A stretch of DNA of 64,000 bases. Origin: a virus. Its lineage: Duplodnaviria > Heunggongvirae > Uroviricota > Caudoviricetes. This document shows, in pieces, positions 1-64,000 of this stretch (the stretch's first letter is position 1; each line of letters starts with the position of its first letter). A program made the position numbers and the translations under genes. The notes beneath the pieces were generated by a model. The model worked only from the letters and a program-made list of their open reading frames with translations, ran no database searches and had not been told where the DNA came from. The stretch lies in IMG/VR virus record IMGVR_UViG_3300044796_000656. One strand, written 5' to 3'.

Positions 1-192
1 GTGAAAGACAAGTGTGTCAAATGTCACGGCGAAGGCAAAGTCTCGCCGTTGGCTTACCTGCATGTTCCATTCGGAATGTTCGTTCCCGACGCTGAGACCT
101 GTCGCGATTGCAATGGCTCAGGCAGCGAAATCATTCGTCAGAACCTCATCATGTTCGATCAGGTGATCGCACCTAGCCTGCTTTACGTTTAG
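1..192 (+). CDS. Partial ORF running in from upstream of the window; the visible 63-aa C-terminal piece carries a DnaJ-type CxxCxGxG zinc-finger repeat
   Basis: Translation shows CVKCHGEGKV and CRDCNGSGSE, which resemble the CxxCxGxG repeats of DnaJ zinc fingers. There is no start codon; the ORF enters from upstream. Confidence 0.3.
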   Translation: MKDKCVKCHGEGKVSPLAYLHVPFGMFVPDAETCRDCNGSGSEIIRQNLIMFDQVIAPSLLYV

Positions 193-202
193 GAGGAGCG
201 CC

Positions 203-619
203 ATGTCACGTCGCAAACTCGTAACTAAAGAACCTGAACTGCCGCTCGCTCTGGTAAATCGCAACAGCCGACTCGCCGATGCTATCGACGAAGTTTCGGC
301 TGCGCATTGCGCCGGGCTTAAACTGCCCGTGCTGCTCGATCATACCCGCAGCGAGATCAAGGCCATGTGCGCGCTGTATCAGCCTGCGCCGGCCGACGAT
401 TTAACGATCTTCCCGGATGGCAAGGACATTATGTGCGTCAGCGGTTGCGCTGGGCACGCCATGCTTCGCGGCAAGATCTGCTCGAAGATCTGCCTCGCGG
501 GGAACCCCGAGACAGATAAGAGCGAACTGAAAGGCTTGATCGTACGCCACGGCATTGATGCCGTGCAGGCGGCGCTCGAAGCCCAGTTCGCTGAAACCTC
601 TACGCAACCCGCTGTGTAG
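203..619 (+). CDS. hypothetical protein
   Basis: 138-aa ORF with ATG start and GGAGGAG RBS at 190-196. No recognisable motifs. Confidence 0.5.
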   Translation: MSRRKLVTKEPELPLALVNRNSRLADAIDEVSAAHCAGLKLPVLLDHTRSEIKAMCALYQPAPADDLTIFPDGKDIMCVSGCAGHAMLRGKICSKICLAGNPETDKSELKGLIVRHGIDAVQAALEAQFAETSTQPAV

Positions 620-724
620 TTCACTCCGGCACCGCGGCGGATTATCCGCGGTACTACCAGCATTACAAATAGCCAGCCCTGCACTGGGCAATTCAGTCAA
701 TCGGTACTTCGAAGGAGATCCATC

Positions 725-1174
725 ATGACAAACCGCAAACGCGTAGTTCAACCCGTGAATCCGTTCGCCAACGCCGAAGGCAACATCCCGTTGTCGTTCC
801 CGCACCGCGGAGAGCAGGCTTACACATTCGGGTCCCTGGTGAAGACAGACCTGACCAACACCCGCAACGGCCTGCCGATGGTGAAGTTTAACATCGTGAA
901 TCCGGTGAACGGTAAGACGATCGGCGTTCTGGCGCAGTGCCAGATCCGCACGGACGTCCTGAAGGCGTATGAATCGCTCGAAGAAGGCGGCAAGCCCACG
1001 ATCAAATTCGTGAAGGGCAACCGCGCCCGCGCCGACTTCAAGACCGGCATGACAACCATCGTGGCCGAGAATCTTGTCGTCGAGTATCCGAAGGCCGAGA
1101 CGGCCGAGGTGGTACCGATCAACATCGCGGTGGCGTTCGGCGCTCCGGTTCAGGAGTCGTTGCAGGTCATGTAA
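725..1174 (+). CDS. hypothetical protein
   Basis: 149-aa ORF with GAAGGAG RBS upstream. No recognisable motifs. Confidence 0.55.
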   Translation: MTNRKRVVQPVNPFANAEGNIPLSFPHRGEQAYTFGSLVKTDLTNTRNGLPMVKFNIVNPVNGKTIGVLAQCQIRTDVLKAYESLEEGGKPTIKFVKGNRARADFKTGMTTIVAENLVVEYPKAETAEVVPINIAVAFGAPVQESLQVM

Positions 1175-1295
1175 CAGATCTTTCGGCGGCCTCAGGTTCG
1201 TTAGACCAATGGGGTCGTCGATTTCCCCCCCGAGCGAGCGTGAAACGGGCCTTTTGGACCTAATCATGGAGAGTTCCGCGACACGTTAATTATTT

Positions 1296-1330
1296 AATTA
1301 ACAGGGGCAGATCCCGTAGTATAGCGAATT
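1296..1330 (+). promoter_or_regulatory. AT-rich palindrome TTAATTATTTAATTAA with a sigma70-like -35/-10 pair (TTAATT, 17 bp spacer, TAGTAT)
   Basis: Conspicuous AT island in GC-rich DNA, lying in the 190-nt gap after the 725..1174 gene. Confidence 0.25.
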
Positions 1331-1366
1331 TGGTCAAACGATGGGAATTCAGGAATCTAAGGAGGC

Positions 1367-1507
1367 ATGAATGAGGCGGTATTAAACCCGACTTGTACCT
1401 TTGAGATCTTTGGCGGGACGGTCTTGGTCCCGTATAAAGAGAACGACATTGGGGTGAGACTTTACTTGTTTCAACCGAGTGCGAGCTGCGCGGGAGGTGA
1501 AGTATGA
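1367..1507 (+). CDS. small hypothetical protein (46 aa)
   Basis: ATG immediately after AAGGAGG, so the spacing is very short. Stop overlaps the next start (ATGA). Confidence 0.3.
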   Translation: MNEAVLNPTCTFEIFGGTVLVPYKENDIGVRLYLFQPSASCAGGEV

Positions 1508-1803
1508 AACCTGTCCCGGTAACGCCGGGATCTAATGGACTTCCCAAAATTAGGACGGCGGCTGGTCTAGTTCCATTGACCGGCCGCCTAATCCCCCCAG
1601 GAGAGGTGAGGCCCTTGTCTCGCAGTAAGTTCGTACCAACCGGGAATGATATTGTCCGTATCCGTCTGGAGCCAAGACGGTTCAACAAAACAACGCTACA
1701 TCGCCGGCCTGCGAGCCGGCGTGAGATAGCTGGAATGAACCATAGGAATGCGTGCGAACAAGTCCAGTCTCATGAACAGTCTTTGGCACCCGTAACGACG
1801 TAA
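1504..1803 (+). CDS. hypothetical basic Pro/Arg-rich protein
   Basis: GGGAGGTGA RBS 5 nt upstream of ATG. Composition is unusual (R/P rich), so coding status is uncertain. Confidence 0.4.
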   Translation: MKPVPVTPGSNGLPKIRTAAGLVPLTGRLIPPGEVRPLSRSKFVPTGNDIVRIRLEPRRFNKTTLHRRPASRREIAGMNHRNACEQVQSHEQSLAPVTT

Positions 1804-1817
1804 CGGAAACTGTTGTC

Positions 1818-2051
1818 ATGTTGAAAGACGCACTATTACAAGCGGGTGAGAATCTCAGCAAGGCGGAGGCTCTCATTCAAAGCGCCCAGCAAGTAATTAC
1901 AGCAGGGGGTGATGCGCCTATTTCGCGCGCCACCCTCGCTGGGATACTGCTTGGCTTAGACTCTCACATCTCTATCGTTCGTGAAGCAGCCATTCAATTG
2001 GCAAGCGATACAACTGTGCTGCCGGACGCAGCCTTCGAGGCACAACCATGA
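1818..2051 (+). CDS. hypothetical protein
   Basis: 77-aa ORF tightly packed with neighbours. Confidence 0.5.
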   Translation: MLKDALLQAGENLSKAEALIQSAQQVITAGGDAPISRATLAGILLGLDSHISIVREAAIQLASDTTVLPDAAFEAQP

Positions 2052-2878
2052 TCCGTAAGAGCAAGAAGCGGCTCTCCGATGAAAACGGCAAGCCACTGAA
2101 ACCATTAACGTTGTTCAAATTCTTTGCCACGGTGAAAGAAGCCGATGGCAAGGTCGCGGCCACGGGCACCACGGCCGACGCGCAACTGCTGAAAGACATT
2201 CCGCTCGACGGATACTTCCTTGGCACGCAAGGCGAAGCCAATCGAGTTGCCGACAAACATGTCGAGACGTTGTCGCCGATGTACCCGGCCAAGACGATCA
2301 CCGTTAAGGCGGAAGCCATGGAAATGGTTGGTCCGGTAATCCGACAACAGATCCAGGGTCTCATCGTCGAGAACAAGATGCAGAACCTGGTCACGTTTGC
2401 TCTGGCCGAGGACCTGGCCAAGTACAAGGCCAAGGAAAAGCTGGAACTCAATCCCGATCTTCAGGGCCTGACACACCAGCTCGTTATCGAAGCTCGCCAG
2501 TTGGTCTCGACCAAACTTCGGGAAGCAGCGATCAAGGCAGAACAGGCTGGAGCAGGTGGACTTGTCGGAACCGACGGCCAACCCTTACGCGCTGAAGGAA
2601 CACCGTCCCCGGAACCCTGCGAAAGCAAGAAAGCCGGAACCTGCACAGACCTGCAATGCCTCGGTGATTGCGGCTGCGCGACAGTTGAGAAACCAGTCGA
2701 GGAATATCAGGCTGGAGCCGGAGAAGTTCCCGAGCATCCCGGCACCATAGGCGTTGAACCGGAACCGGTCACGTCCGAGGCACCGATCGAGAACCTGAGC
2801 GACGAGACGATCGCCAAGACGTTCGATCCGATGAACGTGCAAGCGGTGAGTCATCTCGGCGCCATCGCCGAGCTGTAA
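2048..2878 (+). CDS. hypothetical protein with Cys-rich acidic C-terminal region
   Basis: 276-aa ORF. Start overlaps the previous stop (ATGA). Followed by a terminator. Confidence 0.6.
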   Translation: MIRKSKKRLSDENGKPLKPLTLFKFFATVKEADGKVAATGTTADAQLLKDIPLDGYFLGTQGEANRVADKHVETLSPMYPAKTITVKAEAMEMVGPVIRQQIQGLIVENKMQNLVTFALAEDLAKYKAKEKLELNPDLQGLTHQLVIEARQLVSTKLREAAIKAEQAGAGGLVGTDGQPLRAEGTPSPEPCESKKAGTCTDLQCLGDCGCATVEKPVEEYQAGAGEVPEHPGTIGVEPEPVTSEAPIENLSDETIAKTFDPMNVQAVSHLGAIAEL

Positions 2879-2897
2879 TCCATAAAGAGATAAGCCA

Positions 2898-2920
2898 AGC
2901 CCCGGTTCGCCGGGGCTTTT
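2898..2920 (+). terminator. rho-independent terminator
   Basis: AGCCCCGG-TTCG-CCGGGGCT stem-loop followed by TTTT. Confidence 0.7.
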
Positions 2921-2939
2921 GACTTGAAACGGAGGCTCA

Positions 2940-3404
2940 GTGGCAACGAACGCAGTTGTATTAAACGAACCTCAAGAGGTCGCCATCAAGAAGACCTCGT
3001 TCTGGAGCCGCATGCCTCTAGTGGGTGCGCTCAACCGCAGTATGAACCGCCGCGACTTCGAATCGCAGGTATCGAAGATCGTCAATTCGGCACTGGGCCA
3101 TGAATCCGAAGGCCTGGTTGCTGGAAGCGACGAGTACAAGCGCCTGTGGAATATAGCGGATAAGCTCCTGGTCACGTATTGCAAAGACTGGGAGGTTGAT
3201 CGAGCTGACCTGGAAGCGCAGATACCCGCCATTCGTAAGATGAAGTTGCTCGCCAATCCATTACAGTCCGACGGCAAGCCTAAGGTTACAGTTGGCAAAG
3301 CGATCGCTGCACTCATCGGCGTCTGCTTCGGATTACTGGTTCTCGGCGCCGCCGCCGGTATGTTCAACGTCGGCTATCAATTAGCCCATCATCTTGTGAA
3401 GTGA
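2940..3404 (+). CDS. hypothetical protein with C-terminal transmembrane helix
   Basis: GTG start 4 nt after GGAGG. C-terminal hydrophobic stretch IGVCFGLLVLGAAAGMF. Confidence 0.55.
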   Translation: MATNAVVLNEPQEVAIKKTSFWSRMPLVGALNRSMNRRDFESQVSKIVNSALGHESEGLVAGSDEYKRLWNIADKLLVTYCKDWEVDRADLEAQIPAIRKMKLLANPLQSDGKPKVTVGKAIAALIGVCFGLLVLGAAAGMFNVGYQLAHHLVK

Positions 3405-3411
3405 GGAAACA

Positions 3412-3720
3412 ATGCCCCGGCTATTCAAAAACTCTTGCGCGAACCTGCTCGCGTACGCCTGCGTGCCTGTCGCGCTCTGGCTATTGCTTACGCGCTGCTG
3501 GCACACCAACACAGGCAGTCCTATCACCGTGACCGAGACGGCAGTCGATGTCAAGTCACCTCTCAAGGTCTGCAAGATCGTCTGTCTCGATTGCGGCGCC
3601 AGTGCCGATTACGATCCTTTGGAGTTCAGAGTAACGACACCTTGGGAAAAGGTCCGGCCCGTGGCCAAGAAAGAGATCAAGCCCCATGTTTATTCCAACG
3701 CTCGTTGCAACGCTAATTAA
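3412..3720 (+). CDS. small hypothetical protein with N-terminal hydrophobic segment
   Basis: 102-aa ORF with hydrophobic N-terminal segment. Confidence 0.45.
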   Translation: MPRLFKNSCANLLAYACVPVALWLLLTRCWHTNTGSPITVTETAVDVKSPLKVCKIVCLDCGASADYDPLEFRVTTPWEKVRPVAKKEIKPHVYSNARCNAN

Positions 3721-4021
3721 CGCGACGGAAGTCGGCGGGTTCATCGGCTTTCTGAAGTGGAAGAAGTATCAGCAAGTCAAAGACGATCTCTATTCCAGGC
3801 ACAAGCGACCGCGCGAGATCAAGATCGTAGATACCCAGGTCCGCCGGCTGATTGGCAGTCCCACGAAGTTTCAGAAGATGGCAGCCATGCGCGCCGCTGC
3901 GCTGGCTCGTCTGGCCGTGAACACCAAGGCTTTCGAGTTGCTGCTGCAAGGTCTGCTCAATCCCAAATCTCGGCTTCGCCGGGACAAGAATCGACTCAAG
4001 GAGGTGGAAGTAACTCTATGA
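3686..4021 (+). CDS. hypothetical membrane-anchored protein
   Basis: 111-aa ORF with N-terminal hydrophobic segment. Overlaps neighbours by a few codons. Confidence 0.45.
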   Translation: MFIPTLVATLINATEVGGFIGFLKWKKYQQVKDDLYSRHKRPREIKIVDTQVRRLIGSPTKFQKMAAMRAAALARLAVNTKAFELLLQGLLNPKSRLRRDKNRLKEVEVTL

Positions 4022-4296
4022 AAAAGTACAGCTATCAAGCCCTGCTCGATCACCTGGGCGCAGAGATGTGCTCGGCGATGCGCTGGGTGTCGTACCTGTT
4101 CACTGCCTACATGTGGCTATGTGGGCTGCTCGCGCCGATCGCGGAGTACGCCTACGTTGGCCCATGGAAGTTCTACAAGCTCTGGCAGAGGATGATCTTC
4201 AGCCTCGGCATGTTCACCGGCGGATACGGTTTGTTCCGCATGGGCCAGAGCTTCAAGACCTCGAAGGAGAAGATCTTCACGGTCCACGCCGCGTAA
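4018..4296 (+). CDS. hypothetical membrane protein
   Basis: Internal ATG (MKKYSY) of the listed 3757..4296 frame with stop/start overlap ATGA. Two hydrophobic helices. Confidence 0.5.
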   Translation: MKKYSYQALLDHLGAEMCSAMRWVSYLFTAYMWLCGLLAPIAEYAYVGPWKFYKLWQRMIFSLGMFTGGYGLFRMGQSFKTSKEKIFTVHAA

Positions 4297-4311
4297 ATCA
4301 ATCAACAGGAG

Positions 4312-4731
4312 GTGCCGCATGCACGCCATTGTTATCTGGGGCTGCTTTCTAGCGGCTCTGTTTTATTACGACGGCAGAAAGAAGAAACAGCCATGACCCT
4401 GACTCCGAGCGCGACATCGAGTGCCGCCGCCGGCTTTACGTTTTACGGTATGGTCTGGCTGGCGCTGATGGAGCTGGATGACCTGGCCAAGATACTGCAC
4501 ATCAGTTCCTGGGTTAAATCCCGATCCGTGCTGCGCTGGATCATCGAACACAAGTCCGTGGCTCTGATCTGCACGGAATGCTTTAACTATTCAGTCCACG
4601 GCATCACCCAGAGCATCGCCGTGACATTCGCTCTCGGTGGAACCGCGTGCAATGCGCTGATGATCTGGGCAGTGTTGCCAGTCCTCAACAAGATTCGCGG
4701 CCCCAGGTGGCTTTATGGAGGCCTGAAGTGA
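4312..4731 (+). CDS. hypothetical membrane protein
   Basis: Hydrophobic segments. Alternative start at 4393. Confidence 0.45.
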   Translation: MPHARHCYLGLLSSGSVLLRRQKEETAMTLTPSATSSAAAGFTFYGMVWLALMELDDLAKILHISSWVKSRSVLRWIIEHKSVALICTECFNYSVHGITQSIAVTFALGGTACNALMIWAVLPVLNKIRGPRWLYGGLK

Positions 4732-4901
4732 CAATACTGAAACCCGTTTTAGTATGGATCGCAGTTGTGATCCTCGGCGTAACAGCAATCTGGGAATTCC
4801 TGAAGTCTCTCTCGGAGATGCACGAGACGTATTGCAGGTACAGAGAGATACGCCAGAACCGAACGCACACCGAACCGACTCCATTCCACAACCAGCGGTA
4901 G
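4728..4901 (+). CDS. small membrane protein
   Basis: GTG overlapping the previous stop (GTGA). One TM helix. Followed by a terminator. Confidence 0.35.
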   Translation: MTILKPVLVWIAVVILGVTAIWEFLKSLSEMHETYCRYREIRQNRTHTEPTPFHNQR

Positions 4902-4921
4902 TCGCGCTGATGAAAAGCACA

Positions 4922-4946
4922 AGCCCCGGGATGACCGGGGCTTTTC
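4922..4946 (+). terminator. rho-independent terminator
   Basis: AGCCCCGG-GATGA-CCGGGGCT followed by TTTT. Same stem sequence as the terminator at 2898. Confidence 0.7.
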
Positions 4947-4965
4947 CATTCCAGGAGGCCCTGTT

Positions 4966-5196
4966 ATGAAAACTGCGTACTCGATCGTCGTTGCCATTGC
5001 TGTTTTATTTGCCTGTTTTTTTACCGGCGTCGGAGCGTATCAGTTGTTTGGCAACACGCAGCTTCGCACCAAGCTGGTGAACTTGTTCACCTCGTCCCTG
5101 GGCAGCATCCGGCGTTATACGGTCGATCTGTTCCAGAAGAAACCAGCGACCGCCGCGGCTGAACCCATCGGCGAAGAGATTCCAGTCAGTGCGTAA
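4966..5196 (+). CDS. small membrane protein
   Basis: GGAGG RBS. N-terminal TM helix. Confidence 0.5.
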   Translation: MKTAYSIVVAIAVLFACFFTGVGAYQLFGNTQLRTKLVNLFTSSLGSIRRYTVDLFQKKPATAAAEPIGEEIPVSA

Positions 5197-5198
5197 AC

Positions 5199-5213
5199 GG
5201 TACATCGTACCGC
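5199..5213. promoter_or_regulatory. copy 1 of conserved intergenic motif GGTACATCGTACCGC
   Basis: Inverted repeat GGTAC-ATC-GTACC directly after the stop codon. Two further copies at 17834 and 22064. Followed by two hairpins. Confidence 0.5.
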
Positions 5214-5313
5214 AGCGATCAGGACAATAGCAGGGCAGCGAGTTACGCTGCCTTGGGGATTAACAAATGCGGGATATTTTAGCTCCCGCACATAAGATTG
5301 CGAGGATTCTAAC

Positions 5314-5568
5314 GTGTGTAACTGCCGTTGGTGTAAGTTGTCTCGCCGCGCGCGTCGGACGATGCTGAACGGCAGCCGGCCGCAAATGCGCAGGTTCATC
5401 AATGAACTGATGAACTGTCTCATCAACACATCCGATGACTTGAACTACGACCAAGCCATTCTCGATGGCTCCTGGCCCGGCTCTGTGGAGATCCTGACCA
5501 GGGCGCTCGCAAGAGCCGAAACGAAAGCCAAGGAATTGGAGGCCCGTGAAGCCAAGGAGGGCACATGA
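5314..5568 (+). CDS. hypothetical protein
   Basis: 84-aa ORF. Confidence 0.45.
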   Translation: MCNCRWCKLSRRARRTMLNGSRPQMRRFINELMNCLINTSDDLNYDQAILDGSWPGSVEILTRALARAETKAKELEAREAKEGT

Positions 5569-5987
5569 CATGGTGGAAGACATTCTGGACCGCCTGTGTG
5601 GCGATCCTGGTAGGACTGGCGTTCTGGCGCAATCGCAAGAGTTACAAACGCTCGAACGTCTGGTGCCTCATTAAGTCACTGATCGACGTTGCCCTGGTGC
5701 TAGGCATGGCGTTCCGCCTGCCGATGCTGCTGGGTGCTTACGTGATCATGTGGCTGACCAAACCACTCAACCATCGCCCGGTTCTACGCATAGCATACGG
5801 TGCCCTGATCGGAATCGCGATCGCATTCCTGTCCGGCTTTGCCATTGAGTTCGTGGTATTGGCTGGCATCTTCGCAATTGACATGGTGACTGGCGGGGCG
5901 CTGAGACACTGGCGCTCAATCAGCGCCGAGAAACTGGACTGGCGTGCCGAGATCTTCGGCCCCCGGGCCGCGCGAAAGGCAGCATGA
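5565..5987 (+). CDS. hypothetical membrane protein
   Basis: Several hydrophobic helices. Start overlaps the previous stop. Confidence 0.5.
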   Translation: MTWWKTFWTACVAILVGLAFWRNRKSYKRSNVWCLIKSLIDVALVLGMAFRLPMLLGAYVIMWLTKPLNHRPVLRIAYGALIGIAIAFLSGFAIEFVVLAGIFAIDMVTGGALRHWRSISAEKLDWRAEIFGPRAARKAA

Positions 5988-5988
5988 A

Positions 5989-6483
5989 ATGAACATTCAA
6001 GCCCTAATGAACCTTCCTGGTGAAATCGGCCGGATCAAATGGCTCAGGAGCAACTTTCCCAGCATGACCCAAGGCCAGATCCGGCGACACTTGGAGGACA
6101 TCGCGGATGCCCTGGAGCCGATGCGGTTCATGCATCAAGATCAGATCCGCCTGGAGAAGTTCCACGACACTCTGATAACGGTCATAACAGCCGTGCAGGA
6201 TGTCAACAAGAACTACCGCGGCCGGCCAACGGAGATCAAGCGGGAGTATCTGGAAGGCCGCTATCCCAAGCAAATCGCCAACCTGGCCATGATCCTGATC
6301 GGCCAGGAGATCTGTGAGTTTTACGAGCAGCTCTGGAAATCAACCGATGTGACCAAAGTTGCCCAGGTCGAGTTTAATAACGCTCCGACCGTATTACACA
6401 ATCCAACCACAACGGTAGAAAGCGTCACAGCTTTTCAAGGCGTCTTTCTGGAGCCGCAGGCCGGACTGGAGCACCGAGTATGA
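5989..6483 (+). CDS. hypothetical protein
   Basis: ATG (MNIQALMN) two nt after the upstream stop. 165 aa. Confidence 0.55.
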   Translation: MNIQALMNLPGEIGRIKWLRSNFPSMTQGQIRRHLEDIADALEPMRFMHQDQIRLEKFHDTLITVITAVQDVNKNYRGRPTEIKREYLEGRYPKQIANLAMILIGQEICEFYEQLWKSTDVTKVAQVEFNNAPTVLHNPTTTVESVTAFQGVFLEPQAGLEHRV

Positions 6484-6629
6484 AGCAGCGCCTTCAGCTT
6501 TCAAGCATCCTGAGACCGTTGGAGAATTACGTCTTCGGTTTCATCTCAGCGACCGACCTTAAGGCACTTCCGACTATCGAGCGTTACGCTGAGAATGCTC
6601 GGATGCGGCGCAAGATGTTCGGCAGTTAG
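6480..6629 (+). CDS. small hypothetical protein (49 aa)
   Basis: ATGA overlap with the upstream gene. Not in the ORF track because it is under 60 aa. Confidence 0.3.
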   Translation: MKQRLQLSSILRPLENYVFGFISATDLKALPTIERYAENARMRRKMFGS

Positions 6630-6637
6630 GAGATCCT

Positions 6638-6850
6638 GTGGCATACGAGTACGTAAAAACCTTCTACAACGTCAAGCCGATCATTGGTCAACGAGTGACC
6701 CTGAAAGGTACCACGCGCCAGGGAGTTATTAGTCGCAAGCGACACTATGACATGTACGTTCATGTGAAGTTTGACGGCAGTAAAGTCAGTGTTCCCTGTC
6801 ATCCCCTGGAACTCATTTATGAAGAACAGGTGGAAGGAGTGACGCCATGA
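6638..6850 (+). CDS. hypothetical protein
   Basis: GGAG RBS. 70 aa. Confidence 0.45.
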   Translation: MAYEYVKTFYNVKPIIGQRVTLKGTTRQGVISRKRHYDMYVHVKFDGSKVSVPCHPLELIYEEQVEGVTP

Positions 6851-7005
6851 TGACCTGCAAGTGGTGCGATGGTCCATTAAGAGATCAGGCTGGCACTCAG
6901 TGCGACAACTGCTGGGAAGTTATTTGCCGTGTTCGTTATATGCCTGCTGATCTGATCGAGAAGATACTACGCGGCTTGGGTTTCCAAGCGCGGGTAATGA
7001 AGTGA
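6847..7005 (+). CDS. small Cys-rich protein (CxxC..CxxC)
   Basis: ATGA overlap. Translation reads MMTCKWCDG...CDNCW. Confidence 0.3.
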   Translation: MMTCKWCDGPLRDQAGTQCDNCWEVICRVRYMPADLIEKILRGLGFQARVMK

Positions 7006-7012
7006 GGCATCA

Positions 7013-8626
7013 ATGACTTTCTGGAAGCGAATCACGAAGTTTGCCAACTGTCTGGTTGGCACGGCGGCGCTAGTCGCTCGCGACAACTTCGTTGATGTCG
7101 CGATGGCGCTCACTATGCCGCAGGTCAATAACAAGTTGCAGTTGATGTTCCCACCCCGGCCGCAGAGCGCGTTCTTATCACAGCGCCTCGCGGCCCGGAC
7201 GGTGGACGGAGCCGTACTCGAAGGCCAGGAAGGCTGGCAGAAGCTGGCCATCAGGAAGGGCCTGCCTGATTCTAATACAAAGGAGAAGCGCCTTGGGATT
7301 GAAAACGAACCGCACCGAGTCGATGGCTTCTCGGGCAAGATTGAAGAAGGCTACGGCAAGGGCACGAAGCAGTTGCTCACTGATGAAACAGTCGTGGTCA
7401 AGGTCAACGGACAGACACGCTTTGCTCGTCTCAACTACCATCAACACGATGCAGAACGGGCGGGCCTTCATTACGACCTTGTCGTTGAAGGAGTTCGTCC
7501 AGGAACTCCTAAATGGGAACTGCACGTTCCCCGAGGAGATTACAAAGGACGCTACGCATTCATTCAAACTCCCCGAGGCATGCTGATCAACCTCATGCGG
7601 GATCATGGTGAGCAGTTTGCCAAGCCCGCGATGACGTTGAAAGATGAAGCATTCCTGGATTATGTGCAGGCCAATCGAAGCCTGTACGACATCACCGGCA
7701 AAAAAGATGGTGCGTCTGCTTCAGTAACGATCGCTAATTATCGTGCCCACTTCCGTTCCCATCGGGACGGCGGCCAGACTTACTATGACCGGCTGCCTGA
7801 ACTGGAATTCATCAACAATCGAGCGCCGTTCATGCTGTACCGGAAGTTGTTCCCCGGCCCCGGTCAGAATGGCACGAAGTTGGTTGGCGAACTAGTTCAT
7901 CTCGATGGCGCCGCGCGCCAGGGCGGCATTCTGAATTCGTTGCCCGATAAGGCCGTTAAGATCCAGATCGAGCGCGGCCACAGCGAATTCTACGCCTGGG
8001 ACATCGAACGATTCCGAGGGCGCGACCTGTCTCGTATGTCGTTCGCAAAGCGTGAGCGTTACTTGAACGACGCCATTGCTGAGATCGGGCGTTACAACAG
8101 GCACTATCACAGCGTCGAGCATTGCCCGGACAGTATGACTGCCAGGGAGTTCTACGAGTATATCGTTGCCCAGGATCTGCCACACGGTGAGGGCGTGGTC
8201 ATCAAGCCAAAGAACTCGATAGACCGTTCGTGGATCAAGATCAAACGCAGTGACACGATCGATCTGAAAGTCGTCAAGGTCTTGGAAGGCAAGCCTGGAA
8301 CGAAGTACGAAGGTTCTGCCGGTTCTCTGATCGTTGAAGGACCCACGGGCGAACAGGGCAGAGTTGGCAGCTTCCGAGTTGACGACCAGCAGAGGCAGTG
8401 GATCTTCGATAACCAAGATCTCCTGGAAGGTCAGATTGCTGAGATTGAGGCCTTTGAGATGACCGAGCGCGGTGTACCGCGCGCCGGGCGTTTCGTTAGA
8501 TGGCATCCCTCGAAGTCCGAGGGCGCTCTGCTGATGTACGCCGAGACCTTGAGCGGCGGCGAAAGCCGGGAAGCCATGATGAATACTAAGTACGCGCTAA
8601 TTCAAGCAGTTAGGAGAGCCGCGTAA
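7013..8626 (+). CDS. ATP-dependent ligase (nucleotidyltransferase motifs I, IV, V) with an N-terminal domain resembling the LigD 3'-phosphoesterase module
   Basis: Motifs GKKDG (KxDG), EGVVIK and WIKIK. The N-terminal part (LHYDLVVEG...WELHVPRG) resembles the LigD phosphoesterase HYDxRLE / WAVPKGPS motifs. Confidence 0.7.
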   Translation: MTFWKRITKFANCLVGTAALVARDNFVDVAMALTMPQVNNKLQLMFPPRPQSAFLSQRLAARTVDGAVLEGQEGWQKLAIRKGLPDSNTKEKRLGIENEPHRVDGFSGKIEEGYGKGTKQLLTDETVVVKVNGQTRFARLNYHQHDAERAGLHYDLVVEGVRPGTPKWELHVPRGDYKGRYAFIQTPRGMLINLMRDHGEQFAKPAMTLKDEAFLDYVQANRSLYDITGKKDGASASVTIANYRAHFRSHRDGGQTYYDRLPELEFINNRAPFMLYRKLFPGPGQNGTKLVGELVHLDGAARQGGILNSLPDKAVKIQIERGHSEFYAWDIERFRGRDLSRMSFAKRERYLNDAIAEIGRYNRHYHSVEHCPDSMTAREFYEYIVAQDLPHGEGVVIKPKNSIDRSWIKIKRSDTIDLKVVKVLEGKPGTKYEGSAGSLIVEGPTGEQGRVGSFRVDDQQRQWIFDNQDLLEGQIAEIEAFEMTERGVPRAGRFVRWHPSKSEGALLMYAETLSGGESREAMMNTKYALIQAVRRAA

Positions 8627-8883
8627 TGGGAAACAACGCGACCGTAGTAGTTCGGACAGACTCCCTGAGTTCTGTCCTTGAGGACAGTCTTGGTTTCGCA
8701 CAGCATCTTTGGAACGCCGTTCAATCGGCAGGTTGCAGGCACGCTCCGATGGAAGCCGATGCAACCTGTACTGATTGCGGCGTAAAGGTCGGAGGTTACC
8801 ACCACCCAGGATGCGACCAAGAAGAATGCCCTCAGTGTTCCATGCAATTGCAGTGCGACTGCATTCCAACCGAGGAGAACTAA
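8626..8883 (+). CDS. Cys/His-rich small protein
   Basis: Translation contains CTDCG...HHPGCDQEECPQC. Confidence 0.45.
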   Translation: MGNNATVVVRTDSLSSVLEDSLGFAQHLWNAVQSAGCRHAPMEADATCTDCGVKVGGYHHPGCDQEECPQCSMQLQCDCIPTEEN

Positions 8884-8884
8884 C

Positions 8885-10039
8885 TTGGAAACTGAATCCT
8901 GTGTTTTACATTGCGATAAGGGAAGCTCAGATAAGATCTACCAGGCCCAGCTAGTCCCGGAGGGTGCAGGCTGGGTCGTGAAGTATCAATTCGGCCGCCG
9001 GACGCCCGGAACAACCTGCGGCATCAGTGGCATGCAGGTCGGGGAGAAGACGGATCATCCCAGCGTTTACGGATATGCCAAGAAAGTCTACGACGATCTG
9101 ATCGACAAGCAGATCCGCGTCAAGAAGTACCACGTACTCAGCTCGACCAGCGGCGAATCGGCCGATGCAATAGCAGTTCCCAACAAGGTCGCCAGGGAAG
9201 ATTCAGGAATCTGTCCGATGTTGCTGACAGCCATCGACCAGCCGGAACTTCAGAAGCTCGCTTGTAATCCGTCCTGGTGTTTCCAGGAGAAGAAAGACGG
9301 CGAACGCCGACTGCTCAGGAACGACATAACTGGTGTCGTTGCCATCAATCGCAACGGCGAGATCACGACGCTGCTACCGAACATCGAGAAGGTTGCGGAG
9401 GACATTCTCGCCAGCTTCATCATCGACGGCGAAGAAGTAGGCGATCAGGAATTCGCCTTCGATCTTCTGGAACTCGACGGAGTCGATTGGCGGAAGAAGC
9501 CAATGAAGGAACGTTGGCTGAAACTTGCCGGCTTGAATATTCCCCAGGGCAATGCCGGGATCGTTGTCGTCGAGACGGCGTTCACCACTGTCGCCAAGGA
9601 GGAGATGATCATCCGCGCCGAGGTCGAGAAGTGGGAAGGCATCGTCGCCAAGATGGTCAGCGCCCCCTATGAAGAAGGCAGATCCAAGAAAGCCCAGAAG
9701 TTCAAGTTTAAAGCCAGCGGGACCTTCCTGGTGGACAAACAGAACGAAGACAAGAACGGCGTGAAGAAGCGCAGCGTGGCTTTGCTGGTCCACAGCGGCG
9801 AAGGTTACAACTGGCAGCCGGTCGGTAACGTGACGATCCCGGCCAACTTCGAGATCCCGCCTGACGGCTCGTTCGTTGAGATCGAGTATCTGTACGTCAA
9901 GGGCCGCGGTGGGTCTTTGTACCAGCCGGTCTACAAAGGCGTACGCGCGGACATCGGCGGTCCCTTTGGAACCAAGGCCGAGTCGGTCGATACGCTGAAG
10001 TATCGTCAAGGCTCTACCGAAGACGACGAGGAAGCATGA
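8885..10039 (+). CDS. WGR-domain ATP-dependent DNA ligase
   Basis: TTG start. N-terminal W-G-R signature (AGWVVKYQFGRRTPG). Ligase motifs EKKDGER (I), IIDGEEV (III), EGIVAK (IV) and KFKFK (V). Confidence 0.8.
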   Translation: METESCVLHCDKGSSDKIYQAQLVPEGAGWVVKYQFGRRTPGTTCGISGMQVGEKTDHPSVYGYAKKVYDDLIDKQIRVKKYHVLSSTSGESADAIAVPNKVAREDSGICPMLLTAIDQPELQKLACNPSWCFQEKKDGERRLLRNDITGVVAINRNGEITTLLPNIEKVAEDILASFIIDGEEVGDQEFAFDLLELDGVDWRKKPMKERWLKLAGLNIPQGNAGIVVVETAFTTVAKEEMIIRAEVEKWEGIVAKMVSAPYEEGRSKKAQKFKFKASGTFLVDKQNEDKNGVKKRSVALLVHSGEGYNWQPVGNVTIPANFEIPPDGSFVEIEYLYVKGRGGSLYQPVYKGVRADIGGPFGTKAESVDTLKYRQGSTEDDEEA

Positions 10040-10274
10040 GCGAGTCGAATCCTTTTACCGCAGTTGAAAAGGCCCGGGAGAAGTTCAAGCAGTGGGTCGG
10101 GATCGATGGCGATATCCCAGCCGACGAGTTGTATGCCTCATGAGCTTTGAGACCTACGTGGAAGACTGCACTCGCTGTGGGGCCGGCCTGGAAGAGGGCC
10201 TGACTGGTCTCGGAAGATCTGTACGACTTCGAGGATGAAGAAGGCGAAGCCGTGGAAGTCTGAGGTAACCCCCT

Positions 10275-10649
10275 ATGAATAAAGACCTTGCGGCGCGGAT
10301 GAAAGCCGCGCCAAAGGAAATCACCGTCTCTATCATGAGCCACCACATTGGTCTCTATAAGGGTCGGAGATTTGAATTCGATGACAATCCGATCAGCTTT
10401 GCCCTGAAACATGCTGGCTGGATCATGGCCAACATCGGCAGGTTCGAAGCCTATATCGGTGGAGACCAGGGCGGAGTGCCTTATCTTCCGAGCATCGACA
10501 CCTCCGCCCGGATACAACGCTGGATGGAGCACGGAGAGATGGAACCGTTCACTGCCGAGTTCATCCGGCAACCGATTGCAGCTCCCAAGGAGATGCACGG
10601 CCGGGTCGAGATCGGCCGGGACGAGGAGATTGCCGGTGCCTTCTACTAA
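10275..10649 (+). CDS. hypothetical protein
   Basis: 124-aa ORF. Confidence 0.5.
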   Translation: MNKDLAARMKAAPKEITVSIMSHHIGLYKGRRFEFDDNPISFALKHAGWIMANIGRFEAYIGGDQGGVPYLPSIDTSARIQRWMEHGEMEPFTAEFIRQPIAAPKEMHGRVEIGRDEEIAGAFY

Positions 10650-10911
10650 ATCGAAGATCAAACAGTTGCGTTCGCTCGCCGGGGTCGTCGGCAAAGTCGA
10701 GTTCCCCTGCGGCTGTTACGCGCTGGTCGCGCACGGTGGCGTGCAGTTTCGGAAGTTCTGGCCAGGTGTCTCTCACATTGTCGGGCATTGTTGTCCGGAC
10801 TGGAAGAAGCATAAGTACGCACTGGCGGATGCCGAGCGCGATCTCGCCGAACGCCTGAAGGCTTTCATGGCGCCGAAGCGGAAGCAACACAGAGAGCTAC
10901 GCGACCGCTGA
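10639..10911 (+). CDS. hypothetical Cys-containing protein
   Basis: GTG/TTG starts at 10633-10641. Start uncertain. Confidence 0.35.
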   Translation, partial: PSTKSKIKQLRSLAGVVGKVEFPCGCYALVAHGGVQFRKFWPGVSHIVGHCCPDWKKHKYALADAERDLAERLKAFMAPKRKQHRELRDR

Positions 10912-10942
10912 GGAAAGACAGAGGACAATACGCATGTTGTAC

Positions 10943-10973
10943 CGCCGCTATCTTTTGATAGCGGCGTTTCATT
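10943..10973 (+). terminator. rho-independent terminator
   Basis: CGCCGCTATC-TTTT-GATAGCGGCG followed by TTTCATTT. Confidence 0.65.
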
Positions 10974-10982
10974 TGAGAGGAT

Positions 10983-11249
10983 GTGCCTATGAAGCACGTT
11001 GTCAGTTTGAGAGAAGCGCCTCAGAAGCGCGCGATCTGCGAGAAGGAAATGCGCTACGACGTGCTCCTGAACGGTGAATTCTGTGAAGACCTGTACTTCA
11101 ATCTGAGAGGCTACGTCGGGGTGTTGCCGCTTCCGGGCGGAGCCCGGCTCACGATCGGAGAGCGCGGGATCTCCGCGTATCGCAAAGAAATCCGGCGGAT
11201 CAACCGGGAAGCAGCCGCCGCGGAGGTCGAAGTTGCAAGAACCCAATAA
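10983..11249 (+). CDS. hypothetical protein
   Basis: 88-aa ORF. Confidence 0.45.
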   Translation: MPMKHVVSLREAPQKRAICEKEMRYDVLLNGEFCEDLYFNLRGYVGVLPLPGGARLTIGERGISAYRKEIRRINREAAAAEVEVARTQ

Positions 11250-11535
11250 TGAAACCAAGATCTTGATCGCGCAGGTCAGCCAGGTAATAACCAACGCGCT
11301 TCAGAATGACGAGAAGATGCTGGAATTATTCCAGCTCGTACGTGACCGTGGCTTTGAGATGACGGTGGCCGCCGAGGTCACCGTCGGACTACATGTGATC
11401 GAAGACTTTGAGCCATCGGAAGCCCCGGCACCCGGCCCAGAACTTGTGACCCCGAAGACGGGAAAGTTACTGAAGTTCTCTCCGCAGGACTCCAAGTTCT
11501 TGAAAACGATGAGGATATCACTCGATGATAAGTAA
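11233..11535 (+). CDS. hypothetical protein
   Basis: 100-aa ORF. Confidence 0.5.
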   Translation: MQEPNNETKILIAQVSQVITNALQNDEKMLELFQLVRDRGFEMTVAAEVTVGLHVIEDFEPSEAPAPGPELVTPKTGKLLKFSPQDSKFLKTMRISLDDK

Positions 11536-12079
11536 AGGAACAATCGGCGTCATAGGTGCTCGAACGCCCGGCCCGGAAGTCGAGTGCGGGATTCACAATC
11601 TCGTAGGCATCCTGCAATCTCGGGGATACACGATCTCAACCGGCCTTGCCGATGGAGTTGACCAGGCCGCCGCATTTGCCGCGTATCCTGGCCCGCTTGA
11701 GTTGTTCCTACCCTGGGACGGCTACGAAGCCGAAGCACTGCGGGAATTGCTGCAAGTCAATCCCAATATCACGGTCACGATCTACGATCCAAAGATTCAT
11801 CAAGCCTGGACAGACTCAGTCCTACGTTATCACCCAGCAGGGAATCGTCTGCGCCGCGGCGCTTTCGCGCTGCATGCTCGCAACTTCCCCATCGTTGAGA
11901 ACCGCAGGTTGGTCGTTGCTTTCCCCAGCGATAAGCCAGGAGGAGGCGGGACCGGACAGGGTATTCGTATCTGCACGGCTCTCAAGATTCCTCTGATAAC
12001 GCGCGTCGTTGGCGCTCCGGGATGGGACTTCGAAGAACTGACCAAAGCAGTGCTGTTGGAACTGGAAGGTGCGGCATGA
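11525..12079 (+). CDS. DprA/Smf-like (SLOG superfamily) Rossmann-fold protein
   Basis: TGLADGVDQAAAFAA and GGGGTGQGIRICTALKIPLIT match the DprA/LOG family glycine-rich motifs. Confidence 0.55.
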   Translation: MISKGTIGVIGARTPGPEVECGIHNLVGILQSRGYTISTGLADGVDQAAAFAAYPGPLELFLPWDGYEAEALRELLQVNPNITVTIYDPKIHQAWTDSVLRYHPAGNRLRRGAFALHARNFPIVENRRLVVAFPSDKPGGGGTGQGIRICTALKIPLITRVVGAPGWDFEELTKAVLLELEGAA

Positions 12080-12243
12080 TAGGCGCGTTGATCGCGTGGT
12101 GGGTCAACTTCAGATGTAACCACTGCTGGCGACCGGCGCTAACCTCTAAGGGACCGGCAAAGTATTGTCCACATTGCCATACGACAACTCAGCTCAGTGA
12201 AGCCGACTTCTACGCTGTGTTTGGACGTATGCCGATTCTTTAA
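12076..12243 (+). CDS. small zinc-ribbon protein
   Basis: CNHCW...CPHCH. ATGA overlap. Confidence 0.35.
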   Translation: MIGALIAWWVNFRCNHCWRPALTSKGPAKYCPHCHTTTQLSEADFYAVFGRMPIL

Positions 12244-12264
12244 GAAACACAAGAAGGTGCGCTA

Positions 12265-12414
12265 ATGAAATGTGATCAGTGCCAGATGTTAATGATCAAC
12301 GGTATTCCGTGTCACGAAACAGGTTGCCCCAACTCAAGAGCACGATGGAATAACCGAAGGCGTATCTGGGTTAAACCAATACATAAGCCTGGCCTCGGCA
12401 CGTATTACGAATGA
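12265..12414 (+). CDS. small Cys-rich protein
   Basis: MKCDQCQ...CHETGC. 49 aa. Confidence 0.3.
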   Translation: MKCDQCQMLMINGIPCHETGCPNSRARWNNRRRIWVKPIHKPGLGTYYE

Positions 12415-12437
12415 TCCGAAGAAAGGCTGAGTGAGTC

Positions 12438-12583
12438 ATGGGTCGCTGTATCGACTGCCCAGAGAAGTGCGACGCTTATCGGAAAGATCCGAGGACGTTC
12501 GCCTGCTTTGACAAGATTACACCTTACCCGCGCGCCCCTGTAGTCAAGGACCCGACCCCGGAAAAGATCAAGGAGAACTGATG
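12438..12583 (+). CDS. small Cys-rich protein
   Basis: MGRCIDCPEKC. 47 aa. Confidence 0.3.
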
Positions 12584-12922
12584 GCAAGAGGATCGTGGGA
12601 TGATTTCACAGAGAAGCATGGCTTTAATGACGGAGAAGCAACCGAAGACCGGGATTTCAGGGTACGAACGGAGATCTGCAAGCGTCTGAACGAACTGCCG
12701 GAGATGATGCAAGCCAAGATCCGGGCGGTGGAGTTCGACCGACCCGGTATGCATAACGGCTGCCTGATCGCTGCTCTGGCGAACCACGACGGCCTTTCGG
12801 ACGAAGCCCTCCTGAACAAATGGCTTACGACGGACATGAGGGAATCTGAGCTTCCCGATGGAATTGAGATCAGCGAGATCATCTCGGATGCGTACGACGA
12901 GGTTGACAACAAGAAGGAATAG
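12581..12922 (+). CDS. hypothetical acidic protein
   Basis: 113-aa ORF. Confidence 0.5.
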   Translation: MARGSWDDFTEKHGFNDGEATEDRDFRVRTEICKRLNELPEMMQAKIRAVEFDRPGMHNGCLIAALANHDGLSDEALLNKWLTTDMRESELPDGIEISEIISDAYDEVDNKKE

Positions 12923-12925
12923 CAA

Positions 12926-13405
12926 ATGAAACGCTGGATATTGACAGACACGCATTGGAATCATGAAGCGATGATCACGCGTGGCTGGCGGCCAGCAAAT
13001 TATCAAGAGCGAAGCCTGGCGAATATCCGCAGACTGGTAGCACCGGAAGACAAAGTCCTTCACCTTGGAGATGTAATCTTCGCGCGGTCGGCGGAATTGC
13101 AGGCGATTCTTTTGAGCTTGCCAGGGATTTGGGAGCTGGTCAAGGGAAACCACGATCATCGCCGGGATCAATGGTATCGGGACATGGGTTTCGCAGCCGT
13201 TAACGATGCAGCAGTAATCGGTGACGTTTATCTGACGCATGAGCCCGCAGGCTGTTTGCTGCGGGATACCAGGCTCAACGTTCACGGGCATCTGCATGAC
13301 GATCTGCACCGGGTTGAAGAAGGTTATCCCGAACCGTGGCATAGACTACTTGCCTTAGAACTGACCGATTATTGTCCGGTCCTGTTCGACGAATTCACAA
13401 GGTAG
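12926..13405 (+). CDS. calcineurin-like metallophosphoesterase
   Basis: Motifs DTHWNH, GDVIFAR, GNHDH and GHLHDD. Confidence 0.7.
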   Translation: MKRWILTDTHWNHEAMITRGWRPANYQERSLANIRRLVAPEDKVLHLGDVIFARSAELQAILLSLPGIWELVKGNHDHRRDQWYRDMGFAAVNDAAVIGDVYLTHEPAGCLLRDTRLNVHGHLHDDLHRVEEGYPEPWHRLLALELTDYCPVLFDEFTR

Positions 13406-13455
13406 TTGCGGTATTCAAGTTTAGGGCCAACAAATCAATCGTGGGAGTCATGTGA

Positions 13456-13698
13456 ATGTCTGAGTCGAAGATCAGTTGGCGGCTTCGGTACGTGGACCGT
13501 CCGTGGTATCTGGTTCTGATGATCTTGGCAACTCCGCTATCCCTCAGTGTCCCATTTATCGGCTGGGCAGGAGCAATCATAGCGTGGTGGCAATACTTTC
13601 GGGACCACAAGACAGTACGCGCGCTCAAGGCTGAGAACGAGCGCCAACGAATTATGACCGAGTCCGGAGTTCAGGCTCGGCAAACGGTACAACCCTAA
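13456..13698 (+). CDS. small membrane protein
   Basis: Two hydrophobic helices. Confidence 0.45.
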   Translation: MSESKISWRLRYVDRPWYLVLMILATPLSLSVPFIGWAGAIIAWWQYFRDHKTVRALKAENERQRIMTESGVQARQTVQP

Positions 13699-13702
13699 AA
13701 CG

Positions 13703-13966
13703 ATGATGGGTAGGTGGCAAGGAGGCCAGAACCAGATGTTCGGTTTGCTATCGCTTGTCACTCCTCTGCCGCTGAGTATCGCGTTCATATCCGTTCCTGT
13801 TCCGGACGGGAAATGGGATGTTCTGCGAGAAAGGCAGCTAGTTCAGAGGTCGGTGACCGCATATAGGATACGCAGCGGGGATCACCGGTCGATCGGCAGC
13901 GCGAGTCTGAAGGATTCGTCTGCGCCGCCGACTGGCGTACCCCAAAGTCGTAGAATAAAACAATAG
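13703..13966 (+). CDS. hypothetical protein
   Basis: 87 aa with hydrophobic N-terminus. Confidence 0.4.
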   Translation: MMGRWQGGQNQMFGLLSLVTPLPLSIAFISVPVPDGKWDVLRERQLVQRSVTAYRIRSGDHRSIGSASLKDSSAPPTGVPQSRRIKQ

Positions 13967-14077
13967 GATGTTAAAACTGGAGTGGTGGACGCCCCAAGTC
14001 GCGCGGTGTAGTTGAGCACCAGCGCGGCGAAAGAGTAAGGCCAGGTTCTCCAGACCTGGACCATAATTGTACCCCGA

Positions 14078-14109
14078 GGGGCGCCGTATCCTGGCGCCCC
14101 TTTTGTTTT
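14078..14109 (+). terminator. rho-independent terminator
   Basis: GGGGCGCC-GTATCCT-GGCGCCCC followed by TTTTGTTTT. Confidence 0.7.
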
Positions 14110-14176
14110 CCCTCCTGAAGTCCAATACAGAGATCGTACCTGAGCGACGTTTGATAGAAGCGATCTTTCGCCTATT

Positions 14177-14590
14177 GTGAGGAACATGACTACCGCGGTT
14201 CAACTCCCACTCATTGCCGGCATTCCTCCAGTTGCAGTGGATGACGCCAAACAACAAACCCTTAAACAGGTAAACCAGAACGCAGATCCATACTGGAAAG
14301 CATTTGCTTACAACTGCGTGGTCGCCGTCGCGAAGGAGAAGTTGGAATTCACCTCAGATGACGTCGATGCGAAGATTGCCTCCGCTCCCAGTCCACAGCG
14401 TCCCTACATCTACGAAAAGCGAACGTTGGGTCCGGTCATACTGAAGGCGTGCAAGAACAACATCATGGCATCTACCGATCGGCTGAAAGTCAGTTGCCGA
14501 TCCAAGCTCCACAACTCGCCTCGTCGAGTTTGGAAGTCCTTAACATTTGAGGGCGTCGAGCCCGTTGCGATTTCGGAGAGAGTTCAATGA
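14177..14590 (+). CDS. hypothetical protein
   Basis: 137 aa. Confidence 0.5.
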   Translation: MRNMTTAVQLPLIAGIPPVAVDDAKQQTLKQVNQNADPYWKAFAYNCVVAVAKEKLEFTSDDVDAKIASAPSPQRPYIYEKRTLGPVILKACKNNIMASTDRLKVSCRSKLHNSPRRVWKSLTFEGVEPVAISERVQ

Positions 14591-15018
14591 GCACTTTGAT
14601 GACTGCTGATGTTGCTCTTATCGAGCTGGCCGGCGTAGGTCCTCTCGTAAGCGAAGTAATCGAGCGTTGCGGCGAAGATGCCGTCTTGCACCTGGAGTCC
14701 GAGGGTGTTGCGATCGAACAGCCTGCAATTTACGGGACCGCTCCCGTGATCTTGCGTACGGATCTGTTCGAGTCCAAACCGAAAGCGGAGTTCAGCTTGA
14801 AGGTCTCGATCCGTCCCATGGACGAAGACGAGTTCACTGAGCTGATCGTCAAGAGCACGAACCTGGAGTACTCGTCCGAGTGCAAGACACTGGTTGTGGC
14901 CGCCTGCGCGATTCATTGCATGGCCCAAACCAAGCTGAATGACAAGGATTTCTCGAAGCTCATGTGGTGGATCGGCGAGATCACCTCACAGTACGTCAAT
15001 CGTTATCTCGTTAGTTAA
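14587..15018 (+). CDS. hypothetical protein
   Basis: 143 aa. ATGA overlap. Confidence 0.5.
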   Translation: MSTLMTADVALIELAGVGPLVSEVIERCGEDAVLHLESEGVAIEQPAIYGTAPVILRTDLFESKPKAEFSLKVSIRPMDEDEFTELIVKSTNLEYSSECKTLVVAACAIHCMAQTKLNDKDFSKLMWWIGEITSQYVNRYLVS

Positions 15019-15032
15019 CCGGGAGAGAAGCC

Positions 15033-15230
15033 ATGAGTGCAGATTGCTACTTATACCGGGTTGAGAACAACCTGGTGCGTTCCGAAGTCTATCTCGGCGG
15101 AAACAGTACCGCTGCGGATATCACTCACTTTGCTTCGCAGGAAGAGGGCTTGGAGAATACCTCTGATGAACGCGGATACTGCGTGCTACCCCTTTCGAGA
15201 GAACAATTTTGTACGATTCATCAAGTCTGA
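15033..15230 (+). CDS. hypothetical protein
   Basis: 65 aa. Confidence 0.4.
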   Translation: MSADCYLYRVENNLVRSEVYLGGNSTAADITHFASQEEGLENTSDERGYCVLPLSREQFCTIHQV

Positions 15231-15320
15231 TCCGACGTTTTACGTCGATCCCAGCAGTGTGAAGGAAAGCTGCCGACAGGAATACAGAAGTCCTGGCCAG
15301 CTCCAATTGGTGATCAAATC

Positions 15321-16334
15321 ATGAGTTTAGGACCACAAGCAAGCCTACTTGACATGACTCTGAAAGAGCAACACGCCAAGTATCTAGCAGCCGGACTTGT
15401 TTGCGACCTCTGGGATCGTCTGAACTTCCCAAGGGGAACCCAGTTAATCAAGCAAGCTCAAGACCATGGGTTTGATCTTCCCCAGGAAGTCATTCACATC
15501 TTCTGCGGCGGCTCTAACCTCCACGGCGCCAAAGACGATTCAGGGAAAAGCGATCTGGATATCTGCGGGATCTTCGTTGAACCCCCGGAGCTGGCGCTCG
15601 GGATCGACCGCGATGAGCACTTCATCTCGAAGACCGCGGCCGAAGGCGAACGCAATCAGTCCGGCGATAAAGACTTTACCATCTATTCGCTGCGCAAGTG
15701 GGCGGCTATGGCCTGCAATGGCAATCCCAACGCGCCGCTGTTCCTGTTCGCCCCCGTCGATCCCAAAGGCCAAACAACGGTCTGGGATGCCTATATACGT
15801 CCTAGCGCACATCTGTTCCTGGCCAAGACCACCCTGGTAGGGGATTACGCCAAAAGCGGCCTCTTGGGCTTCGCCAAGGGCATCTGGAAGCGCGCGGAGG
15901 CGGCGCTACGAGGCAAGGAATACCACGAAGCCGGAGGCTTCCTTGGATTTGCCCGCAACATGCTTTACAGGATGCAGGGCAAGCGCGGCCGGGGCAAGAA
16001 GGGGCAGCGGCCGGAACTGGAACTGAAGTTCGGCTACGACACCAAGGCGGCGATGCACATGATCCGCGCCATGTTTGAAGCCATTGAACTGGTCGAGACC
16101 GGGAAACTTGCGTTTCCTAATCGTCAGGTCGAAACCCTGAAGGCGATACGGCGCGGCGAGTGGTCAAAGACTGTCGTTGAGCAGTACTTCGAACAACTCG
16201 AAAGCGAACTGAAGAAACTGGTGCGAAAGTCTGACCTGCGCAAGGAAATTGATCGCGCGGCGGTTTCGAAGCTGGTATCTCGGGCGTACCTCGCCCATTG
16301 GAGACAACGTGAATTCTTTAAGCGTTCTCAATAG
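15321..16334 (+). CDS. Pol-beta superfamily nucleotidyltransferase
   Basis: CGGSNLHG-x8-SDLDICGIF matches the h[GS]x...[DE]h[DE]h nucleotidyltransferase signature. C-terminal helical region. Confidence 0.6.
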   Translation: MSLGPQASLLDMTLKEQHAKYLAAGLVCDLWDRLNFPRGTQLIKQAQDHGFDLPQEVIHIFCGGSNLHGAKDDSGKSDLDICGIFVEPPELALGIDRDEHFISKTAAEGERNQSGDKDFTIYSLRKWAAMACNGNPNAPLFLFAPVDPKGQTTVWDAYIRPSAHLFLAKTTLVGDYAKSGLLGFAKGIWKRAEAALRGKEYHEAGGFLGFARNMLYRMQGKRGRGKKGQRPELELKFGYDTKAAMHMIRAMFEAIELVETGKLAFPNRQVETLKAIRRGEWSKTVVEQYFEQLESELKKLVRKSDLRKEIDRAAVSKLVSRAYLAHWRQREFFKRSQ

Positions 16335-17139
16335 CAACGACATCAACTGGTGTTTGCACCGGTTGCCGAAACGAGTCAAAGCTCTCATGCAGGAATACGC
16401 AGGGCAGCTTGTTATGGCCGGCGGCTTCATACGGGCCTGCATCGCCAACGAACACATCAACGATGTGGACCTGTTTCCGGCCTCGAAAGAGTTGGCGCAG
16501 GTAATGGCCTTGAAGCTGGCCGGTGGCGACCTCAAGGGCGTCTACGAAACGGAGAACGCCTACACGGTCTCGCGTCACCTGCCGATGAGCGTTCAGTTCA
16601 TCCATCGCTGGATCTTTGCGCAGCCGGAAGAGATTCTGCCGAGTTTCGATTTTACGATCGCTCAGGCGTCGATCTGGTTCGAAGCCTTAGCGAGGGACGA
16701 AAATGGCAAAGTCGTTGACGGCGAATGGAAGTCGCTGTGCTCCGCCCAGTTCTACCCAGACCTGGCAGCCAAGCGATTGGTCTACCTGCAACCGATCCGC
16801 AATGAAGACGCTGGCGGCTCAATGCTGCGGGTCTTGAAGTTCTATCAGCGCGGGTATCGCATCCCGATCGATTCCCTTGGCCAGGTGATTAGCCGTCTGA
16901 TGACCGGAGTTGATATCAGTCGGATTCATACCGAACAAAAGAAGTTCGACAAGGATTCGGAGATCCCTGGATTGGTATTCGACGAACAGCAACTCAGTAA
17001 GGTCGTAACCGGGCTCTTGCGTGAGGTCGATCCTCTGATCGATCCGGCGCATGTTTCGCATCTGCCGGCGACCGAAGCGGTTGGCGTCGCTCGTGATGCT
17101 GGAATCAGTACGCGTGTGGAAAGCGGGTCGATTCAATGA
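16309..17139 (+). CDS. minimal CCA-adding/poly(A)-polymerase-family nucleotidyltransferase (head plus neck)
   Basis: LVMAGGFIRACIANEHINDVDLF aligns with GGAVRDxLLG..DxD. FDFTIAQA...DENGKVVD aligns with RDLTINALA..DDNGEIID. EDAGGSMLRVLKF aligns with EDPLRVLRVARF. GTG start overlaps the upstream gene. Confidence 0.65.
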   Translation: MNSLSVLNSNDINWCLHRLPKRVKALMQEYAGQLVMAGGFIRACIANEHINDVDLFPASKELAQVMALKLAGGDLKGVYETENAYTVSRHLPMSVQFIHRWIFAQPEEILPSFDFTIAQASIWFEALARDENGKVVDGEWKSLCSAQFYPDLAAKRLVYLQPIRNEDAGGSMLRVLKFYQRGYRIPIDSLGQVISRLMTGVDISRIHTEQKKFDKDSEIPGLVFDEQQLSKVVTGLLREVDPLIDPAHVSHLPATEAVGVARDAGISTRVESGSIQ

Positions 17140-17450
17140 GAGACGAAAAGAGGGTGGTCGTGGACAGGATCTTCGAGAGGACTCGCGATAACGTCGTTTT
17201 AACGATCGCCGCTGCATTTCTCGATGATCCCTTCACGTATGGCATTCCGATTCAAACCAGCGGCGGCTTGGTGATCCTGCATCCGTTTCGTAACGCCTTT
17301 CGGGATGCTTGTCAGTTTGCATACGTCTGGTTGCCTCTGGTCGGAACGTTCTGCATGAACAGCGTCGAACCTCTTCATCTCGACAAGACGCCGATCTGCA
17401 AGGAAATCGACGGTCTTATGGAAGACCGTGGCTACGAGGTTACGCTGTAA
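17136..17450 (+). CDS. hypothetical protein
   Basis: 104 aa. Confidence 0.45.
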   Translation: MRDEKRVVVDRIFERTRDNVVLTIAAAFLDDPFTYGIPIQTSGGLVILHPFRNAFRDACQFAYVWLPLVGTFCMNSVEPLHLDKTPICKEIDGLMEDRGYEVTL

Positions 17451-17833
17451 TGCGGATTCTAGGAAAGACCAGTCGGGTCCTGGCATTGCTGGTAGTGCTG
17501 ATTTTCAAGCTCTTCTTTCTGCCAGTGACTCTGCTGGCAAAGCCAGTTACGGGTTTGGTTAGTTGGTACGGGCAGAAGTTCGCTGGAAAGAAGATGGCGA
17601 ACGGTGAGAAGTTTGATCCATCCAAGTTGACGGCTGCTCATCGCAGTCTTCCGTTCGGCACGCAGGTCCGCCTGATTTGTCGAAAGACACAACGGGAAGT
17701 CATCGTCACGATCACCGATCGAGGGCCGGTGCAGAAGACTCGAACGCTGGATATCTCCAGGGCCGCGGCTGATGCCCTGGGAATTCGTGACCGAGGAATC
17801 GCGCGCGTCGAGATTGAGCCGCTGAAACGATAG
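17450..17833 (+). CDS. RlpA-like double-psi beta-barrel protein with signal peptide
   Basis: GLVSWYGQKFAGKKMANGEKFD...AAHRSLPFGTQVRL...DRGP matches the RlpA DPBB signature. N-terminal hydrophobic signal. Confidence 0.65.
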   Translation: MRILGKTSRVLALLVVLIFKLFFLPVTLLAKPVTGLVSWYGQKFAGKKMANGEKFDPSKLTAAHRSLPFGTQVRLICRKTQREVIVTITDRGPVQKTRTLDISRAAADALGIRDRGIARVEIEPLKR

Positions 17834-17848
17834 GTACATCGTACCGCC
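17834..17848. promoter_or_regulatory. copy 2 of conserved intergenic motif TAGGTACATCGTACCGC
   Basis: Identical 17-mer to 22061..22078, positioned right after the stop codon. Confidence 0.5.
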
Positions 17849-17912
17849 GACGCTTTGACAGGAATCAACGATCAGCTACATTGAGGTCGTTGTAGTAAAA
17901 AAGGAGAACTAC

Positions 17913-18776
17913 TTGAGAATGACGAATTATGGTGATCCGGGAACGATAGTTCAGGAAAAGACCAGTAAGACGAAGTTGATCAAGGTCCTGGCCGGCGGAG
18001 TCATCGGAGTAGTGGTATTCTTGACGTCCTTCATGGTCGGTTGCATGTCCATGGTCACGATTCCGGCCGGACACGTAGGCGTGGTCACGAAGTTTGGCCG
18101 CGTTACCGGACAGATGGTTTATGAGGGCATGCATTTCCTGAATCCCGTCGTCGCCGTCGAAAAGATGGACACACGGACGATCGAGCTGAAAGAGAAAGCC
18201 GATGTGCCTTCGGCTGAAGGACTCTTGATCGGCTTGGAAGCCTCGCTTCTTTTCCATCTGGACCCCGCCGCGGCGCCCAAAGTCTACCAGTCGATCGGCG
18301 TGGATTACCGCGCGAAAGTTGTCGAGCCCATATTGAGATCCGCGATGCGTGAGGCTACGGCGTCCCATTCGGCGAACGCGCTTTACTCGAAAGAACGCGA
18401 CCAGGTACAGGCTGAAATCGTGGCCGCGGTTACCAGCCAGCTTGGCGTACGCGGCATCGTTGTTGAACGCATCTTGCTGAGAGACATTGCATTGCCGGCG
18501 GCGCTCAAGTCCTCGATTGAGTCCAAGCAGCAGGCCGAACAGGAATCTTTGGCAATGCAGTTCAGACTCCAGAAGGAAAAGCAGGAGGCTGATCGCAAGC
18601 GAATCGAGGCCCAGGGAATCAAAGATTTCCAGGCAATCGTATCGCAGGGCATCAGCGAACCTCTTCTGCGCTGGAAAGGTATTGAAGCGACCGAGAAGCT
18701 GGCCTACAGCCCGAATTCCAAAATCGTGATCATCGGCAGCGGCAAAGATGGAATGCCGTTGATTCTCGGGCACTAA
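17913..18776 (+). CDS. SPFH/band-7 (prohibitin/HflK-like) membrane protein
   Basis: N-terminal TM helix followed by the characteristic SPFH core (VPAGHVGVVTKFGRV...) and a coiled-coil tail. Confidence 0.7.
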   Translation: MRMTNYGDPGTIVQEKTSKTKLIKVLAGGVIGVVVFLTSFMVGCMSMVTIPAGHVGVVTKFGRVTGQMVYEGMHFLNPVVAVEKMDTRTIELKEKADVPSAEGLLIGLEASLLFHLDPAAAPKVYQSIGVDYRAKVVEPILRSAMREATASHSANALYSKERDQVQAEIVAAVTSQLGVRGIVVERILLRDIALPAALKSSIESKQQAEQESLAMQFRLQKEKQEADRKRIEAQGIKDFQAIVSQGISEPLLRWKGIEATEKLAYSPNSKIVIIGSGKDGMPLILGH

Positions 18777-18799
18777 CAAGAATGCAGTCGAGGGGGAGC

Positions 18800-19100
18800 G
18801 TCGGCAGGCGCATAGAACCTTCGGTTGCTGGAGCGACAAAAGGGTTTATGCCCTTGCGCCGGCCGATATCACCGGCGCCTAGCTCCTCGAATTTGGAAGT
18901 ACAAGAATGCAGGGAAGGATCATGGGAAACGGAGTGGCGCTGGCGCCTGATTCGCGCCGGTTGTTCACACCGGCTCTGGGTTCGAGAAGTGCGGTTCGAT
19001 TCCGCTCGCTGGCCGAGGCTTGGTAGGACGGGAGGCATGGTTCGATTCCTGCTGATTCGGGTTCGCACGGCGCGTGTGAGCTAACTCTGGTGAGCAATGG
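18800..19100 (+). ncRNA. unresolved structured-RNA region with tRNA T-loop-like GGTTCGATTCC motifs
   Basis: 530-nt gap with only R-rich or antisense ORFs. Two GGTTCGATTCC and one GGTTCGAG T-loop-like sequences. A GGCGC-CTGATTC-GCGCC hairpin with a 7-nt loop. I could not close canonical acceptor stems by hand. Confidence 0.25.
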
Positions 19101-19313
19101 CCTGACAGTCGGGAAAGACCGACACCGAATTTATGAGTTTGCGGAACAGTAAGACTGAGGGATCGGTAGACCGGCTGGTAATCGGCCGGATTGTGGTCAC
19201 GCATCACAAGAGCCCAAAGACCGTACGGTTTAAGTCGATGACAAGGAGCCATTCCGTAAAGATGGCGATGATCTCGATTCGATCTGTTCCGCGATTAAGT
19301 TCTTAGGAGAGTT

Positions 19314-20555
19314 ATGAGCCAATTTGACGTCATCGACGCCGAGGACGGCAAGATCATCAAGATCTGGGCACGCGGCGTCCAGGTCGAAGACAAGGCAATC
19401 GAGCAGCTCAAGAAGACCGCGTCTTTGCCTTTTATCTATCGCTGGGTTGCTGCCATGCCGGATTCTCACTGGGGTATGGGCGCGACCATTGGTTCGGTTG
19501 TCGCAACCAAGGGTGCGATTATCCCCGCAGCAGTCGGCGTGGACATCGGATGTGGCATGATGGCCGTGAAGTTGAATCTGACACTCGGCGACCTGGGGAA
19601 CATCGCTCTTGGTACGTTGAGGGCTGCGATCGAAAAAGCAGTTCCAACCGGCCGGACGAACAATGGCGATCGCAAGTCAGATCGTGGTGGCTGGCAAAAC
19701 GTACCAGATGCTGTGGATCACATTTGGTGCCGAGACTTATCAACAGACTTTGCAGATATCCTCGAAGCGAATCCAGGTGCTAAGCCGATGAACGATGTAA
19801 ATCACCTGGCTACACTGGGAACCGGTAATCATTTCATCGAGTTGGTCTACGATGAAACCGGTCAACTTTGGGTCATGTTGCATTCTGGATCGCGCGGCCC
19901 GGGGAACAAGTTCGGTGTCTACTTTGTGAAGTTGGCGAAGGAGATATGCAAACGCTGGTTCATTCAGCTCCCTGATCCTGATCTTGCGTACATCCCGGAG
20001 GGAACTCCTGAGTACGCCCGCTACATGAAGGCGTTGCACTGGTCGATGAAGTTCGCCTGGCACAATCGGATACTTATGATGGAACGCATCATTGCTGGTC
20101 TTCAGCAGGTGATTCCAAGTCTCGATACCAGGGATGAATCGGTCCACTGCCATCACAACTACGCCGCGATGGAGAAGCATTACGGCCAGGAAGTCATGGT
20201 TACGCGCAAAGGGGCCGTGCGCGCCCAGCGCGACGAGCTGGGGATCATCCCAGGGTCGATGGGTACTCGCAGCTACATCGTGCGCGGGAAGGGCTGCCAG
20301 GACTCATTCCAGTCGTGTTCTCACGGCGCCGGCCGCGCCATGGGGCGCAAGGAAGCCCTGAAGCGGTTTACCCTCGAAGACCATATCAAGGCTACCGAGG
20401 GAATCGAGTGCGCGAAGGACGTTTCCGTTTTGGATGAGACGCCCCTTGCGTATAAAGATATAGACAGCGTGATGGCGGCGCAGACAGACCTCGTCGAGAT
20501 CGTGCATACGTTCAAACAGCTTATCTGCGTCAAAGGCGCAGGGGATGGAGAATAG
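19314..20555 (+). CDS. rtcB: RtcB-family RNA 3'-phosphate/5'-OH ligase
   Basis: Motifs MPDSHWGMG, VGVDIGCGM, GTGNHFIEL, HSGSRGPG and CSHGAGR. Confidence 0.85.
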   Translation: MSQFDVIDAEDGKIIKIWARGVQVEDKAIEQLKKTASLPFIYRWVAAMPDSHWGMGATIGSVVATKGAIIPAAVGVDIGCGMMAVKLNLTLGDLGNIALGTLRAAIEKAVPTGRTNNGDRKSDRGGWQNVPDAVDHIWCRDLSTDFADILEANPGAKPMNDVNHLATLGTGNHFIELVYDETGQLWVMLHSGSRGPGNKFGVYFVKLAKEICKRWFIQLPDPDLAYIPEGTPEYARYMKALHWSMKFAWHNRILMMERIIAGLQQVIPSLDTRDESVHCHHNYAAMEKHYGQEVMVTRKGAVRAQRDELGIIPGSMGTRSYIVRGKGCQDSFQSCSHGAGRAMGRKEALKRFTLEDHIKATEGIECAKDVSVLDETPLAYKDIDSVMAAQTDLVEIVHTFKQLICVKGAGDGE

Positions 20556-21004
20556 TCGGTGCCAATCTACGGCGGTGGCCCGGCGACTTCCTGGACGTGC
20601 AAGCACTGTGCGGGCGTGATGCGTCTCCAATCGGCGACGCCTGTATGTGGAACACATCGGCTTGCCGGGACTGGAAACGATACACGGATAAGGACTTCAA
20701 CGTAGGTCACCTATACTAACCTTAGATGATCTGCAAGTTACATCGACGGCAATCCCCTAACCGGGATGACGGTCCTAGTCAGGGACGCCGTTCTTGAGGT
20801 TCGCGGCTGACTAACGTGGTCAGCGTAGTAGCTGCGGGTACAGGGGAGCCTCAGGGAGGCGTAGAACCCGAGGCCCCAGTGCGAACCAAGAGTTATGCAG
20901 GTGAGCGGTGCAATACCTGTCACGGTGACGTGGCGGGCGGCTTTACCCGGAGGACTCGAACCTGAGTCGGCTGCCGGACCCGACCGCGAATCTGCTCCTG
21001 ATTT

Positions 21005-21076
21005 CATAACGCTCGTGAAAAGACCAGCATTAGTTGGCATTTTCGGACAGGGGTTCGACCCCCCTCATCTCCACCA
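21005..21076 (+). ncRNA. ssrA: tmRNA acceptor piece (T-arm, 3' acceptor strand, discriminator A and CCA) of a circularly permuted ssrA
   Basis: GGAC-AGGGG-TTCGACC-CCCCT-CATCTCC-A-CCA, closely parallel to the E. coli tmRNA 3' end GGACGCGGGUUCAACUCCCGCCAGCUCCACCA. The 5' boundary is uncertain. Confidence 0.55.
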
Positions 21077-21100
21077 TGATTCTCCCGTTGTTCACTATAC

Positions 21101-21385
21101 GGGGATGTCACGGCTTCGACGGAAATGGACAATAGATGTGGACGAGCCGGATGGCGTGGCCACCGTGGCGCAAGCTGACCCCAGTCGGTAACGACGGGGT
21201 ACAACGGACACGCAGACGATCAAGTGCCAAAAACACTGTCGCCGTCAAGGTCAATGTCACGGTTTTCCCGGCTCGCCGGGCGGCCCTGGCAATGGAACTT
21301 GCCGCCTAGTCTTCGGACTAGGAGGGGCTAAGGACTGAAGCCTTTTAATCCAAGGGGGACCGATGGCGGTCCCCCACAGTTCACT
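21101..21385 (+). ncRNA. ssrA: tmRNA coding piece (5' acceptor strand GGGGATG, tag reading frame ending ...ALAMELAA-TAG at 21307..21309, stop codon inside a hairpin)
   Basis: GGGGATG-TCACGG-CTTCGACGG resembles the tmRNA 5' end GGGGCUGAUUCUGGAUUCGACGGG. GGGGATG pairs perfectly with CATCTCC 24 nt upstream and includes a G3-U70 wobble. The tag frame ends LAA. The 3' end is a strong 9-bp hairpin at 21353..21379. Confidence 0.55.
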
Positions 21386-21401
21386 CTGAGGATATGTATC
21401 C

Positions 21402-21971
21402 ATGATCGTTTTCAATTTAATCGGCGGCCCGGGCGCCGGGAAGTCAACCGCCAGTGCGGCCCTCTTCGTTGCCCTCAAGAATAAAGGCGTACGCGCGGAA
21501 CTCGTCGGCGAAGCTGCCCGAGAGGTTATCTACGACGGCCGTACGGCCTTCCTGGGCAACCAGCTCCTGATGCTCGGCATGCAATACGAGCGTGTTCGCC
21601 GGCTGGCGCGGTCTGGCTGCGACGTGGCGATCTGTGATTCACCGCTGATCCAGAACCCGTATTACGGGCGGGATCTTATTTATTACAAAGAACTCCAAGC
21701 GATTGCCGAGATCATCGATCAGGAATTCACGAATTACAATGTCTGGGTGAAGCGTACAACGCCGTTCGATTCTTTCGGCCGGGTTCAAAAGACAATCGAG
21801 GAGGCCGCCGAGTTTGACGAGATGGTCCGCAGTCTCTTCAAGGAAGACATCTGGCTGGATATCACCGGCGACGCCGAAGGCCAGCGGAAGCTCGCGGAAG
21901 CGGCGATTGCCCTGATTGCGCCGAATTACATCTGGGGACTTCCCGAGACTAAACTCCAAGTTGTCATGTAA
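21402..21971 (+). CDS. P-loop kinase (adenylate/polynucleotide-kinase-like)
   Basis: Walker A motif LIGGPGAGKST at the N-terminus. 189 aa. Confidence 0.6.
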   Translation: MIVFNLIGGPGAGKSTASAALFVALKNKGVRAELVGEAAREVIYDGRTAFLGNQLLMLGMQYERVRRLARSGCDVAICDSPLIQNPYYGRDLIYYKELQAIAEIIDQEFTNYNVWVKRTTPFDSFGRVQKTIEEAAEFDEMVRSLFKEDIWLDITGDAEGQRKLAEAAIALIAPNYIWGLPETKLQVVM

Positions 21972-22063
21972 AAACATCTTTACCTAGAAGGCTGGCTTCG
22001 GCCATGGAAGAAGATCCTGGTTGGGATGGAGCCCCGCCGGGCAAAGCGATCTATCTGGAGTAG

Positions 22064-22078
22064 GTACATCGTACCGCT
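22064..22078. promoter_or_regulatory. copy 3 of conserved intergenic motif TAGGTACATCGTACCGC
   Basis: Identical 17-mer, immediately followed by a terminator hairpin. Confidence 0.5.
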
Positions 22079-22090
22079 AACATCTATCAA

Positions 22091-22119
22091 GCCTGCCTTC
22101 CATCTGGCAGGCTATTTTT
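22091..22119 (+). terminator. rho-independent terminator
   Basis: GCCTGCC-TTCCATCT-GGCAGGC followed by TATTTTTG. Confidence 0.7.
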
Positions 22120-22141
22120 GTGCCCAAAAGGAGATACAAGC

Positions 22142-22339
22142 ATGCGCGTTGAACTGAAAGTCAGTGTAGACGTTGACGCTGGAGAATGCACCGAAGACCC
22201 TTCCCTGATTGCGGATTCTACTCGCGATGCGGTGTATAACGCCTTGGAGTTAGTACGGGATGAAATGGGATTTACCCATTCACTGAGTGGCGAGATTGCA
22301 CTGAACGATATTGAGGTATCGGTTGAGTCGTACAAATGA
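22142..22339 (+). CDS. small acidic hypothetical protein
   Basis: AGGAGA RBS. 65 aa. Confidence 0.4.
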   Translation: MRVELKVSVDVDAGECTEDPSLIADSTRDAVYNALELVRDEMGFTHSLSGEIALNDIEVSVESYK

Positions 22340-23400
22340 GGATCTCGATCGAACAGATGTCGTTGTTCATGCCGCCTCCGCCGCCGGCCGTTATACCTGA
22401 ACTTGAGCCCATCATTTTACCGCCTGAGGCGCCGGAGGAACCAGTAGCGATTGTTCCCGTGACTGTCCAGGCGGAACCTCACGATTGCGAATGGGTGGCG
22501 TTTATTAGGCAGCATGGCTGCACCCCGGCTCTTGGAGATGCCAAGCAACCCTGGGAGTACAAGGGTTGGCTCATGTATTACCGACTGGCATGTGAAGACC
22601 GCTCCGATGTCGTGCCTCGTTGGAATTACTGGGCGGAGACCATGCAGGCTGGCCGGCTGCTCGATAAGCCGATTCCAAAGCTCGTATTCCATGAAACCAC
22701 CGAACGGGACCCTGAGTACAAGTTGGTCGATAAATGGATCGAGCTTGTTCACCAGAAGAATGGCACCTGGGATTCAGTGCGGGATCTCATGGACTGGTTT
22801 CTATGGGGCTTCGCCGCCGCCGATGCGCCGCCTAAGTTCTCGGCTGAGTTAAACGAGGCGCTGTATAGGCAGGTCAATATCGGGCCGCTGCTTCTAAAGC
22901 CAGCCGATTACTTCGGGTCATGGGTTTTGTTCCACAAAGGATCGTGGAATCCGCATGCCTTCTTTCCAACCCCGATGCACGTTGTCACGTTCATGAATCA
23001 GATGACGTTCGGAACTCAGGAAGGCGATTGCAGACTGAAGACCGTGGCCGATCCTTGTGTCGGGACCGGGCGCTTCTTGATGGACGCGAGTAATCACTCT
23101 TTGTGTCTTTCAGGGATTGACATCGATCCGACGAATCTGGCGGTAGCGAAGGTCAATGCGTACTTGTACGCGCCCTGGCTCGCCCGACCGCTCCCTGAGA
23201 GCATTACTGGATATAAACCTGGACGCTTTGGATTGCACTGCGGCAATTCGCTGTCGCAGGAGATGACGGACTATGGTCTGCTCTCGGAAGCCGAAACGAT
23301 GGCTCTGTGGGATGCCCGGAGACCGCCCAAAGATCCGGACGTGCAACCGACGATAAAGCGGAAGCGCCGTAAGAGTTCAACAATGGAACTGGTTCAATAA
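22336..23400 (+). CDS. SAM-dependent methyltransferase-like protein with N-terminal QMSLF peptide and Pro-rich linker
   Basis: DPCVGTGRFL (motif I-like) and GIDIDPTNLAVAKVN. I see no canonical NPPY/DPPY motif. The N-terminus reads EQMSLFMPPPPPAV. Confidence 0.5.
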   Translation: MRISIEQMSLFMPPPPPAVIPELEPIILPPEAPEEPVAIVPVTVQAEPHDCEWVAFIRQHGCTPALGDAKQPWEYKGWLMYYRLACEDRSDVVPRWNYWAETMQAGRLLDKPIPKLVFHETTERDPEYKLVDKWIELVHQKNGTWDSVRDLMDWFLWGFAAADAPPKFSAELNEALYRQVNIGPLLLKPADYFGSWVLFHKGSWNPHAFFPTPMHVVTFMNQMTFGTQEGDCRLKTVADPCVGTGRFLMDASNHSLCLSGIDIDPTNLAVAKVNAYLYAPWLARPLPESITGYKPGRFGLHCGNSLSQEMTDYGLLSEAETMALWDARRPPKDPDVQPTIKRKRRKSSTMELVQ

Positions 23401-23424
23401 ATCAGAAGATGGAGTGAATCTGTA

Positions 23425-23883
23425 ATGACCCCGATCGACAACGAAGTAATCCGGAAGTACATGCAGAAACTTACCACACAGGCACAGGACAACCTGCGGA
23501 CGTTTACCGATATATGCCCGGTGGTGTTCTTTCTTCGCCTGGACGGTTCCGAGATCGAGCGGCGCGGGATGGTTTACCGCGACGACTTCGAAAAGGCGAA
23601 AGCGCAGAAGTGGGTCAACGACCGGGCTAAGAAGCTCCAGCCGGCTGTGATCGTCACCCTGAACGATTCCAATATCAGGAACCCCACAACTGGGGATCTG
23701 ATGTTTGAGGCCGTTGTCATCAGAGCCTTTGGTCCAGGCATCGACTTTGCCCTGCTGACCCCGTACCTGCGCGAGGGTTCTGAACTGGTCATGCAGCCGA
23801 CCATGGAACACGGGAAGAGTCCAGGAGAGACCTCCACAGGCCCTCTCGAACCCTGGTGGGAGTCCAATGGGACAGTTAACTGA
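23425..23883 (+). CDS. hypothetical protein
   Basis: 152 aa. Confidence 0.5.
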   Translation: MTPIDNEVIRKYMQKLTTQAQDNLRTFTDICPVVFFLRLDGSEIERRGMVYRDDFEKAKAQKWVNDRAKKLQPAVIVTLNDSNIRNPTTGDLMFEAVVIRAFGPGIDFALLTPYLREGSELVMQPTMEHGKSPGETSTGPLEPWWESNGTVN

Positions 23884-24181
23884 CGCCCTTGAGAAGGGTG
23901 GTTTGCTTCCTATAGCCCTGTCGGCCGCGGTACCCTTTTGGGTACTGCGACTCCAGAGGGAACCTTGGACAGATATCCAGAAGCGCCTGCCCGCGCTGAG
24001 TCAGCATCTCGCCGAGAAGGGCGACGTAATTCTGTTTCGTTCTGAAAAACCCGGCGAGACCGCGGCTGCGTTCAATGCCCTGGCAGAAGCGATCGCGGCC
24101 CTGTCGTTTGTCCCCGACGGCGTGACAACGTTTGGGCAGCATTACGAGAGCCATCATCCTGATCTGGAGATATCTCAATGA
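23867..24181 (+). CDS. hypothetical protein
   Basis: 104 aa. Confidence 0.45.
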   Translation: MGQLTDALEKGGLLPIALSAAVPFWVLRLQREPWTDIQKRLPALSQHLAEKGDVILFRSEKPGETAAAFNALAEAIAALSFVPDGVTTFGQHYESHHPDLEISQ

Positions 24182-24390
24182 GTGTTTCGAGCACAAAGCA
24201 TGAACTATTGGAAAAGTTAGCCGGCCGCGCGAAGGCGGAAAACATGAAGGACTTGTCCGACTTCGAGATCCATCGCGTATTCAGTCCTTGCGTTAGCCCG
24301 TGTGTCTGCATGTACGCGATTACAGAATGGCGAAATAGTGGTGGGACACTTCCGTCGTTGTATGCCCTTGCGGGGATAATGGAGATCTAA
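24178..24390 (+). CDS. hypothetical protein
   Basis: 70 aa. Confidence 0.4.
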   Translation: MSVSSTKHELLEKLAGRAKAENMKDLSDFEIHRVFSPCVSPCVCMYAITEWRNSGGTLPSLYALAGIMEI

Positions 24391-24530
24391 TGAAGAAGTG
24401 GGTAGTGTACTGGTCTCCGGAAGGTAGACCAATTGCCACGGTAAAAGCAAAGACCGGGAGAGCCGCCATACGAAAAGCACCTTTCTCTTATCGCCGGTAT
24501 TTAGGCGAGCTATACGCGGAGGTTTTATGA
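24390..24530 (+). CDS. small basic protein (46 aa)
   Basis: ATGA-coupled to both neighbours. Confidence 0.3.
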   Translation: MKKWVVYWSPEGRPIATVKAKTGRAAIRKAPFSYRRYLGELYAEVL

Positions 24531-24808
24531 GCACATCGCAGTTTACTCCTGAACAACAGGAAGAGGCCGAGGTCCTGCGGAAGCAGCGCCTGGTGGAGAT
24601 CAACTCCAACGCCGAGCCGGAGCGCGCGGGACTCGAAGCGAAGTACGGCCAGGTCTGGAATACCCAGCAGTTATCCGAGGACTTCTCGGTCATGGGTTTC
24701 GGGGCGCCGTTCGTGGTCGTCAAACGCAAGAGCGACGGTGTAGTCGGATCGCTGGAGTTTCAACACCATCCGAGATTCTACTTTAACTTCGCGGAGGACA
24801 AGAAATGA
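24527..24808 (+). CDS. hypothetical protein
   Basis: 93 aa. Confidence 0.5.
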   Translation: MSTSQFTPEQQEEAEVLRKQRLVEINSNAEPERAGLEAKYGQVWNTQQLSEDFSVMGFGAPFVVVKRKSDGVVGSLEFQHHPRFYFNFAEDKK

Positions 24809-25068
24809 AGTTGCTCGAACTCATGCAGAAAGCAGCCAAGGCCTACGACAGTGACGGAACCTTGGAACTGTGCTTCAACCCGAAGACGGGGGTACCTTGG
24901 GCATCGAAGAAACGCAAACAAGCCGGCGACACCCTGGCTGAGTTCGTTGTCGTCGAGCTGGCGGAGACGTTCGATTCGAGTGCGTCGGAAAAAGAACAGA
25001 AACAGGAAGCTCGACGGGTTATGAATATGGCCATCAGGGAACTCGAAAACGTTATAGCCGTGTTCTAG
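24805..25068 (+). CDS. hypothetical protein
   Basis: 87 aa. Confidence 0.5.
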   Translation: MKLLELMQKAAKAYDSDGTLELCFNPKTGVPWASKKRKQAGDTLAEFVVVELAETFDSSASEKEQKQEARRVMNMAIRELENVIAVF

Positions 25069-25077
25069 GAGGAATAA

Positions 25078-25491
25078 TTGACAGATCCTAAGAAGTATTA
25101 CGAGATCGAGTTCATCTACAGCGATAACGGTCAGCTCTTCAATACCGGCGCCCGGATGACCGAGGAGGAGCAACTGAAGATGTTGCGCATACTTGAACAG
25201 TTTCACAACGCCGGGGCCATCGAGCAGGCATCTGTCGTGCAGCCTTCAGAAATCCAGCAGGATTACGATGCCGCGGTGGGTGAAATCCTGGATGCCCTGA
25301 AAGACGAAGTCACCGACGGCGACGATGTCAGCGAATGTCAGAACTGCAAGCGGGAATGGCCCGATTCCGTTCTGATCAATCCGATTCCCGATCTGATGGA
25401 ACGTGTTGCCCCTGGCGAGCCGATGCCTTCCGGGGAATGTCCCGGATGTGGCGCAGTGTGCCAACCGGTTCCTAAAGAGGATGGCGATTGA
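25078..25491 (+). CDS. hypothetical protein with C-terminal CxxC..CxxC zinc ribbon
   Basis: TTG start. Translation reads CQNCK...CPGCG. Confidence 0.5.
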   Translation: MTDPKKYYEIEFIYSDNGQLFNTGARMTEEEQLKMLRILEQFHNAGAIEQASVVQPSEIQQDYDAAVGEILDALKDEVTDGDDVSECQNCKREWPDSVLINPIPDLMERVAPGEPMPSGECPGCGAVCQPVPKEDGD

Positions 25492-25799
25492 TGAACGTTT
25501 ATCAGGCAGACGCATTCGAGGACCGCGTAAACTACGCGGCCTCCTGCATATCGAAGGGCATGTCCAGTACCCGGCACTTCGATACTTGCTTCGAGATGTG
25601 GGATGGCAACTATGTCGCCGCGGCGTTGGTCCGGCGGACGCTCAAAAACCCGAACACGAAGTTGGCGGCTCGCCTGTTCGTGGTAATCAACCGCGAGATC
25701 GCGATGAAGAACTACGAAGATACCAAACACCTGACCCGGAAGCAGTTGCGTGAGGCGGCCGCGGCGGAGCGCGCGCGGCGCGAGAAGGCAAGCGCATGA
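25488..25799 (+). CDS. hypothetical protein
   Basis: 103 aa. Confidence 0.5.
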   Translation: MMNVYQADAFEDRVNYAASCISKGMSSTRHFDTCFEMWDGNYVAAALVRRTLKNPNTKLAARLFVVINREIAMKNYEDTKHLTRKQLREAAAAERARREKASA

Positions 25800-26005
25800 A
25801 GCGCGAGAATCTGATTGAGAAGTTAACCGCCTTCCCTGAAGGCATCGACGTGATGATTCTCGATGGGTTCAACGCCCAGGGAGAACCCCGCGAGATCAAC
25901 TTTACGAGTACCCGCGTCATCACCCAACGCAATGCCAACGAAGGTGCTGATTGTGAAGGCCGGGTTGGCGAAGAAGTGGCCGTCCTCGGCTTCGGATATT
26001 ACTGA
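25796..26005 (+). CDS. hypothetical protein
   Basis: 69 aa. Confidence 0.45.
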   Translation: MKRENLIEKLTAFPEGIDVMILDGFNAQGEPREINFTSTRVITQRNANEGADCEGRVGEEVAVLGFGYY

Positions 26006-26082
26006 TCTATGGCAGGCCAACAGCTTACTTGTACCGTTGGTATCTCGAAGAAGCCGGAGAACTCCGGTACAAAAGGAATGTC

Positions 26083-26637
26083 ATGAATACACCTTCAACT
26101 GCATGGGCACGTAAGTTCTTTGATCTCGCGCAACATATCTCAGGTTGGTCGAAAGACCGGAGCACAAAGGTCGGCGCGGTCATCTTCAATCCCGACACGC
26201 ACGCGATTCTATCGGTCGGTTACAACGGGTTTCCTCGCGGAGTACGAGATGACGCATCAGATGTTACGCCGATCCTAGTACAGCCATCGATGGACACTTG
26301 GAAGGGTATTTTCACAGATCAAGTTGCAATTGATTCCGAGATTGCTCGTATCGGGTCCAGGCACGAACGGCCGCTGAAGTATAAATGGACGGTCCATGCG
26401 GAAGAAAACGCGATCCTTAACTGCGCGCGGCATGGTATCCGTACCGAGGGCATGGCGATCGCCCTTCAGTGGTATCCCTGCATGCATCCCTGTGCTTGTG
26501 CCATTGTTCAGTCTGGCATCGAGACGGTGATCTGCACTAGGCCCGACTTTAACCATCCTCGATTCGGGGAAGAGTTCAAGTTGACCCATGAATTGTTCTC
26601 TGAAGTGAAACTTAACGTCGTCTACCTGGAGACCTAA
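26083..26637 (+). CDS. dCMP (deoxycytidylate) deaminase
   Basis: Zinc-binding motifs HAEENA and PCxxC (YPCMHPCACAI). Confidence 0.8.
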   Translation: MNTPSTAWARKFFDLAQHISGWSKDRSTKVGAVIFNPDTHAILSVGYNGFPRGVRDDASDVTPILVQPSMDTWKGIFTDQVAIDSEIARIGSRHERPLKYKWTVHAEENAILNCARHGIRTEGMAIALQWYPCMHPCACAIVQSGIETVICTRPDFNHPRFGEEFKLTHELFSEVKLNVVYLET

Positions 26638-27329
26638 TGACGATTACCTGCACGGTTCCTCTGCATGCGATTGACGAACGACTTGAACGTGAAGGTATTC
26701 GTCTCCGCCGGGATCGCTTCTTCATCCCGACTATGGCCATGAAAGACATTCTTGGACTGGGGATTGAACCCCGCGAACTGGCCGAAAAGTACATGACGTT
26801 TTATGAGACGATTCCTTTTTATAAGGTCTGCCCTGGGGGCGCCCAACACCATCATTGGTGGATAGGCGGCCTGGAGGATCACGTCAAGGAAATGATCGGC
26901 TGGATGTATGACCAGAAGAGACTCTACAAGAGCGACCTGGCTGGAGTCAGTTCCACGGATATTGTCGCCGCCGCGTTCCTACACGACCTCGACAAGATTT
27001 GGATATACCAGTTGTTAACACCCGAAGAGAAAGAGAAATCCAAGGGCAAGTACCACGAAAAGCAGGAGTTCCGTGGCGTCCAGACAGCCTTCCAGAAGGT
27101 CGATCCCCATTCCAAGATGTTGCTGGAGTTGGCCCGCTTCGGGATCGTCCCCACAGACGATCAATGGTCGGCGATCCTGTTTCACCACGGCGGTTTCTCG
27201 CCGGCGCACTTCCAATTCGGCGGGACCAGTTACACCGGCGAGTTCGTGAACAAGCGCAACCCGCTGGCGTGTCTGTTGTCGATGGCCGACCTGTACAGCT
27301 CGCAAATCCTGGGAAGGAGTCTTTCCTAA
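26637..27329 (+). CDS. HD-domain phosphohydrolase
   Basis: HHHWW...H...FLHDLDK matches the H..HD..D metal-binding pattern. Confidence 0.6.
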   Translation: MTITCTVPLHAIDERLEREGIRLRRDRFFIPTMAMKDILGLGIEPRELAEKYMTFYETIPFYKVCPGGAQHHHWWIGGLEDHVKEMIGWMYDQKRLYKSDLAGVSSTDIVAAAFLHDLDKIWIYQLLTPEEKEKSKGKYHEKQEFRGVQTAFQKVDPHSKMLLELARFGIVPTDDQWSAILFHHGGFSPAHFQFGGTSYTGEFVNKRNPLACLLSMADLYSSQILGRSLS

Positions 27330-27532
27330 TGTGCATGGCTTGCGTTGAAGCGGGAGCCTGGGTCGTTGCGGCTGGTGCCACTGTCTTGCCGTTGGTCATT
27401 CCGGCGATCCGAAAGAAATGCGAGAAGTTCATAAGCTGCGGTGGTGAAGTCAGGTCCAACACTACAGTCTGCAAAACTGTCATCGCGGGTTCAAATCCCG
27501 CCCGCAGCTCCACCGATCCCGCACTCGAATGA
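27329..27532 (+). CDS. small membrane protein
   Basis: One TM helix. 67 aa. Confidence 0.35.
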   Translation: MCMACVEAGAWVVAAGATVLPLVIPAIRKKCEKFISCGGEVRSNTTVCKTVIAGSNPARSSTDPALE

Positions 27533-27801
27533 GCTGTCACCACAGCCTCCTTCCCGATGACAACAGTTCGTGCTTTCGGTGTCTGGAAGAGAACCTGGAA
27601 AAGATTCTTCACCAGCATCACCAATGCCCGTGGTGTGGCCGGATCTGGAAGTGCGCTGTGCCTTGGTGCAGCAAGGGTCTGGATATTATCCCGAATCAGT
27701 ACGATGCGTGCTGGATCAGGCACATCACCAGTCGCGAAGGGGTGCAGTGCTGCAAGAAGACGTACGACGTGGAAGATCACCCGTACTACGGAAAGCTCTA
27801 G
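27529..27801 (+). CDS. Cys-rich small protein
   Basis: Multiple CxxC pairs. Confidence 0.45.
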   Translation: MSCHHSLLPDDNSSCFRCLEENLEKILHQHHQCPWCGRIWKCAVPWCSKGLDIIPNQYDACWIRHITSREGVQCCKKTYDVEDHPYYGKL

Positions 27802-27812
27802 GAGTTCAAAGC

Positions 27813-28082
27813 ATGGTAGCAACTGAACCGACAACGTCTGAACCGACAACAAGTGTCGAGGTATTGAGTCTCAACTTGTCTGTCACCCGCGTCCGGACCT
27901 GGGACGGCGAGCAACTCATGGACGAGAAGTTTACCGTTCTCGAAGATTCATCGGAAACGATGGTGATCGAGGAAGGAAACTGGGTGGATACCGAACAGGC
28001 AGTAATCAAGTATCTCTGTCAAAGCGTCACAGAAGATACTCGGCCACCCTACCTGATAAGTAGGCGCAGTAAATCGAGTTAG
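27813..28082 (+). CDS. hypothetical protein
   Basis: 89 aa. EPTTS repeat at the N-terminus. Confidence 0.4.
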   Translation: MVATEPTTSEPTTSVEVLSLNLSVTRVRTWDGEQLMDEKFTVLEDSSETMVIEEGNWVDTEQAVIKYLCQSVTEDTRPPYLISRRSKSS

Positions 28083-28093
28083 AAGGACGGACA

Positions 28094-30247
28094 ATGCCGA
28101 AGATCATACTTGCCGCAGACCAGTTTTGCGGAGCTGGTGGGACATCGTTGGGATTTACCCGGGCATGCTACAAGCGCGGGTTAAGCCCGGACCTGCTCGC
28201 CATCAATCACTGGCCGCTGGCAATCGAGACTCATTCGGAGAACCTGGCGTATGCACGTCACATGTGCATGTCGCTCGATCAGGTGAATCCGCGTGAGGCT
28301 GTTCCAGGCGGCCGTTTACATCTGTTGATGTCCTCGCCCGAATGTACGCATCACAGCGTCGCGCGTGGCGGAAAGCCTATTAACGACCAGTCGCGCGCTA
28401 CCGCGTGGCACGTCATTAAGTGGGCGCAGGAACTCTGGATCGCCAACATTCTTGTGGAGAACGTCCCTGAGTTCCAGTCGTGGGGTCCGCTGAAGTCCGA
28501 TCTTACTCCGGACAAACGATACAAGGGGCAGTTGTTCATGTCCTGGATCGAGAACCTCAAGGCTCTCAACTACAACGTTGAGTGGCGTGAACTATGCGCC
28601 GCCGATTATGGAGATGCGACGACGCGTGTCCGGTTGTTTGTGCAGGCCCGAAAGAAGCACCTCGGGCCGGTCACCTGGCCGGAACCAACTCATGCTCGGC
28701 CCATAGAAGTAGGCGCTGATCTGTTCTCGGCCGCAAAGAAACCGTGGCGATCCGCACGGGAGATCATCGACTGGGACATCACCGGAAGAAGTATCTTCAA
28801 CCGCAAGAAGCCCCTGTCACCCAACACGATCAAACGGATTGCAGCCGGACTGAAGAAGTTCGGCGGCGCCGCGGCCGAACCGTTCCTGGTCATGCTTTAT
28901 GGAACTGGAATGGTCCGCGACGTCGATCGGCCGCTTCCGACTGTGACAGCCGACGGCCAGCATATTGCCCTCTGTGAACCGTTTGTCGTCAATCTGAAGA
29001 AGGGAAGCATGCCTCGTAGCGTGGACAAACCCTGCGCGACCCAGACTACGAAGCAGCACCAGTACCTCTGTGAGCCGTTTGTTCTGGGCCAGCAGTCGTG
29101 CAGTGCTCCCCGCTCGACGGATCTTCCGATCCCGACAGTGGCGACCGCGGGTGCCATCCGGGTATGCGAGCCGTTTCTTATTCCGCAGTTTAGTGAACAC
29201 GCTCCTCGATCCATCGATCGCCCTATCGGGACGGTCACAACCACCAGCCGGGGAGTTGGCTTAGTGGACTTCGTGATCGGTATAGACCACCAGGGCGGAG
29301 ATGGCTCTCCGCGCTCTGTGGAAGAACCGATCACCACGATGACCACCAAGGCCCGTCATTGTGTTGTTGAAGCCGCGGCGGAGCCCGTAAGCCAGTTCCT
29401 CGTCCATTCCGGAGGGCCATCGGTTGCCGAGCGTTCGGTAGACCAACCCTTGAACACCATTCTTACACGCGAGCACATGGCCGTTGTCGAAGCCGTGGCG
29501 CTCAAGGTCGATGCTCCGGCTTTCCTGGTCAATGTCGGAGGCCCGGAAGGCTCCGGCCGGCAGCCGAAGTCGGTGGACGTGCCCTTGAATACCGTCCTGA
29601 CAGAGAACCATACGGCGGTCGTCGAACCATTCATTATGGCGGTTAATCATGGAAACGATGGACCAACGGCAGATGCCCGGCGCTGCAAGTCAATGAACGA
29701 TCCGTTGCCGACGTTGACCACGGAACAATCGTTTGCGATCGTCGATCCCTTCTTGATGGCTGTCAACCACAGCGAAACCGGGAATGGGGGTGCCCGCTGC
29801 TACACCGTCGATGATCCTCTGGGAACGCTTACGACCAAGGGGTCGTTTGCGGTGATCGATGCCGATGCTCAGAAGGTCGATCAGACTTTCCTGGTCAAGT
29901 ATTACGGGTCTGGGATTGCGACCTCGGTCGATGAACCCCTGGACACCGTGACTACGAAAGACCGCTTTGGCCTGGTGACCATCAACGGCGAGCAGTATGC
30001 GCTCGACATCCGCTTGCGCATGTTGGAACCAAAGGAGTTGGCGGCGGCGCACTCGATGGAGGGTCACATCTTCAAAGGGCCACGTTCGATGCAGGTAAAG
30101 CAGATCGGCAACGGCGTTCCATCAGGTCTCAGCGAAGCCCTGACAGGTAACGTCCTCGATCAGTACGCCGATGTCATCGACGAAACCGATGTCCCGATAG
30201 ATCTTTTGATAGCCGGGGCCGGTACGACTATACCTGCAACTGTGTAA
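28094..30247 (+). CDS. DNA (cytosine-5) methyltransferase with a tandem-repeat target-recognition region
   Basis: Motif I FCGAGG, motif IV SSPEC, motif VI ENV. Motif IX LRMLEPKELAAAHSM and motif X QIGNGVP. Between motif VI and motif IX there are about 10 tandem repeats of 35-40 aa. Confidence 0.85.
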   Translation: MPKIILAADQFCGAGGTSLGFTRACYKRGLSPDLLAINHWPLAIETHSENLAYARHMCMSLDQVNPREAVPGGRLHLLMSSPECTHHSVARGGKPINDQSRATAWHVIKWAQELWIANILVENVPEFQSWGPLKSDLTPDKRYKGQLFMSWIENLKALNYNVEWRELCAADYGDATTRVRLFVQARKKHLGPVTWPEPTHARPIEVGADLFSAAKKPWRSAREIIDWDITGRSIFNRKKPLSPNTIKRIAAGLKKFGGAAAEPFLVMLYGTGMVRDVDRPLPTVTADGQHIALCEPFVVNLKKGSMPRSVDKPCATQTTKQHQYLCEPFVLGQQSCSAPRSTDLPIPTVATAGAIRVCEPFLIPQFSEHAPRSIDRPIGTVTTTSRGVGLVDFVIGIDHQGGDGSPRSVEEPITTMTTKARHCVVEAAAEPVSQFLVHSGGPSVAERSVDQPLNTILTREHMAVVEAVALKVDAPAFLVNVGGPEGSGRQPKSVDVPLNTVLTENHTAVVEPFIMAVNHGNDGPTADARRCKSMNDPLPTLTTEQSFAIVDPFLMAVNHSETGNGGARCYTVDDPLGTLTTKGSFAVIDADAQKVDQTFLVKYYGSGIATSVDEPLDTVTTKDRFGLVTINGEQYALDIRLRMLEPKELAAAHSMEGHIFKGPRSMQVKQIGNGVPSGLSEALTGNVLDQYADVIDETDVPIDLLIAGAGTTIPATV
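28913..29990 (+). repeat. about 10 tandem degenerate coding repeats (R-S-x-D-x-P-x-x-T-x-T-T ... V-E-P-F) inside the methyltransferase
   Basis: Repeated peptide units visible in the translation: RSVDKP..TQTT, RSTDLPIPTVAT, RSIDRPIGTVTT, RSVEEPITTMTT, RSVDQPLNTILT, KSVDVPLNTVLT, MNDPLPTLTT, VDDPLGTLTT, VDEPLDTVTT. Confidence 0.75.
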
Positions 30248-30254
30248 GGAGTAA

Positions 30255-30710
30255 TTGATGCAGCAGCTCGAAGCAACCATGCGGCATGTCGAAGACTGCG
30301 TTCGGGCGGCGCTGGCAACTTTGCCTGCCGGCGTTGTCTTGGACAATGTACCTTGGCGACCTGATGCACACGTTCTTTTCAGGTTAAAGTCGTTCAAGTT
30401 TGGCATAGCTGCACCTCGCGAGTCAGCGTACACCTCCAAGGCAGTCTTTGGTAAGGTCTCGTTCTCGGCTACGCTCGACCACGAGGATTCAGAAACACAG
30501 GGAAAGGCTATTTGCTGGATTCTTCAATCGCTTCGGGAGCGCCTGAAGATCGGAAGTTACCGCCGCGTGAAGATTACCAAGAACATGGAACTTTTCAAGG
30601 CAAAGTCGATGACTTATACAAAGCTGACGATAACAGTATCGTTTAGTGATTTGATCGACACGTCTTTCCAGTACGACTTGCTCTGGGCCGCCGCAGTGTC
30701 CCAGCAGTAA
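30255..30710 (+). CDS. hypothetical protein
   Basis: 151 aa. Confidence 0.5.
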   Translation: MMQQLEATMRHVEDCVRAALATLPAGVVLDNVPWRPDAHVLFRLKSFKFGIAAPRESAYTSKAVFGKVSFSATLDHEDSETQGKAICWILQSLRERLKIGSYRRVKITKNMELFKAKSMTYTKLTITVSFSDLIDTSFQYDLLWAAAVSQQ

Positions 30711-30835
30711 TCCTTCAACAATAGGCGGGCAACCGTCACGTCGCAGAGTCAGACCTCGACGTGTGTCCTGAAGTGTGGGCGCAAGTCTAGCCAGAAGTTG
30801 CTAGGCGAGTTTGGCAACCTAAGGAGGAGCTAACC

Positions 30836-31270
30836 ATGGCTCTCAATCGTTATGAAGTAATCGGAAACGTCGGGAAAGATCCCGAGATCATCAAGACCAA
30901 CGGCGGCAAGACCATCGCAAAGTTTTCGGTCGCCACTAACGAGTACGCCGGTAAAGACGGCGGCGGCAAAGCCAAATACGAGACTGAGTGGCACAACGTT
31001 AAGGTATTTGGGTCGAGCGCAGAATACGTCGAGAAGCAACTCAAGGCCGGCGATGTCGTCTTTGTGTCGGGCCGCCACAAGACGGAGACCTACGACAAGA
31101 AGGAAGGTGGCGGCAAGGGCTACTCGATCTTCTGCCAGGTCGGCCTCAATGGCCGAGTCGAACGCGTATCCCGCAAGGAAGGCACCTCGAACGGCAACGG
31201 CAACGGAAATGGTAACAGCTCCAGCGCCACGGAAAAGGCTCCCGAGGTCGAGGAAGAAATTCCCTTCTAG
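30836..31270 (+). CDS. ssb: single-stranded DNA-binding protein
   Basis: OB-fold SSB core (RYEVIGNVGKDPE...EWHNVKVFG). Gly/Asn-rich linker. Acidic tail ending EEEIPF. Confidence 0.85.
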   Translation: MALNRYEVIGNVGKDPEIIKTNGGKTIAKFSVATNEYAGKDGGGKAKYETEWHNVKVFGSSAEYVEKQLKAGDVVFVSGRHKTETYDKKEGGGKGYSIFCQVGLNGRVERVSRKEGTSNGNGNGNGNSSSATEKAPEVEEEIPF

Positions 31271-31281
31271 GAATGAGGTAA

Positions 31282-31304
31282 GGGGGCAGATTAAGTCTGC
31301 CCCC
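31282..31304 (+). terminator. strong hairpin after ssb with a weak U tract
   Basis: GGGGGCAGA-TTAAG-TCTGCCCCC. Confidence 0.4.
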
Positions 31305-31312
31305 AAACTCTT

Positions 31313-31900
31313 ATGAATGAACTGGTCGTCGCATCTCGTTTAATGGTGACATCCAGCCTGAATCGAGTCTCGCGTGCGGGATGCTCGGTGCGGGCTTCTG
31401 ACGGCTCCGTTCATACCGTCCTGTTCGATAATCACGATCCGAATGTAGTCCTGCTGATGGATTCCATGGATGAATTTGACGTCCATGGCCGGCTCTACCA
31501 TGTCTTTGTTGGCAGGTACCTGGACAGGATTAACGGCAAAGATATGGAAGTCTTCCGCCTTCATGGGGATATCTGGCCGACAAGCCTGCGTTCAGACGAA
31601 ACCCCGATGTGTTTTGGCGAAGAGGTTCACAGGATCGAAAGACTTGATCGGATTACTCGCCATAGTTTCGAACATCTCGGAGGTTTATTCATAACCGATT
31701 CAACCCAATTGAGTTGCGTCTTGCAGGCCGGAGTTCCGCCTGTGCATTGTTCGGTGGATTTGATTCCAGACCGGACGAAATACAAAGCTCTATTCCCGCA
31801 CTTACCTCACCCTGGGATGATCCGGGACGGCAACGACACGGATGCCGTGGAGGAGTGGATTCGAATGACACGGCCGCCTAAACCAGTGAGGGTTATGTAG
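31313..31900 (+). CDS. hypothetical protein
   Basis: 195 aa. Confidence 0.5.
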   Translation: MNELVVASRLMVTSSLNRVSRAGCSVRASDGSVHTVLFDNHDPNVVLLMDSMDEFDVHGRLYHVFVGRYLDRINGKDMEVFRLHGDIWPTSLRSDETPMCFGEEVHRIERLDRITRHSFEHLGGLFITDSTQLSCVLQAGVPPVHCSVDLIPDRTKYKALFPHLPHPGMIRDGNDTDAVEEWIRMTRPPKPVRVM

Positions 31901-32058
31901 ATGGAAAGCCCGCAGGTAACTCCCCAACAGATCCATAATTTGTGGCGTACGGGTAAAACCTTTAATGAGATCTGCGAGTTTACAGGTCTGAGTCTTCAAG
32001 CGGTAATGCAGGCATTTAATGCCCCGAGGAAACATGACAAAGAAACGAAGCCAAACTG
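31900..32058 (+). CDS. small protein (52 aa) with helix-turn-helix-like segment
   Basis: Translation reads TFNEICEFTGLSLQAVMQA. Confidence 0.3.
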
Positions 32059-32576
32059 AACCGCACCAGGTTTTCGGCGGAAGTCAAGGTGTGCCTAACA
32101 ATCGCCGTCGTATGGACCCTCCCGAGGAGAAACGGATCTACATCGTTGTTCCCCAGACGGTCCAGGTTCTTGGGAAGTCTGGTTTCCCGAGAAGTGCCCG
32201 CAAAGTGATGCGCAACTTCCGTATGGAACACGGCCGCCTGATGGCGCAGTGCGCGCATGTCGCGCGCCGGCTGGAGAACGAACAGCTCAACGAGAAGTTC
32301 TGGGACGAGAGAGACCCCAGTACTCGCAAGACATCTGCGTATAAAGAGATCACGACCATCGTTCTCAGCGTCCGTAACAGTCGGGAACTGGAGAAGGTCG
32401 CTGTCGAGGTCGCTCTGACCGGCGGCCGGAATCTGTATTTCCCGTTCGCCGACACCAATCCGGAGTTCTACGGGACCAGGGAGAAGGTCTTTACGGCCTT
32501 TGCCATCGGTCCGATCGAGCGCAGCAAGATCGATCCCGTACTCGGGCATCTTCCGCTCTATGGAGATCAGGCATGA
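32034..32576 (+). CDS. PTH2-family peptidyl-tRNA hydrolase
   Basis: GKSG...GRLMAQCAHVA aligns with the PTH2 GKGKIAAQCSHA motif. ...AFAIGP...GHLPLY aligns with VLAIGP..GHLKL. Confidence 0.6.
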   Translation: MTKKRSQTEPHQVFGGSQGVPNNRRRMDPPEEKRIYIVVPQTVQVLGKSGFPRSARKVMRNFRMEHGRLMAQCAHVARRLENEQLNEKFWDERDPSTRKTSAYKEITTIVLSVRNSRELEKVAVEVALTGGRNLYFPFADTNPEFYGTREKVFTAFAIGPIERSKIDPVLGHLPLYGDQA

Positions 32577-32917
32577 CGCCGAAAAAGATCATATTCGTCA
32601 CCGTCGATGATGGTGTCGCCGAAGTGGACACCAAAACCGTTCCTGAGGGCGTCGAGGTTCGCGTTCTCGACTTCGATTCTTTGAAAGAAGATCCGAAGGG
32701 CTTCAACGGGGAATTGGATGAGATCGACCGGAAGTATCTTGACGACCGGCATCCCAGGCAACTCACCAAACTTACCGATGTCCTGGTAGCGGCGGAAGCC
32801 GAAGGCGAAGTGTGCATCGAGTGCGGACAGCCCATCAACGACTGCATCTGCGATGAAGAAAACAACTTCCTTGGCGAAGATGATGACGAAAAAGAGGAAG
32901 AAGAGGAAGGTGCATGA
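32573..32917 (+). CDS. hypothetical acidic protein with CxxC..C motif
   Basis: 114 aa with an E/D-rich tail. Confidence 0.5.
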   Translation: MTPKKIIFVTVDDGVAEVDTKTVPEGVEVRVLDFDSLKEDPKGFNGELDEIDRKYLDDRHPRQLTKLTDVLVAAEAEGEVCIECGQPINDCICDEENNFLGEDDDEKEEEEEGA

Positions 32918-33276
32918 GTATCAACCAGCATTTGAATGCCACGATCGCCCTGATCCATGGCGACATGAAGTTGGTGCGGGAGATCCTGCGCTCGCCGGGG
33001 TCCGACGTCAAGAACGTACCGCAAGTCGTGAGTGCGTTGGCGCAGGCGTTGGATGAAGTACGCGCGGATGCGGTCACAGTTGCCAAACATGAGGCTGACA
33101 TTGCGTTGGTCATCAAGGAATTGACTGCCGTCCAGGTGGATTCCCTGGGCATAGAACCTGGTGAAAGTCTGACACCTGATCTGAAGAATTCGTTTATGAA
33201 CGGTGTGGAAGCCGTCGAGAAACTCATCAGTGACCGCATCAAGCGGCACAGGTACGAACTGCGTCATGACAATTGA
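32914..33276 (+). CDS. hypothetical protein
   Basis: 120 aa. Confidence 0.5.
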   Translation: MSINQHLNATIALIHGDMKLVREILRSPGSDVKNVPQVVSALAQALDEVRADAVTVAKHEADIALVIKELTAVQVDSLGIEPGESLTPDLKNSFMNGVEAVEKLISDRIKRHRYELRHDN

Positions 33277-33757
33277 ACTCTACGGTTCCAGTATCCTGCG
33301 CGAGGTGTGTGATCCGATCGAAGACTTCGGTTCCGACATGCTTATGAGCCTGGTGCGCGGGATGAAGGACGCGATGAACAGCAAAGAAGGTGCTGGTCTC
33401 GCCGCTCCCCAGGTCGGCTTCAATGAACGCATGTTCGTGTTGAACGAGCAGTTGGCCGGCGGAAAGTGCGATACCGTGATCTGCAATCCCGTGTTGCTGC
33501 GGGATATGGGCAAGGATGTCCAGCAGGAAGGCTGTCTCAGTGTTCCGGGTTTCTTTGAAAACGTCGAACGAAGCCGCAACATCGAGTTCGAGTATTTTAC
33601 GGCCGAGGGTATTCAAAAGCAGGTGTTCGTTTCCGGATTCCTTGCCCGATGCATTCAACATGAAATGGATCATCTGGACGGGAAACTGTTTGTCGATTAC
33701 CTGAACAAAGACCGCCAGAAGAAGATCGAGAAGGCGATGCGAAAACTACGGGGGTAA
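33266..33757 (+). CDS. def: peptide deformylase
   Basis: Motifs GAGLAAPQVG, EGCLSVPG and HEMDHLDG. Confidence 0.8.
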   Translation: MTIELYGSSILREVCDPIEDFGSDMLMSLVRGMKDAMNSKEGAGLAAPQVGFNERMFVLNEQLAGGKCDTVICNPVLLRDMGKDVQQEGCLSVPGFFENVERSRNIEFEYFTAEGIQKQVFVSGFLARCIQHEMDHLDGKLFVDYLNKDRQKKIEKAMRKLRG

Positions 33758-33764
33758 AGCCAAG

Positions 33765-34265
33765 ATGGCAAGCGAATGGTTTGAGTTCAACTCCGGAAGC
33801 CACAAGGCTTGTATTGAAGATGCCGTGGCTAGTGTGGAATGCAAGTACGGCGCTACGGTGGAACGTCAAACTGCACGCGGAAATTGTGTCTGGATGGTCG
33901 TGAAGACTGTCCATTACAAGTTCATTGCCGTTGTGATCTTGATGCCGATCCACCGAGGCCGTTACTGGAAGTACAGGATCTTTGCCGAAGGCCGTTGCGA
34001 CCGACTTGAATGGGTAACGTGCCCTGAAGCATTCCTCCAAGCAACTGCTGATTCGCCCCAACGCAAGGAAGGCTGGCGCAAACTGGTTCGCGAGTATCAC
34101 CAGAAGCGCCGCCAGATTATCAAAGTAGGCGACCGAATCAGCCTGATCGGCACAAAGATCTCTGAGGTCAAGATCATCGGTGTTAATCCCCTGGTCGGCG
34201 AATACGCAGGGACCCTGTATCGGATTCCGCGCCGGCTGCTTCGCTTGGAGGAGGTTGCTTCGTGA
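33765..34265 (+). CDS. hypothetical protein
   Basis: 166 aa. Confidence 0.5.
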   Translation: MASEWFEFNSGSHKACIEDAVASVECKYGATVERQTARGNCVWMVVKTVHYKFIAVVILMPIHRGRYWKYRIFAEGRCDRLEWVTCPEAFLQATADSPQRKEGWRKLVREYHQKRRQIIKVGDRISLIGTKISEVKIIGVNPLVGEYAGTLYRIPRRLLRLEEVAS

Positions 34266-34744
34266 CAACGATAGTGATCAAAAGAAAGAAACGTTGTGGG
34301 AAACACATGTTAGAGGAGCGCGCGTTTTGCGCTCTTGACCCAGGTCACGAGGGGGACTGTTCTAAGTTTCCGGTGAATCAGGGAGTACGGCTTGCAGAGG
34401 TCGTTACGGAAGTACGAGCGAGACTAGCGTCTCTACGGGCATCCATTACGCAACTTGAGAAGTACGAGAACGAGTATCTCGGCGTGGCGTTGGTGTCATG
34501 CATGGGATCGACGGCCGGATCGCCTGATGGTTGCGGGACTCTCCTGCTAGTCAAAGAGTTGGTTTATATCCAAACATACTGGTACAACCAACCCTATGGA
34601 TGCACTGGCGGCGATTATTGGAATCTCGGAGAAGGTCAGTTTGTCTGTCCTAAGTGCAGCATACTGAACCGACTCTATGAGCGCCCGGAAGTGGTGAAAC
34701 TCAAGTCGTTCTTTAAGGAAATCAAGAAGACACACGATCGATAG
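34262..34744 (+). CDS. Cys-rich hypothetical protein
   Basis: GTG start. Several CxxC-like pairs. Confidence 0.5.
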   Translation: MTTIVIKRKKRCGKHMLEERAFCALDPGHEGDCSKFPVNQGVRLAEVVTEVRARLASLRASITQLEKYENEYLGVALVSCMGSTAGSPDGCGTLLLVKELVYIQTYWYNQPYGCTGGDYWNLGEGQFVCPKCSILNRLYERPEVVKLKSFFKEIKKTHDR

Positions 34745-34757
34745 GAACGGAGATGTA

Positions 34758-35186
34758 ATGTTCAAAGAAAACCTCAGTGTGGAACTAACCTGCCCGAAGC
34801 ATCCTGATTTTAACCCCAGAGAAGAACATCCCTTTGAGGGGTGCGCTTATTGCAGGGCGATTAACTATATAGCAGGTTGGATGAAGCGGTCGGAGTGCAT
34901 GGTGGACTCCATTAGGATGGGCCTCTATGAAGCCTCAACGAAGCCTTCGGTGAAAGAGGCAACGCCGTCTACGTCGGAGATCGCATACGTCATTACCGAT
35001 AACGAGATGCCCCGTAGTGAGGAAGAATCCACTATGAAGCTGGCGCCGCTGGTTAAGCGGAAGGTTAAGGGTGGTGTGCGAGTGAAATCAGCGCCGCGGA
35101 AGCCTTACGTTGAATCCCCTGCCGAACCTGAGAAGCCGACTGCGCCGCCGGCCAGTACTCCGGCCGACAATGGCATGTTGCTGTAA
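34758..35186 (+). CDS. hypothetical protein
   Basis: 142 aa. Confidence 0.5.
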   Translation: MFKENLSVELTCPKHPDFNPREEHPFEGCAYCRAINYIAGWMKRSECMVDSIRMGLYEASTKPSVKEATPSTSEIAYVITDNEMPRSEEESTMKLAPLVKRKVKGGVRVKSAPRKPYVESPAEPEKPTAPPASTPADNGMLL

Positions 35187-35198
35187 ATAGGAGGTCTT

Positions 35199-35390
35199 GT
35201 GACCCTGACTGAAGATGTTAAGCAAAGCACGTCTGATCTGGCTGATCTGGATCTGTTCGAGTGCGATGGATGTCACATTATCTTCGACATCGATTCGTCG
35301 CATAAACCCTACGGCAAGAAGGGCATCATGGTCTGTGATACCTGCAATGCCCAGATCGAGAAAGCAGGGGTGTTCAACGATGCCACGTAA
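35199..35390 (+). CDS. small zinc-ribbon protein
   Basis: CDGCH...CDTCN. Confidence 0.4.
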   Translation: MTLTEDVKQSTSDLADLDLFECDGCHIIFDIDSSHKPYGKKGIMVCDTCNAQIEKAGVFNDAT

Positions 35391-35607
35391 GCCGCGCCCG
35401 GACTTGGTCCGTTATAACACCACCCTGGACGTCGATCGACAGGTAACGATGGAAGAGAAGATCGCTGCCAGAATCTTCGACGATCCTGATATCGAGACCA
35501 ACGAAGAAGTCGCCAGTCAGCTCGGCCGCGACATCCTCGCTCTGATTCTTCCCGAGTTTTGTCCTGAGTTCGTGAAGGGTTACGAGAAAACAGGAGACAC
35601 TGCATGA
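35378..35607 (+). CDS. hypothetical acidic protein
   Basis: 75 aa. Overlaps neighbours. Confidence 0.4.
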
Positions 35608-36170
35608 TTACGAGTTATCCCAACGCAACCTTTACGATCTCGGAGTTTTACCACTTCAACCATTGGGGCGGCCGCAAGGAAGCCATGCGGGCGCGAGGCG
35701 CGCGCAAGAAGCAGTTAGAGTCCCTGGGTTGGACGGATATCAGGATCAGCACGAATGGAAGCGCGTACAGCGATCTTGGCCAGTACTGCTATATCAGCGC
35801 CCAGCGTCCGATTGCCGCAGAAGTTCTATTCAGACCGATCAGTCATACATCGGACGGGGCTAATGTTACCCGTGTCATGCCGGATCGAATACCGACTCTT
35901 CCCGAAGGCCCCTGGCGTCCAGACTTCAGTCATTGCGAGTTGAGTTTATACACGCATAACGAAGAACGCGGGCCGTACATTGCGCTGAATGTCGATCTGA
36001 CCCGAAAGCATTACCATGATCGGGGCCACGAAGAATCATCCGATGGGTCATATCACATTTCGTGGGCCGACTGGAAGCGTGGAGTCCGTACCTGTATGGG
36101 ATTGCAGGATCAGTTGGTGGACTTCACGATCGCCACGAATTACCGCGCCGAGATGCAGAAAACAGCATGA
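35604..36170 (+). CDS. hypothetical protein
   Basis: 188 aa. Confidence 0.5.
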   Translation: MITSYPNATFTISEFYHFNHWGGRKEAMRARGARKKQLESLGWTDIRISTNGSAYSDLGQYCYISAQRPIAAEVLFRPISHTSDGANVTRVMPDRIPTLPEGPWRPDFSHCELSLYTHNEERGPYIALNVDLTRKHYHDRGHEESSDGSYHISWADWKRGVRTCMGLQDQLVDFTIATNYRAEMQKTA

Positions 36171-36631
36171 TTATTGAATTACAGGAAGTCGTCTTTGATC
36201 AGCGTGTCCGGGGGATGTGCCGACTGGCGTACTCGAATCATCCCAAGGGCTGTCCTAACTTCAAGCACAAGAACGGCTGTCCGCCGGATTGTCCGCCATT
36301 TTCGTTAGATCCTCCGTGGTTTGCGATCGTCAACGAATTTGACTTTGCCGCGCACGTCGAGCGCATGCGGGGAATGCATCCGGTCTGGTCGAAACGCCAA
36401 CTGGAATGTTGCTTATACTGGCAACCGATGGCTCGTAAAGACCTGTCTGTCGAGATCAAACGATTCCTCCAGGAACATCCGGGCTTGATTATTGACCGTT
36501 GCCCGGAAGCTGGAGGTGTCAACGTAACCGATACCCTGAAAAGAGTCGGGATCGTTCTGGAATGGCCGCCCGTAAACATAGCACGGCAGGTGGTCTTCGG
36601 AGGAACGCCCAGCCTACGCCCTCTTGCGTGA
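36167..36631 (+). CDS. hypothetical protein
   Basis: ATGA overlap. 154 aa. Confidence 0.5.
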   Translation: MIIELQEVVFDQRVRGMCRLAYSNHPKGCPNFKHKNGCPPDCPPFSLDPPWFAIVNEFDFAAHVERMRGMHPVWSKRQLECCLYWQPMARKDLSVEIKRFLQEHPGLIIDRCPEAGGVNVTDTLKRVGIVLEWPPVNIARQVVFGGTPSLRPLA

Positions 36632-37003
36632 TGCGACAGTTTTCTGTTGTTCACGCTCGTACAACTTGGCGATCGTGGCTATGACGTGTTCGCGCGTTCC
36701 GTCGCTTAGGGATGCCAATTGGATAATCGTGTCGAACATTCCGGCAAAGACGGAATCAATCTGTTCCTGAGACCAGGTTTCCTCGACTGTAATCCTGAGT
36801 AAAAGCGTGGGAGGCAGATCGAGAGCTTTGGAGACGGCCGCGAGCCGTTCAATGCTGAACCGGCGCGCACCAGACTCTACCATCCAGACATAGTCCAAGG
36901 AACCAAGTCCGATTTCACGGGCGAGATCGTACTGGCTCATACCCTTGGCTTCTCTATGGGCTTTAATGATTGCAGGGACCTGTGATTTCAGTTTCCTTAC
37001 CAT
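36614..37003 (-). CDS. XRE-family helix-turn-helix transcriptional regulator
   Basis: HTH reads MSQYDLAREIGLGSLDYVWMVESG. This is the only minus-strand gene in the window, divergent from the gene at 37058. Confidence 0.65.
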   Translation of the reverse strand: MVRKLKSQVPAIIKAHREAKGMSQYDLAREIGLGSLDYVWMVESGARRFSIERLAAVSKALDLPPTLLLRITVEETWSQEQIDSVFAGMFDTIIQLASLSDGTREHVIATIAKLYEREQQKTVASRKRA

Positions 37004-37049
37004 AAGTAAGGTGATTGTAGTACGGGTCACGTGAGTAGCGCAACAGGAG

Positions 37050-37063
37050 ATTTGTACATGACC
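37050..37063. promoter_or_regulatory. ATTTGTACATG box, copy 1, in the divergent promoter region
   Basis: ATTTGTACATGACC. A near-identical ATTTGTACATGGTC lies at 37360..37373. Confidence 0.4.
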
Positions 37064-37318
37064 GATAAACCGAGTTTAATGTCGTGGCATTTCAATGCCG
37101 GCGGCGAAGAAGGCAAAACATTGGGGATTTGTATGCGCGTTAAGGCTTATACCCCAGAAGAAGCAGTTGCGAAGGCAAATGCATTCCTGAAGGATTTTCC
37201 GGAAGGAAGTGATCTGTGCCTCGATGAACATGAAGATGATATCGAGTACGCGACCATCTATCTTTATCCGCAACTGACCGAGAAGGATATCGACGACTCT
37301 GAAATCTACGTCGAGTAA
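37058..37318 (+). CDS. hypothetical protein
   Basis: CAGGAGA RBS. 86 aa. Confidence 0.5.
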   Translation: MTDKPSLMSWHFNAGGEEGKTLGICMRVKAYTPEEAVAKANAFLKDFPEGSDLCLDEHEDDIEYATIYLYPQLTEKDIDDSEIYVE

Positions 37319-37359
37319 TTTCTATATTTCAATTCAATAGGCCAATGTACCTCAGGACC

Positions 37360-37373
37360 ATTTGTACATGGTC
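37360..37373. promoter_or_regulatory. ATTTGTACATG box, copy 2
   Basis: Second copy of the 11-nt core, with a partial AATGTACC half-site just upstream. Confidence 0.4.
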
Positions 37374-37437
37374 GTTGGGGTGTTTTTACGTTGCGCCTTA
37401 CCGCTAGTGAGGCTACTCTGATTTTGCCTTACTGCAA

Positions 37438-39882
37438 GTGAGGAATGGAACGATGACGGAAAACATGCGAGCAACGCTCATCAAGGTTCACTGGGAAGCT
37501 CCGGACAATCCTTGGAGGGTCTGTTCTCTGCGCGAAGTTACGGCTTCGGGTACCTGTGGACAGAGATTCAAGGGAGTCGGGGAGATTCCCAATGTCGATC
37601 TTGATGAGGTGTTGAACCTGAAAGGCGAATGGGGTCCTGATACCCGTAGTGGACTGCCAGGCGCCCTGCAATTCAATGTTGCCGTCGCCGCCAGGGAGAC
37701 TCCAACGTCTCCGGAAGGCATCGTCAAATGGTTCGGCCGCCGGGTAAAGGGTATCGGGCCGGCAAAGGCGGAACGGATTTCCAGTTACTTTGGACTGGAA
37801 CTCCCGCGCGTCCTCGATGAGGAACCCTCCCGGCTTCTGGAAGTAAAGGGAATCACGCTAAACATGGTGTCCCAGATCCAAAAAGCCTGGTCGTCTGACA
37901 GGGTCATGGTTCAGATCGAGACATTTCTGGCCGAAAATGACGTCAATCCTGACGTCTGGGGCAAGAAGGTATTCGACCGGTTCGGCGGAGCATCCATCGA
38001 AATCCTAAAGCGTAATCCGTATCGGTTTACCGAGATTGATGGAATCGGTTTTCGTAAAGCCGACGAAATTGCAATGCGTATAGGGTTCTCGAAGACCTCT
38101 CCGCAACGCATCGATGCCGCGTTTATTCACATCTTGAACGAGGCGACGAATGACGGACACGTCTTCCTGCACATGGGTCAGTTGGTGGACCGGGTTTCGG
38201 ATCTTGCCGGCAACGACGAGAATTCCCAGGAGTTGCACGGTGACGGTACTCCATTGTCGATCCATCAGCATCTTCCCAGGCACATCGTCGAGCGAGCCCT
38301 GGAAGAATCCGTGAAACGTGGTGATCTTTACGAAGACCGGCACGTTCTCAACGGAACAACGTATGTGCTGGAATATCTTCGGAAGCTCTACACCGCCGAG
38401 TCGAAACTGGCCGAGCGCATCGTGGAATTACTGGAAGTTCCAGCTCGTACCGTTGGCGGCATCCCTGCATTGATCGCCGAGGCCGAGCGCGTTCTGGAAA
38501 TCGAATTAGATGACCAGCAGCGTAAGGCGGTGATCGCTGCCATGCTGAATTCGTTTTCGATCATTACCGGCGGCCCCGGAACGGGCAAGTCCACCATCAC
38601 CAAGGTCATCCTCTATTGTATGGAGAAGTCGGGATGGCGGGTAAAGTTGGCGGCTCCGACCGGCCGCGCGGCCAAGCGCCTGACCGAAGTGACATCTCAT
38701 CCGGCCCAGACGGTCCATAAGTTATTGGACTACGACCCGAAGCGTAACAAGTTCCAGCGCAATCGGAGTAACCCGCTGGAATGCGAGGCCCTCGGCTTCG
38801 ATGAATGGTCGATGGGTGATACCGAACTGACGCATTACGCAATGGAAGCGGTCCCGACCAACTGCCACGTATTTCTCTTGGGTGATGTTGATCAACTTCC
38901 GTCCGTTGGGCCTGGTATGGTACTTCGCGATCTGATCGCGAGCAAACATATCCCGGTCACGCGGCTGGACAAGATCTTTCGGCAGGCCGAAGGCTCGATG
39001 ATCATTCAGAACGCCCACAAGATCCGCCGCGGCGAACATCCTCAGTTCCTTTCTCGCGGCGAAGTCTCCGACTGTTTCATGATGCCCGTTCCCCGGAAGC
39101 TGGAAGGAAAGAAATCAGTCGAGGACGTTGAATACGTGCATCGGATGCTGGCGAAGATGTGCCAGGAGAATATCCCTCAGAAGTATCACCTGGACCCCAT
39201 CAAAGACATTCAAGTGCTGGCTCCCATGAAGAAGGGAACGGCCGGGGTTTACGAACTGAACAAAGTCCTTCAGGAGGCACTCAATCCCAACGGGGAAGTC
39301 CTGAAGTTCGGCAAACGTGAATTCCGCAAAGGCGACCGGGTCATGATCTTCAAGAACAACTATGACTTGGACACCTTCAACGGAGACATCGGTTTCGTAC
39401 AGGAGATCGTCGAACTGCCTAAAGTAGACGATAAGCCGGAAACGGCCGAAGTCCAGGAATCCCTCGGCCTCGATACTCCCCTGGAACCTGTTGCGCCGAA
39501 GATGGAGAAGTTTCTGAAGCTCATCATCGACGATCGGGAGGTTTTCTATCCCGACAAACTAGCCGACGATATCCAGCTCGCGTATTGCCAGACGATTCAC
39601 AAATCCCAGGGCAGTGAGTTTAAGGCCGTAATCCTCGTACTTCTAGGGCAGCACTACACGATGCTGGAGCGCAACTTGATCTACACGGCGCTGACGCGCG
39701 CCAGGGAGATGTGTTTGTTTCTGGCCTCGAAGTCGGCTCTGGAGATGGCCGTTACTCGTTGTCAGACCAAAGACAGGAACAGCTTTCTTGGTTCCAGGAT
39801 TAAGTTGGCAACCCGGCAAATGCAGACCGCGGCTTCGGTATTTGCAATACCAACACAGCTTGAAATGTCAGGAGATTACTGA
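37438..39882 (+). CDS. RecD/TraA-like SF1 DNA helicase
   Basis: Walker A ITGGPGTGKST. Q-motif QTIHKSQGSEF. TALTRARE. N-terminal helix-hairpin-helix-like region. Confidence 0.85.
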   Translation: MRNGTMTENMRATLIKVHWEAPDNPWRVCSLREVTASGTCGQRFKGVGEIPNVDLDEVLNLKGEWGPDTRSGLPGALQFNVAVAARETPTSPEGIVKWFGRRVKGIGPAKAERISSYFGLELPRVLDEEPSRLLEVKGITLNMVSQIQKAWSSDRVMVQIETFLAENDVNPDVWGKKVFDRFGGASIEILKRNPYRFTEIDGIGFRKADEIAMRIGFSKTSPQRIDAAFIHILNEATNDGHVFLHMGQLVDRVSDLAGNDENSQELHGDGTPLSIHQHLPRHIVERALEESVKRGDLYEDRHVLNGTTYVLEYLRKLYTAESKLAERIVELLEVPARTVGGIPALIAEAERVLEIELDDQQRKAVIAAMLNSFSIITGGPGTGKSTITKVILYCMEKSGWRVKLAAPTGRAAKRLTEVTSHPAQTVHKLLDYDPKRNKFQRNRSNPLECEALGFDEWSMGDTELTHYAMEAVPTNCHVFLLGDVDQLPSVGPGMVLRDLIASKHIPVTRLDKIFRQAEGSMIIQNAHKIRRGEHPQFLSRGEVSDCFMMPVPRKLEGKKSVEDVEYVHRMLAKMCQENIPQKYHLDPIKDIQVLAPMKKGTAGVYELNKVLQEALNPNGEVLKFGKREFRKGDRVMIFKNNYDLDTFNGDIGFVQEIVELPKVDDKPETAEVQESLGLDTPLEPVAPKMEKFLKLIIDDREVFYPDKLADDIQLAYCQTIHKSQGSEFKAVILVLLGQHYTMLERNLIYTALTRAREMCLFLASKSALEMAVTRCQTKDRNSFLGSRIKLATRQMQTAASVFAIPTQLEMSGDY

Positions 39883-40265
39883 TGCCTGCACTGTTGAAGG
39901 GCATTACCCACGTCATCATTCAGACGGCACAGAGCCTCCAGATTGCTAAGGAGACGGGAGTCTATGCGATCGCTGAGTTGTGTTTTGGCCCCGGAGACCA
40001 GAACACGATTGCTCAAGTTGAATACAAGCAATTAAAGGACGGTAAATCGATGTCCTGGCAGTTGCCTGTAAAGACGGTTGAGCGTGATGGCAAGAACGTG
40101 CAACTTCCAATCTTTACCGGGGAACTCATGCTGGAACTGTCGAATCTGGCAGCTCAGGCCATGGCCCGAATCAAGAAAGAGTTGGAGCCTCCGAAAACCA
40201 ACGGAAAGACCTACAGGGTAACAAAGAAGAAGGTGGAGGACATCACCAACGGAGAGGCCCCATGA
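39882..40265 (+). CDS. hypothetical protein
   Basis: 127 aa. Confidence 0.5.
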   Translation: MPALLKGITHVIIQTAQSLQIAKETGVYAIAELCFGPGDQNTIAQVEYKQLKDGKSMSWQLPVKTVERDGKNVQLPIFTGELMLELSNLAAQAMARIKKELEPPKTNGKTYRVTKKKVEDITNGEAP

Positions 40266-40543
40266 AGTTCGCGCAACAGCGATACGACCTCACTTGGGTT
40301 GTCACCATTCCAGGAGATCCTGATGCCCGTGAACAACTGACGTACACCGGTTGTGATATCGGTCTGCTGTTCCGCGATAAGGATTTTCAGCAGAAGGCGA
40401 TTACGAGTGTCATTGAACGGCTGGACCGGAGGGTTCAGAAACCGGTCGCCGTTCGGGATTCAGGAGAGAACATTCTTGACGGGGAGGTGACGGAGATCCA
40501 ACGTGATCCGCCGCTGCACTGGCCTCCGGGCGAGCCCGTTTAA
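40262..40543 (+). CDS. hypothetical protein
   Basis: 93 aa. Confidence 0.5.
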   Translation: MKFAQQRYDLTWVVTIPGDPDAREQLTYTGCDIGLLFRDKDFQQKAITSVIERLDRRVQKPVAVRDSGENILDGEVTEIQRDPPLHWPPGEPV

Positions 40544-40599
40544 CAGTTAACGATTGTAAGTAATCTCTTGAAGTACTGAATACCTGAGGGAGACATAGG

Positions 40600-40980
40600 G
40601 TGAAATACAGGGTAATTTCCGAATACGAGTTTGATGTGGCTTCCCCTTCGGAAGCTGCTTTCCTGGCCTATAAGGCGTCGAAGTCCATGGCTATTTCAGA
40701 TGCCAGTTTCAGTGTCTTGTCCGACATGGAACGCTTCGAGCGTGTCACGGTAGCGCAAAGCGCACCGTTTGAGATGCTTACAGACCGCGAGCACCAGGTT
40801 GCAAAACTGGTCATGAGCGGAGCTGATAACGCCAGCATTGCAGGTGAACTGGGCATTACTTGTAGGACAGTCAAGGCCCATGTCGCGCACATGTTCGACA
40901 AACTGGGTGTACCAAACCGGGTGTCGATGGCGACACTTCTACTGAGGGCTCATCGGAAAAGTCAGGTGGTGGCTCAATGA
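40600..40980 (+). CDS. LuxR-type HTH regulator
   Basis: C-terminal HTH LTDREHQVAKLVMSGADNASIAGELGITCRTVKAHV. GTG start. Confidence 0.7.
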   Translation: MKYRVISEYEFDVASPSEAAFLAYKASKSMAISDASFSVLSDMERFERVTVAQSAPFEMLTDREHQVAKLVMSGADNASIAGELGITCRTVKAHVAHMFDKLGVPNRVSMATLLLRAHRKSQVVAQ

Positions 40981-41201
40981 GCGCCCTGGCTACCCTTACC
41001 AACCGTCAACGTCAAGTAGCAGACCTCATCAAGGAAGGTCACGGCAACAGGCAGATTGCCGAGAAGCTCAACTTGAAACCCATGGTGGTCAAGAACTATC
41101 TGCGCGGGGTGTACGACAAATTGGGCGTGTTTGATCGCCTGGAGTTGGCGGTTTACATGGTCAACCACGAAGAACCGGAATCGTGCGGCGGTATGGAATA
41201 G
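40977..41201 (+). CDS. stand-alone LuxR/GerE-type HTH protein
   Basis: LTNRQRQVADLIKEGHGNRQIAEKLNLKPMVVKNYL. Confidence 0.7.
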   Translation: MSALATLTNRQRQVADLIKEGHGNRQIAEKLNLKPMVVKNYLRGVYDKLGVFDRLELAVYMVNHEEPESCGGME

Positions 41202-41459
41202 ACATACGCAGGGTGACGTAAGGACGCGATTGACTCTCGCGTCGAGTACCAGCGGACGATGCCGACCGTTTGAGCGGGTGTGGTGCCCGTTCCGCATCGG
41301 ATAGCCGTCGAGAGACGGTCAACAATCCCGGCTTAATATCCCAAAGGCCACGGGGAAGGACTCCGCGAGGCAGTCATCAGGTTGGAAGAACCAGCCAGCA
41401 GGAAGTTAGTCCTGCCCGCGCGCTTTGGTTCGTGATCCCAGAAAAGGAACAATGCAGTT

Positions 41460-41645
41460 ATGCCAATGTACGACTTTACCTGTACTTCGTGTCTGAAGAC
41501 CTTCGAGAAGATCGTCTCTTCGTATGACACGAAAACCACAACCTGCCCGCATTGCGAAGGAACAGCCGATCGAGTGCCCGGAATCATGGCCCCCGGCTCG
41601 AAGCGACATGTCGGGGTCTACTTCAATTACATGGTGGAGGATTAA
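41460..41645 (+). CDS. FmdB-family zinc-ribbon protein
   Basis: MPMYDFTCTSC...CPHCEG. Confidence 0.6.
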   Translation: MPMYDFTCTSCLKTFEKIVSSYDTKTTTCPHCEGTADRVPGIMAPGSKRHVGVYFNYMVED

Positions 41646-41647
41646 AC

Positions 41648-42430
41648 ATGAGTACACAGGGACAGACCGCAGTCTCGGACGTTTTGCCGGGAGTACTGCT
41701 TCCGTCGCCGACCGAAGCGCCACTGACTTCAAAGCAGATCGATTGTGATGTGGTAGCCGGACAGAGATTTCCGGATAGTGTCATTGCGATTTGCCAACGG
41801 CCGATTCCCCGAGAAGCTCTGAAAGATGCGCCGCGCGGGATGACCTCGATCAAGTCGATTTTTATCACCGAACGCCTGAATGAGGCGTTTGGCATGGGTC
41901 GCTGGGAGGAACGTTCCCAGATCATCGAGCGCAACGGCAAAGACGTTGTTGTCAGGCTGGAACTGGTTCTGCTCGATTACCCGTGGTTCCGTAGCGAAGC
42001 CTTTGGTGGCAATAACAACGCCGACCTGGGTGACGCGTACAAGGGCGCTTGCACGGATGCCCTGAGCAAGATCGCCGCCACGAAGCTGGAGATCGGGATC
42101 GCCGTCTACAAGGGCGAGGGCGTGGCCGCCGCGGCCAAAGCCGAGAAGGCCGATGCCGAAGCGGAAAAAAAGGCCGCGGACGAAAAGAAGAAGGCGGCTG
42201 CTGCACAAACCGAAACGGATCGCGGAACAGTTGCCAATCCACCGCCGTGCTTCGATTGCAAGAAGCCGATCCAGACCTGGGTCCATCCGACGAACAACAA
42301 GCGTTACGACGCCGCGGATCTCACCAAGAACTCGCAGAAGAAGTACCAGTGCGACCTCTGCGGTGAGTGCCAGACCACGCGCGCGGTTGCCCTGAAGAAG
42401 AAGTCAGGGCTGGAAGAGCGCACTCAGTAA
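41648..42430 (+). CDS. Rad52/Sak-like single-strand annealing protein with C-terminal zinc finger
   Basis: NEAFGMGRWEE and GDAYKGACTDALSKIAATKLEIGIAVY match Rad52-family motifs. Ala/Lys/Glu-rich linker. C-terminal CFDC...CDLCGEC. Confidence 0.6.
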   Translation: MSTQGQTAVSDVLPGVLLPSPTEAPLTSKQIDCDVVAGQRFPDSVIAICQRPIPREALKDAPRGMTSIKSIFITERLNEAFGMGRWEERSQIIERNGKDVVVRLELVLLDYPWFRSEAFGGNNNADLGDAYKGACTDALSKIAATKLEIGIAVYKGEGVAAAAKAEKADAEAEKKAADEKKKAAAAQTETDRGTVANPPPCFDCKKPIQTWVHPTNNKRYDAADLTKNSQKKYQCDLCGECQTTRAVALKKKSGLEERTQ

Positions 42431-42463
42431 CCCAATCCCGGAGGCGGGATATTCCGCCTCCGG

Positions 42464-42661
42464 TTGGAGATAGGAGTCATTATGCCGAGTTTTCGCATAG
42501 CAGTGACGACCGAGGCTTATGTTAAGGCCACGATTCCGGTTGAGGCGGAGACTCACGCGGAAGCCCTCGTAAAAGCCTGTGAACAGGCCAAGAAGACGCC
42601 TGGAGATTTCGTTTGGGAATATGACGGACTCCGGGACGGAGCGACTTTCGTCGCGGATTAA
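42464..42661 (+). CDS. hypothetical protein
   Basis: 65 aa. Confidence 0.45.
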   Translation: MEIGVIMPSFRIAVTTEAYVKATIPVEAETHAEALVKACEQAKKTPGDFVWEYDGLRDGATFVAD

Positions 42662-42672
42662 GGAGAACTCCA

Positions 42673-44010
42673 TTGAGAGTAAAAGTAGAAGTGGGTACTC
42701 TGCGCGACGCCGTCGAGCAGGCCCGTGCCACGATCGACAACACCATCCCGACCTTCGCCGGCCTCTATCTTGAGGCTTCCCATGCCACGAATGGCAATGG
42801 CCGAATTCGGGTCTATTCCCAGAAACCCTGCGCTCGTATGCTGGTCGCCATCCCGGCTGAAGTCGAAGTCGAGGGCCGTGTAGTGATCCGGTCGGACCAG
42901 TTATTGACTGGTCTCAAGGGTCACAGTTCCAGCGACTTGGTTGGTCTTACGTTGGTTCAGAGTCAAAAACAGGGAGACAAGAAAGAAGACGGTGGCCGAC
43001 TGTCCGGGGTTGTGAATAATCGTTCCCGGTTTAAGTGCGCCGTTCTTACCGGAGCGTCGCTGTTTGCCGACCAGATCGCCAAACTCCCGCTCAACGGCAC
43101 CAACGGTTCGAAGTTCAACGCCACCATCCTCGCGGATGTCATCAAGAAAGTGGCATGGTGTGCAAACTCCAGCGAGATCAACAAGAGCGTCATCGACTCT
43201 TTGGGATTCAAGCGTACGGAGCATGGGTTCCGGGTGTACGCAACCGACGGTTTTATCGCCGCGCGCGTTTCCGTGAACACGGATCTTTACCCGGAAGAGA
43301 TGACCATCCCCAGACTTCCGCTGGAATTGTTGCAGAAGATCCTCGGCAAGCATTCTGCTGCCGAGATCTCGGTCATTAAGGGAAATGTTGCCGGCGGGGA
43401 ATACCGGGAACTCTACTTTAAGATGGACGAGTTATTTTATGGCGCGTCCACATCCAGCCAGGTCATGCCCAACATCGAGACGGTGTTCCTGGACGAAAAC
43501 CGGATGCCTACGAGAAAGGTGATCGTATCCCGGAACTTGCTTCAGGACATGCTCGGGCGTCTCGTCGGATTTGCCGACAAAGCGGCGCCGGTCATTCACT
43601 TTTCGTTGCTGGATGACAACCTGAAGCTATCGACCGCCAGTGCGGATGGGGACTGCGAAGAAGAGTTTCCGATCGCCTACACTGGCGACAGCAAGTACAA
43701 AACCGGGGAGACGGAAGTCTCGATCGGTTATGCCTTCATTCACAAGTTCCTTTCGGCGATTTCAAACGACCTGATCACGCTGGGATTCCGTGATGAGGTA
43801 AGTCCGATGACCGTGTCCGACGAAGGCAACGACGACATCAACACCCGGTACATCATCATGTGCATCCGTCCGAAGGCCGAAGTGCCTCCGATGCCGGACG
43901 CACCGGTGGTTGTAGCGGTAGCGGTGGCGGTTGTACCCCCGGTCGCAGAGGAAAAAGCCAATGAAGAACAAGACGATGAAATTCCTTTTCCGACAGATGT
44001 TGGGGCCTGA
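42673..44010 (+). CDS. putative DNA polymerase sliding clamp (beta/DnaN-like) with Pro-rich C-terminal extension ending ..DDEIPFPTDVGA
   Basis: TTG start. The N-terminal pattern (VKVEVGTLRDAVEQARATIDNTIPTFAGLYLEAS..GRIRVYSQ) resembles the DnaN domain 1 layout. This is an inference; I see no single diagnostic motif. Confidence 0.45.
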   Translation: MRVKVEVGTLRDAVEQARATIDNTIPTFAGLYLEASHATNGNGRIRVYSQKPCARMLVAIPAEVEVEGRVVIRSDQLLTGLKGHSSSDLVGLTLVQSQKQGDKKEDGGRLSGVVNNRSRFKCAVLTGASLFADQIAKLPLNGTNGSKFNATILADVIKKVAWCANSSEINKSVIDSLGFKRTEHGFRVYATDGFIAARVSVNTDLYPEEMTIPRLPLELLQKILGKHSAAEISVIKGNVAGGEYRELYFKMDELFYGASTSSQVMPNIETVFLDENRMPTRKVIVSRNLLQDMLGRLVGFADKAAPVIHFSLLDDNLKLSTASADGDCEEEFPIAYTGDSKYKTGETEVSIGYAFIHKFLSAISNDLITLGFRDEVSPMTVSDEGNDDINTRYIIMCIRPKAEVPPMPDAPVVVAVAVAVVPPVAEEKANEEQDDEIPFPTDVGA

Positions 44011-44137
44011 GTTTTGGCTTCTGGTCGTGATCGGCGTATTGATCTATTACCTGTTCATGTGGAGGATGAGCCTGCGGGAGCGCATCCTCTGCATGGCGGG
44101 TGAGTTCGCCAAGGGGGCGATGAGACATGCAATTTAG
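43961..44137 (+). CDS. small membrane protein
   Basis: One TM helix. Confidence 0.35.
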   Translation: MKNKTMKFLFRQMLGPEFWLLVVIGVLIYYLFMWRMSLRERILCMAGEFAKGAMRHAI

Positions 44138-44822
44138 TCTGATGCTGGAGACAGAGACAACGTCGGAGACGGTCGCAGACGTGATCAAAGAGTTGCGGCA
44201 GGGACCATGTACCCGGTGTCATCTTTGTGTTCTGCATCCGAACAATCGGGGCACCATGTACCGCGGCAATCCCAACGCCAAGATTGCGGTCGTCGATATC
44301 GCCCCGGGCGATACGGAAATGACTCAGGGCCTGCCCCTGATTGGATCGGGAGGCCAGGAGTTCGAGAAGTGGATGCGTTACCTGGCGATTGATACCCGCA
44401 ATGACATCTTTGCGACGCAGGTCATCCACTGTCAGCCGCCTCGGAAGAAAGCAAAAGACGGACGATACGAACAGCAGGAACCCGACAAAGACGAAATCGC
44501 CGCTTGCTGGTATCCCCGCACGGTGCGCATCTTGAAAGCCATGATGAATCTGGAGTGCATCATCACTTTGGGTTGGCCGGCGGCAAAGGCTGTACTCGGG
44601 ACTGATGTGATCGCCAAGACCCATGAAGGTCGCTGGTTCGTCACTGACTTGATCCCGAAGGTGGCTGTGTTTTGTCTATCTCATCCGGATACATGTCTGG
44701 TTGATCCTACTCCCGAAAAGAAGGGTAGAATCCAAGGCGTTCTTGATTGTTTCCGCCGAGAATATCTCATCTCCCGCAAAGTCGTGAAGATCGCTCGCGA
44801 AACCATTATCCCCATTCAATAG
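44127..44822 (+). CDS. uracil-DNA glycosylase, family 4-like
   Basis: CTRCHLC cluster. GNPNAKIAVVDIAPGDTE...GLPLIGSGGQEF matches the GEGP..A..MFVGEAPG...G.PFVG pattern. Confidence 0.7.
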   Translation: MQFSLMLETETTSETVADVIKELRQGPCTRCHLCVLHPNNRGTMYRGNPNAKIAVVDIAPGDTEMTQGLPLIGSGGQEFEKWMRYLAIDTRNDIFATQVIHCQPPRKKAKDGRYEQQEPDKDEIAACWYPRTVRILKAMMNLECIITLGWPAAKAVLGTDVIAKTHEGRWFVTDLIPKVAVFCLSHPDTCLVDPTPEKKGRIQGVLDCFRREYLISRKVVKIARETIIPIQ

Positions 44823-44922
44823 GTACAACGTCCCAGAGTGACGCTTCGGGATTCCCACAGATTGTGTATTGTGGGTTTTCGACGCCTCACTGTCTGTGAG
44901 GACTGCAAAGGAAGGACTGTCG

Positions 44923-47913
44923 ATGAGTACGGCAACTGAAGTTATGACTACGGGGTTGGAGTTTGGCCGCCATTTTAGCGATGGCAAAAATCCGTTCAAC
45001 ACTGTCGAGTGGGAAACGCGCGATGCCCAGATCACCGATGCCAAGGGCGCAATGGTCTTCGAACAGAAGGGTATTGATGTCCCTAAAGACTGGTCCATGA
45101 CCGCGACGAATATTACTGCCAGCAAGTATTTTCACGGCAAAATTGGTACGCCGGAACGTGAGTCGAGTGTCTCTTCGCTAATCGCGCGTGTTGTCTCAAC
45201 GATCACGAGTTGGGGAAAGAAGGATGGTTACTTCAAGACCGAACGCGATGCTCAAATCTTTACCGACGAGCTGGCGACACTGCTAGTAAAGCAGTACGGG
45301 ACATTTAACTCGCCGGTCTGGTTCAACGTCGGCTGCGACGCTCTGGAGCCCGAGTCGAAGACGGCTAACTGGCACTGGGACTATGCCGAGACCAAAGTCC
45401 GTTTCGACCGTGTCGGGTACAGCCGGCCGCAGTGCTCGGCATGCTTCATCAACAGCGTCAAGGACGACATGGTTTCGATCCTGGAGCTGGCCAAGACTGA
45501 AGGCATGCTCTTTAAGTGGGGTTCGGGCACGGGGACAAATCTATCGCCCCTGCGTGCCGATGGGGAACTCCTGGCCGGCGGTGGGACCGCCAGCGGGCCT
45601 ATCTCGTTCATGAAGGGATTCGACGCCTTTGCCGGAGTCATCAAGAGCGGCGGCAAGACTCGCCGCGCTGCCAAGATGGTGATCCTGAACGCCGATCATC
45701 CGGATATCGAGGCTTTCATCGAGTGCAAGGGTAAAGAAGAAGCCAAGGCGCATGCCCTGATCTCGGTGGGATACGACGGCAGCGGCCCGGAGTCGGAAGC
45801 CTATAACTCCATCTTCTTCCAGAACGCCAATAACTCAGTCCGCGTGACCGATGACTTCATGAAGTCGGCGGTTGAAGGTGGCGGCGTCGATGACACCTGG
45901 CCACTCACTGCGCGCACTAACGCAGAACCGTTACGCTTTGTGAGTGCCGAAAAACTTCTGGACAAGATGGCGAAGGAAGCCTGGAGTTGTGGAGATCCGG
46001 GTATCCAGTTCGACAGCAAGATCAACGAATGGCATACCTGCAAAAGAAGCGGCAGGATCAATGCCAGCAATCCATGCAGCGAGTTCATGTTCCTCGATGA
46101 CACGGCCTGCAATCTGGCGTCGCTGAACTTGCTGAAGTTCCTTAAAGAAGACGGCACGTTCGACGTCACCGGCTTCGTTCAGGCGGTTCATCTCTTCATC
46201 GTCGCCCAAGACATCCTGATCGATAACTCGGGGTACCCGACGGAAGCGATTGCCAAGAACTCGCATGATTTCCGGCCGCTTGGTCTGGGATATGCGAACC
46301 TCGGCGCCATGCTGATGGCGATGGGGGTTCCCTACGACAGCGACCAGGGCCGCGGCATTGCCGCTGCCATTACCGCGATCATGACCGGCACGGCGTATGC
46401 CCGCTCGGCTCACATGGCTGCGTCGCTTCCTCGTATCGAAGCCGCTGGTGAATTTGACTCTCCGTTGGTCGCGACCTTCCCTGGATATTGGGAAAATCGC
46501 GAATCGATGGCGGAAGTCATCGCCAAGCACACTCTGATGGCCCGCACCCTCTATGCCGAGATCCCCGAGTATCTACGCGAAGCTGCGTGTGACTCTTGGG
46601 GCGCTGCCGGCGACTGGGGTCGTAAAGTCGGGTTCCGCAACTCGCAGGTAACTGTCCTGGCGCCGACCGGAACGATCGGTTTCATGATGGACTGCGATAC
46701 CACAGGCGTCGAGCCTCTGCTCGGACTTGTGGTGTTCAAGAAGTTGGTTGGTGGCGGCTTTATGAAGTTACCGAACGGGGTTGTTCCGAGAGCCCTCCGC
46801 AGCCTGGGATACACGCAGTTCGAAGCCGATGGCATCTTGAAGCACGTCCAGGATTTCGGAACAGTCGAGGCAAGCACGCTCGACAAGGACCATCTGGATG
46901 TCTTCGATTGTGCCCTTCGGCCGCAACAGGGTAAGCGTTCAATTGCCTGGACCGGTCACATCCGAATGATGGAAGTGGTTCAGCCGTTTCTTTCCGGTGC
47001 GATCTCGAAGACGGTCAATATGCCCGAGGAGACCACGGTGGAGGATGTTAAGACGGCCTACATCGAGTCCTGGCGCCGCGGGCTGAAGTCGGTTGCCATC
47101 TATCGCGACGGTTCCAAGAAGAACCAGGTACTCGTTACCAAGCGTGATGAGAGCAAGGATATGGGGTCGATTATGAAGACAGCAACTGCTTTGGAAGATC
47201 CGTTAGGAGAAGTGGCCCGAATTGGTTTGGAAGCAAGCGATCAGAAGCAATCATTCTATCGGCCTCCGAAGACGGTCGAGACGATTGACATGGCCGCGCC
47301 GCCCAAGGCCGTGCGCCACAAACTTCCTGACGAACGGATGGCCCTTACCCACAAGTTCAACATTGCGGGGCATGAGGGATACCTGACGATCGGGTTGTAT
47401 GCCAATGGCCAGCCGGGTGAGATCTTCATCACGATGTCGAAGGAAGGTTCGACCATGTCGGGGCTGATGGACAGCTTCGCGATGGTGGTATCCGTGGCCC
47501 TGCAACACGGGGTTGCTCTGACAACGTTGATTGACAAACTTGCGCATACGCGCTTCGAGCCTAGCGGTTGGTCTCAGAACCAGCAGATCGGCTACGCCAA
47601 GTCGATCATGGATTACATCTTCCGCTATCTCGAACAACGGTTTGTGAAGGGCGAACAGTTGTCGTTCTTCGCGCAAACGCCACCGGCGAATGCAGTCGTA
47701 AAGGAAGTTCCCCAGGTGGAACCTAAAGCTGAATATCCGGTGGAGTCTTTAAGTGTCCTTTTAGGTATGGAGTCCGGTCACGCTGCCGACAAGATGGCGG
47801 AGTTGATGGACTTTGGAGATGCCCCGAGTTGTTCGGTTTGCGGAGCCATCATGGCCCGCAACGGCTCTTGCTACAAATGCATGTCCTGCGGTTCAACCAG
47901 CGGGTGTTCGTAG
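44923..47913 (+). CDS. nrdJ: class II (adenosylcobalamin-dependent) ribonucleotide reductase
   Basis: Active-site motif NPCSEF. About 1000 aa monomeric layout. C-terminal CSVCG...CYKCMSCG zinc finger. Confidence 0.9.
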   Translation: MSTATEVMTTGLEFGRHFSDGKNPFNTVEWETRDAQITDAKGAMVFEQKGIDVPKDWSMTATNITASKYFHGKIGTPERESSVSSLIARVVSTITSWGKKDGYFKTERDAQIFTDELATLLVKQYGTFNSPVWFNVGCDALEPESKTANWHWDYAETKVRFDRVGYSRPQCSACFINSVKDDMVSILELAKTEGMLFKWGSGTGTNLSPLRADGELLAGGGTASGPISFMKGFDAFAGVIKSGGKTRRAAKMVILNADHPDIEAFIECKGKEEAKAHALISVGYDGSGPESEAYNSIFFQNANNSVRVTDDFMKSAVEGGGVDDTWPLTARTNAEPLRFVSAEKLLDKMAKEAWSCGDPGIQFDSKINEWHTCKRSGRINASNPCSEFMFLDDTACNLASLNLLKFLKEDGTFDVTGFVQAVHLFIVAQDILIDNSGYPTEAIAKNSHDFRPLGLGYANLGAMLMAMGVPYDSDQGRGIAAAITAIMTGTAYARSAHMAASLPRIEAAGEFDSPLVATFPGYWENRESMAEVIAKHTLMARTLYAEIPEYLREAACDSWGAAGDWGRKVGFRNSQVTVLAPTGTIGFMMDCDTTGVEPLLGLVVFKKLVGGGFMKLPNGVVPRALRSLGYTQFEADGILKHVQDFGTVEASTLDKDHLDVFDCALRPQQGKRSIAWTGHIRMMEVVQPFLSGAISKTVNMPEETTVEDVKTAYIESWRRGLKSVAIYRDGSKKNQVLVTKRDESKDMGSIMKTATALEDPLGEVARIGLEASDQKQSFYRPPKTVETIDMAAPPKAVRHKLPDERMALTHKFNIAGHEGYLTIGLYANGQPGEIFITMSKEGSTMSGLMDSFAMVVSVALQHGVALTTLIDKLAHTRFEPSGWSQNQQIGYAKSIMDYIFRYLEQRFVKGEQLSFFAQTPPANAVVKEVPQVEPKAEYPVESLSVLLGMESGHAADKMAELMDFGDAPSCSVCGAIMARNGSCYKCMSCGSTSGCS

Positions 47914-47970
47914 TACCGATGACTGGGGCCTTGCTTTGGTAGGGCAGGGCCACAGTTCTACAAAATAATC

Positions 47971-48255
47971 ATGAAATCATCTGATACCCCGGAGAATAAA
48001 CCCGTGAAGTCCGAATTGTGCGGGAAATCCCGCATCTCTGTCACCGCCATGTATTCCAATGGCGTTCCCCTTATGGACGAGAAAGAGTTTCTCGCTGATG
48101 TGATTCAGCGGAAGACCGACCCGGCTGCGGGCCAAACTGTACTCGCCTTTGTGGTTCCCTCACAACTTGCGTCCAGCATTAAAGACGCACTGCAACGCGG
48201 TGAGGTAGGACTCTTCATCGAAGGCATTCCTGCGCCCAATGAGAGGGGTTCGTAG
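47971..48255 (+). CDS. hypothetical protein
   Basis: 94 aa. Confidence 0.45.
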   Translation: MKSSDTPENKPVKSELCGKSRISVTAMYSNGVPLMDEKEFLADVIQRKTDPAAGQTVLAFVVPSQLASSIKDALQRGEVGLFIEGIPAPNERGS

Positions 48256-48826
48256 GGTGGCGGCCAAGATCGTCGGGGAGATCCCGGAGTCGATCTCCCT
48301 TGATGTGCAGTTCTATACGGTCGTGGGAACTCCTAAAGAGTCACCCGCTTACAAGGTCGTTGCCCCATTCCTGCGGATGGATGGCAAACCCTTGACTATT
48401 TTCCTGGCCAAACCCAAAGGCAGTACTCGTTGGGTGCTTTCTGACGGAAATCAGACTTTAAGTGACTTCTCTGGCACCGGTTGGTCGTTGCGGCCGGCGA
48501 TGTTGACCCAGTTGGTGAAGAGTTACGGATTGAAATTGTCGGACACCTTAATGGTGTTCGAGGACAGTGATCGGCTTCTGGATATTCGTATTCAGGTGTT
48601 TATCCAGTGTGCCGTCGCGATTGACGGAATCCTCCGTATGTGGGGTCTATCGTCACCTCCGCGCGTGAATGCGCCCAAGGAGGGAAAGGAAAGCGGATAT
48701 GCAGGTACGGAACTCAGTGCCAGTCAGAGAGTTAACGTCAGTCCAGCTATTGCACGGACTAATCCTCGTCAAAGTAAAGCGTCTCGATCCAAAGGCAAAG
48801 TTGCCGGAGTACGCACACGTCGGTGA
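48256..48826 (+). CDS. hypothetical protein
   Basis: GTG start. The 3' end overlaps the dUTPase gene out of frame, and the C-terminal 60 aa are low-complexity, so the extent is doubtful. Confidence 0.3.
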
Positions 48827-49304
48827 ACTCGGCGACAGCGCCTTCGATGTGTTCTCGAATGAGTACATCGAGCTGAAACCCTATGACATGGCTACCGTTC
48901 ATACCGGCATTGCCTATCAGACGCCGCCAGGTTGGGCGTTGCAGGTCTTCAGTCGCTCCGGTCTGACGCGCAACCATGGGGTTACTACCCGCGGCGGTGT
49001 GATCGACAACGGTTACACCGGGGAAATGGTCGTCGTGCTCAAGAACGAAGGCCGGGAGACGTTCCTGATCGAGCCGGGCGACAAGATCGCTCAGGTGAAG
49101 CTGGAACGTCATTACGAGGCTTCGTTTGAGGAAGTCGCCGAACTCGATGCCACCGAACGTGGCGCCAATGGATTTGGGTCCACGGGAATGAGTGAAAGGC
49201 CGGTCTGCGACGGTTGTCAGTCTGGAATTGCATTGACGGAGGACGGTAGGACTCACGTCACGCGAGGTCTTGTCTACGGACCCTGCACAAAATCATTGCA
49301 GTAA
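48699..49304 (+). CDS. dut: dUTPase
   Basis: Motifs GDSAFDV, GVIDNGYTGE and ERGANGFGSTG. Start may be the TTG at 48743. Confidence 0.8.
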   Translation: MQVRNSVPVRELTSVQLLHGLILVKVKRLDPKAKLPEYAHVGELGDSAFDVFSNEYIELKPYDMATVHTGIAYQTPPGWALQVFSRSGLTRNHGVTTRGGVIDNGYTGEMVVVLKNEGRETFLIEPGDKIAQVKLERHYEASFEEVAELDATERGANGFGSTGMSERPVCDGCQSGIALTEDGRTHVTRGLVYGPCTKSLQ

Positions 49305-49314
49305 GGGGAAGGCA

Positions 49315-50025
49315 ATGCATTTAGGAAAACTGATCACCGTGGAAGGTACCGATGGTTCCGGTAAAGGTTCTTTACTGAACCGCCTGGAGAAAGCTCTTAG
49401 GGATATGGGCCATGATGTGTTGCGTTCCAGGGAGCCAGGGGCTTCAAACGTCGGTGAAGTTCTACGTGATCTGATGTTCAAGAATCCGGGTTCGGCTCCT
49501 CGGCCTGATGGCGCGATTCCCCTTTCGGGTGCTCAAGTAGATTGCCTGATGTTATGTGACCACATCGGTCATGTGGCTCAGGTAATCCTGCCGGCCCTGA
49601 AACAGGGTAAGTGGATCTTGAGTGACAGGTATGCCGACTCACAGTTCGCTTACTGTGCCGCGCGGGAACACTCTGACCACATCAACGAAGCGTTCTGGAA
49701 GCATTATGGGCCTATGCCGGACATTACGATTCTCCTGGTCGGCGACGTCAATGAGATGTTGCGCCGTGCTAAGACTCGTGATGATTCCCCGGACGCCAAG
49801 GAACCTGGAAAACAGGCGGCAAAGAGCTGGAGCAAAGTCGAGATGCAGACCCGTATCCAGAACGCCTATCTGCATAACCTGAGCAACCAACCCAGGACCG
49901 TCATCGTGGAGGTGACTGGCAAGACGAAAGAACAGGTGTTCGAGGATGCTTTCGAGCGCATGTTCATTAAGCTCGCCCAGCGCCCGAAGGTAACCCAATC
50001 AACCATCTTTGAAGCAGTTCAATAG
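49315..50025 (+). CDS. tmk: thymidylate kinase
   Basis: P-loop VEGTDGSGKGS. LID-like region. Confidence 0.8.
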   Translation: MHLGKLITVEGTDGSGKGSLLNRLEKALRDMGHDVLRSREPGASNVGEVLRDLMFKNPGSAPRPDGAIPLSGAQVDCLMLCDHIGHVAQVILPALKQGKWILSDRYADSQFAYCAAREHSDHINEAFWKHYGPMPDITILLVGDVNEMLRRAKTRDDSPDAKEPGKQAAKSWSKVEMQTRIQNAYLHNLSNQPRTVIVEVTGKTKEQVFEDAFERMFIKLAQRPKVTQSTIFEAVQ

Positions 50026-50027
50026 GA

Positions 50028-51467
50028 GTGCCCGTGGCCAAGAAAACAGGCGCTCCAAAAGCGCCCAGGATCAAGAAGCCTCGGAAGTCTAAGTCTTATG
50101 CTCCCCGGCGCGCACAGGTCTCCGGGGTTCACAGTGTTGCGATCGAGGAAGAAGTCCCAGTCCCTTATTGGGTTGTGGGAAGTTCCGACTGGATCGACAA
50201 CTGGTTTGATCTCGATGCGCTTCCCGAGGGGAGGGTACTGCGAGTTTCTTCGCCCGGGGATCTTGGCCAGATCAAGGAGGAACTTTCCAAAGAGCCCATA
50301 CATACGCTGGATACCGAAACCGGCCAGGATGTAAACACGCGTGCGGACGCCAGTGAGTTCGACAAGGTATGGGGAATGGAACCCTGGATGCCTACGTCTC
50401 AGGTGCTAATGGCGCAGTATGGCACCGCGCGTCGGCCGCTGATTCTCGAACCCCGGTTACTGGGAGAGTTGCGTTGCTTCCTGGAATCGGACCAGTTCTT
50501 GAAAATCCTTCAAAACTCAGTGTTCGATTTCAAGTTTTTACTGAAAAAGCACGCTGTCCATCTGGTGCGCATTTACGACACCATGCTTGCCGAACAGGTC
50601 TTGACCGCCGGCCGACCGGGTCTGAAGGTCACATTGCTGGATCTGGCAAGACGTTACGCGCCATACCGGATCATCCGAAAGGATGTCCGTGATGAGTTTG
50701 TGACGTTCAAGATCGGTATCCAGAAGTTCTCCAAAGAGATGACTGATTACTCAGGGCGAGACATAGTCTTGCCGCCCGATATTATGGCCGGCCAGGTCCC
50801 TGAGCTTCGCAAATGGAAGTTGGAAGACGTTGCCAAGGCGGAGTTCGAATGTGTCCCCTGCACGGCGGAGATGGAGCTTTTCGGGGTCCACCTGGACGGT
50901 GACATTCTCGAACTGGCGCTTACTGCTTACCGGGAAGATGACATTGAGTTGCGCGAGAAGATCATGGCTGCCGTGGGTTCGTCCTTAGCAGATGCCGGTC
51001 ACTCTATGGGCCTGTTCGGCCAGGAGGGATTCTCGTTCGATCTGAAGTCAATCCCCGAACGCCTGCGGATCTTCCGGGATCTGTTGGGTTTCGACATGGA
51101 AGACGCTACGCGCGAGTCCATGTTGAATATCCCGCACGAAGCCGCCCAGGACATCGCCAAGTGGACAGCAGTAGATAAAGTCCTAACCACGTATGGCGAC
51201 GGTCTGATCAAGAAGATCTCACCGTACGATGGCAGATTCCATCCGAGGTTTAGTCAGCTCGGACTGGGCGACCAGGAAGCCCGGAGCGGTAAGAAGACCA
51301 ACATCGCCACCGGACGTTACTCCTCGAACTTCCAGCAATTACCGAAACCCATCGAACGCTTTGCCAAGGTCGCTGACCTGGGCGAGCAGGGCATGATCAA
51401 TGCCACGTTCGAAGCGCAGATCGCGCAGATACGTCAGCAGAGGGGATTGCTACATGCCGCAGCCTAG
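50028..51467 (+). CDS. DNA polymerase I family, N-terminal fragment (3'-5' exonuclease and thumb), ending just before motif A
   Basis: Exo I LDTETG. TGRYSSNFQQLPKP aligns with the TGRLSS..PNLQNIP element. Ends with a stop codon. Confidence 0.75.
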   Translation: MPVAKKTGAPKAPRIKKPRKSKSYAPRRAQVSGVHSVAIEEEVPVPYWVVGSSDWIDNWFDLDALPEGRVLRVSSPGDLGQIKEELSKEPIHTLDTETGQDVNTRADASEFDKVWGMEPWMPTSQVLMAQYGTARRPLILEPRLLGELRCFLESDQFLKILQNSVFDFKFLLKKHAVHLVRIYDTMLAEQVLTAGRPGLKVTLLDLARRYAPYRIIRKDVRDEFVTFKIGIQKFSKEMTDYSGRDIVLPPDIMAGQVPELRKWKLEDVAKAEFECVPCTAEMELFGVHLDGDILELALTAYREDDIELREKIMAAVGSSLADAGHSMGLFGQEGFSFDLKSIPERLRIFRDLLGFDMEDATRESMLNIPHEAAQDIAKWTAVDKVLTTYGDGLIKKISPYDGRFHPRFSQLGLGDQEARSGKKTNIATGRYSSNFQQLPKPIERFAKVADLGEQGMINATFEAQIAQIRQQRGLLHAAA

Positions 51468-51840
51468 CCAGGAAGTAAAGGTCGGCCAGATCTGGAAGGA
51501 CAACGACCGACGGGAGAAACACCGTCTGGTCCGTGTGGAGTCAATCGACGGTCGGTTTGCGGTTTGCGTTTGTACTACGGGAAACCAGCCAAACCGCAGG
51601 TATCGAATCCAACTTTCCAGGTTCAGACCGATTTCCACCGGATACGTTTTTTGGGGGGATGCTGACGGAGTGGAACTAAAGATAGATAAACGCTACGTCT
51701 TCGGGATCTACATTCCCGAAGGTGGTGATCCGAACGCCATTCCGGTCCTGGAACGTGTGCAAATCAGGGCTCCCGTGATTCATAGCCAAAGTGAATCCGA
51801 TGAAGGTTCTGTAGCAGGAGACAACCATGTCGCAAGCTAA
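51456..51840 (+). CDS. hypothetical protein (insertion ORF 1)
   Basis: ATG overlapping the end of the upstream fragment. 128 aa. Confidence 0.45.
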
Positions 51841-52258
51841 CCAGCAGGTATTCAGGTCGGTTGTAGTTCGTTCCTCAGAAATTGAGGACGAGACGCTCAG
51901 GGAACAGATCGACGGTCGGATGATGTCCTACGAGCAGGCGCTGATGGAGGAATCCTCGGCGCAGTTAGACGTCGAACGCGCGACGGCGAAGTTGCTGCGT
52001 GCCCGGGCCTCGCGTATGGAGTCCCGCGCGGCGGTGCAGGAGTCGTTCGGCAAGGGGGATTCCAGAGTCGCGATGGAACCAAATCCATGGGAGCCCTTCA
52101 GAGATAACAGGGGAGGTGTCTGCATCGAGAACTTCCTGTCGCAGCGAGACCAGCGGAACATGATGCGCGCTCAGAAAGCCAACATGAACCGCCAGGTCGA
52201 GCAGATGACCGAGGGAAACCACGGGGACATGTTCGAGCACGGAAATAACGAATCATGA
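51827..52258 (+). CDS. hypothetical protein (insertion ORF 2)
   Basis: 143 aa. Confidence 0.45.
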   Translation: MSQANQQVFRSVVVRSSEIEDETLREQIDGRMMSYEQALMEESSAQLDVERATAKLLRARASRMESRAAVQESFGKGDSRVAMEPNPWEPFRDNRGGVCIENFLSQRDQRNMMRAQKANMNRQVEQMTEGNHGDMFEHGNNES

Positions 52259-52671
52259 ACATGCAGGCATCGTTATTCGACCCGGCACCGGAGCCTGAAG
52301 TACCGGTGCCTTCTTTTTCCCTGAGTCCTAAGGAAGTCAAGGCCGTCAAGATTGCCAAGCCTCCAGCGCCTGAGATGACCGTGATCCCTGCGCGACCGTT
52401 TCATCCATCTCAGAAACTCGACCTGCCTGCTTGGTTGCGCAAGCACAAGTACGACCTGATTCTTTGTGAACTGGTGGTGCGTGCCAAGACTATCGAGGCT
52501 AACCACCTGCATACCGAAGGGTCTGAGGCTGAGTTGAAGTATCTCCTTGAAGCCTACGGAGGAGACGAGACGCTACTCCGCGCCGATGTCGTGGATACCG
52601 CGCAGTATATCCAGCGGCACCACATGCAGGCAGCAGCTCACAGAACAACCGAAGAAACGAGTCTGACCTAA
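52255..52671 (+). CDS. hypothetical protein with N-terminal QASLF peptide (insertion ORF 3)
   Basis: MNMQASLFDPAPEPEVPVP. Confidence 0.5.
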   Translation: MNMQASLFDPAPEPEVPVPSFSLSPKEVKAVKIAKPPAPEMTVIPARPFHPSQKLDLPAWLRKHKYDLILCELVVRAKTIEANHLHTEGSEAELKYLLEAYGGDETLLRADVVDTAQYIQRHHMQAAAHRTTEETSLT

Positions 52672-53685
52672 ATGGGCACGCAAGCAATGCTGTTCGACTC
52701 TCTGGAGGTGGCGCCGCCGCCGGCTATTGTGACGGCTGGAGCTGGGATCACAGTCAGTACGAAGCCGGTATTCATTGCGACCGTTGATGGCAAATCGTAT
52801 TACCTCGACCTTGATCCCAAGTCCCCGACGTTTAACCAGACGATCTGGAAGGTGCCGGATATCCGTGATGCAGTCACAGCCGAACCCGGCTACCAGATTG
52901 TCGCCAGCGATTATTCGCAGATCGAAATTCGCATCATGGCCTTTCTGTCGAAAGATCCGTGGCTCATTGCCGCGATCAACTCGAAGAAGGACATGCACTG
53001 CTACATGGCAACGGATGTCTTCGGTGAGGAGATGGGCTTCACGTATGAAGACATCGCCGCGGCCACGAAGGGTGAAGATCGAAATTCGCATCCGCGCCAT
53101 AAGGAACTGAACGACGTTCGCAACAATATCAAGCGGACCTCGTTTGGAATCCCCTACGGCGTATCGCCCATTGGACTTTCGTACCTGATCAACAAAGACG
53201 AGAAGTTCGCCGCCATGTTGATGGCCCGCTTCTTTGGGAAAGCCAAAGAGTTAAAGCGTTGGCTTGAAAACCAGGGCGACTTCGCGATCCGGTATGGCTA
53301 CACCTCGACCCTGTTGGGCCGCAAGCGGTTCTATCCAATCCCCTCGCCGGAAGATCCGCGCGCCGAGGAAATGCTTTCTCAGATCCGCCGTTGGAGTGGT
53401 AACCATCCTGTCCAGGGTTCGAACGCCGACATGTTAAAGCTGGCGCTTAACAAGTTGTATCTGGACGTACGTGATGGCGTGTACACCAATCCGGCTAAGT
53501 GGGGAACCCGCCTGTTGTTCGTGGTTCACGATGAAATCGTTGCGACCTGTGAGACCGAACATGCTCCCAAACTGAAAGTAGTTGTGGAGAATGCGATGGA
53601 CTGGGCATACGAACGGCTGATCGGATCGAACAACGTTTATCACAAATCAAAGGCCGTCATCGCCGATGTATGGGCGAAGGCATAA
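52672..53685 (+). CDS. DNA polymerase I family, C-terminal catalytic fragment (motifs A, B, C) with N-terminal QAMLF peptide
   Basis: Motif A DYSQIEIRIMAF. Motif B RNNIKRTSFGIPYG. Motif C VVHDEIV. Has its own ATG and begins MGTQAMLFDSLEVAPPP. Confidence 0.8.
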   Translation: MGTQAMLFDSLEVAPPPAIVTAGAGITVSTKPVFIATVDGKSYYLDLDPKSPTFNQTIWKVPDIRDAVTAEPGYQIVASDYSQIEIRIMAFLSKDPWLIAAINSKKDMHCYMATDVFGEEMGFTYEDIAAATKGEDRNSHPRHKELNDVRNNIKRTSFGIPYGVSPIGLSYLINKDEKFAAMLMARFFGKAKELKRWLENQGDFAIRYGYTSTLLGRKRFYPIPSPEDPRAEEMLSQIRRWSGNHPVQGSNADMLKLALNKLYLDVRDGVYTNPAKWGTRLLFVVHDEIVATCETEHAPKLKVVVENAMDWAYERLIGSNNVYHKSKAVIADVWAKA

Positions 53686-53695
53686 GGGAACGCCT

Positions 53696-53974
53696 ATGAG
53701 TCCCTGGGTTGAGTCTCGTGAAGGGTTTAAGCATCGCCTGATTATGAATCTGCGCGCCCAGGGATTATCCCATCGGGAGGCAGATGCGGCTATCGACATT
53801 GTGGTCAACACGATCAAAGACGCGTTGCAGCGTCACGAAGCCGTAACCATTGAAGGCTTTGGGACATTCAAAGTAGTTCCTACTCCTGCGCCACAAAAAG
53901 CGTGGAAGTTTGGACGTGTAGTAACCCTGCATGAACATGATCGCTTCACCGTGGTCTTCGAGGAGGCTACATGA
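53696..53974 (+). CDS. HU/IHF-like DNA-binding protein
   Basis: GFGTFKVV...R.G signature of HU-family arms. Confidence 0.65.
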   Translation: MSPWVESREGFKHRLIMNLRAQGLSHREADAAIDIVVNTIKDALQRHEAVTIEGFGTFKVVPTPAPQKAWKFGRVVTLHEHDRFTVVFEEAT

Positions 53975-54798
53975 GCGGACGCGGAGGTATGTGCCGTAAT
54001 CCATTCGGAAAACGGTTCAACAACAACAAAGGGGAGTTCGAGAGTAATCCTCGCTTCGACAAGATCGACGACATCCTCAAGATAGTCATGAACGGCAATA
54101 CAGATCCGGAGTACGCGATCTTTGCCGCAGCTCTGCTGAAAGACATTCATAACTACCTTTATTGGAGTCTGGGCGACAACAAGTGTACTGACGTGAAGTG
54201 GCAGGACGCCTACGACTATCTGTTCGTGATCCAGGGCGACAAGCCGGAGACTTGGGGAAAAGCCCGTATTGAACGTTCGGTAGAACATACCGAGGACAAT
54301 CGGCGAATCACTCATAAAGTCCGGTTGACCGACGAGGACATGAAGCGTCGTACGTTTGATGCGCATTACGAACTGCTGCGGCTTCAGGAAGTTCTACCGA
54401 TAAGCAGTTTCCGGCGACTCCTAAAGGAACGACGGGCTGAGATCCTTCGCCAGAACCGTGAACAGGTAGAAGACTACCTGCGCTCCGAGCGCGTCAGGGA
54501 ATTGGAGAACTACCCGGATGGTTCTCAGATGCGTATTTCGTTCTACAACCACGATCTTATTAAGACTCTGACGAGTCCTGAAAGCATGCAGCAGGTTGCA
54601 GAGTTGGTGCTTGGTCCGGTACCGGCGCCGCCTCGGCCATGCCGCACCCCGCGGCGCCGCTTGACGCAACCAAGAAAGAAACCGTTGTGCCAGGGGACTG
54701 AGGAGGGATTGTTTGAAAAGTACCCGATTGCTGATCGTAACGCTGATCACGATAGCCAGCGTGTTGCTGGACATCTTGTATCTGTACAAACTTCGTAA
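53971..54798 (+). CDS. hypothetical protein
   Basis: 275 aa. Confidence 0.5.
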   Translation: MSGRGGMCRNPFGKRFNNNKGEFESNPRFDKIDDILKIVMNGNTDPEYAIFAAALLKDIHNYLYWSLGDNKCTDVKWQDAYDYLFVIQGDKPETWGKARIERSVEHTEDNRRITHKVRLTDEDMKRRTFDAHYELLRLQEVLPISSFRRLLKERRAEILRQNREQVEDYLRSERVRELENYPDGSQMRISFYNHDLIKTLTSPESMQQVAELVLGPVPAPPRPCRTPRRRLTQPRKKPLCQGTEEGLFEKYPIADRNADHDSQRVAGHLVSVQTS

Positions 54799-54852
54799 CG
54801 GTGGGGCGACCCACCGTATCACCATCACGCCTACCAGCATGGGAGGGTAATC

Positions 54853-57729
54853 ATGCGACGTTACAAACTGCCTGTCGGGCAGATGGCGTTCTTCGACCTC
54901 TCCCCTGAGGAGGTTGTGCAACCGAAACAGGAAGTTCCAATTCCTCAGGAGGTTCCAGCAAGTACCGAGGTTTCGGAAAAAGTTGTGCCGTTGATCTCGC
55001 TTCCGCCGCTGCCGTTGGCGCTTCCACCTGCTCCGGAACCGGTTGTGCCGGAGATCATCTTCGCCGAGACGCCATCGGTGACGTTCCATAAGAACGGCAA
55101 GAAACTGCTGATTCGTGCGAACGACGTTGTCGCGGCCGACCTGTGGCGCGAGATCCAGGACCGCCTGGACAACGAACGCATGCGCAACATGCAGTATTTC
55201 ACGGGCCAGAACACGTTCCAGGCGATCGCCCCCGAGAAGGAGCTGATCGGCCTGTGGCGCTGGATACTGACCGGGCTGGATGTGCATCCTTACAAGTCGC
55301 TGTTGGAGGCTTGCGGAATCACGGTCCACATCTCACCTTCGCTGGCCGGTTACATGCGGGCGGAGAAGAAACATATCGAACTGGAGAAAGCGCCGTTTGT
55401 TTGCTACTCGTCTTCCAATGACGATCTGGAGCAGTGCGTCCAGGCGGGTATGATCCTTCGCGCCACCACTAAGCGGGATGACTTTGAAGTCGGAAAACGG
55501 TACATGGTAAAGCAGGTCACGAACGGTAGGGCACATATCTATACCGCTCCCCTGCAAGGCCGGACGTTGCTGAGTGACACTGCGGAGACCACGGAAGTTC
55601 TCATAACCCGTTTGAATTCGAGATTCGAAGATGCCGACAAGTTCGTCATCGACGCCAATATCCGTGATCTGTTTCCCGACCGGATAGCACAGGAAGAAGC
55701 GAAGCTGGCGAAACTCGACATTCACGACAAGCTGTTTCTGCACGTCAAGGAGGACGTGGTAACGGAAACCCCCAAGCGCGGCTTCATGTGTTCGAAGGAA
55801 ATGCGGATGGGTAAATCGTCGGAGGCCCTGGCAAACTGCGAGATGAAAGGCTCGAAGGCAATTGCCTGGATCAGTCCCTCCGACGCCATGATCGACACCA
55901 CGGGCGAATTCCAGAAGCGGGGCGTCTTCGATTATTTCGAAGTCCGTAAGATGTCTGACCTGGCGGTGCCGACGAAGTATCACCTGTTCACCTACGACAC
56001 GATCAAGAAGTCGAGAGATCCCCTGGCAGCCGAGCGCCGCGGTCAGAAGACTCGTACCTGGCTGCGCGCGATGGGTCAGGAAGGTGGGCACGAAGGCGCC
56101 AATTGCCCTCATTGCGAACAGGCGCTGGAACGGCCGATCAAGACCAAGGATGCCCTCGGAAAGATCATCTCCGTCTCATGGGTGACGAGCAACGGGTATA
56201 TCTGCCGCAATCCTGAATGCCAGTGGGAAGAAAGACACTGGAAGAGGAAGTCGGGCAGCGAGACCAAAAGACCTACCCATCGAGGGGCGGCCTGGGATCT
56301 GGGCACGCATCGTGTTGGCCGGCGGAAGTGCTACATCGACTGGGAGCGCATGAAGCACGCCGAGTGCGGCGACCATGTCGGTCGTCACCGTATCTGTCCG
56401 AAATGCGGCGTCGTGGATTCGGCCTGGGTTCCTCCGATGTACAAGAGGATCAGCAAGAACTATGCGACTGTCGTTGTCGATGAATCCCACACCACCAAGG
56501 ACGACACCTCTAAGGCGTCTCGGGCGGGTCTGGCGTTCCGGGGCAGGCATCATATCCTGCTGACCGGCACGCCGATGTCAAAAGACCTGCTCGATATGTA
56601 CTATCCCTTGATGTGGGCGATGAAGGGGCCGACGCTGGTCTTTCCGTTCAGCCGGGGCGATAGCATGTCTCCCTTCAAGCAACGCTTCTGCGAGGACGTG
56701 TTGATCCAGAGGGAGGGTTCCAAGGGGCATTACAAGACGTTGCCTTACCCAAAGAACCCGGTTGATTTGTGGAACTTCCTGGCGCCGATCATCGTGCGTC
56801 GCACGCGGCAAGATGAAGTCTACAAACAATCGTTGGATGCACTCAACCTGAAGCTCCCGACTTCCGATCCGCGCGTCACCTCGGTCAAGATGGTTCCTCC
56901 GCAGGCTCTTCTGATGCTCGATTCTATCGAGAAGTTCAAGGAGGATTTTGCCGAGTATGTCCAGACCGTCGAGGAGAAGGGACACGCACTCAACGAATCG
57001 CTAGTCATCAGCCAGATGTCGAGGATGGTGATCGCGGCGACCGTTCCGGCCATGCTGAATAAGAAGAACGAGCCCGTAATCTACGATGGCGGTGAATACG
57101 ATCTCGATGGCATGGGCGGGAAGGGAATCGCGTTGGGTTCGCTGCTGCCGGCGAAGGTGATGGAGGGTAACAAGGTCGTTGTATTGAGTCAGTTCCCGTT
57201 CATGCGCAACCTGATTGCCGAGAGGTTCGTCCAGCTTAACCCGGTACTCATGCTGTCCAACGGGGTCGACAAGAAACGTGCGCTGCTCGCCGAGTTCCGT
57301 AAAGGCGACGAGCATCCTGTGTTGATTGCCGGCCCGAAGCAGATCTGTCAGGGAATCGACTTGAACTGCGCAGACGTCATGATATGTGTTGACCTGCTGT
57401 GGGAGGCTGCCAAACAACAGCAGGCGCTCAATCGGTTGATGGGGCCGACGGAGAACGACAGGGTTGTGCAGATATACACCCTCAATAGTTTGCACTCGAT
57501 TGATGAACACAAATACAGGGTCTTTTACGGGAAGGTCGCGGGGATGGAACAAACCCTGGACAAACGTGTGATTACTCGCACGGCCCGGGAAGTCAACTGG
57601 AAGATGTTTGTCGATCAGGTGGTCGAACAGGAAGAAGCCATCGCAGCTTATCTCCGCGAGGTCGGCAACGATCATACGGTCGTTCTGCCTGACTTCATGG
57701 ACGATGTACTTTTGGAGAGGGTCGTATGA
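54853..57729 (+). CDS. SNF2/RAD54-family helicase with internal zinc-finger insert and N-terminal QMAFF peptide
   Basis: DExH box VVVDESH. HELICc region with QGIDL. The N-terminus reads GQMAFFDLSPEEVV followed by a Pro-rich linker. Confidence 0.85.
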   Translation: MRRYKLPVGQMAFFDLSPEEVVQPKQEVPIPQEVPASTEVSEKVVPLISLPPLPLALPPAPEPVVPEIIFAETPSVTFHKNGKKLLIRANDVVAADLWREIQDRLDNERMRNMQYFTGQNTFQAIAPEKELIGLWRWILTGLDVHPYKSLLEACGITVHISPSLAGYMRAEKKHIELEKAPFVCYSSSNDDLEQCVQAGMILRATTKRDDFEVGKRYMVKQVTNGRAHIYTAPLQGRTLLSDTAETTEVLITRLNSRFEDADKFVIDANIRDLFPDRIAQEEAKLAKLDIHDKLFLHVKEDVVTETPKRGFMCSKEMRMGKSSEALANCEMKGSKAIAWISPSDAMIDTTGEFQKRGVFDYFEVRKMSDLAVPTKYHLFTYDTIKKSRDPLAAERRGQKTRTWLRAMGQEGGHEGANCPHCEQALERPIKTKDALGKIISVSWVTSNGYICRNPECQWEERHWKRKSGSETKRPTHRGAAWDLGTHRVGRRKCYIDWERMKHAECGDHVGRHRICPKCGVVDSAWVPPMYKRISKNYATVVVDESHTTKDDTSKASRAGLAFRGRHHILLTGTPMSKDLLDMYYPLMWAMKGPTLVFPFSRGDSMSPFKQRFCEDVLIQREGSKGHYKTLPYPKNPVDLWNFLAPIIVRRTRQDEVYKQSLDALNLKLPTSDPRVTSVKMVPPQALLMLDSIEKFKEDFAEYVQTVEEKGHALNESLVISQMSRMVIAATVPAMLNKKNEPVIYDGGEYDLDGMGGKGIALGSLLPAKVMEGNKVVVLSQFPFMRNLIAERFVQLNPVLMLSNGVDKKRALLAEFRKGDEHPVLIAGPKQICQGIDLNCADVMICVDLLWEAAKQQQALNRLMGPTENDRVVQIYTLNSLHSIDEHKYRVFYGKVAGMEQTLDKRVITRTAREVNWKMFVDQVVEQEEAIAAYLREVGNDHTVVLPDFMDDVLLERVV

Positions 57730-58436
57730 TCAAATTCGTTGTGTCAACTGGCCTCACTGGTAGTAAGGTAGTCTTTCAGCCGCGGCCCGGGGGCGCGGCG
57801 CGCGGCTGGAAGGAAATCGAGCGTGATCTGGTTTACGGGTATGTCTGCCAGTTCTGTAGCAACCCGATCGCGTTTGCCTTTCTGAGCGAACAACGGATCA
57901 CCCTCGGCCGCTACGAAGAAACCCGCGTCGTAAACGGGGAGCGAGATTGTAGGTGTGTTATTCCCGGCGAGGAGTCTGAGTACACCACGGCTTACGATAT
58001 TGACTGGATGCCAGTCTCCGGAAAGAAGACGGGCATCGAGCGTGTCTACATGAAGAACCATGTGTTACGCGCTGGCAAGATCGGAGCCGGGGAACCCTTC
58101 GAACCAGGAGAACGGTGTTGTCCTTATGCCGGGGTGTTTTCCTTGCGCAAAGACTTGTTGATGCGCGATTCGATCATCTTGGGTGGTTTCCCGTCCAGTG
58201 AGTTGAATGATTACAACCTGCCGAGCTGGGACCAGTTCGAATCCATGATTGAACATAATAACAATTATGAGTTCTTCATTCATGGTGTAGGCAATCCCAT
58301 CTCCGGCACGCCGCCGCCGATCGTGGCTGCCCGTATGGACTGGATCAAGGAAGAACGCGGTGCCGGTCACTGGCGTGGCAAGCTGTTGAGTTACAAGAAG
58401 TCGGACTCGGATAAACCTAACGATTACGACTTTTAA
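57726..58436 (+). CDS. hypothetical protein
   Basis: 236 aa with several Cys. Confidence 0.5.
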   Translation: MIKFVVSTGLTGSKVVFQPRPGGAARGWKEIERDLVYGYVCQFCSNPIAFAFLSEQRITLGRYEETRVVNGERDCRCVIPGEESEYTTAYDIDWMPVSGKKTGIERVYMKNHVLRAGKIGAGEPFEPGERCCPYAGVFSLRKDLLMRDSIILGGFPSSELNDYNLPSWDQFESMIEHNNNYEFFIHGVGNPISGTPPPIVAARMDWIKEERGAGHWRGKLLSYKKSDSDKPNDYDF

Positions 58437-58445
58437 GGAGGAAAC

Positions 58446-58874
58446 ATGAGTAAAGTTCTCGAACAAGAGACCGAGTTTAACGATCTGGAGTGCGTCCGCG
58501 AGTCGATCGCGGAGCACGGTCTGACTCCGGTCTTCAACGAAAACGGAAACCTGGTGACGATGGAGGGCTACGACGAGCAGTTCTTGGCCGACATCGGGAT
58601 CGCCAAAACCAACTTCATGGAAGTCACCAAGCTGCACTCCTACGGTGATCTTGGGTTCAAACAGAACGAAGACGGCAGCGTGAAGTTCATAGGCGATGAC
58701 GCCTTGATGTCGAACAGTCAGTTCGGCGAGTTTTACGACAAGTTCTCCGTCACCTACGCCGAGAAGAAGTACGTGAAAGAGATGTACCAGCAGGGCTTCA
58801 CGCTGGCTTCCAAGGTGCAGACAGTCGGCGGTGGCGTCGATCTTCAGTTCAACGAGGTCGGTCTGGGCTTCTAG
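58446..58874 (+). CDS. hypothetical protein (paralog of 59153..59596)
   Basis: Shares YAEKKYVKEMYQQGF...VDLQF with the downstream paralog. Confidence 0.5.
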   Translation: MSKVLEQETEFNDLECVRESIAEHGLTPVFNENGNLVTMEGYDEQFLADIGIAKTNFMEVTKLHSYGDLGFKQNEDGSVKFIGDDALMSNSQFGEFYDKFSVTYAEKKYVKEMYQQGFTLASKVQTVGGGVDLQFNEVGLGF

Positions 58875-58974
58875 TCAAGTTGGTGCGGAGGGGTCGGTTC
58901 GAGTCCGGCGCCGTCCCCGAAGGGGGCGGCAAGTGATACGGGTGGAACACCGCGCCATTCAATGAGGTAGCAGG

Positions 58975-59169
58975 ATGCACTACGTTTTTGAAAAGGGCCA
59001 GTATCCCAACCATACCGAAGTGGACGCAAAAGAATTCCCATCCGATGCCGAAGCCATAGTCCACGCCGAGGTTGTCGGGGCGGATTACGTGTGGGGTTCC
59101 GATGAGGAGTCGAATCCAACGACTGTGTGGCGGCGAGGCCAGAAGGAGGCACATGTCGAAGTATCTTGA
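58975..59169 (+). CDS. hypothetical protein
   Basis: 64 aa. Confidence 0.35.
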   Translation: MHYVFEKGQYPNHTEVDAKEFPSDAEAIVHAEVVGADYVWGSDEESNPTTVWRRGQKEAHVEVS

Positions 59170-59596
59170 CATCAATGAGTTACAAATGGACGACCAGGAG
59201 ATCCTGGTCGATACTTTGCGCGAGGACATGACGTTCAGTAGTTGCGTTAATGGTCTCACCGTCGAAGTTGAAAGCCATGAAATCGCCGATAGTTTGCTTG
59301 GCTTCCAGGGTGACGTCCGCGCGGAGACGGCCGAGGTAATTATCCGGCGGAAGTTCGTCGGCCCGTCCAGCAACGACATCGGGTTTAAGCGCATGGAGAG
59401 CGGCAATTTCAAGCCGATCATCTCACAATTCGACAGTCACACCTATAACCAAGGGTGGCAGGACACGCTTTCGCAGCGGTACTCGGAACGGAAGTACGCT
59501 AAAGAGATGTACCAGGAAGGGTTCATCCTCCAGAGAAAAACAACTCTGGCGGACGGAACCACGGACATGCAGTTCGTCCAGCAGGGAATCCTCTGA
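59153..59596 (+). CDS. hypothetical protein (paralog of 58446..58874)
   Basis: GAAGGAGG RBS. Contains YSERKYAKEMYQEGF...TDMQF. Confidence 0.5.
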   Translation: MSKYLDINELQMDDQEILVDTLREDMTFSSCVNGLTVEVESHEIADSLLGFQGDVRAETAEVIIRRKFVGPSSNDIGFKRMESGNFKPIISQFDSHTYNQGWQDTLSQRYSERKYAKEMYQEGFILQRKTTLADGTTDMQFVQQGIL

Positions 59597-59754
59597 TGCC
59601 AAAGTTTCTGGTACGCCTGGAAGCGATTTACACGGCGACGATCGAAGCAGAAGATGAAGACGCCGCCATGGAAAAGGCTCCTGATGTTCCTGACATGGGG
59701 GATTGGGAGAAGTGCGACGACGGCATGACAGCCGAAGAACTTGAGGAGGACTGA
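59596..59754 (+). CDS. small acidic protein
   Basis: 52 aa. Paralogous to the next ORF. Confidence 0.35.
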   Translation: MPKFLVRLEAIYTATIEAEDEDAAMEKAPDVPDMGDWEKCDDGMTAEELEED

Positions 59755-59921
59755 TGCCTACGTTCATCATTTACGGAACGATCGAATTGTCTGCCTCGAT
59801 CGATGCCGATACAGAAGCAGAGGCGGTTGCAAAAGCTCCGTCGTACCCGGAGTGTGAAGCGCCGGACTGGGACACGGTTGAGTTCTGCGACTATGAAGTC
59901 GAGAAGCAGGAGGGACAATGA
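59754..59921 (+). CDS. small acidic protein
   Basis: 55 aa. ATGA-coupled. Confidence 0.35.
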   Translation: MPTFIIYGTIELSASIDADTEAEAVAKAPSYPECEAPDWDTVEFCDYEVEKQEGQ

Positions 59922-60109
59922 AGACAGTCAGTATCAAGATCGACAAGAAGGGCAACGCCAAGGTGGATATCGAAGGATTCCACGGGCAGGGTTGTTCCAA
60001 GGTGACGGAGGCTCTGAAGCGCATTGGCAAGAGTTCCGTTGAAACCATTAAACCGGAGTTTTACGAGAACAACTCCAACTCGAACACGGTCGTCAACGGC
60101 GGGTTCTAA
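59918..60109 (+). CDS. small protein of the DUF2997-like type
   Basis: MKTVSIKIDKKGNAKVDIEGFHGQGC matches my recollection of the DUF2997 signature (..I.I.KDG...E.EGF.G..C). This is from memory, not a search. Confidence 0.45.
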   Translation: MKTVSIKIDKKGNAKVDIEGFHGQGCSKVTEALKRIGKSSVETIKPEFYENNSNSNTVVNGGF

Positions 60110-60111
60110 CG

Positions 60112-60594
60112 ATGCGTCAGCAGTACACTGTGTCGTTTGAAACCAACCGCGATGTTCCCTTGTTGATTTTGGGCGGCGGCGCAACAGTTGAAGCCGTCAT
60201 TCAGGATGAACTGGAGAATGTTCTGGGGTGTGCCTGTGGACGTTGTACGAGGAGAGTTTTCATGAGCGATATGCTGGAGCGTGTTATCCCAGCGGAACAG
60301 GTCCCGACGGACCCCATTAGGTGTCCCCGCTGTAATGAGCGGGACATCACCCTGAAGGGGAATGTCACGCGCGCGTTCGAGGAGCGGTTGCAGGACGGTA
60401 ATATCGTCGAACAGAAGTTTGCTGACGAACTCGAACGTGAAACATCTGCGATTGAGTGTCACGACTGCCGTATGCGATTCCTCATCATGACGTCCGAGGA
60501 GTACAAGTTGTCAGTTGCCAACATGCAACTCCACGAGGCGTTGTTGCAGTACTCGCCGAATTACATTCGAGCTGCCAACACGTTGCCCTGCTGA
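60112..60594 (+). CDS. Cys-rich hypothetical protein
   Basis: CACGRC...CPRCNE...CHDC. Confidence 0.5.
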   Translation: MRQQYTVSFETNRDVPLLILGGGATVEAVIQDELENVLGCACGRCTRRVFMSDMLERVIPAEQVPTDPIRCPRCNERDITLKGNVTRAFEERLQDGNIVEQKFADELERETSAIECHDCRMRFLIMTSEEYKLSVANMQLHEALLQYSPNYIRAANTLPC

Positions 60595-60660
60595 ATTGTA
60601 ACCCTATTGGTAGTTCATAGGCTTACCTGTGCCCTTATAGGGACACGAAAGGAGATCCTT

Positions 60661-61308
60661 GTGCTCATTCATAACCGTATGGAAGTAAGTCGTGTCAATG
60701 GTCCTGGTGCCCGCGCAGTTATATGGGTACAGGGATGCCTTCTGGCCTGTAACAACTGCTGGAATCCCGGTACCCATTCGTTTGTTAATGGTCTGGAGAT
60801 GACGGTCGATAACCTGGTGGGCTGGATTCTCGATCTGAATGGCATCGAGGGTGTAACGTTCTCTGGCGGCGAACCGATGCATCAGGTCGTGGAACTGTTT
60901 TGGCTTATGGTGCGAGTAAAAAGGGTGCGTCCTAGTTTGAGTTTCGGAATGTTCACGGGGTACACCGAGGCGGAGTTGGAAGCAGGACGATACAGGTATG
61001 TCTACGCGTCCGGTGGTCCTGGAGGTATGCCTGGAGGTACATGGTCTCATAAGGATCTAGCGTCTTTGGATTCCTACTGGCATTACATAAAGGAACGCCG
61101 ACTCCTCGACTTTGTCGTCGCGGGCCGTTTTGTCGAAGCCATGACGACGACTGCACTCCCGATGGTGTCGTCGGCCAATCAGAAGCTCCTGCTCTTGACC
61201 GACCGCTATCGGGAGTCCGATTTCAAGCAACAAGGTGTCGAGATCAAGATCGCGCCGGGCGGAAAGCGCGCGACTATTACCGGATTCCCTGTGGGGGTGA
61301 ATCTGTGA
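60661..61308 (+). CDS. radical-SAM activating enzyme (NrdG/PflA-like)
   Basis: VNGPGARAVIWVQGCLLACNNCWNP gives the CxxxCxxC motif. GVTFSGGEP. AAAGGAG RBS before the GTG start. Confidence 0.7.
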   Translation: MLIHNRMEVSRVNGPGARAVIWVQGCLLACNNCWNPGTHSFVNGLEMTVDNLVGWILDLNGIEGVTFSGGEPMHQVVELFWLMVRVKRVRPSLSFGMFTGYTEAELEAGRYRYVYASGGPGGMPGGTWSHKDLASLDSYWHYIKERRLLDFVVAGRFVEAMTTTALPMVSSANQKLLLLTDRYRESDFKQQGVEIKIAPGGKRATITGFPVGVNL

Positions 61309-61514
61309 CACCTGAGGAGAAGTTGGAAGCGATTAACGAAGTTCTTCCTGGTTGCCGCGTGATTCATCAGGGTGCTCCGGAGCGCATGTCGTGTTTGGAG
61401 CATCTCGCCTGGATTGACCTGAAGCCTGATATGTGCGGGCCAGATTATCGGGCAAGTTGCGAGGAACACTTGTGCTTGCACTGCAAGATTTTACGGATTC
61501 TGGAGGCTCAATAA
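61305..61514 (+). CDS. Cys-rich small protein
   Basis: 69 aa with four Cys in pairs. Confidence 0.4.
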   Translation: MTPEEKLEAINEVLPGCRVIHQGAPERMSCLEHLAWIDLKPDMCGPDYRASCEEHLCLHCKILRILEAQ

Positions 61515-61516
61515 GA

Positions 61517-61804
61517 ATGCGCTCTTTCGACGACATCAAGATAGTGAACTTTACTGGCACCGGTTCGGTCACGATCGACCTGGAACGTGCGGAAGCAGAC
61601 CCGCAGTATCTCCGCATTTGCGGCCAGCATGACAAGACCGTTCCGGCACAGCGCGATGAGGCGCTAAAGAGGTACGTGGCCTTCTATTTTGGTCGAGAAC
61701 TCATGTTTCAGGAAATGCCATGTACGAATGGTCCCGGGGAGATCTTCCCGGTGACATTGGAGGTAAGGAATGCCCAGTACGGCAGTGACCCCAAAGCAAG
61801 CTAA
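61517..61804 (+). CDS. hypothetical protein
   Basis: 95 aa. Confidence 0.45.
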   Translation: MRSFDDIKIVNFTGTGSVTIDLERAEADPQYLRICGQHDKTVPAQRDEALKRYVAFYFGRELMFQEMPCTNGPGEIFPVTLEVRNAQYGSDPKAS

Positions 61805-63785
61805 CGCAGTTACGTTGGATCTGGTCCCGTTCATGCGGACGGCGAACGAGATTTACAAGCAGGGCAATGCGCACGTATTCACGCTGCACGGCAACACCAA
61901 CGATTACCAGGACAATCACGGCCGGCTGGCCAACCTGCGGCAGTTGATGATGGCCTCCTGCGACGATCATTACACCGCGGAACTCCTGGAGAAGAAGGGG
62001 ATCTCGGTCCAGGCGGCGGATGCTGCACAGCGCGGAACCCATAAAGCCGAGACCAAAGAGAAGCCGAAACGGATCTGCGCGATCTACGTCGCCAACGAAG
62101 GGCTGAAGTTTGACAGCGACAAGAGCCGCGAGTTGTTCATCTCGATCCTCTCCAAGGAGTACGAAAAGGAGATCAAGGCACAGAAAGTCCGGCCGGACTT
62201 CCTGACGCCGTTCAGTTTCGAGGCGGTGCTGTTTACCCTGTCCAAGTGGTTTGAGGCCTCCAAGTCGATCCGGCAGTATAACCGGCAGGCCCTCCGTGGA
62301 GGGACGACGTTAAAACCGGAAGCCATGCTAACCATGATTTTCAGCGACTGCGACGGTTTCTTCCCAGCCGGCGCGATTGCATCGCTCAACAGTGACCGGT
62401 TGCCGATCATCTTCATGCGTAACTGGGCCAAGGATAAAGAGATTGGCAACACGAACCGGATCTTCCTGGTGACGCGCCACCTCTCGGATATCCACGAGTC
62501 GTTGCGCGGGGGCGCCAGTGGTATCTCGGCGATCTTGGTTCCGAAACCGTCCTTCGATGACCGCGAGGAATTCAGTAGGAACTTTTGCGAGAACCTGGCT
62601 AAACGCTGCCATGCCATGAAGTTGGCTGGAGATCCCCTGATCGTTGAAGGCCAGGAAGTAACGGGCGTGCAGTTTGCCGCGGACTTCGATCATCGCGGGG
62701 TTGCTGTCCAGGGAGCTGGTATGAGTCGCGACCAGATCGAGAAGGCGTTCAACGTCGCGATCAGCAAGCGTCTCAAGGTTGACGACCGAATTATCCGGGA
62801 GATCAAGCAGAAGTGTCTGGAGGAAGAGTACGACGGTTTGATCGAGTTCGAGCACCCTGAGTTTGGCTTCGATCGCGTTGGCGGCCTGGAAGAACTGAAG
62901 TTGTATGCCCAGCGCAAGATCATCACACCCTTGAAGGCTGGTGATGCCCGTACCTGCTCGCGCGGGGTTCTGTTGACCGGCCCGGCCGGCACCGGCAAGA
63001 CCTGGTTTGCGCGATCCTTGGCTTACATGGCAGGCGTTAACTTCCTAAAGATCAATCTTTCGAAGTTGATGAACCGCTACGTGGGTGGTACCGAGGAACT
63101 GACCGCGAAGCTGATCGAAGCGATCTGGAATGCGGCGCCTTGTATTCCATTCATCGACGAGATCGATTCTGCATTGGGCGGTGGTCGTGTCACCCAGGGT
63201 GATTCGAACACTGGTGGCCGCGTATTCAGCAGCATGATGACCTTTCTGTCAGACGATAGCCGGGCGGGTAAGATCGTGGTCCTGGCGGCGACTAACCGGC
63301 CTGAAGTTCTGGATGCTGCCTTGATCCGTGATGGGCGCTTCGATGCGCTTCTACCTGTTCTGCCTCCCCCTGAGAGCGGACAGGCAGCGGTAGACGGTCG
63401 CGCCAACATCTTGCAGGCGCTGGTGCGCAAGCACGGTGTCAAGTTTGGGGACGGAGTGAAAGATACGATGAAAGACCCGATGACGGGACTCGGAAAGCTG
63501 TTGCGTGACGAGAACCACATCTGGACTGGAGCCGAGATCGAGTCCCTCCTGAAAGACGCCATCGAGAATGCTCTTTGGGCGAAGAGCAGCACGATCGAGG
63601 TCGATCACTGGAACGAAGCGATGGATAACTTCATTCCTATGACACAGGACGTCGAGAAGATGACGAACTGGGCGCTGTACTACTGCAATAAGTTGTCCTA
63701 TATCCCCGTCGAGTGGCGTGAGAAGGCCCGTGACAAGGCCGCTCTGATGCACGTCATACGGGGTGGTCAGGACTACCGCGCGTAG
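61770..63785 (+). CDS. AAA+ ATPase (classic AAA clade, C-terminal ATPase domain)
   Basis: Walker A GPAGTGKT. Walker B IPFIDEID. SRH region ATNRPEVLDAALIRDGRFD. Long N-terminal non-ATPase region. Confidence 0.8.
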   Translation: MPSTAVTPKQANAVTLDLVPFMRTANEIYKQGNAHVFTLHGNTNDYQDNHGRLANLRQLMMASCDDHYTAELLEKKGISVQAADAAQRGTHKAETKEKPKRICAIYVANEGLKFDSDKSRELFISILSKEYEKEIKAQKVRPDFLTPFSFEAVLFTLSKWFEASKSIRQYNRQALRGGTTLKPEAMLTMIFSDCDGFFPAGAIASLNSDRLPIIFMRNWAKDKEIGNTNRIFLVTRHLSDIHESLRGGASGISAILVPKPSFDDREEFSRNFCENLAKRCHAMKLAGDPLIVEGQEVTGVQFAADFDHRGVAVQGAGMSRDQIEKAFNVAISKRLKVDDRIIREIKQKCLEEEYDGLIEFEHPEFGFDRVGGLEELKLYAQRKIITPLKAGDARTCSRGVLLTGPAGTGKTWFARSLAYMAGVNFLKINLSKLMNRYVGGTEELTAKLIEAIWNAAPCIPFIDEIDSALGGGRVTQGDSNTGGRVFSSMMTFLSDDSRAGKIVVLAATNRPEVLDAALIRDGRFDALLPVLPPPESGQAAVDGRANILQALVRKHGVKFGDGVKDTMKDPMTGLGKLLRDENHIWTGAEIESLLKDAIENALWAKSSTIEVDHWNEAMDNFIPMTQDVEKMTNWALYYCNKLSYIPVEWREKARDKAALMHVIRGGQDYRA

Positions 63786-63890
63786 TTTTACCAATCCATC
63801 AACTAAGTGAGGACATCATGGGAATCGTCCTTTGGTGTCCTTACGTGTCTCTGCGATTCTCAATACAGTGAGATGGAAGAGAGGGAACGC

Positions 63891-64000
63891 ATGTCGTTTC
63901 AATTTGCACAAGCCGATGCTGATTTCAAGATCTTCGACCATATCAATCAGGTGCTGGTCAATCAGGAACGGCGAGAGGAATGGGTCTCCCGTGAACCGCG
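63891..64000 (+). CDS. hypothetical protein, 5' fragment (runs off window)
   Basis: ATG after a GAGAGGGAA RBS-like stretch. No stop before the window end. Confidence 0.3.
   Translation, partial: MSFQFAQADADFKIFDHINQVLVNQERREEWVSREP

Follow-up and report, generated by a model that had tools for sequence, protein, structure and literature searches.

A probable clamp-centred protein hub in a tailed phage, suggested by shared N-terminal Q-x-x-[LF]-F peptides

In the window, the whole 64,000-nucleotide stretch of DNA analysed here, which comes from an uncultured large phage, four encoded proteins have the pattern Q-x-x-[LF]-F among their 14 N-terminal residues, with a proline-rich linker after it. 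They are a methyltransferase (MTase)-like protein (22336), a protein that we call ORF-B (52255), the catalytic fragment of a split family-A DNA polymerase (PolA-C; 52672) and an SNF2-family translocase (54853). Judging from the sequences, we consider it likely that these and similar N-terminal peptides (Q-x-x-[LFM]-[FLM]) serve to bind a beta clamp, as bacterial motifs of the QL[SD]LF type do, and are held on flexible proline-rich tethers, and that the likeliest receptor is the beta-type sliding clamp encoded by the phage itself (42673). The phage probably runs a clamp-centred protein hub. The features involved are listed in Table 1.

Table 1. Candidate clamp-binding motifs, the proteins that carry them, and clamp-related features of the window.
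Feature	Positions	Strand	Details
QASLL, possible motif, residues 6-10 of RlaP-like nucleotidyltransferase (15321..16334)	15336..15350	+	
N6-MTase-like protein, N-terminal motif and ~40-aa Pro-rich linker	22336..23400	+	N6_Mtase E = 0.0097, below cutoff; N terminus MRISIEQMSLFMPPPPPAV; Q codon at 22354
QMSLF, candidate clamp-binding motif of MTase-like protein	22354..22368	+	
Phage SSB ending in EEEIPF (then stop), reference for the SSB-tip-like element of the clamp tail	30836..31270	+	Pfam SSB 7.6e-23
Core of phage beta-type sliding clamp, residues 1-400, presumed receptor	42673..43872	+	
Clamp C-terminal extension: Pro/Val/Ala linker, then acidic SSB-tip-like EEQDDEIPF	43873..44010	+	DDEIPF at 43972-43989
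Family-4 uracil-DNA glycosylase (UDG)	44127..44822	+	Pfam UDG 2.3e-14; TIGR00758 UDG_fam4 9.8e-19
QFSLML, candidate clamp-binding motif of UDG, residues 2-7	44130..44147	+	
QSTIF, possible motif five residues from the C terminus of thymidylate kinase (49270..50025)	49996..50010	+	
PolA-N, 3'-5' exonuclease and first part of polymerase domain	50028..51467	+	DNA_pol_A_exo1 1.7e-9; DNA_pol_A positions 68-133
ORF-B, 138 aa: N-terminal motif, Pro-rich linker, ~90-aa C-terminal domain	52255..52671	+	N terminus MNMQASLFDPAPEPEV; Q at 52264
QASLF, candidate clamp-binding motif of ORF-B	52264..52278	+	
PolA-C, catalytic (palm and fingers) fragment of split family-A DNA polymerase	52672..53685	+	Pfam DNA_pol_A 8.9e-45, profile positions 140-362; N terminus MGTQAMLFDSLEVAPPP; Q at 52681
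QAMLF, candidate clamp-binding motif of PolA-C, residues 4-8	52681..52695	+	
SNF2-family helicase/translocase, N-terminal motif and ~60-aa Pro-rich linker	54853..57729	+	SNF2-rel_dom 7.4e-9; phrog_62 DNA helicase 2.2e-30; N terminus MRRYKLPVGQMAFFDLSPEEVVQP; Q at 54880; Shine-Dalgarno GGGAGGG upstream
QMAFF, candidate clamp-binding motif of SNF2	54880..54894	+	

Motif bearers and their orthologues

The four N-terminal peptides are present in the sequence as the original prediction had quoted them, and the likeness to QL[SD]LF that it proposed is borne out. Specifically, QMSLF, QASLF, QAMLF, QMAFF and QFSLML fit the bacterial pentapeptide consensus QL[SD]LF / Qxx[LMIF][FL] (or QLxLxL), and the well-supported motifs all lie between residues 2 and 14. 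The motif-bearing segments read MGTQAMLFDSLE, MQASLFDPAP, GQMAFFDLSP, EQMSLFMPPP and MQFSLMLETE, with longer versions MGTQAMLFDSLEV, MQASLFDPAPE, VGQMAFFDLSPE and IEQMSLFMPPP. A PCNA-type PIP box, Qxx[ILM]xx[FY][FY], was rejected because positions 7-8 do not form an aromatic pair in any of QMSLFMPP, QASLFDPA, QAMLFDSL and QMAFFDLS. The linkers that follow are 16-33% proline, against a proteome background of 5%. All four proteins on the earlier list do carry the peptide, but the list is an under-count, to which the family-4 UDG at 44127 (MQFSLML) adds one likely client and other proteins add weaker candidates. The description of the four as replication proteins holds by Pfam for the polymerase fragment and the SNF2 translocase but is loose for ORF-B, because that protein has no detectable family (no match in Pfam, NCBIfam or PHROG).

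The strict pattern Q..[LF]F occurs six times in the proteome (93 genes, 18,411 residues), and four of the six copies lie in the first 15 residues. Any P value for this placing is optimistic, because the pattern was picked after the data were seen: four N-terminal copies were observed against 0.16 expected (Poisson P = 2.6e-5), and in 5000 composition-preserving shuffles of the N termini the count averaged 0.087, peaked at 2 and never reached 4. Conservation in orthologues, as read from their sequences, is support independent of the P values.

The starts are credible, with GGGAGGG 7 nt 5' of 54853 and with 22336 and 52255 each overlapping the upstream stop codon as ATGA. The motif copies differ in their synonymous codons (CAG/CAA, TCG/AGT/AGC and TTG/TTA/CTG/CTA), and base identity between their flanks is ~25-45% for most pairs (range 17-50%). 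A DNA repeat or an artefact of start regions is ruled out by the differing codons and dissimilar flanks; the unlike codon usage points to selection on the peptide.

The two genes of the split polymerase jointly cover the exonuclease and polymerase domains with the catalytic motifs intact, and PolA-C carries the invariant residues D80, Y81, Q83 and E85 (motif A) and H286, D287 and E288 (motif C). The split point falls just before motif A, and the candidate peptide sits at the resulting new N terminus, on the catalytic half only; PolA-N has a very basic N-terminal tail. AF2 modelled PolA-C with a mean pLDDT of 91, dropping below 50 in residues 1-25, a predicted disordered tail that holds the motif. 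There are 361 PolA-C homologues at E<=1e-10, and the 120 listed span about 250-360 aa. Among the matches listed, only the 5 closest have the N-terminal tail, and more than 100 more distant homologues lack it and begin at the folded core. Relatives at 58-99% identity all have Q-x-x-hydrophobic-hydrophobic followed by a proline linker. The orthologue peptides are QAMLF, QQSLLL, QPSTLF, QMAIPI and QIQMM, the last two being far from the consensus, which we counted against a clamp-binding function. QQSLLL belongs to a 75%-identical PolA-C (locus L006), and the same sample gave a 56%-identical clamp (locus L007). The related-locus scan found no PolA-C relatives in viral contigs, and megablast and tblastn against cultured phages gave 30% identity at best. 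A conserved 140-aa protein (from 51827), with ΦF at its C terminus, is encoded between the two polymerase halves.

The other candidate clients tell a similar story. SNF2 orthologues read QISFFDL in L006, QISFFNL in L005 and PVSFFDL in L001; two SNF2 orthologues lack the Q, which again was counted against clamp binding. The ORF-B orthologue in L006, read from its first ATG, begins MQASLFDMAPEP (MQASLFD). For the UDG, the motif in L008 is identical, L007 read from a GTG behind AAGGAGG gives MQFSLMLEMPE, and L001 gives VQQFSLLPML; the UDG is likely a further well-conserved client, with the motif in three phages. The protein at 22336 deserves its methyltransferase-like label in that the SAM-binding part is matched, but the N6_Mtase hit is sub-threshold and covers profile positions 28-99 of 311 only. 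Motif I of N6-adenine MTases (DPCVGTGRFL) is present, and motif IV (NPPY/DPPY) is absent from the translation. This family has 590 homologues, whose conserved core begins near residue 45-55, and Q..LF falls within residues 2-24 in 10 of 150 representatives, where shuffling predicts 0.55 and none of 2000 shuffles reached 10. Composition-preserving shuffles replaced the rest of the protein as background here, because a conserved internal Q..LF column (QGLLF) inflates the latter and makes it misleading. The N-terminal variants include QLSLF twice, QLDLF, QLGLF twice, QLTLF and others. The original prediction had named absence of the motif from orthologues in related phages as evidence against it; the motif was found in orthologues of PolA-C, SNF2, ORF-B, the UDG and the MTase-like protein. 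The motif is thus kept while linkers drift, a hallmark of a short linear motif. The proposal of a clamp-centred hub is supported, and the checkable parts of its refutation test all came out favourably.

Other bearers are less secure. Thymidylate kinase ends in QSTIFEAVQ and its L001 orthologue in QAPLFASVQ; with just two sequences to go on, we have low confidence in QSTIF as a possible clamp-binding motif. Confidence is equally low for QASLL in the RlaP-like nucleotidyltransferase (Pfam RlaP 1.5e-16; phrog_388 2.3e-46), a possible motif by its sequence. A linker motif in ribonucleotide reductase (RNR), QLSFFAQTPP (47656), was left uncounted since the L001 orthologue does not keep it. The N-terminal region of the ligase (KLQLMFPPRPQSAFL) and a RecA-like protein (DQSLIDLF) were also uncounted, being too degenerate or uncertain in start codon.

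The phage clamp, its tail and its loading

The candidate clamp of the original prediction proved to be a beta-clamp homologue over its full length, by PHROG, NCBIfam, Pfam and PDB profile matches. Residues 1-400 match positions 3-365 of 368 of phrog_947, "DNA polymerase processivity factor" (2e-27), residues 3-399 match positions 3-366 of 367 of TIGR00663 dnaN (1.7e-13), and Pfam DNA_pol3_beta_3 (domain 3) scores 33.4 bits, with a cutoff of 27. PDB profile matches at E<=0.05 are beta clamps only. The dnaN score of 50.3 bits is far under the equivalog cutoff of 137.65, which indicates a divergent phage family and not a cellular DnaN orthologue. The gene sits in the middle of the replication module, and its relatives are 51-56% identical. 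A word-based homologue search, run with or without the low-complexity tail, returned only 2 relatives, and the related-locus scan found 2 loci in metagenome contigs and none in viral contigs or genome contigs. A tblastn search of 50,697 phage records turned up nothing that matched the clamp, and megablast and tblastn against cultured phages found no relative of either the region or the clamp.

An AF2 monomer model built from a 3-sequence alignment failed (pLDDT 35), so ring shape and cleft geometry are taken from sequence alignment only. At an hhalign probability of just 6.5%, conserved segments of the phage clamp pair with those lining the E. coli cleft, as ATDGF/ATDGH, P266/P242, V271/V247 and the C-terminal strand YIIMCIR/YVVMPMR, a point in favour of the phage clamp as receptor; in the same low-probability alignment, the E. 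coli cleft residues H175, R176 and L177 become F, I and A in the phage.

The tail of the clamp resembles the tip of SSB. In six frames of the window, [DE]{3}IPF occurs only twice, in the clamp tail and at the SSB C terminus, and in the clamp orthologue P0122 the tail is longer and contains EEEDDDPF. The C-terminal extension emerges at the cleft strand; it might fill the cleft or regulate it, a possibility that we counted against the hub. An SSB-type acidic tip is also found on a further 243-aa protein.

No gamma/delta-type AAA+ clamp loader was found by Pfam or NCBIfam in the window plus ~20 kb of flanking contig (~84 kb of the 96-kb contig; L012/L015). A distant syntenic relative, L018, does encode a loader, and tblastn with that protein gave P-loop-level matches only. 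The AAA protein at 61770 was rejected as a loader, being Cdc48/PAN-like instead. An obvious structural module is absent from the ~84 kb examined of the 96.3-kb contigs Ga0480581_000271 and Ga0480571_000206.

A clamp-centred hub and its alternatives

How would such a hub work? The peptides would dock on a beta-type clamp, at the hydrophobic cleft where its domains II and III meet. This would most likely be the clamp encoded at 42673, although the host clamp would also be usable. Docking would bring PolA-C, the SNF2 translocase, the family-4 UDG, the MTase-like protein and ORF-B to clamp-marked primer-template junctions. There the tether on PolA-C would give the polymerase processivity, and, as in the "tool-belt" model, the two clefts of the dimeric ring would be open to the remaining clients by turns. 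Physical binding, the choice of receptor, ring formation, clamp loading and the functional consequences are all points that we infer.

Which clamp do the peptides bind? They could be genuine clamp-binding motifs whose receptor is the host beta clamp, with the phage borrowing host-loaded clamps, or sequestering or poisoning them, while its own clamp homologue has another role or a different set of partners. The peptides match the universal bacterial consensus and none is idiosyncratic, the many MTase-like representatives with N-terminal QLSLF or QLDLF need not come with a phage clamp, and the failure to find a loader in ~84 kb of contig points the same way. Phage MuC provides a precedent, using the host clamp via such a motif (PMC12867686). 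However, the full-length clamp gene has been retained within the replication module and is conserved in relatives (51-56% identity), a 56%-identical clamp came from the sample with the QQSLLL polymerase, and the PolA-C tail is a clade-specific addition. We regard the host clamp as a rather doubtful answer; the phage-clamp and host-clamp readings are compatible with each other.

A clamp need not be the partner at all. The peptide could be some other short signal, such as a degron, a label that directs proteins to a phage replication compartment or into packaging, or a docking point for some other hub protein of the phage. Strict N-terminal placing in unrelated proteins is typical of sorting and degradation signals, ORF-B has no known DNA function, and the candidate bearers include thymidylate kinase and RNR (where the motif is inside a linker), neither of them a classical clamp client. 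This explanation is nonetheless quite improbable in our view: the sequence equals the clamp-binding consensus, including the preferred Ser/Asp at position 3 and Leu-Phe at positions 4-5, and polymerase, UDG, SNF2 translocase and MTase-like protein belong to classes with clamp-binding or PIP motifs elsewhere. N-terminal placing also has a precedent among clamp-binding proteins, in Hda (PMC5397184), and the window showed no gene for a protease or a compartment shell. Least probable of all is that the resemblance arose by chance or as a side effect of nucleotide-level constraints near start codons, and we give this very little credence. The motif is short and was defined post hoc, and a relaxed form, Q..[LFMI][FLM], is found 25 times in the proteome. 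Against this stand the positional enrichment (4 observed versus 0.09-0.16 expected), copies with different synonymous codons and inconsistent flank similarity, and conservation of the motif by orthologues of five different protein families; the orthologue sequences largely refute chance.

The clamp-binding reading could also be extended, although we hold the extension to be speculative and improbable. Two orthogonal peptide networks may wire the replisome, with QxxLF peptides, N-terminal and in some cases C-terminal, leading to the clamp and an SSB-type tip on the clamp itself. The QxxLF bearers would be PolA-C, SNF2, the UDG, ORF-B and the MTase-like protein; thymidylate kinase, RNR, the ligase and the 140-aa protein may belong to them as well. 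The clamp would be both hub and client, docking at a site that reads SSB tails or gating its own cleft with its tail. If true, the ring would tether even enzymes of dNTP synthesis, providing a physical basis for substrate channelling at the phage fork.

Significance and relation to known systems

What would binding of these peptides to the phage clamp mean? Coupling between a family-A polymerase and the beta clamp was recognised only in 2026, for PolA2/APEX and M. tuberculosis PolI, and this would be a case in a phage. The tether lies exactly at the break point of the split polymerase, suggesting that splitting and the gain of a processivity factor can go together. If the hub is real, the clients of a beta-type clamp encoded by a phage could be listed for the first time: the polymerase, the SNF2 translocase, the UDG and the MTase-like protein, a set that parallels the PCNA clients UNG2, DNMT1 and ZRANB3. 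We found no description of an SSB-tip-like clamp tail in the literature, and this may be the more surprising element. Because the sequences are short and defined, the hypothesis is directly testable with peptides and one recombinant protein.

In bacteria, QL[SD]LF / QxxLxF motifs are carried by Pol III alpha, Pol II, Pol IV, UmuC, MutS, delta and Hda. The phage peptides resemble them in having Q, small or polar residues and two hydrophobics ending in F or L, in lying in a disordered terminal segment, and in that one receptor would serve several enzymes. Unlike the bacterial motifs, which are mostly C-terminal or internal, the well-supported phage copies are all N-terminal. The presumed clients are phage proteins of other families (split PolA, SNF2, family-4 UDG and MTase-like), and their receptor would be a phage clamp of very divergent sequence. 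Hda comes closest in placing, since its motif, 6-QLSLPL-11, is likewise N-terminal, in a flexible loop that binds the clamp cleft (PMC5397184).

For the polymerase, the nearest parallels are actinobacterial PolA2/APEX, with clamp-binding 120-QSSLF-124 (PMC12926913), and M. tuberculosis PolI, with 457-QLSLLDD-463 (bioRxiv 10.64898/2026.09.19.751633). Both are family-A polymerases with a QxxL[FL] peptide followed by an acidic residue, as in QAMLFD, although coupling in the phage is a prediction. In both, the peptide lies in an internal loop of a single-chain enzyme (in the vestigial exonuclease domain of PolA2 and the Klenow fragment of PolI), whereas in PolA-C it is at a new N terminus created by the polymerase split, on the catalytic half only.

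Phage homologues of the Pol III beta subunit (phrog_947) have been described in Ma-LMM01, RSL1 and others (Kazlauskas & Venclovas 2011, PMC3201878). These phages are alike in being large, with a family-A polymerase and a beta-type clamp of their own as its proposed processivity factor (PMC3201878), and the core of the clamp described here has a low pI (5.97), like ring-forming clamps. Ma-LMM01 and RSL1 differ in encoding a gamma-like loader, none being found here in ~84 kb, and the PMC3201878 study named neither a PolA clamp-binding motif nor a set of clients. The phage clamp is also unlike the phrog_947 examples in its SSB-tip-like tail and in the lack of a tblastn match among phage records.

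More distant systems offer functional parallels. In T4, the clamp gp45 is a hub for gp43 polymerase, gp55, gp33, RNase H and ligase. It too is a phage-encoded clamp acting as a shared platform for the phage's own polymerase and enzymes via short terminal peptides, but it is a PCNA-like trimer, its motifs are C-terminal and of different sequence, and its loader, gp44/62, is encoded. In eukaryotes, PIP boxes are found in UNG2, DNA ligase I and MSH6, where they are N-terminal, and in DNMT1 and ZRANB3. Both the clamp (PCNA) and the motif (Qxx[ILM]xx[FY][FY]) differ from those of the phage, and the analogy is one of function: short peptides, often N-terminal, on disordered linkers tether a uracil glycosylase, a methyltransferase-type protein and an SNF2 translocase to the replication clamp.

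The N-terminal peptide and its conservation

The original prediction held that four proteins, the methyltransferase-like protein, ORF-B, the catalytic half of the split family-A polymerase (PolA-C) and the SNF2 helicase, begin with a common candidate clamp-binding peptide, Q-x-x-[LF]-F. All four peptides are in the sequence exactly as written there, behind credible start codons. In a set of 93 genes derived from codon usage, Q..[LF]F occurs six times in 18,411 residues, and four of the six fall within the first 15 residues of a protein (0.16 expected vs 4 observed, P = 2.6e-5). Composition-preserving shuffles of each N-terminus gave a mean of 0.087 matches, with none of 5000 reaching four. The pattern was picked post hoc, which makes these P values flattering; conservation in orthologues provides independent support. 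Proline makes up 16-33% of the segments following the motif and 5% of the background. The copies differ in their synonymous codons and have unrelated flanks, so neither a repeated stretch of DNA nor a signal around the start codon accounts for the motif.

Related phages carry the motif in orthologues of PolA-C, SNF2, ORF-B and the methyltransferase-like family, in sets that in several cases contain just two to five members. For PolA-C there are 361 homologues; the 120 listed span ~250-360 residues, so this polymerase split is widespread. More than 100 of those listed start straight at the conserved core (…GKEYY…WRVPDIRE), and an N-terminal extension is confined to the five closest (58-99% identity). 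In all five it has Q-x-x-hydrophobic-hydrophobic and then a proline-rich stretch (QAMLF, QQSLLL, QPSTLF, QMAIPI(DLL), QIQMM), so the tail is a clade-specific addition under selection. An AlphaFold2 model of PolA-C from a 50-sequence alignment has a mean pLDDT of 91, falling below 50 for residues 1-25, which places the motif on a predicted flexible tail before the folded palm and fingers.

SNF2 orthologues on the syntenic contigs L006, L005 and L001 have QISFFDL, QISFFNL and PVSFFDL, respectively. In L006 the ORF-B orthologue shows the motif if translation begins at the first ATG (MQASLFDMAPEP), a codon that overlaps the stop of the gene upstream; the gene caller chose the second ATG. The methyltransferase-like family has 590 representatives with a conserved core from about residue 45-55. 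Among the 150 best, 10 have Q..LF in residues 2-24, vs 0.55 expected from shuffles (0 of 2000 reach 10), and N-termini in the family include the canonical QLSLF (twice), QLDLF, QLGLF (twice) and QLTLF. The label of this protein stands only for its SAM-binding part. Motif I for SAM binding (DPCVGTGRFL) is present, as is a GNSL element, but there is no (D/N)PP(Y/F). Across the 590-member family the N6_Mtase match is limited to profile positions 11-99 of 311, and an NPPY-type motif is lacking. Methyltransferase identity is thus not established, and the protein may be a SAM-binding module that is split or without catalytic activity.

The phage clamp and its setting

The window (G+C 55%, coding almost all on the + strand) forms the module for DNA replication and nucleotide metabolism in a phage-like replicon that has not been cultured. 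Contigs of ~96.3 kb from two samples contain it, and a RecA-like protein and a Toprim-DnaB primase-helicase are encoded downstream. No DNA-level relative was found among cultured phages.

Features of the window and of related loci (window coordinates unless a locus is named)
Feature	Coordinates	Sequence
Two ATP-dependent ligases, RlaP-like nucleotidyltransferase, RtcB, C5 methyltransferase
Ligase N-region	7103-7180	MALTMPQVNNKLQLMFPPRPQSAFLSQ
Methyltransferase-like protein	22336-23400
SSB, dCMP deaminase, RecD2 helicase
SSB C-terminus	31250-31267	EEEIPF
Rad52/Mgm101-like annealing protein	41552-42430	MSTQGQTAVSDVLPGVLLPSP (start)
Same, related loci	L007 9-791; L011 9169-9951	MSTQAVVPS(A/V)S(V/Q)FFNF
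Beta-clamp homologue, family-4 UDG, class II RNR, dUTPase, thymidylate kinase
Clamp C-terminal extension	43873-44010
Clamp tail element	43972-43989	DDEIPF
Small predicted membrane protein	43931-44137	MKNKTMKFLFRQMLGPEFWLLVVIGVLIYYLF…
RNR linker	47656-47700	QLSFFAQTPPANAVV
Thymidylate kinase motif	49996-50010
PolA-N	50028..51467
PolA-N basic tail	50028-50130	PVAKKTGAPKAPRIKKPRKSKSYAPRR
~140-aa protein	51827-52258; L001 8843-9265; L004 2094-2510; L006 1020-1460; L018 9578-9997
PolA-C	52672..53685
HU, SNF2 helicase, Cdc48-like AAA ATPase
243-aa protein, downstream of window	L012 13420-14151	DEDEIPFDF

The candidate clamp encoded at 42673 proved to be a beta-clamp homologue by profile matches over its full length. 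It matches phrog_947 'DNA polymerase processivity factor' end to end (2e-27) and TIGR00663 (dnaN) far under the equivalog cutoff (1.7e-13, residues 3-399 to 3-366/367), exceeds the gathering score of Pfam DNA_pol3_beta_3, and in the PDB has only beta clamps as matches at E<=0.05. By these profiles the product is a genuine though highly divergent member of the beta-clamp superfamily. Searches recovered just three relatives (51-56% and 98-99% identity), and tblastn against 50,697 phage records gave no match. When the protein is aligned with the clamps of T. maritima and E. coli, conserved phage segments fall on those that line the cleft in E. coli structures. The correspondences with E. coli are ATDGF/ATDGH (T172-H175), P266/V271 with P242/V247, and YIIMCIR/YVVMPMR, in an alignment of low statistical support. 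The core pI of 5.97 fits a ring-forming clamp by the low-pI criterion of Kazlauskas & Venclovas (PMC3201878).

No clamp loader was found in the ~84 kb of window and flanks examined, and loading of the putative ring is presumed. In L018, a distant syntenic relative with a contig of 141 kb, a clamp-loader subunit of the DNA_pol3_delta2 type is encoded (1-1036) directly upstream of RNR, where the window has the clamp, a small predicted membrane protein and UDG. The membrane protein gene overlaps the end of the clamp gene, and its position between clamp and UDG is kept in the window and in loci L007 and L008.

The clamp extends 45 residues past the strand where cellular clamps end, as a Pro/Val/Ala linker and then EEQDDEIPF; its orthologue P0122 has a longer tail of 110 aa containing EEEDDDPF. 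The tail element resembles the C-terminal hexapeptide DDDIPF of bacterial SSB, which recruits SSB partners (PMC5872125, PMC7145534). In six frames of the window [DE]{3}IPF has only two copies, in the clamp tail and at the end of SSB, and the 243-aa protein just downstream has its copy near the N-terminus. We found no report in the literature of a clamp bearing an SSB-tip-like element. These elements may form a second short-motif network, or the clamp tail may self-regulate the cleft.

Further candidate clients and polymerase neighbors

Which other proteins might use the clamp? We regard the family-4 UDG at 44127 as being as well supported a bearer as the original four. It begins with MQFSLML, identical in the L008 orthologue; in L007 a GTG start seven bases after AAGGAGG gives MQFSLMLEMPE, and the L001 peptide is VQQFSLLPML. 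Thymidylate kinase is a weaker candidate, with Q-x-x-[IL]-F-x-x-V-Q at the extreme C-terminus of both available orthologues (…QSTIFEAVQ in the window; …QAPLFASVQ in L001, 5898-6605). If real, this motif would tether a dNTP-synthesis enzyme to the clamp. The RlaP-like nucleotidyltransferase, with MSLGPQASLLD at its start, is likewise a weaker candidate. Class II RNR has QLSFFAQTPP in the linker from its TSCPD domain to the C-terminal zinc-finger tail, and was rejected because the motif is missing from the L001 orthologue. The ATP-dependent DNA ligase and the RecA-like protein have motifs too degenerate to count; the ligase N-region, whose start is uncertain (ATG at 7013, 7103 or 7115), may combine degenerate motifs with a proline stretch. 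The Rad52/Mgm101-like annealing proteins of L007 and L011 open with a hydrophobic peptide, and that of the window does not match the motif.

Between the polymerase halves, every relative examined encodes a ~140-aa protein without a family match. Its variable acidic C-terminal tail has an invariant Phe after M, Y or L (DMFE, AMFE, GYFE, GLFR). This tail may represent an earlier tether of this type, and the protein itself could serve the polymerase as an accessory subunit that carries a docking peptide of its own at the terminus. The exonuclease fragment, PolA-N, opens with a very basic tail that could bind DNA or the acidic tails of SSB and the clamp; its L001 and L004 orthologues have basic tails too.

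A proposed tool-belt model and known systems

The most economical reading is the bacterial tool-belt model moved into a phage, with the phage clamp as the probable receptor. A dimeric beta-type ring would make two clefts available; PolA-C would reach one by its 25-residue tether and gain processivity, while SNF2, UDG, the methyltransferase-like protein and ORF-B would share the clefts or compete for them, and in this way act on freshly synthesized DNA. The main rival takes the host clamp as receptor. Given how universal the motif is, cross-binding to the host clamp is likely. The two readings are not mutually exclusive, and we consider the host clamp an improbable principal receptor. An N-terminal signal unrelated to clamps is much less likely, and pure chance, even allowing for the post hoc choice of pattern, is very hard to credit beside the conservation in orthologues.

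The phage peptides belong to the class of the bacterial clamp-binding motif, for which Hda is an N-terminal precedent (PMC5397184). The earliest reports of clamp motifs in family-A polymerases date from 2026 and concern PolA2/APEX (PMC12926913) and M. tuberculosis PolI (bioRxiv 10.64898/2026.09.19.751633); those lie in internal loops of single-chain bacterial enzymes, whereas the phage motif is on a split polymerase. A 2011 prediction paired phage beta clamps with PolA in Ma-LMM01 and RSL1 and gave neither a motif nor a list of clients (PMC3201878). T4 provides the functional analogue, its gp45 hub, in which the clamp is different and the motifs are C-terminal. Eukaryotic PCNA clients include UNG2, DNMT1 and ZRANB3, which the phage client set parallels; the phage peptides do not match the PIP-box pattern. 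The clamp-motif principle is familiar; the novelty lies in the motif on a phage polymerase that is split, and in a predicted client set that is phage-specific and centres on a divergent clamp of the phage's own.
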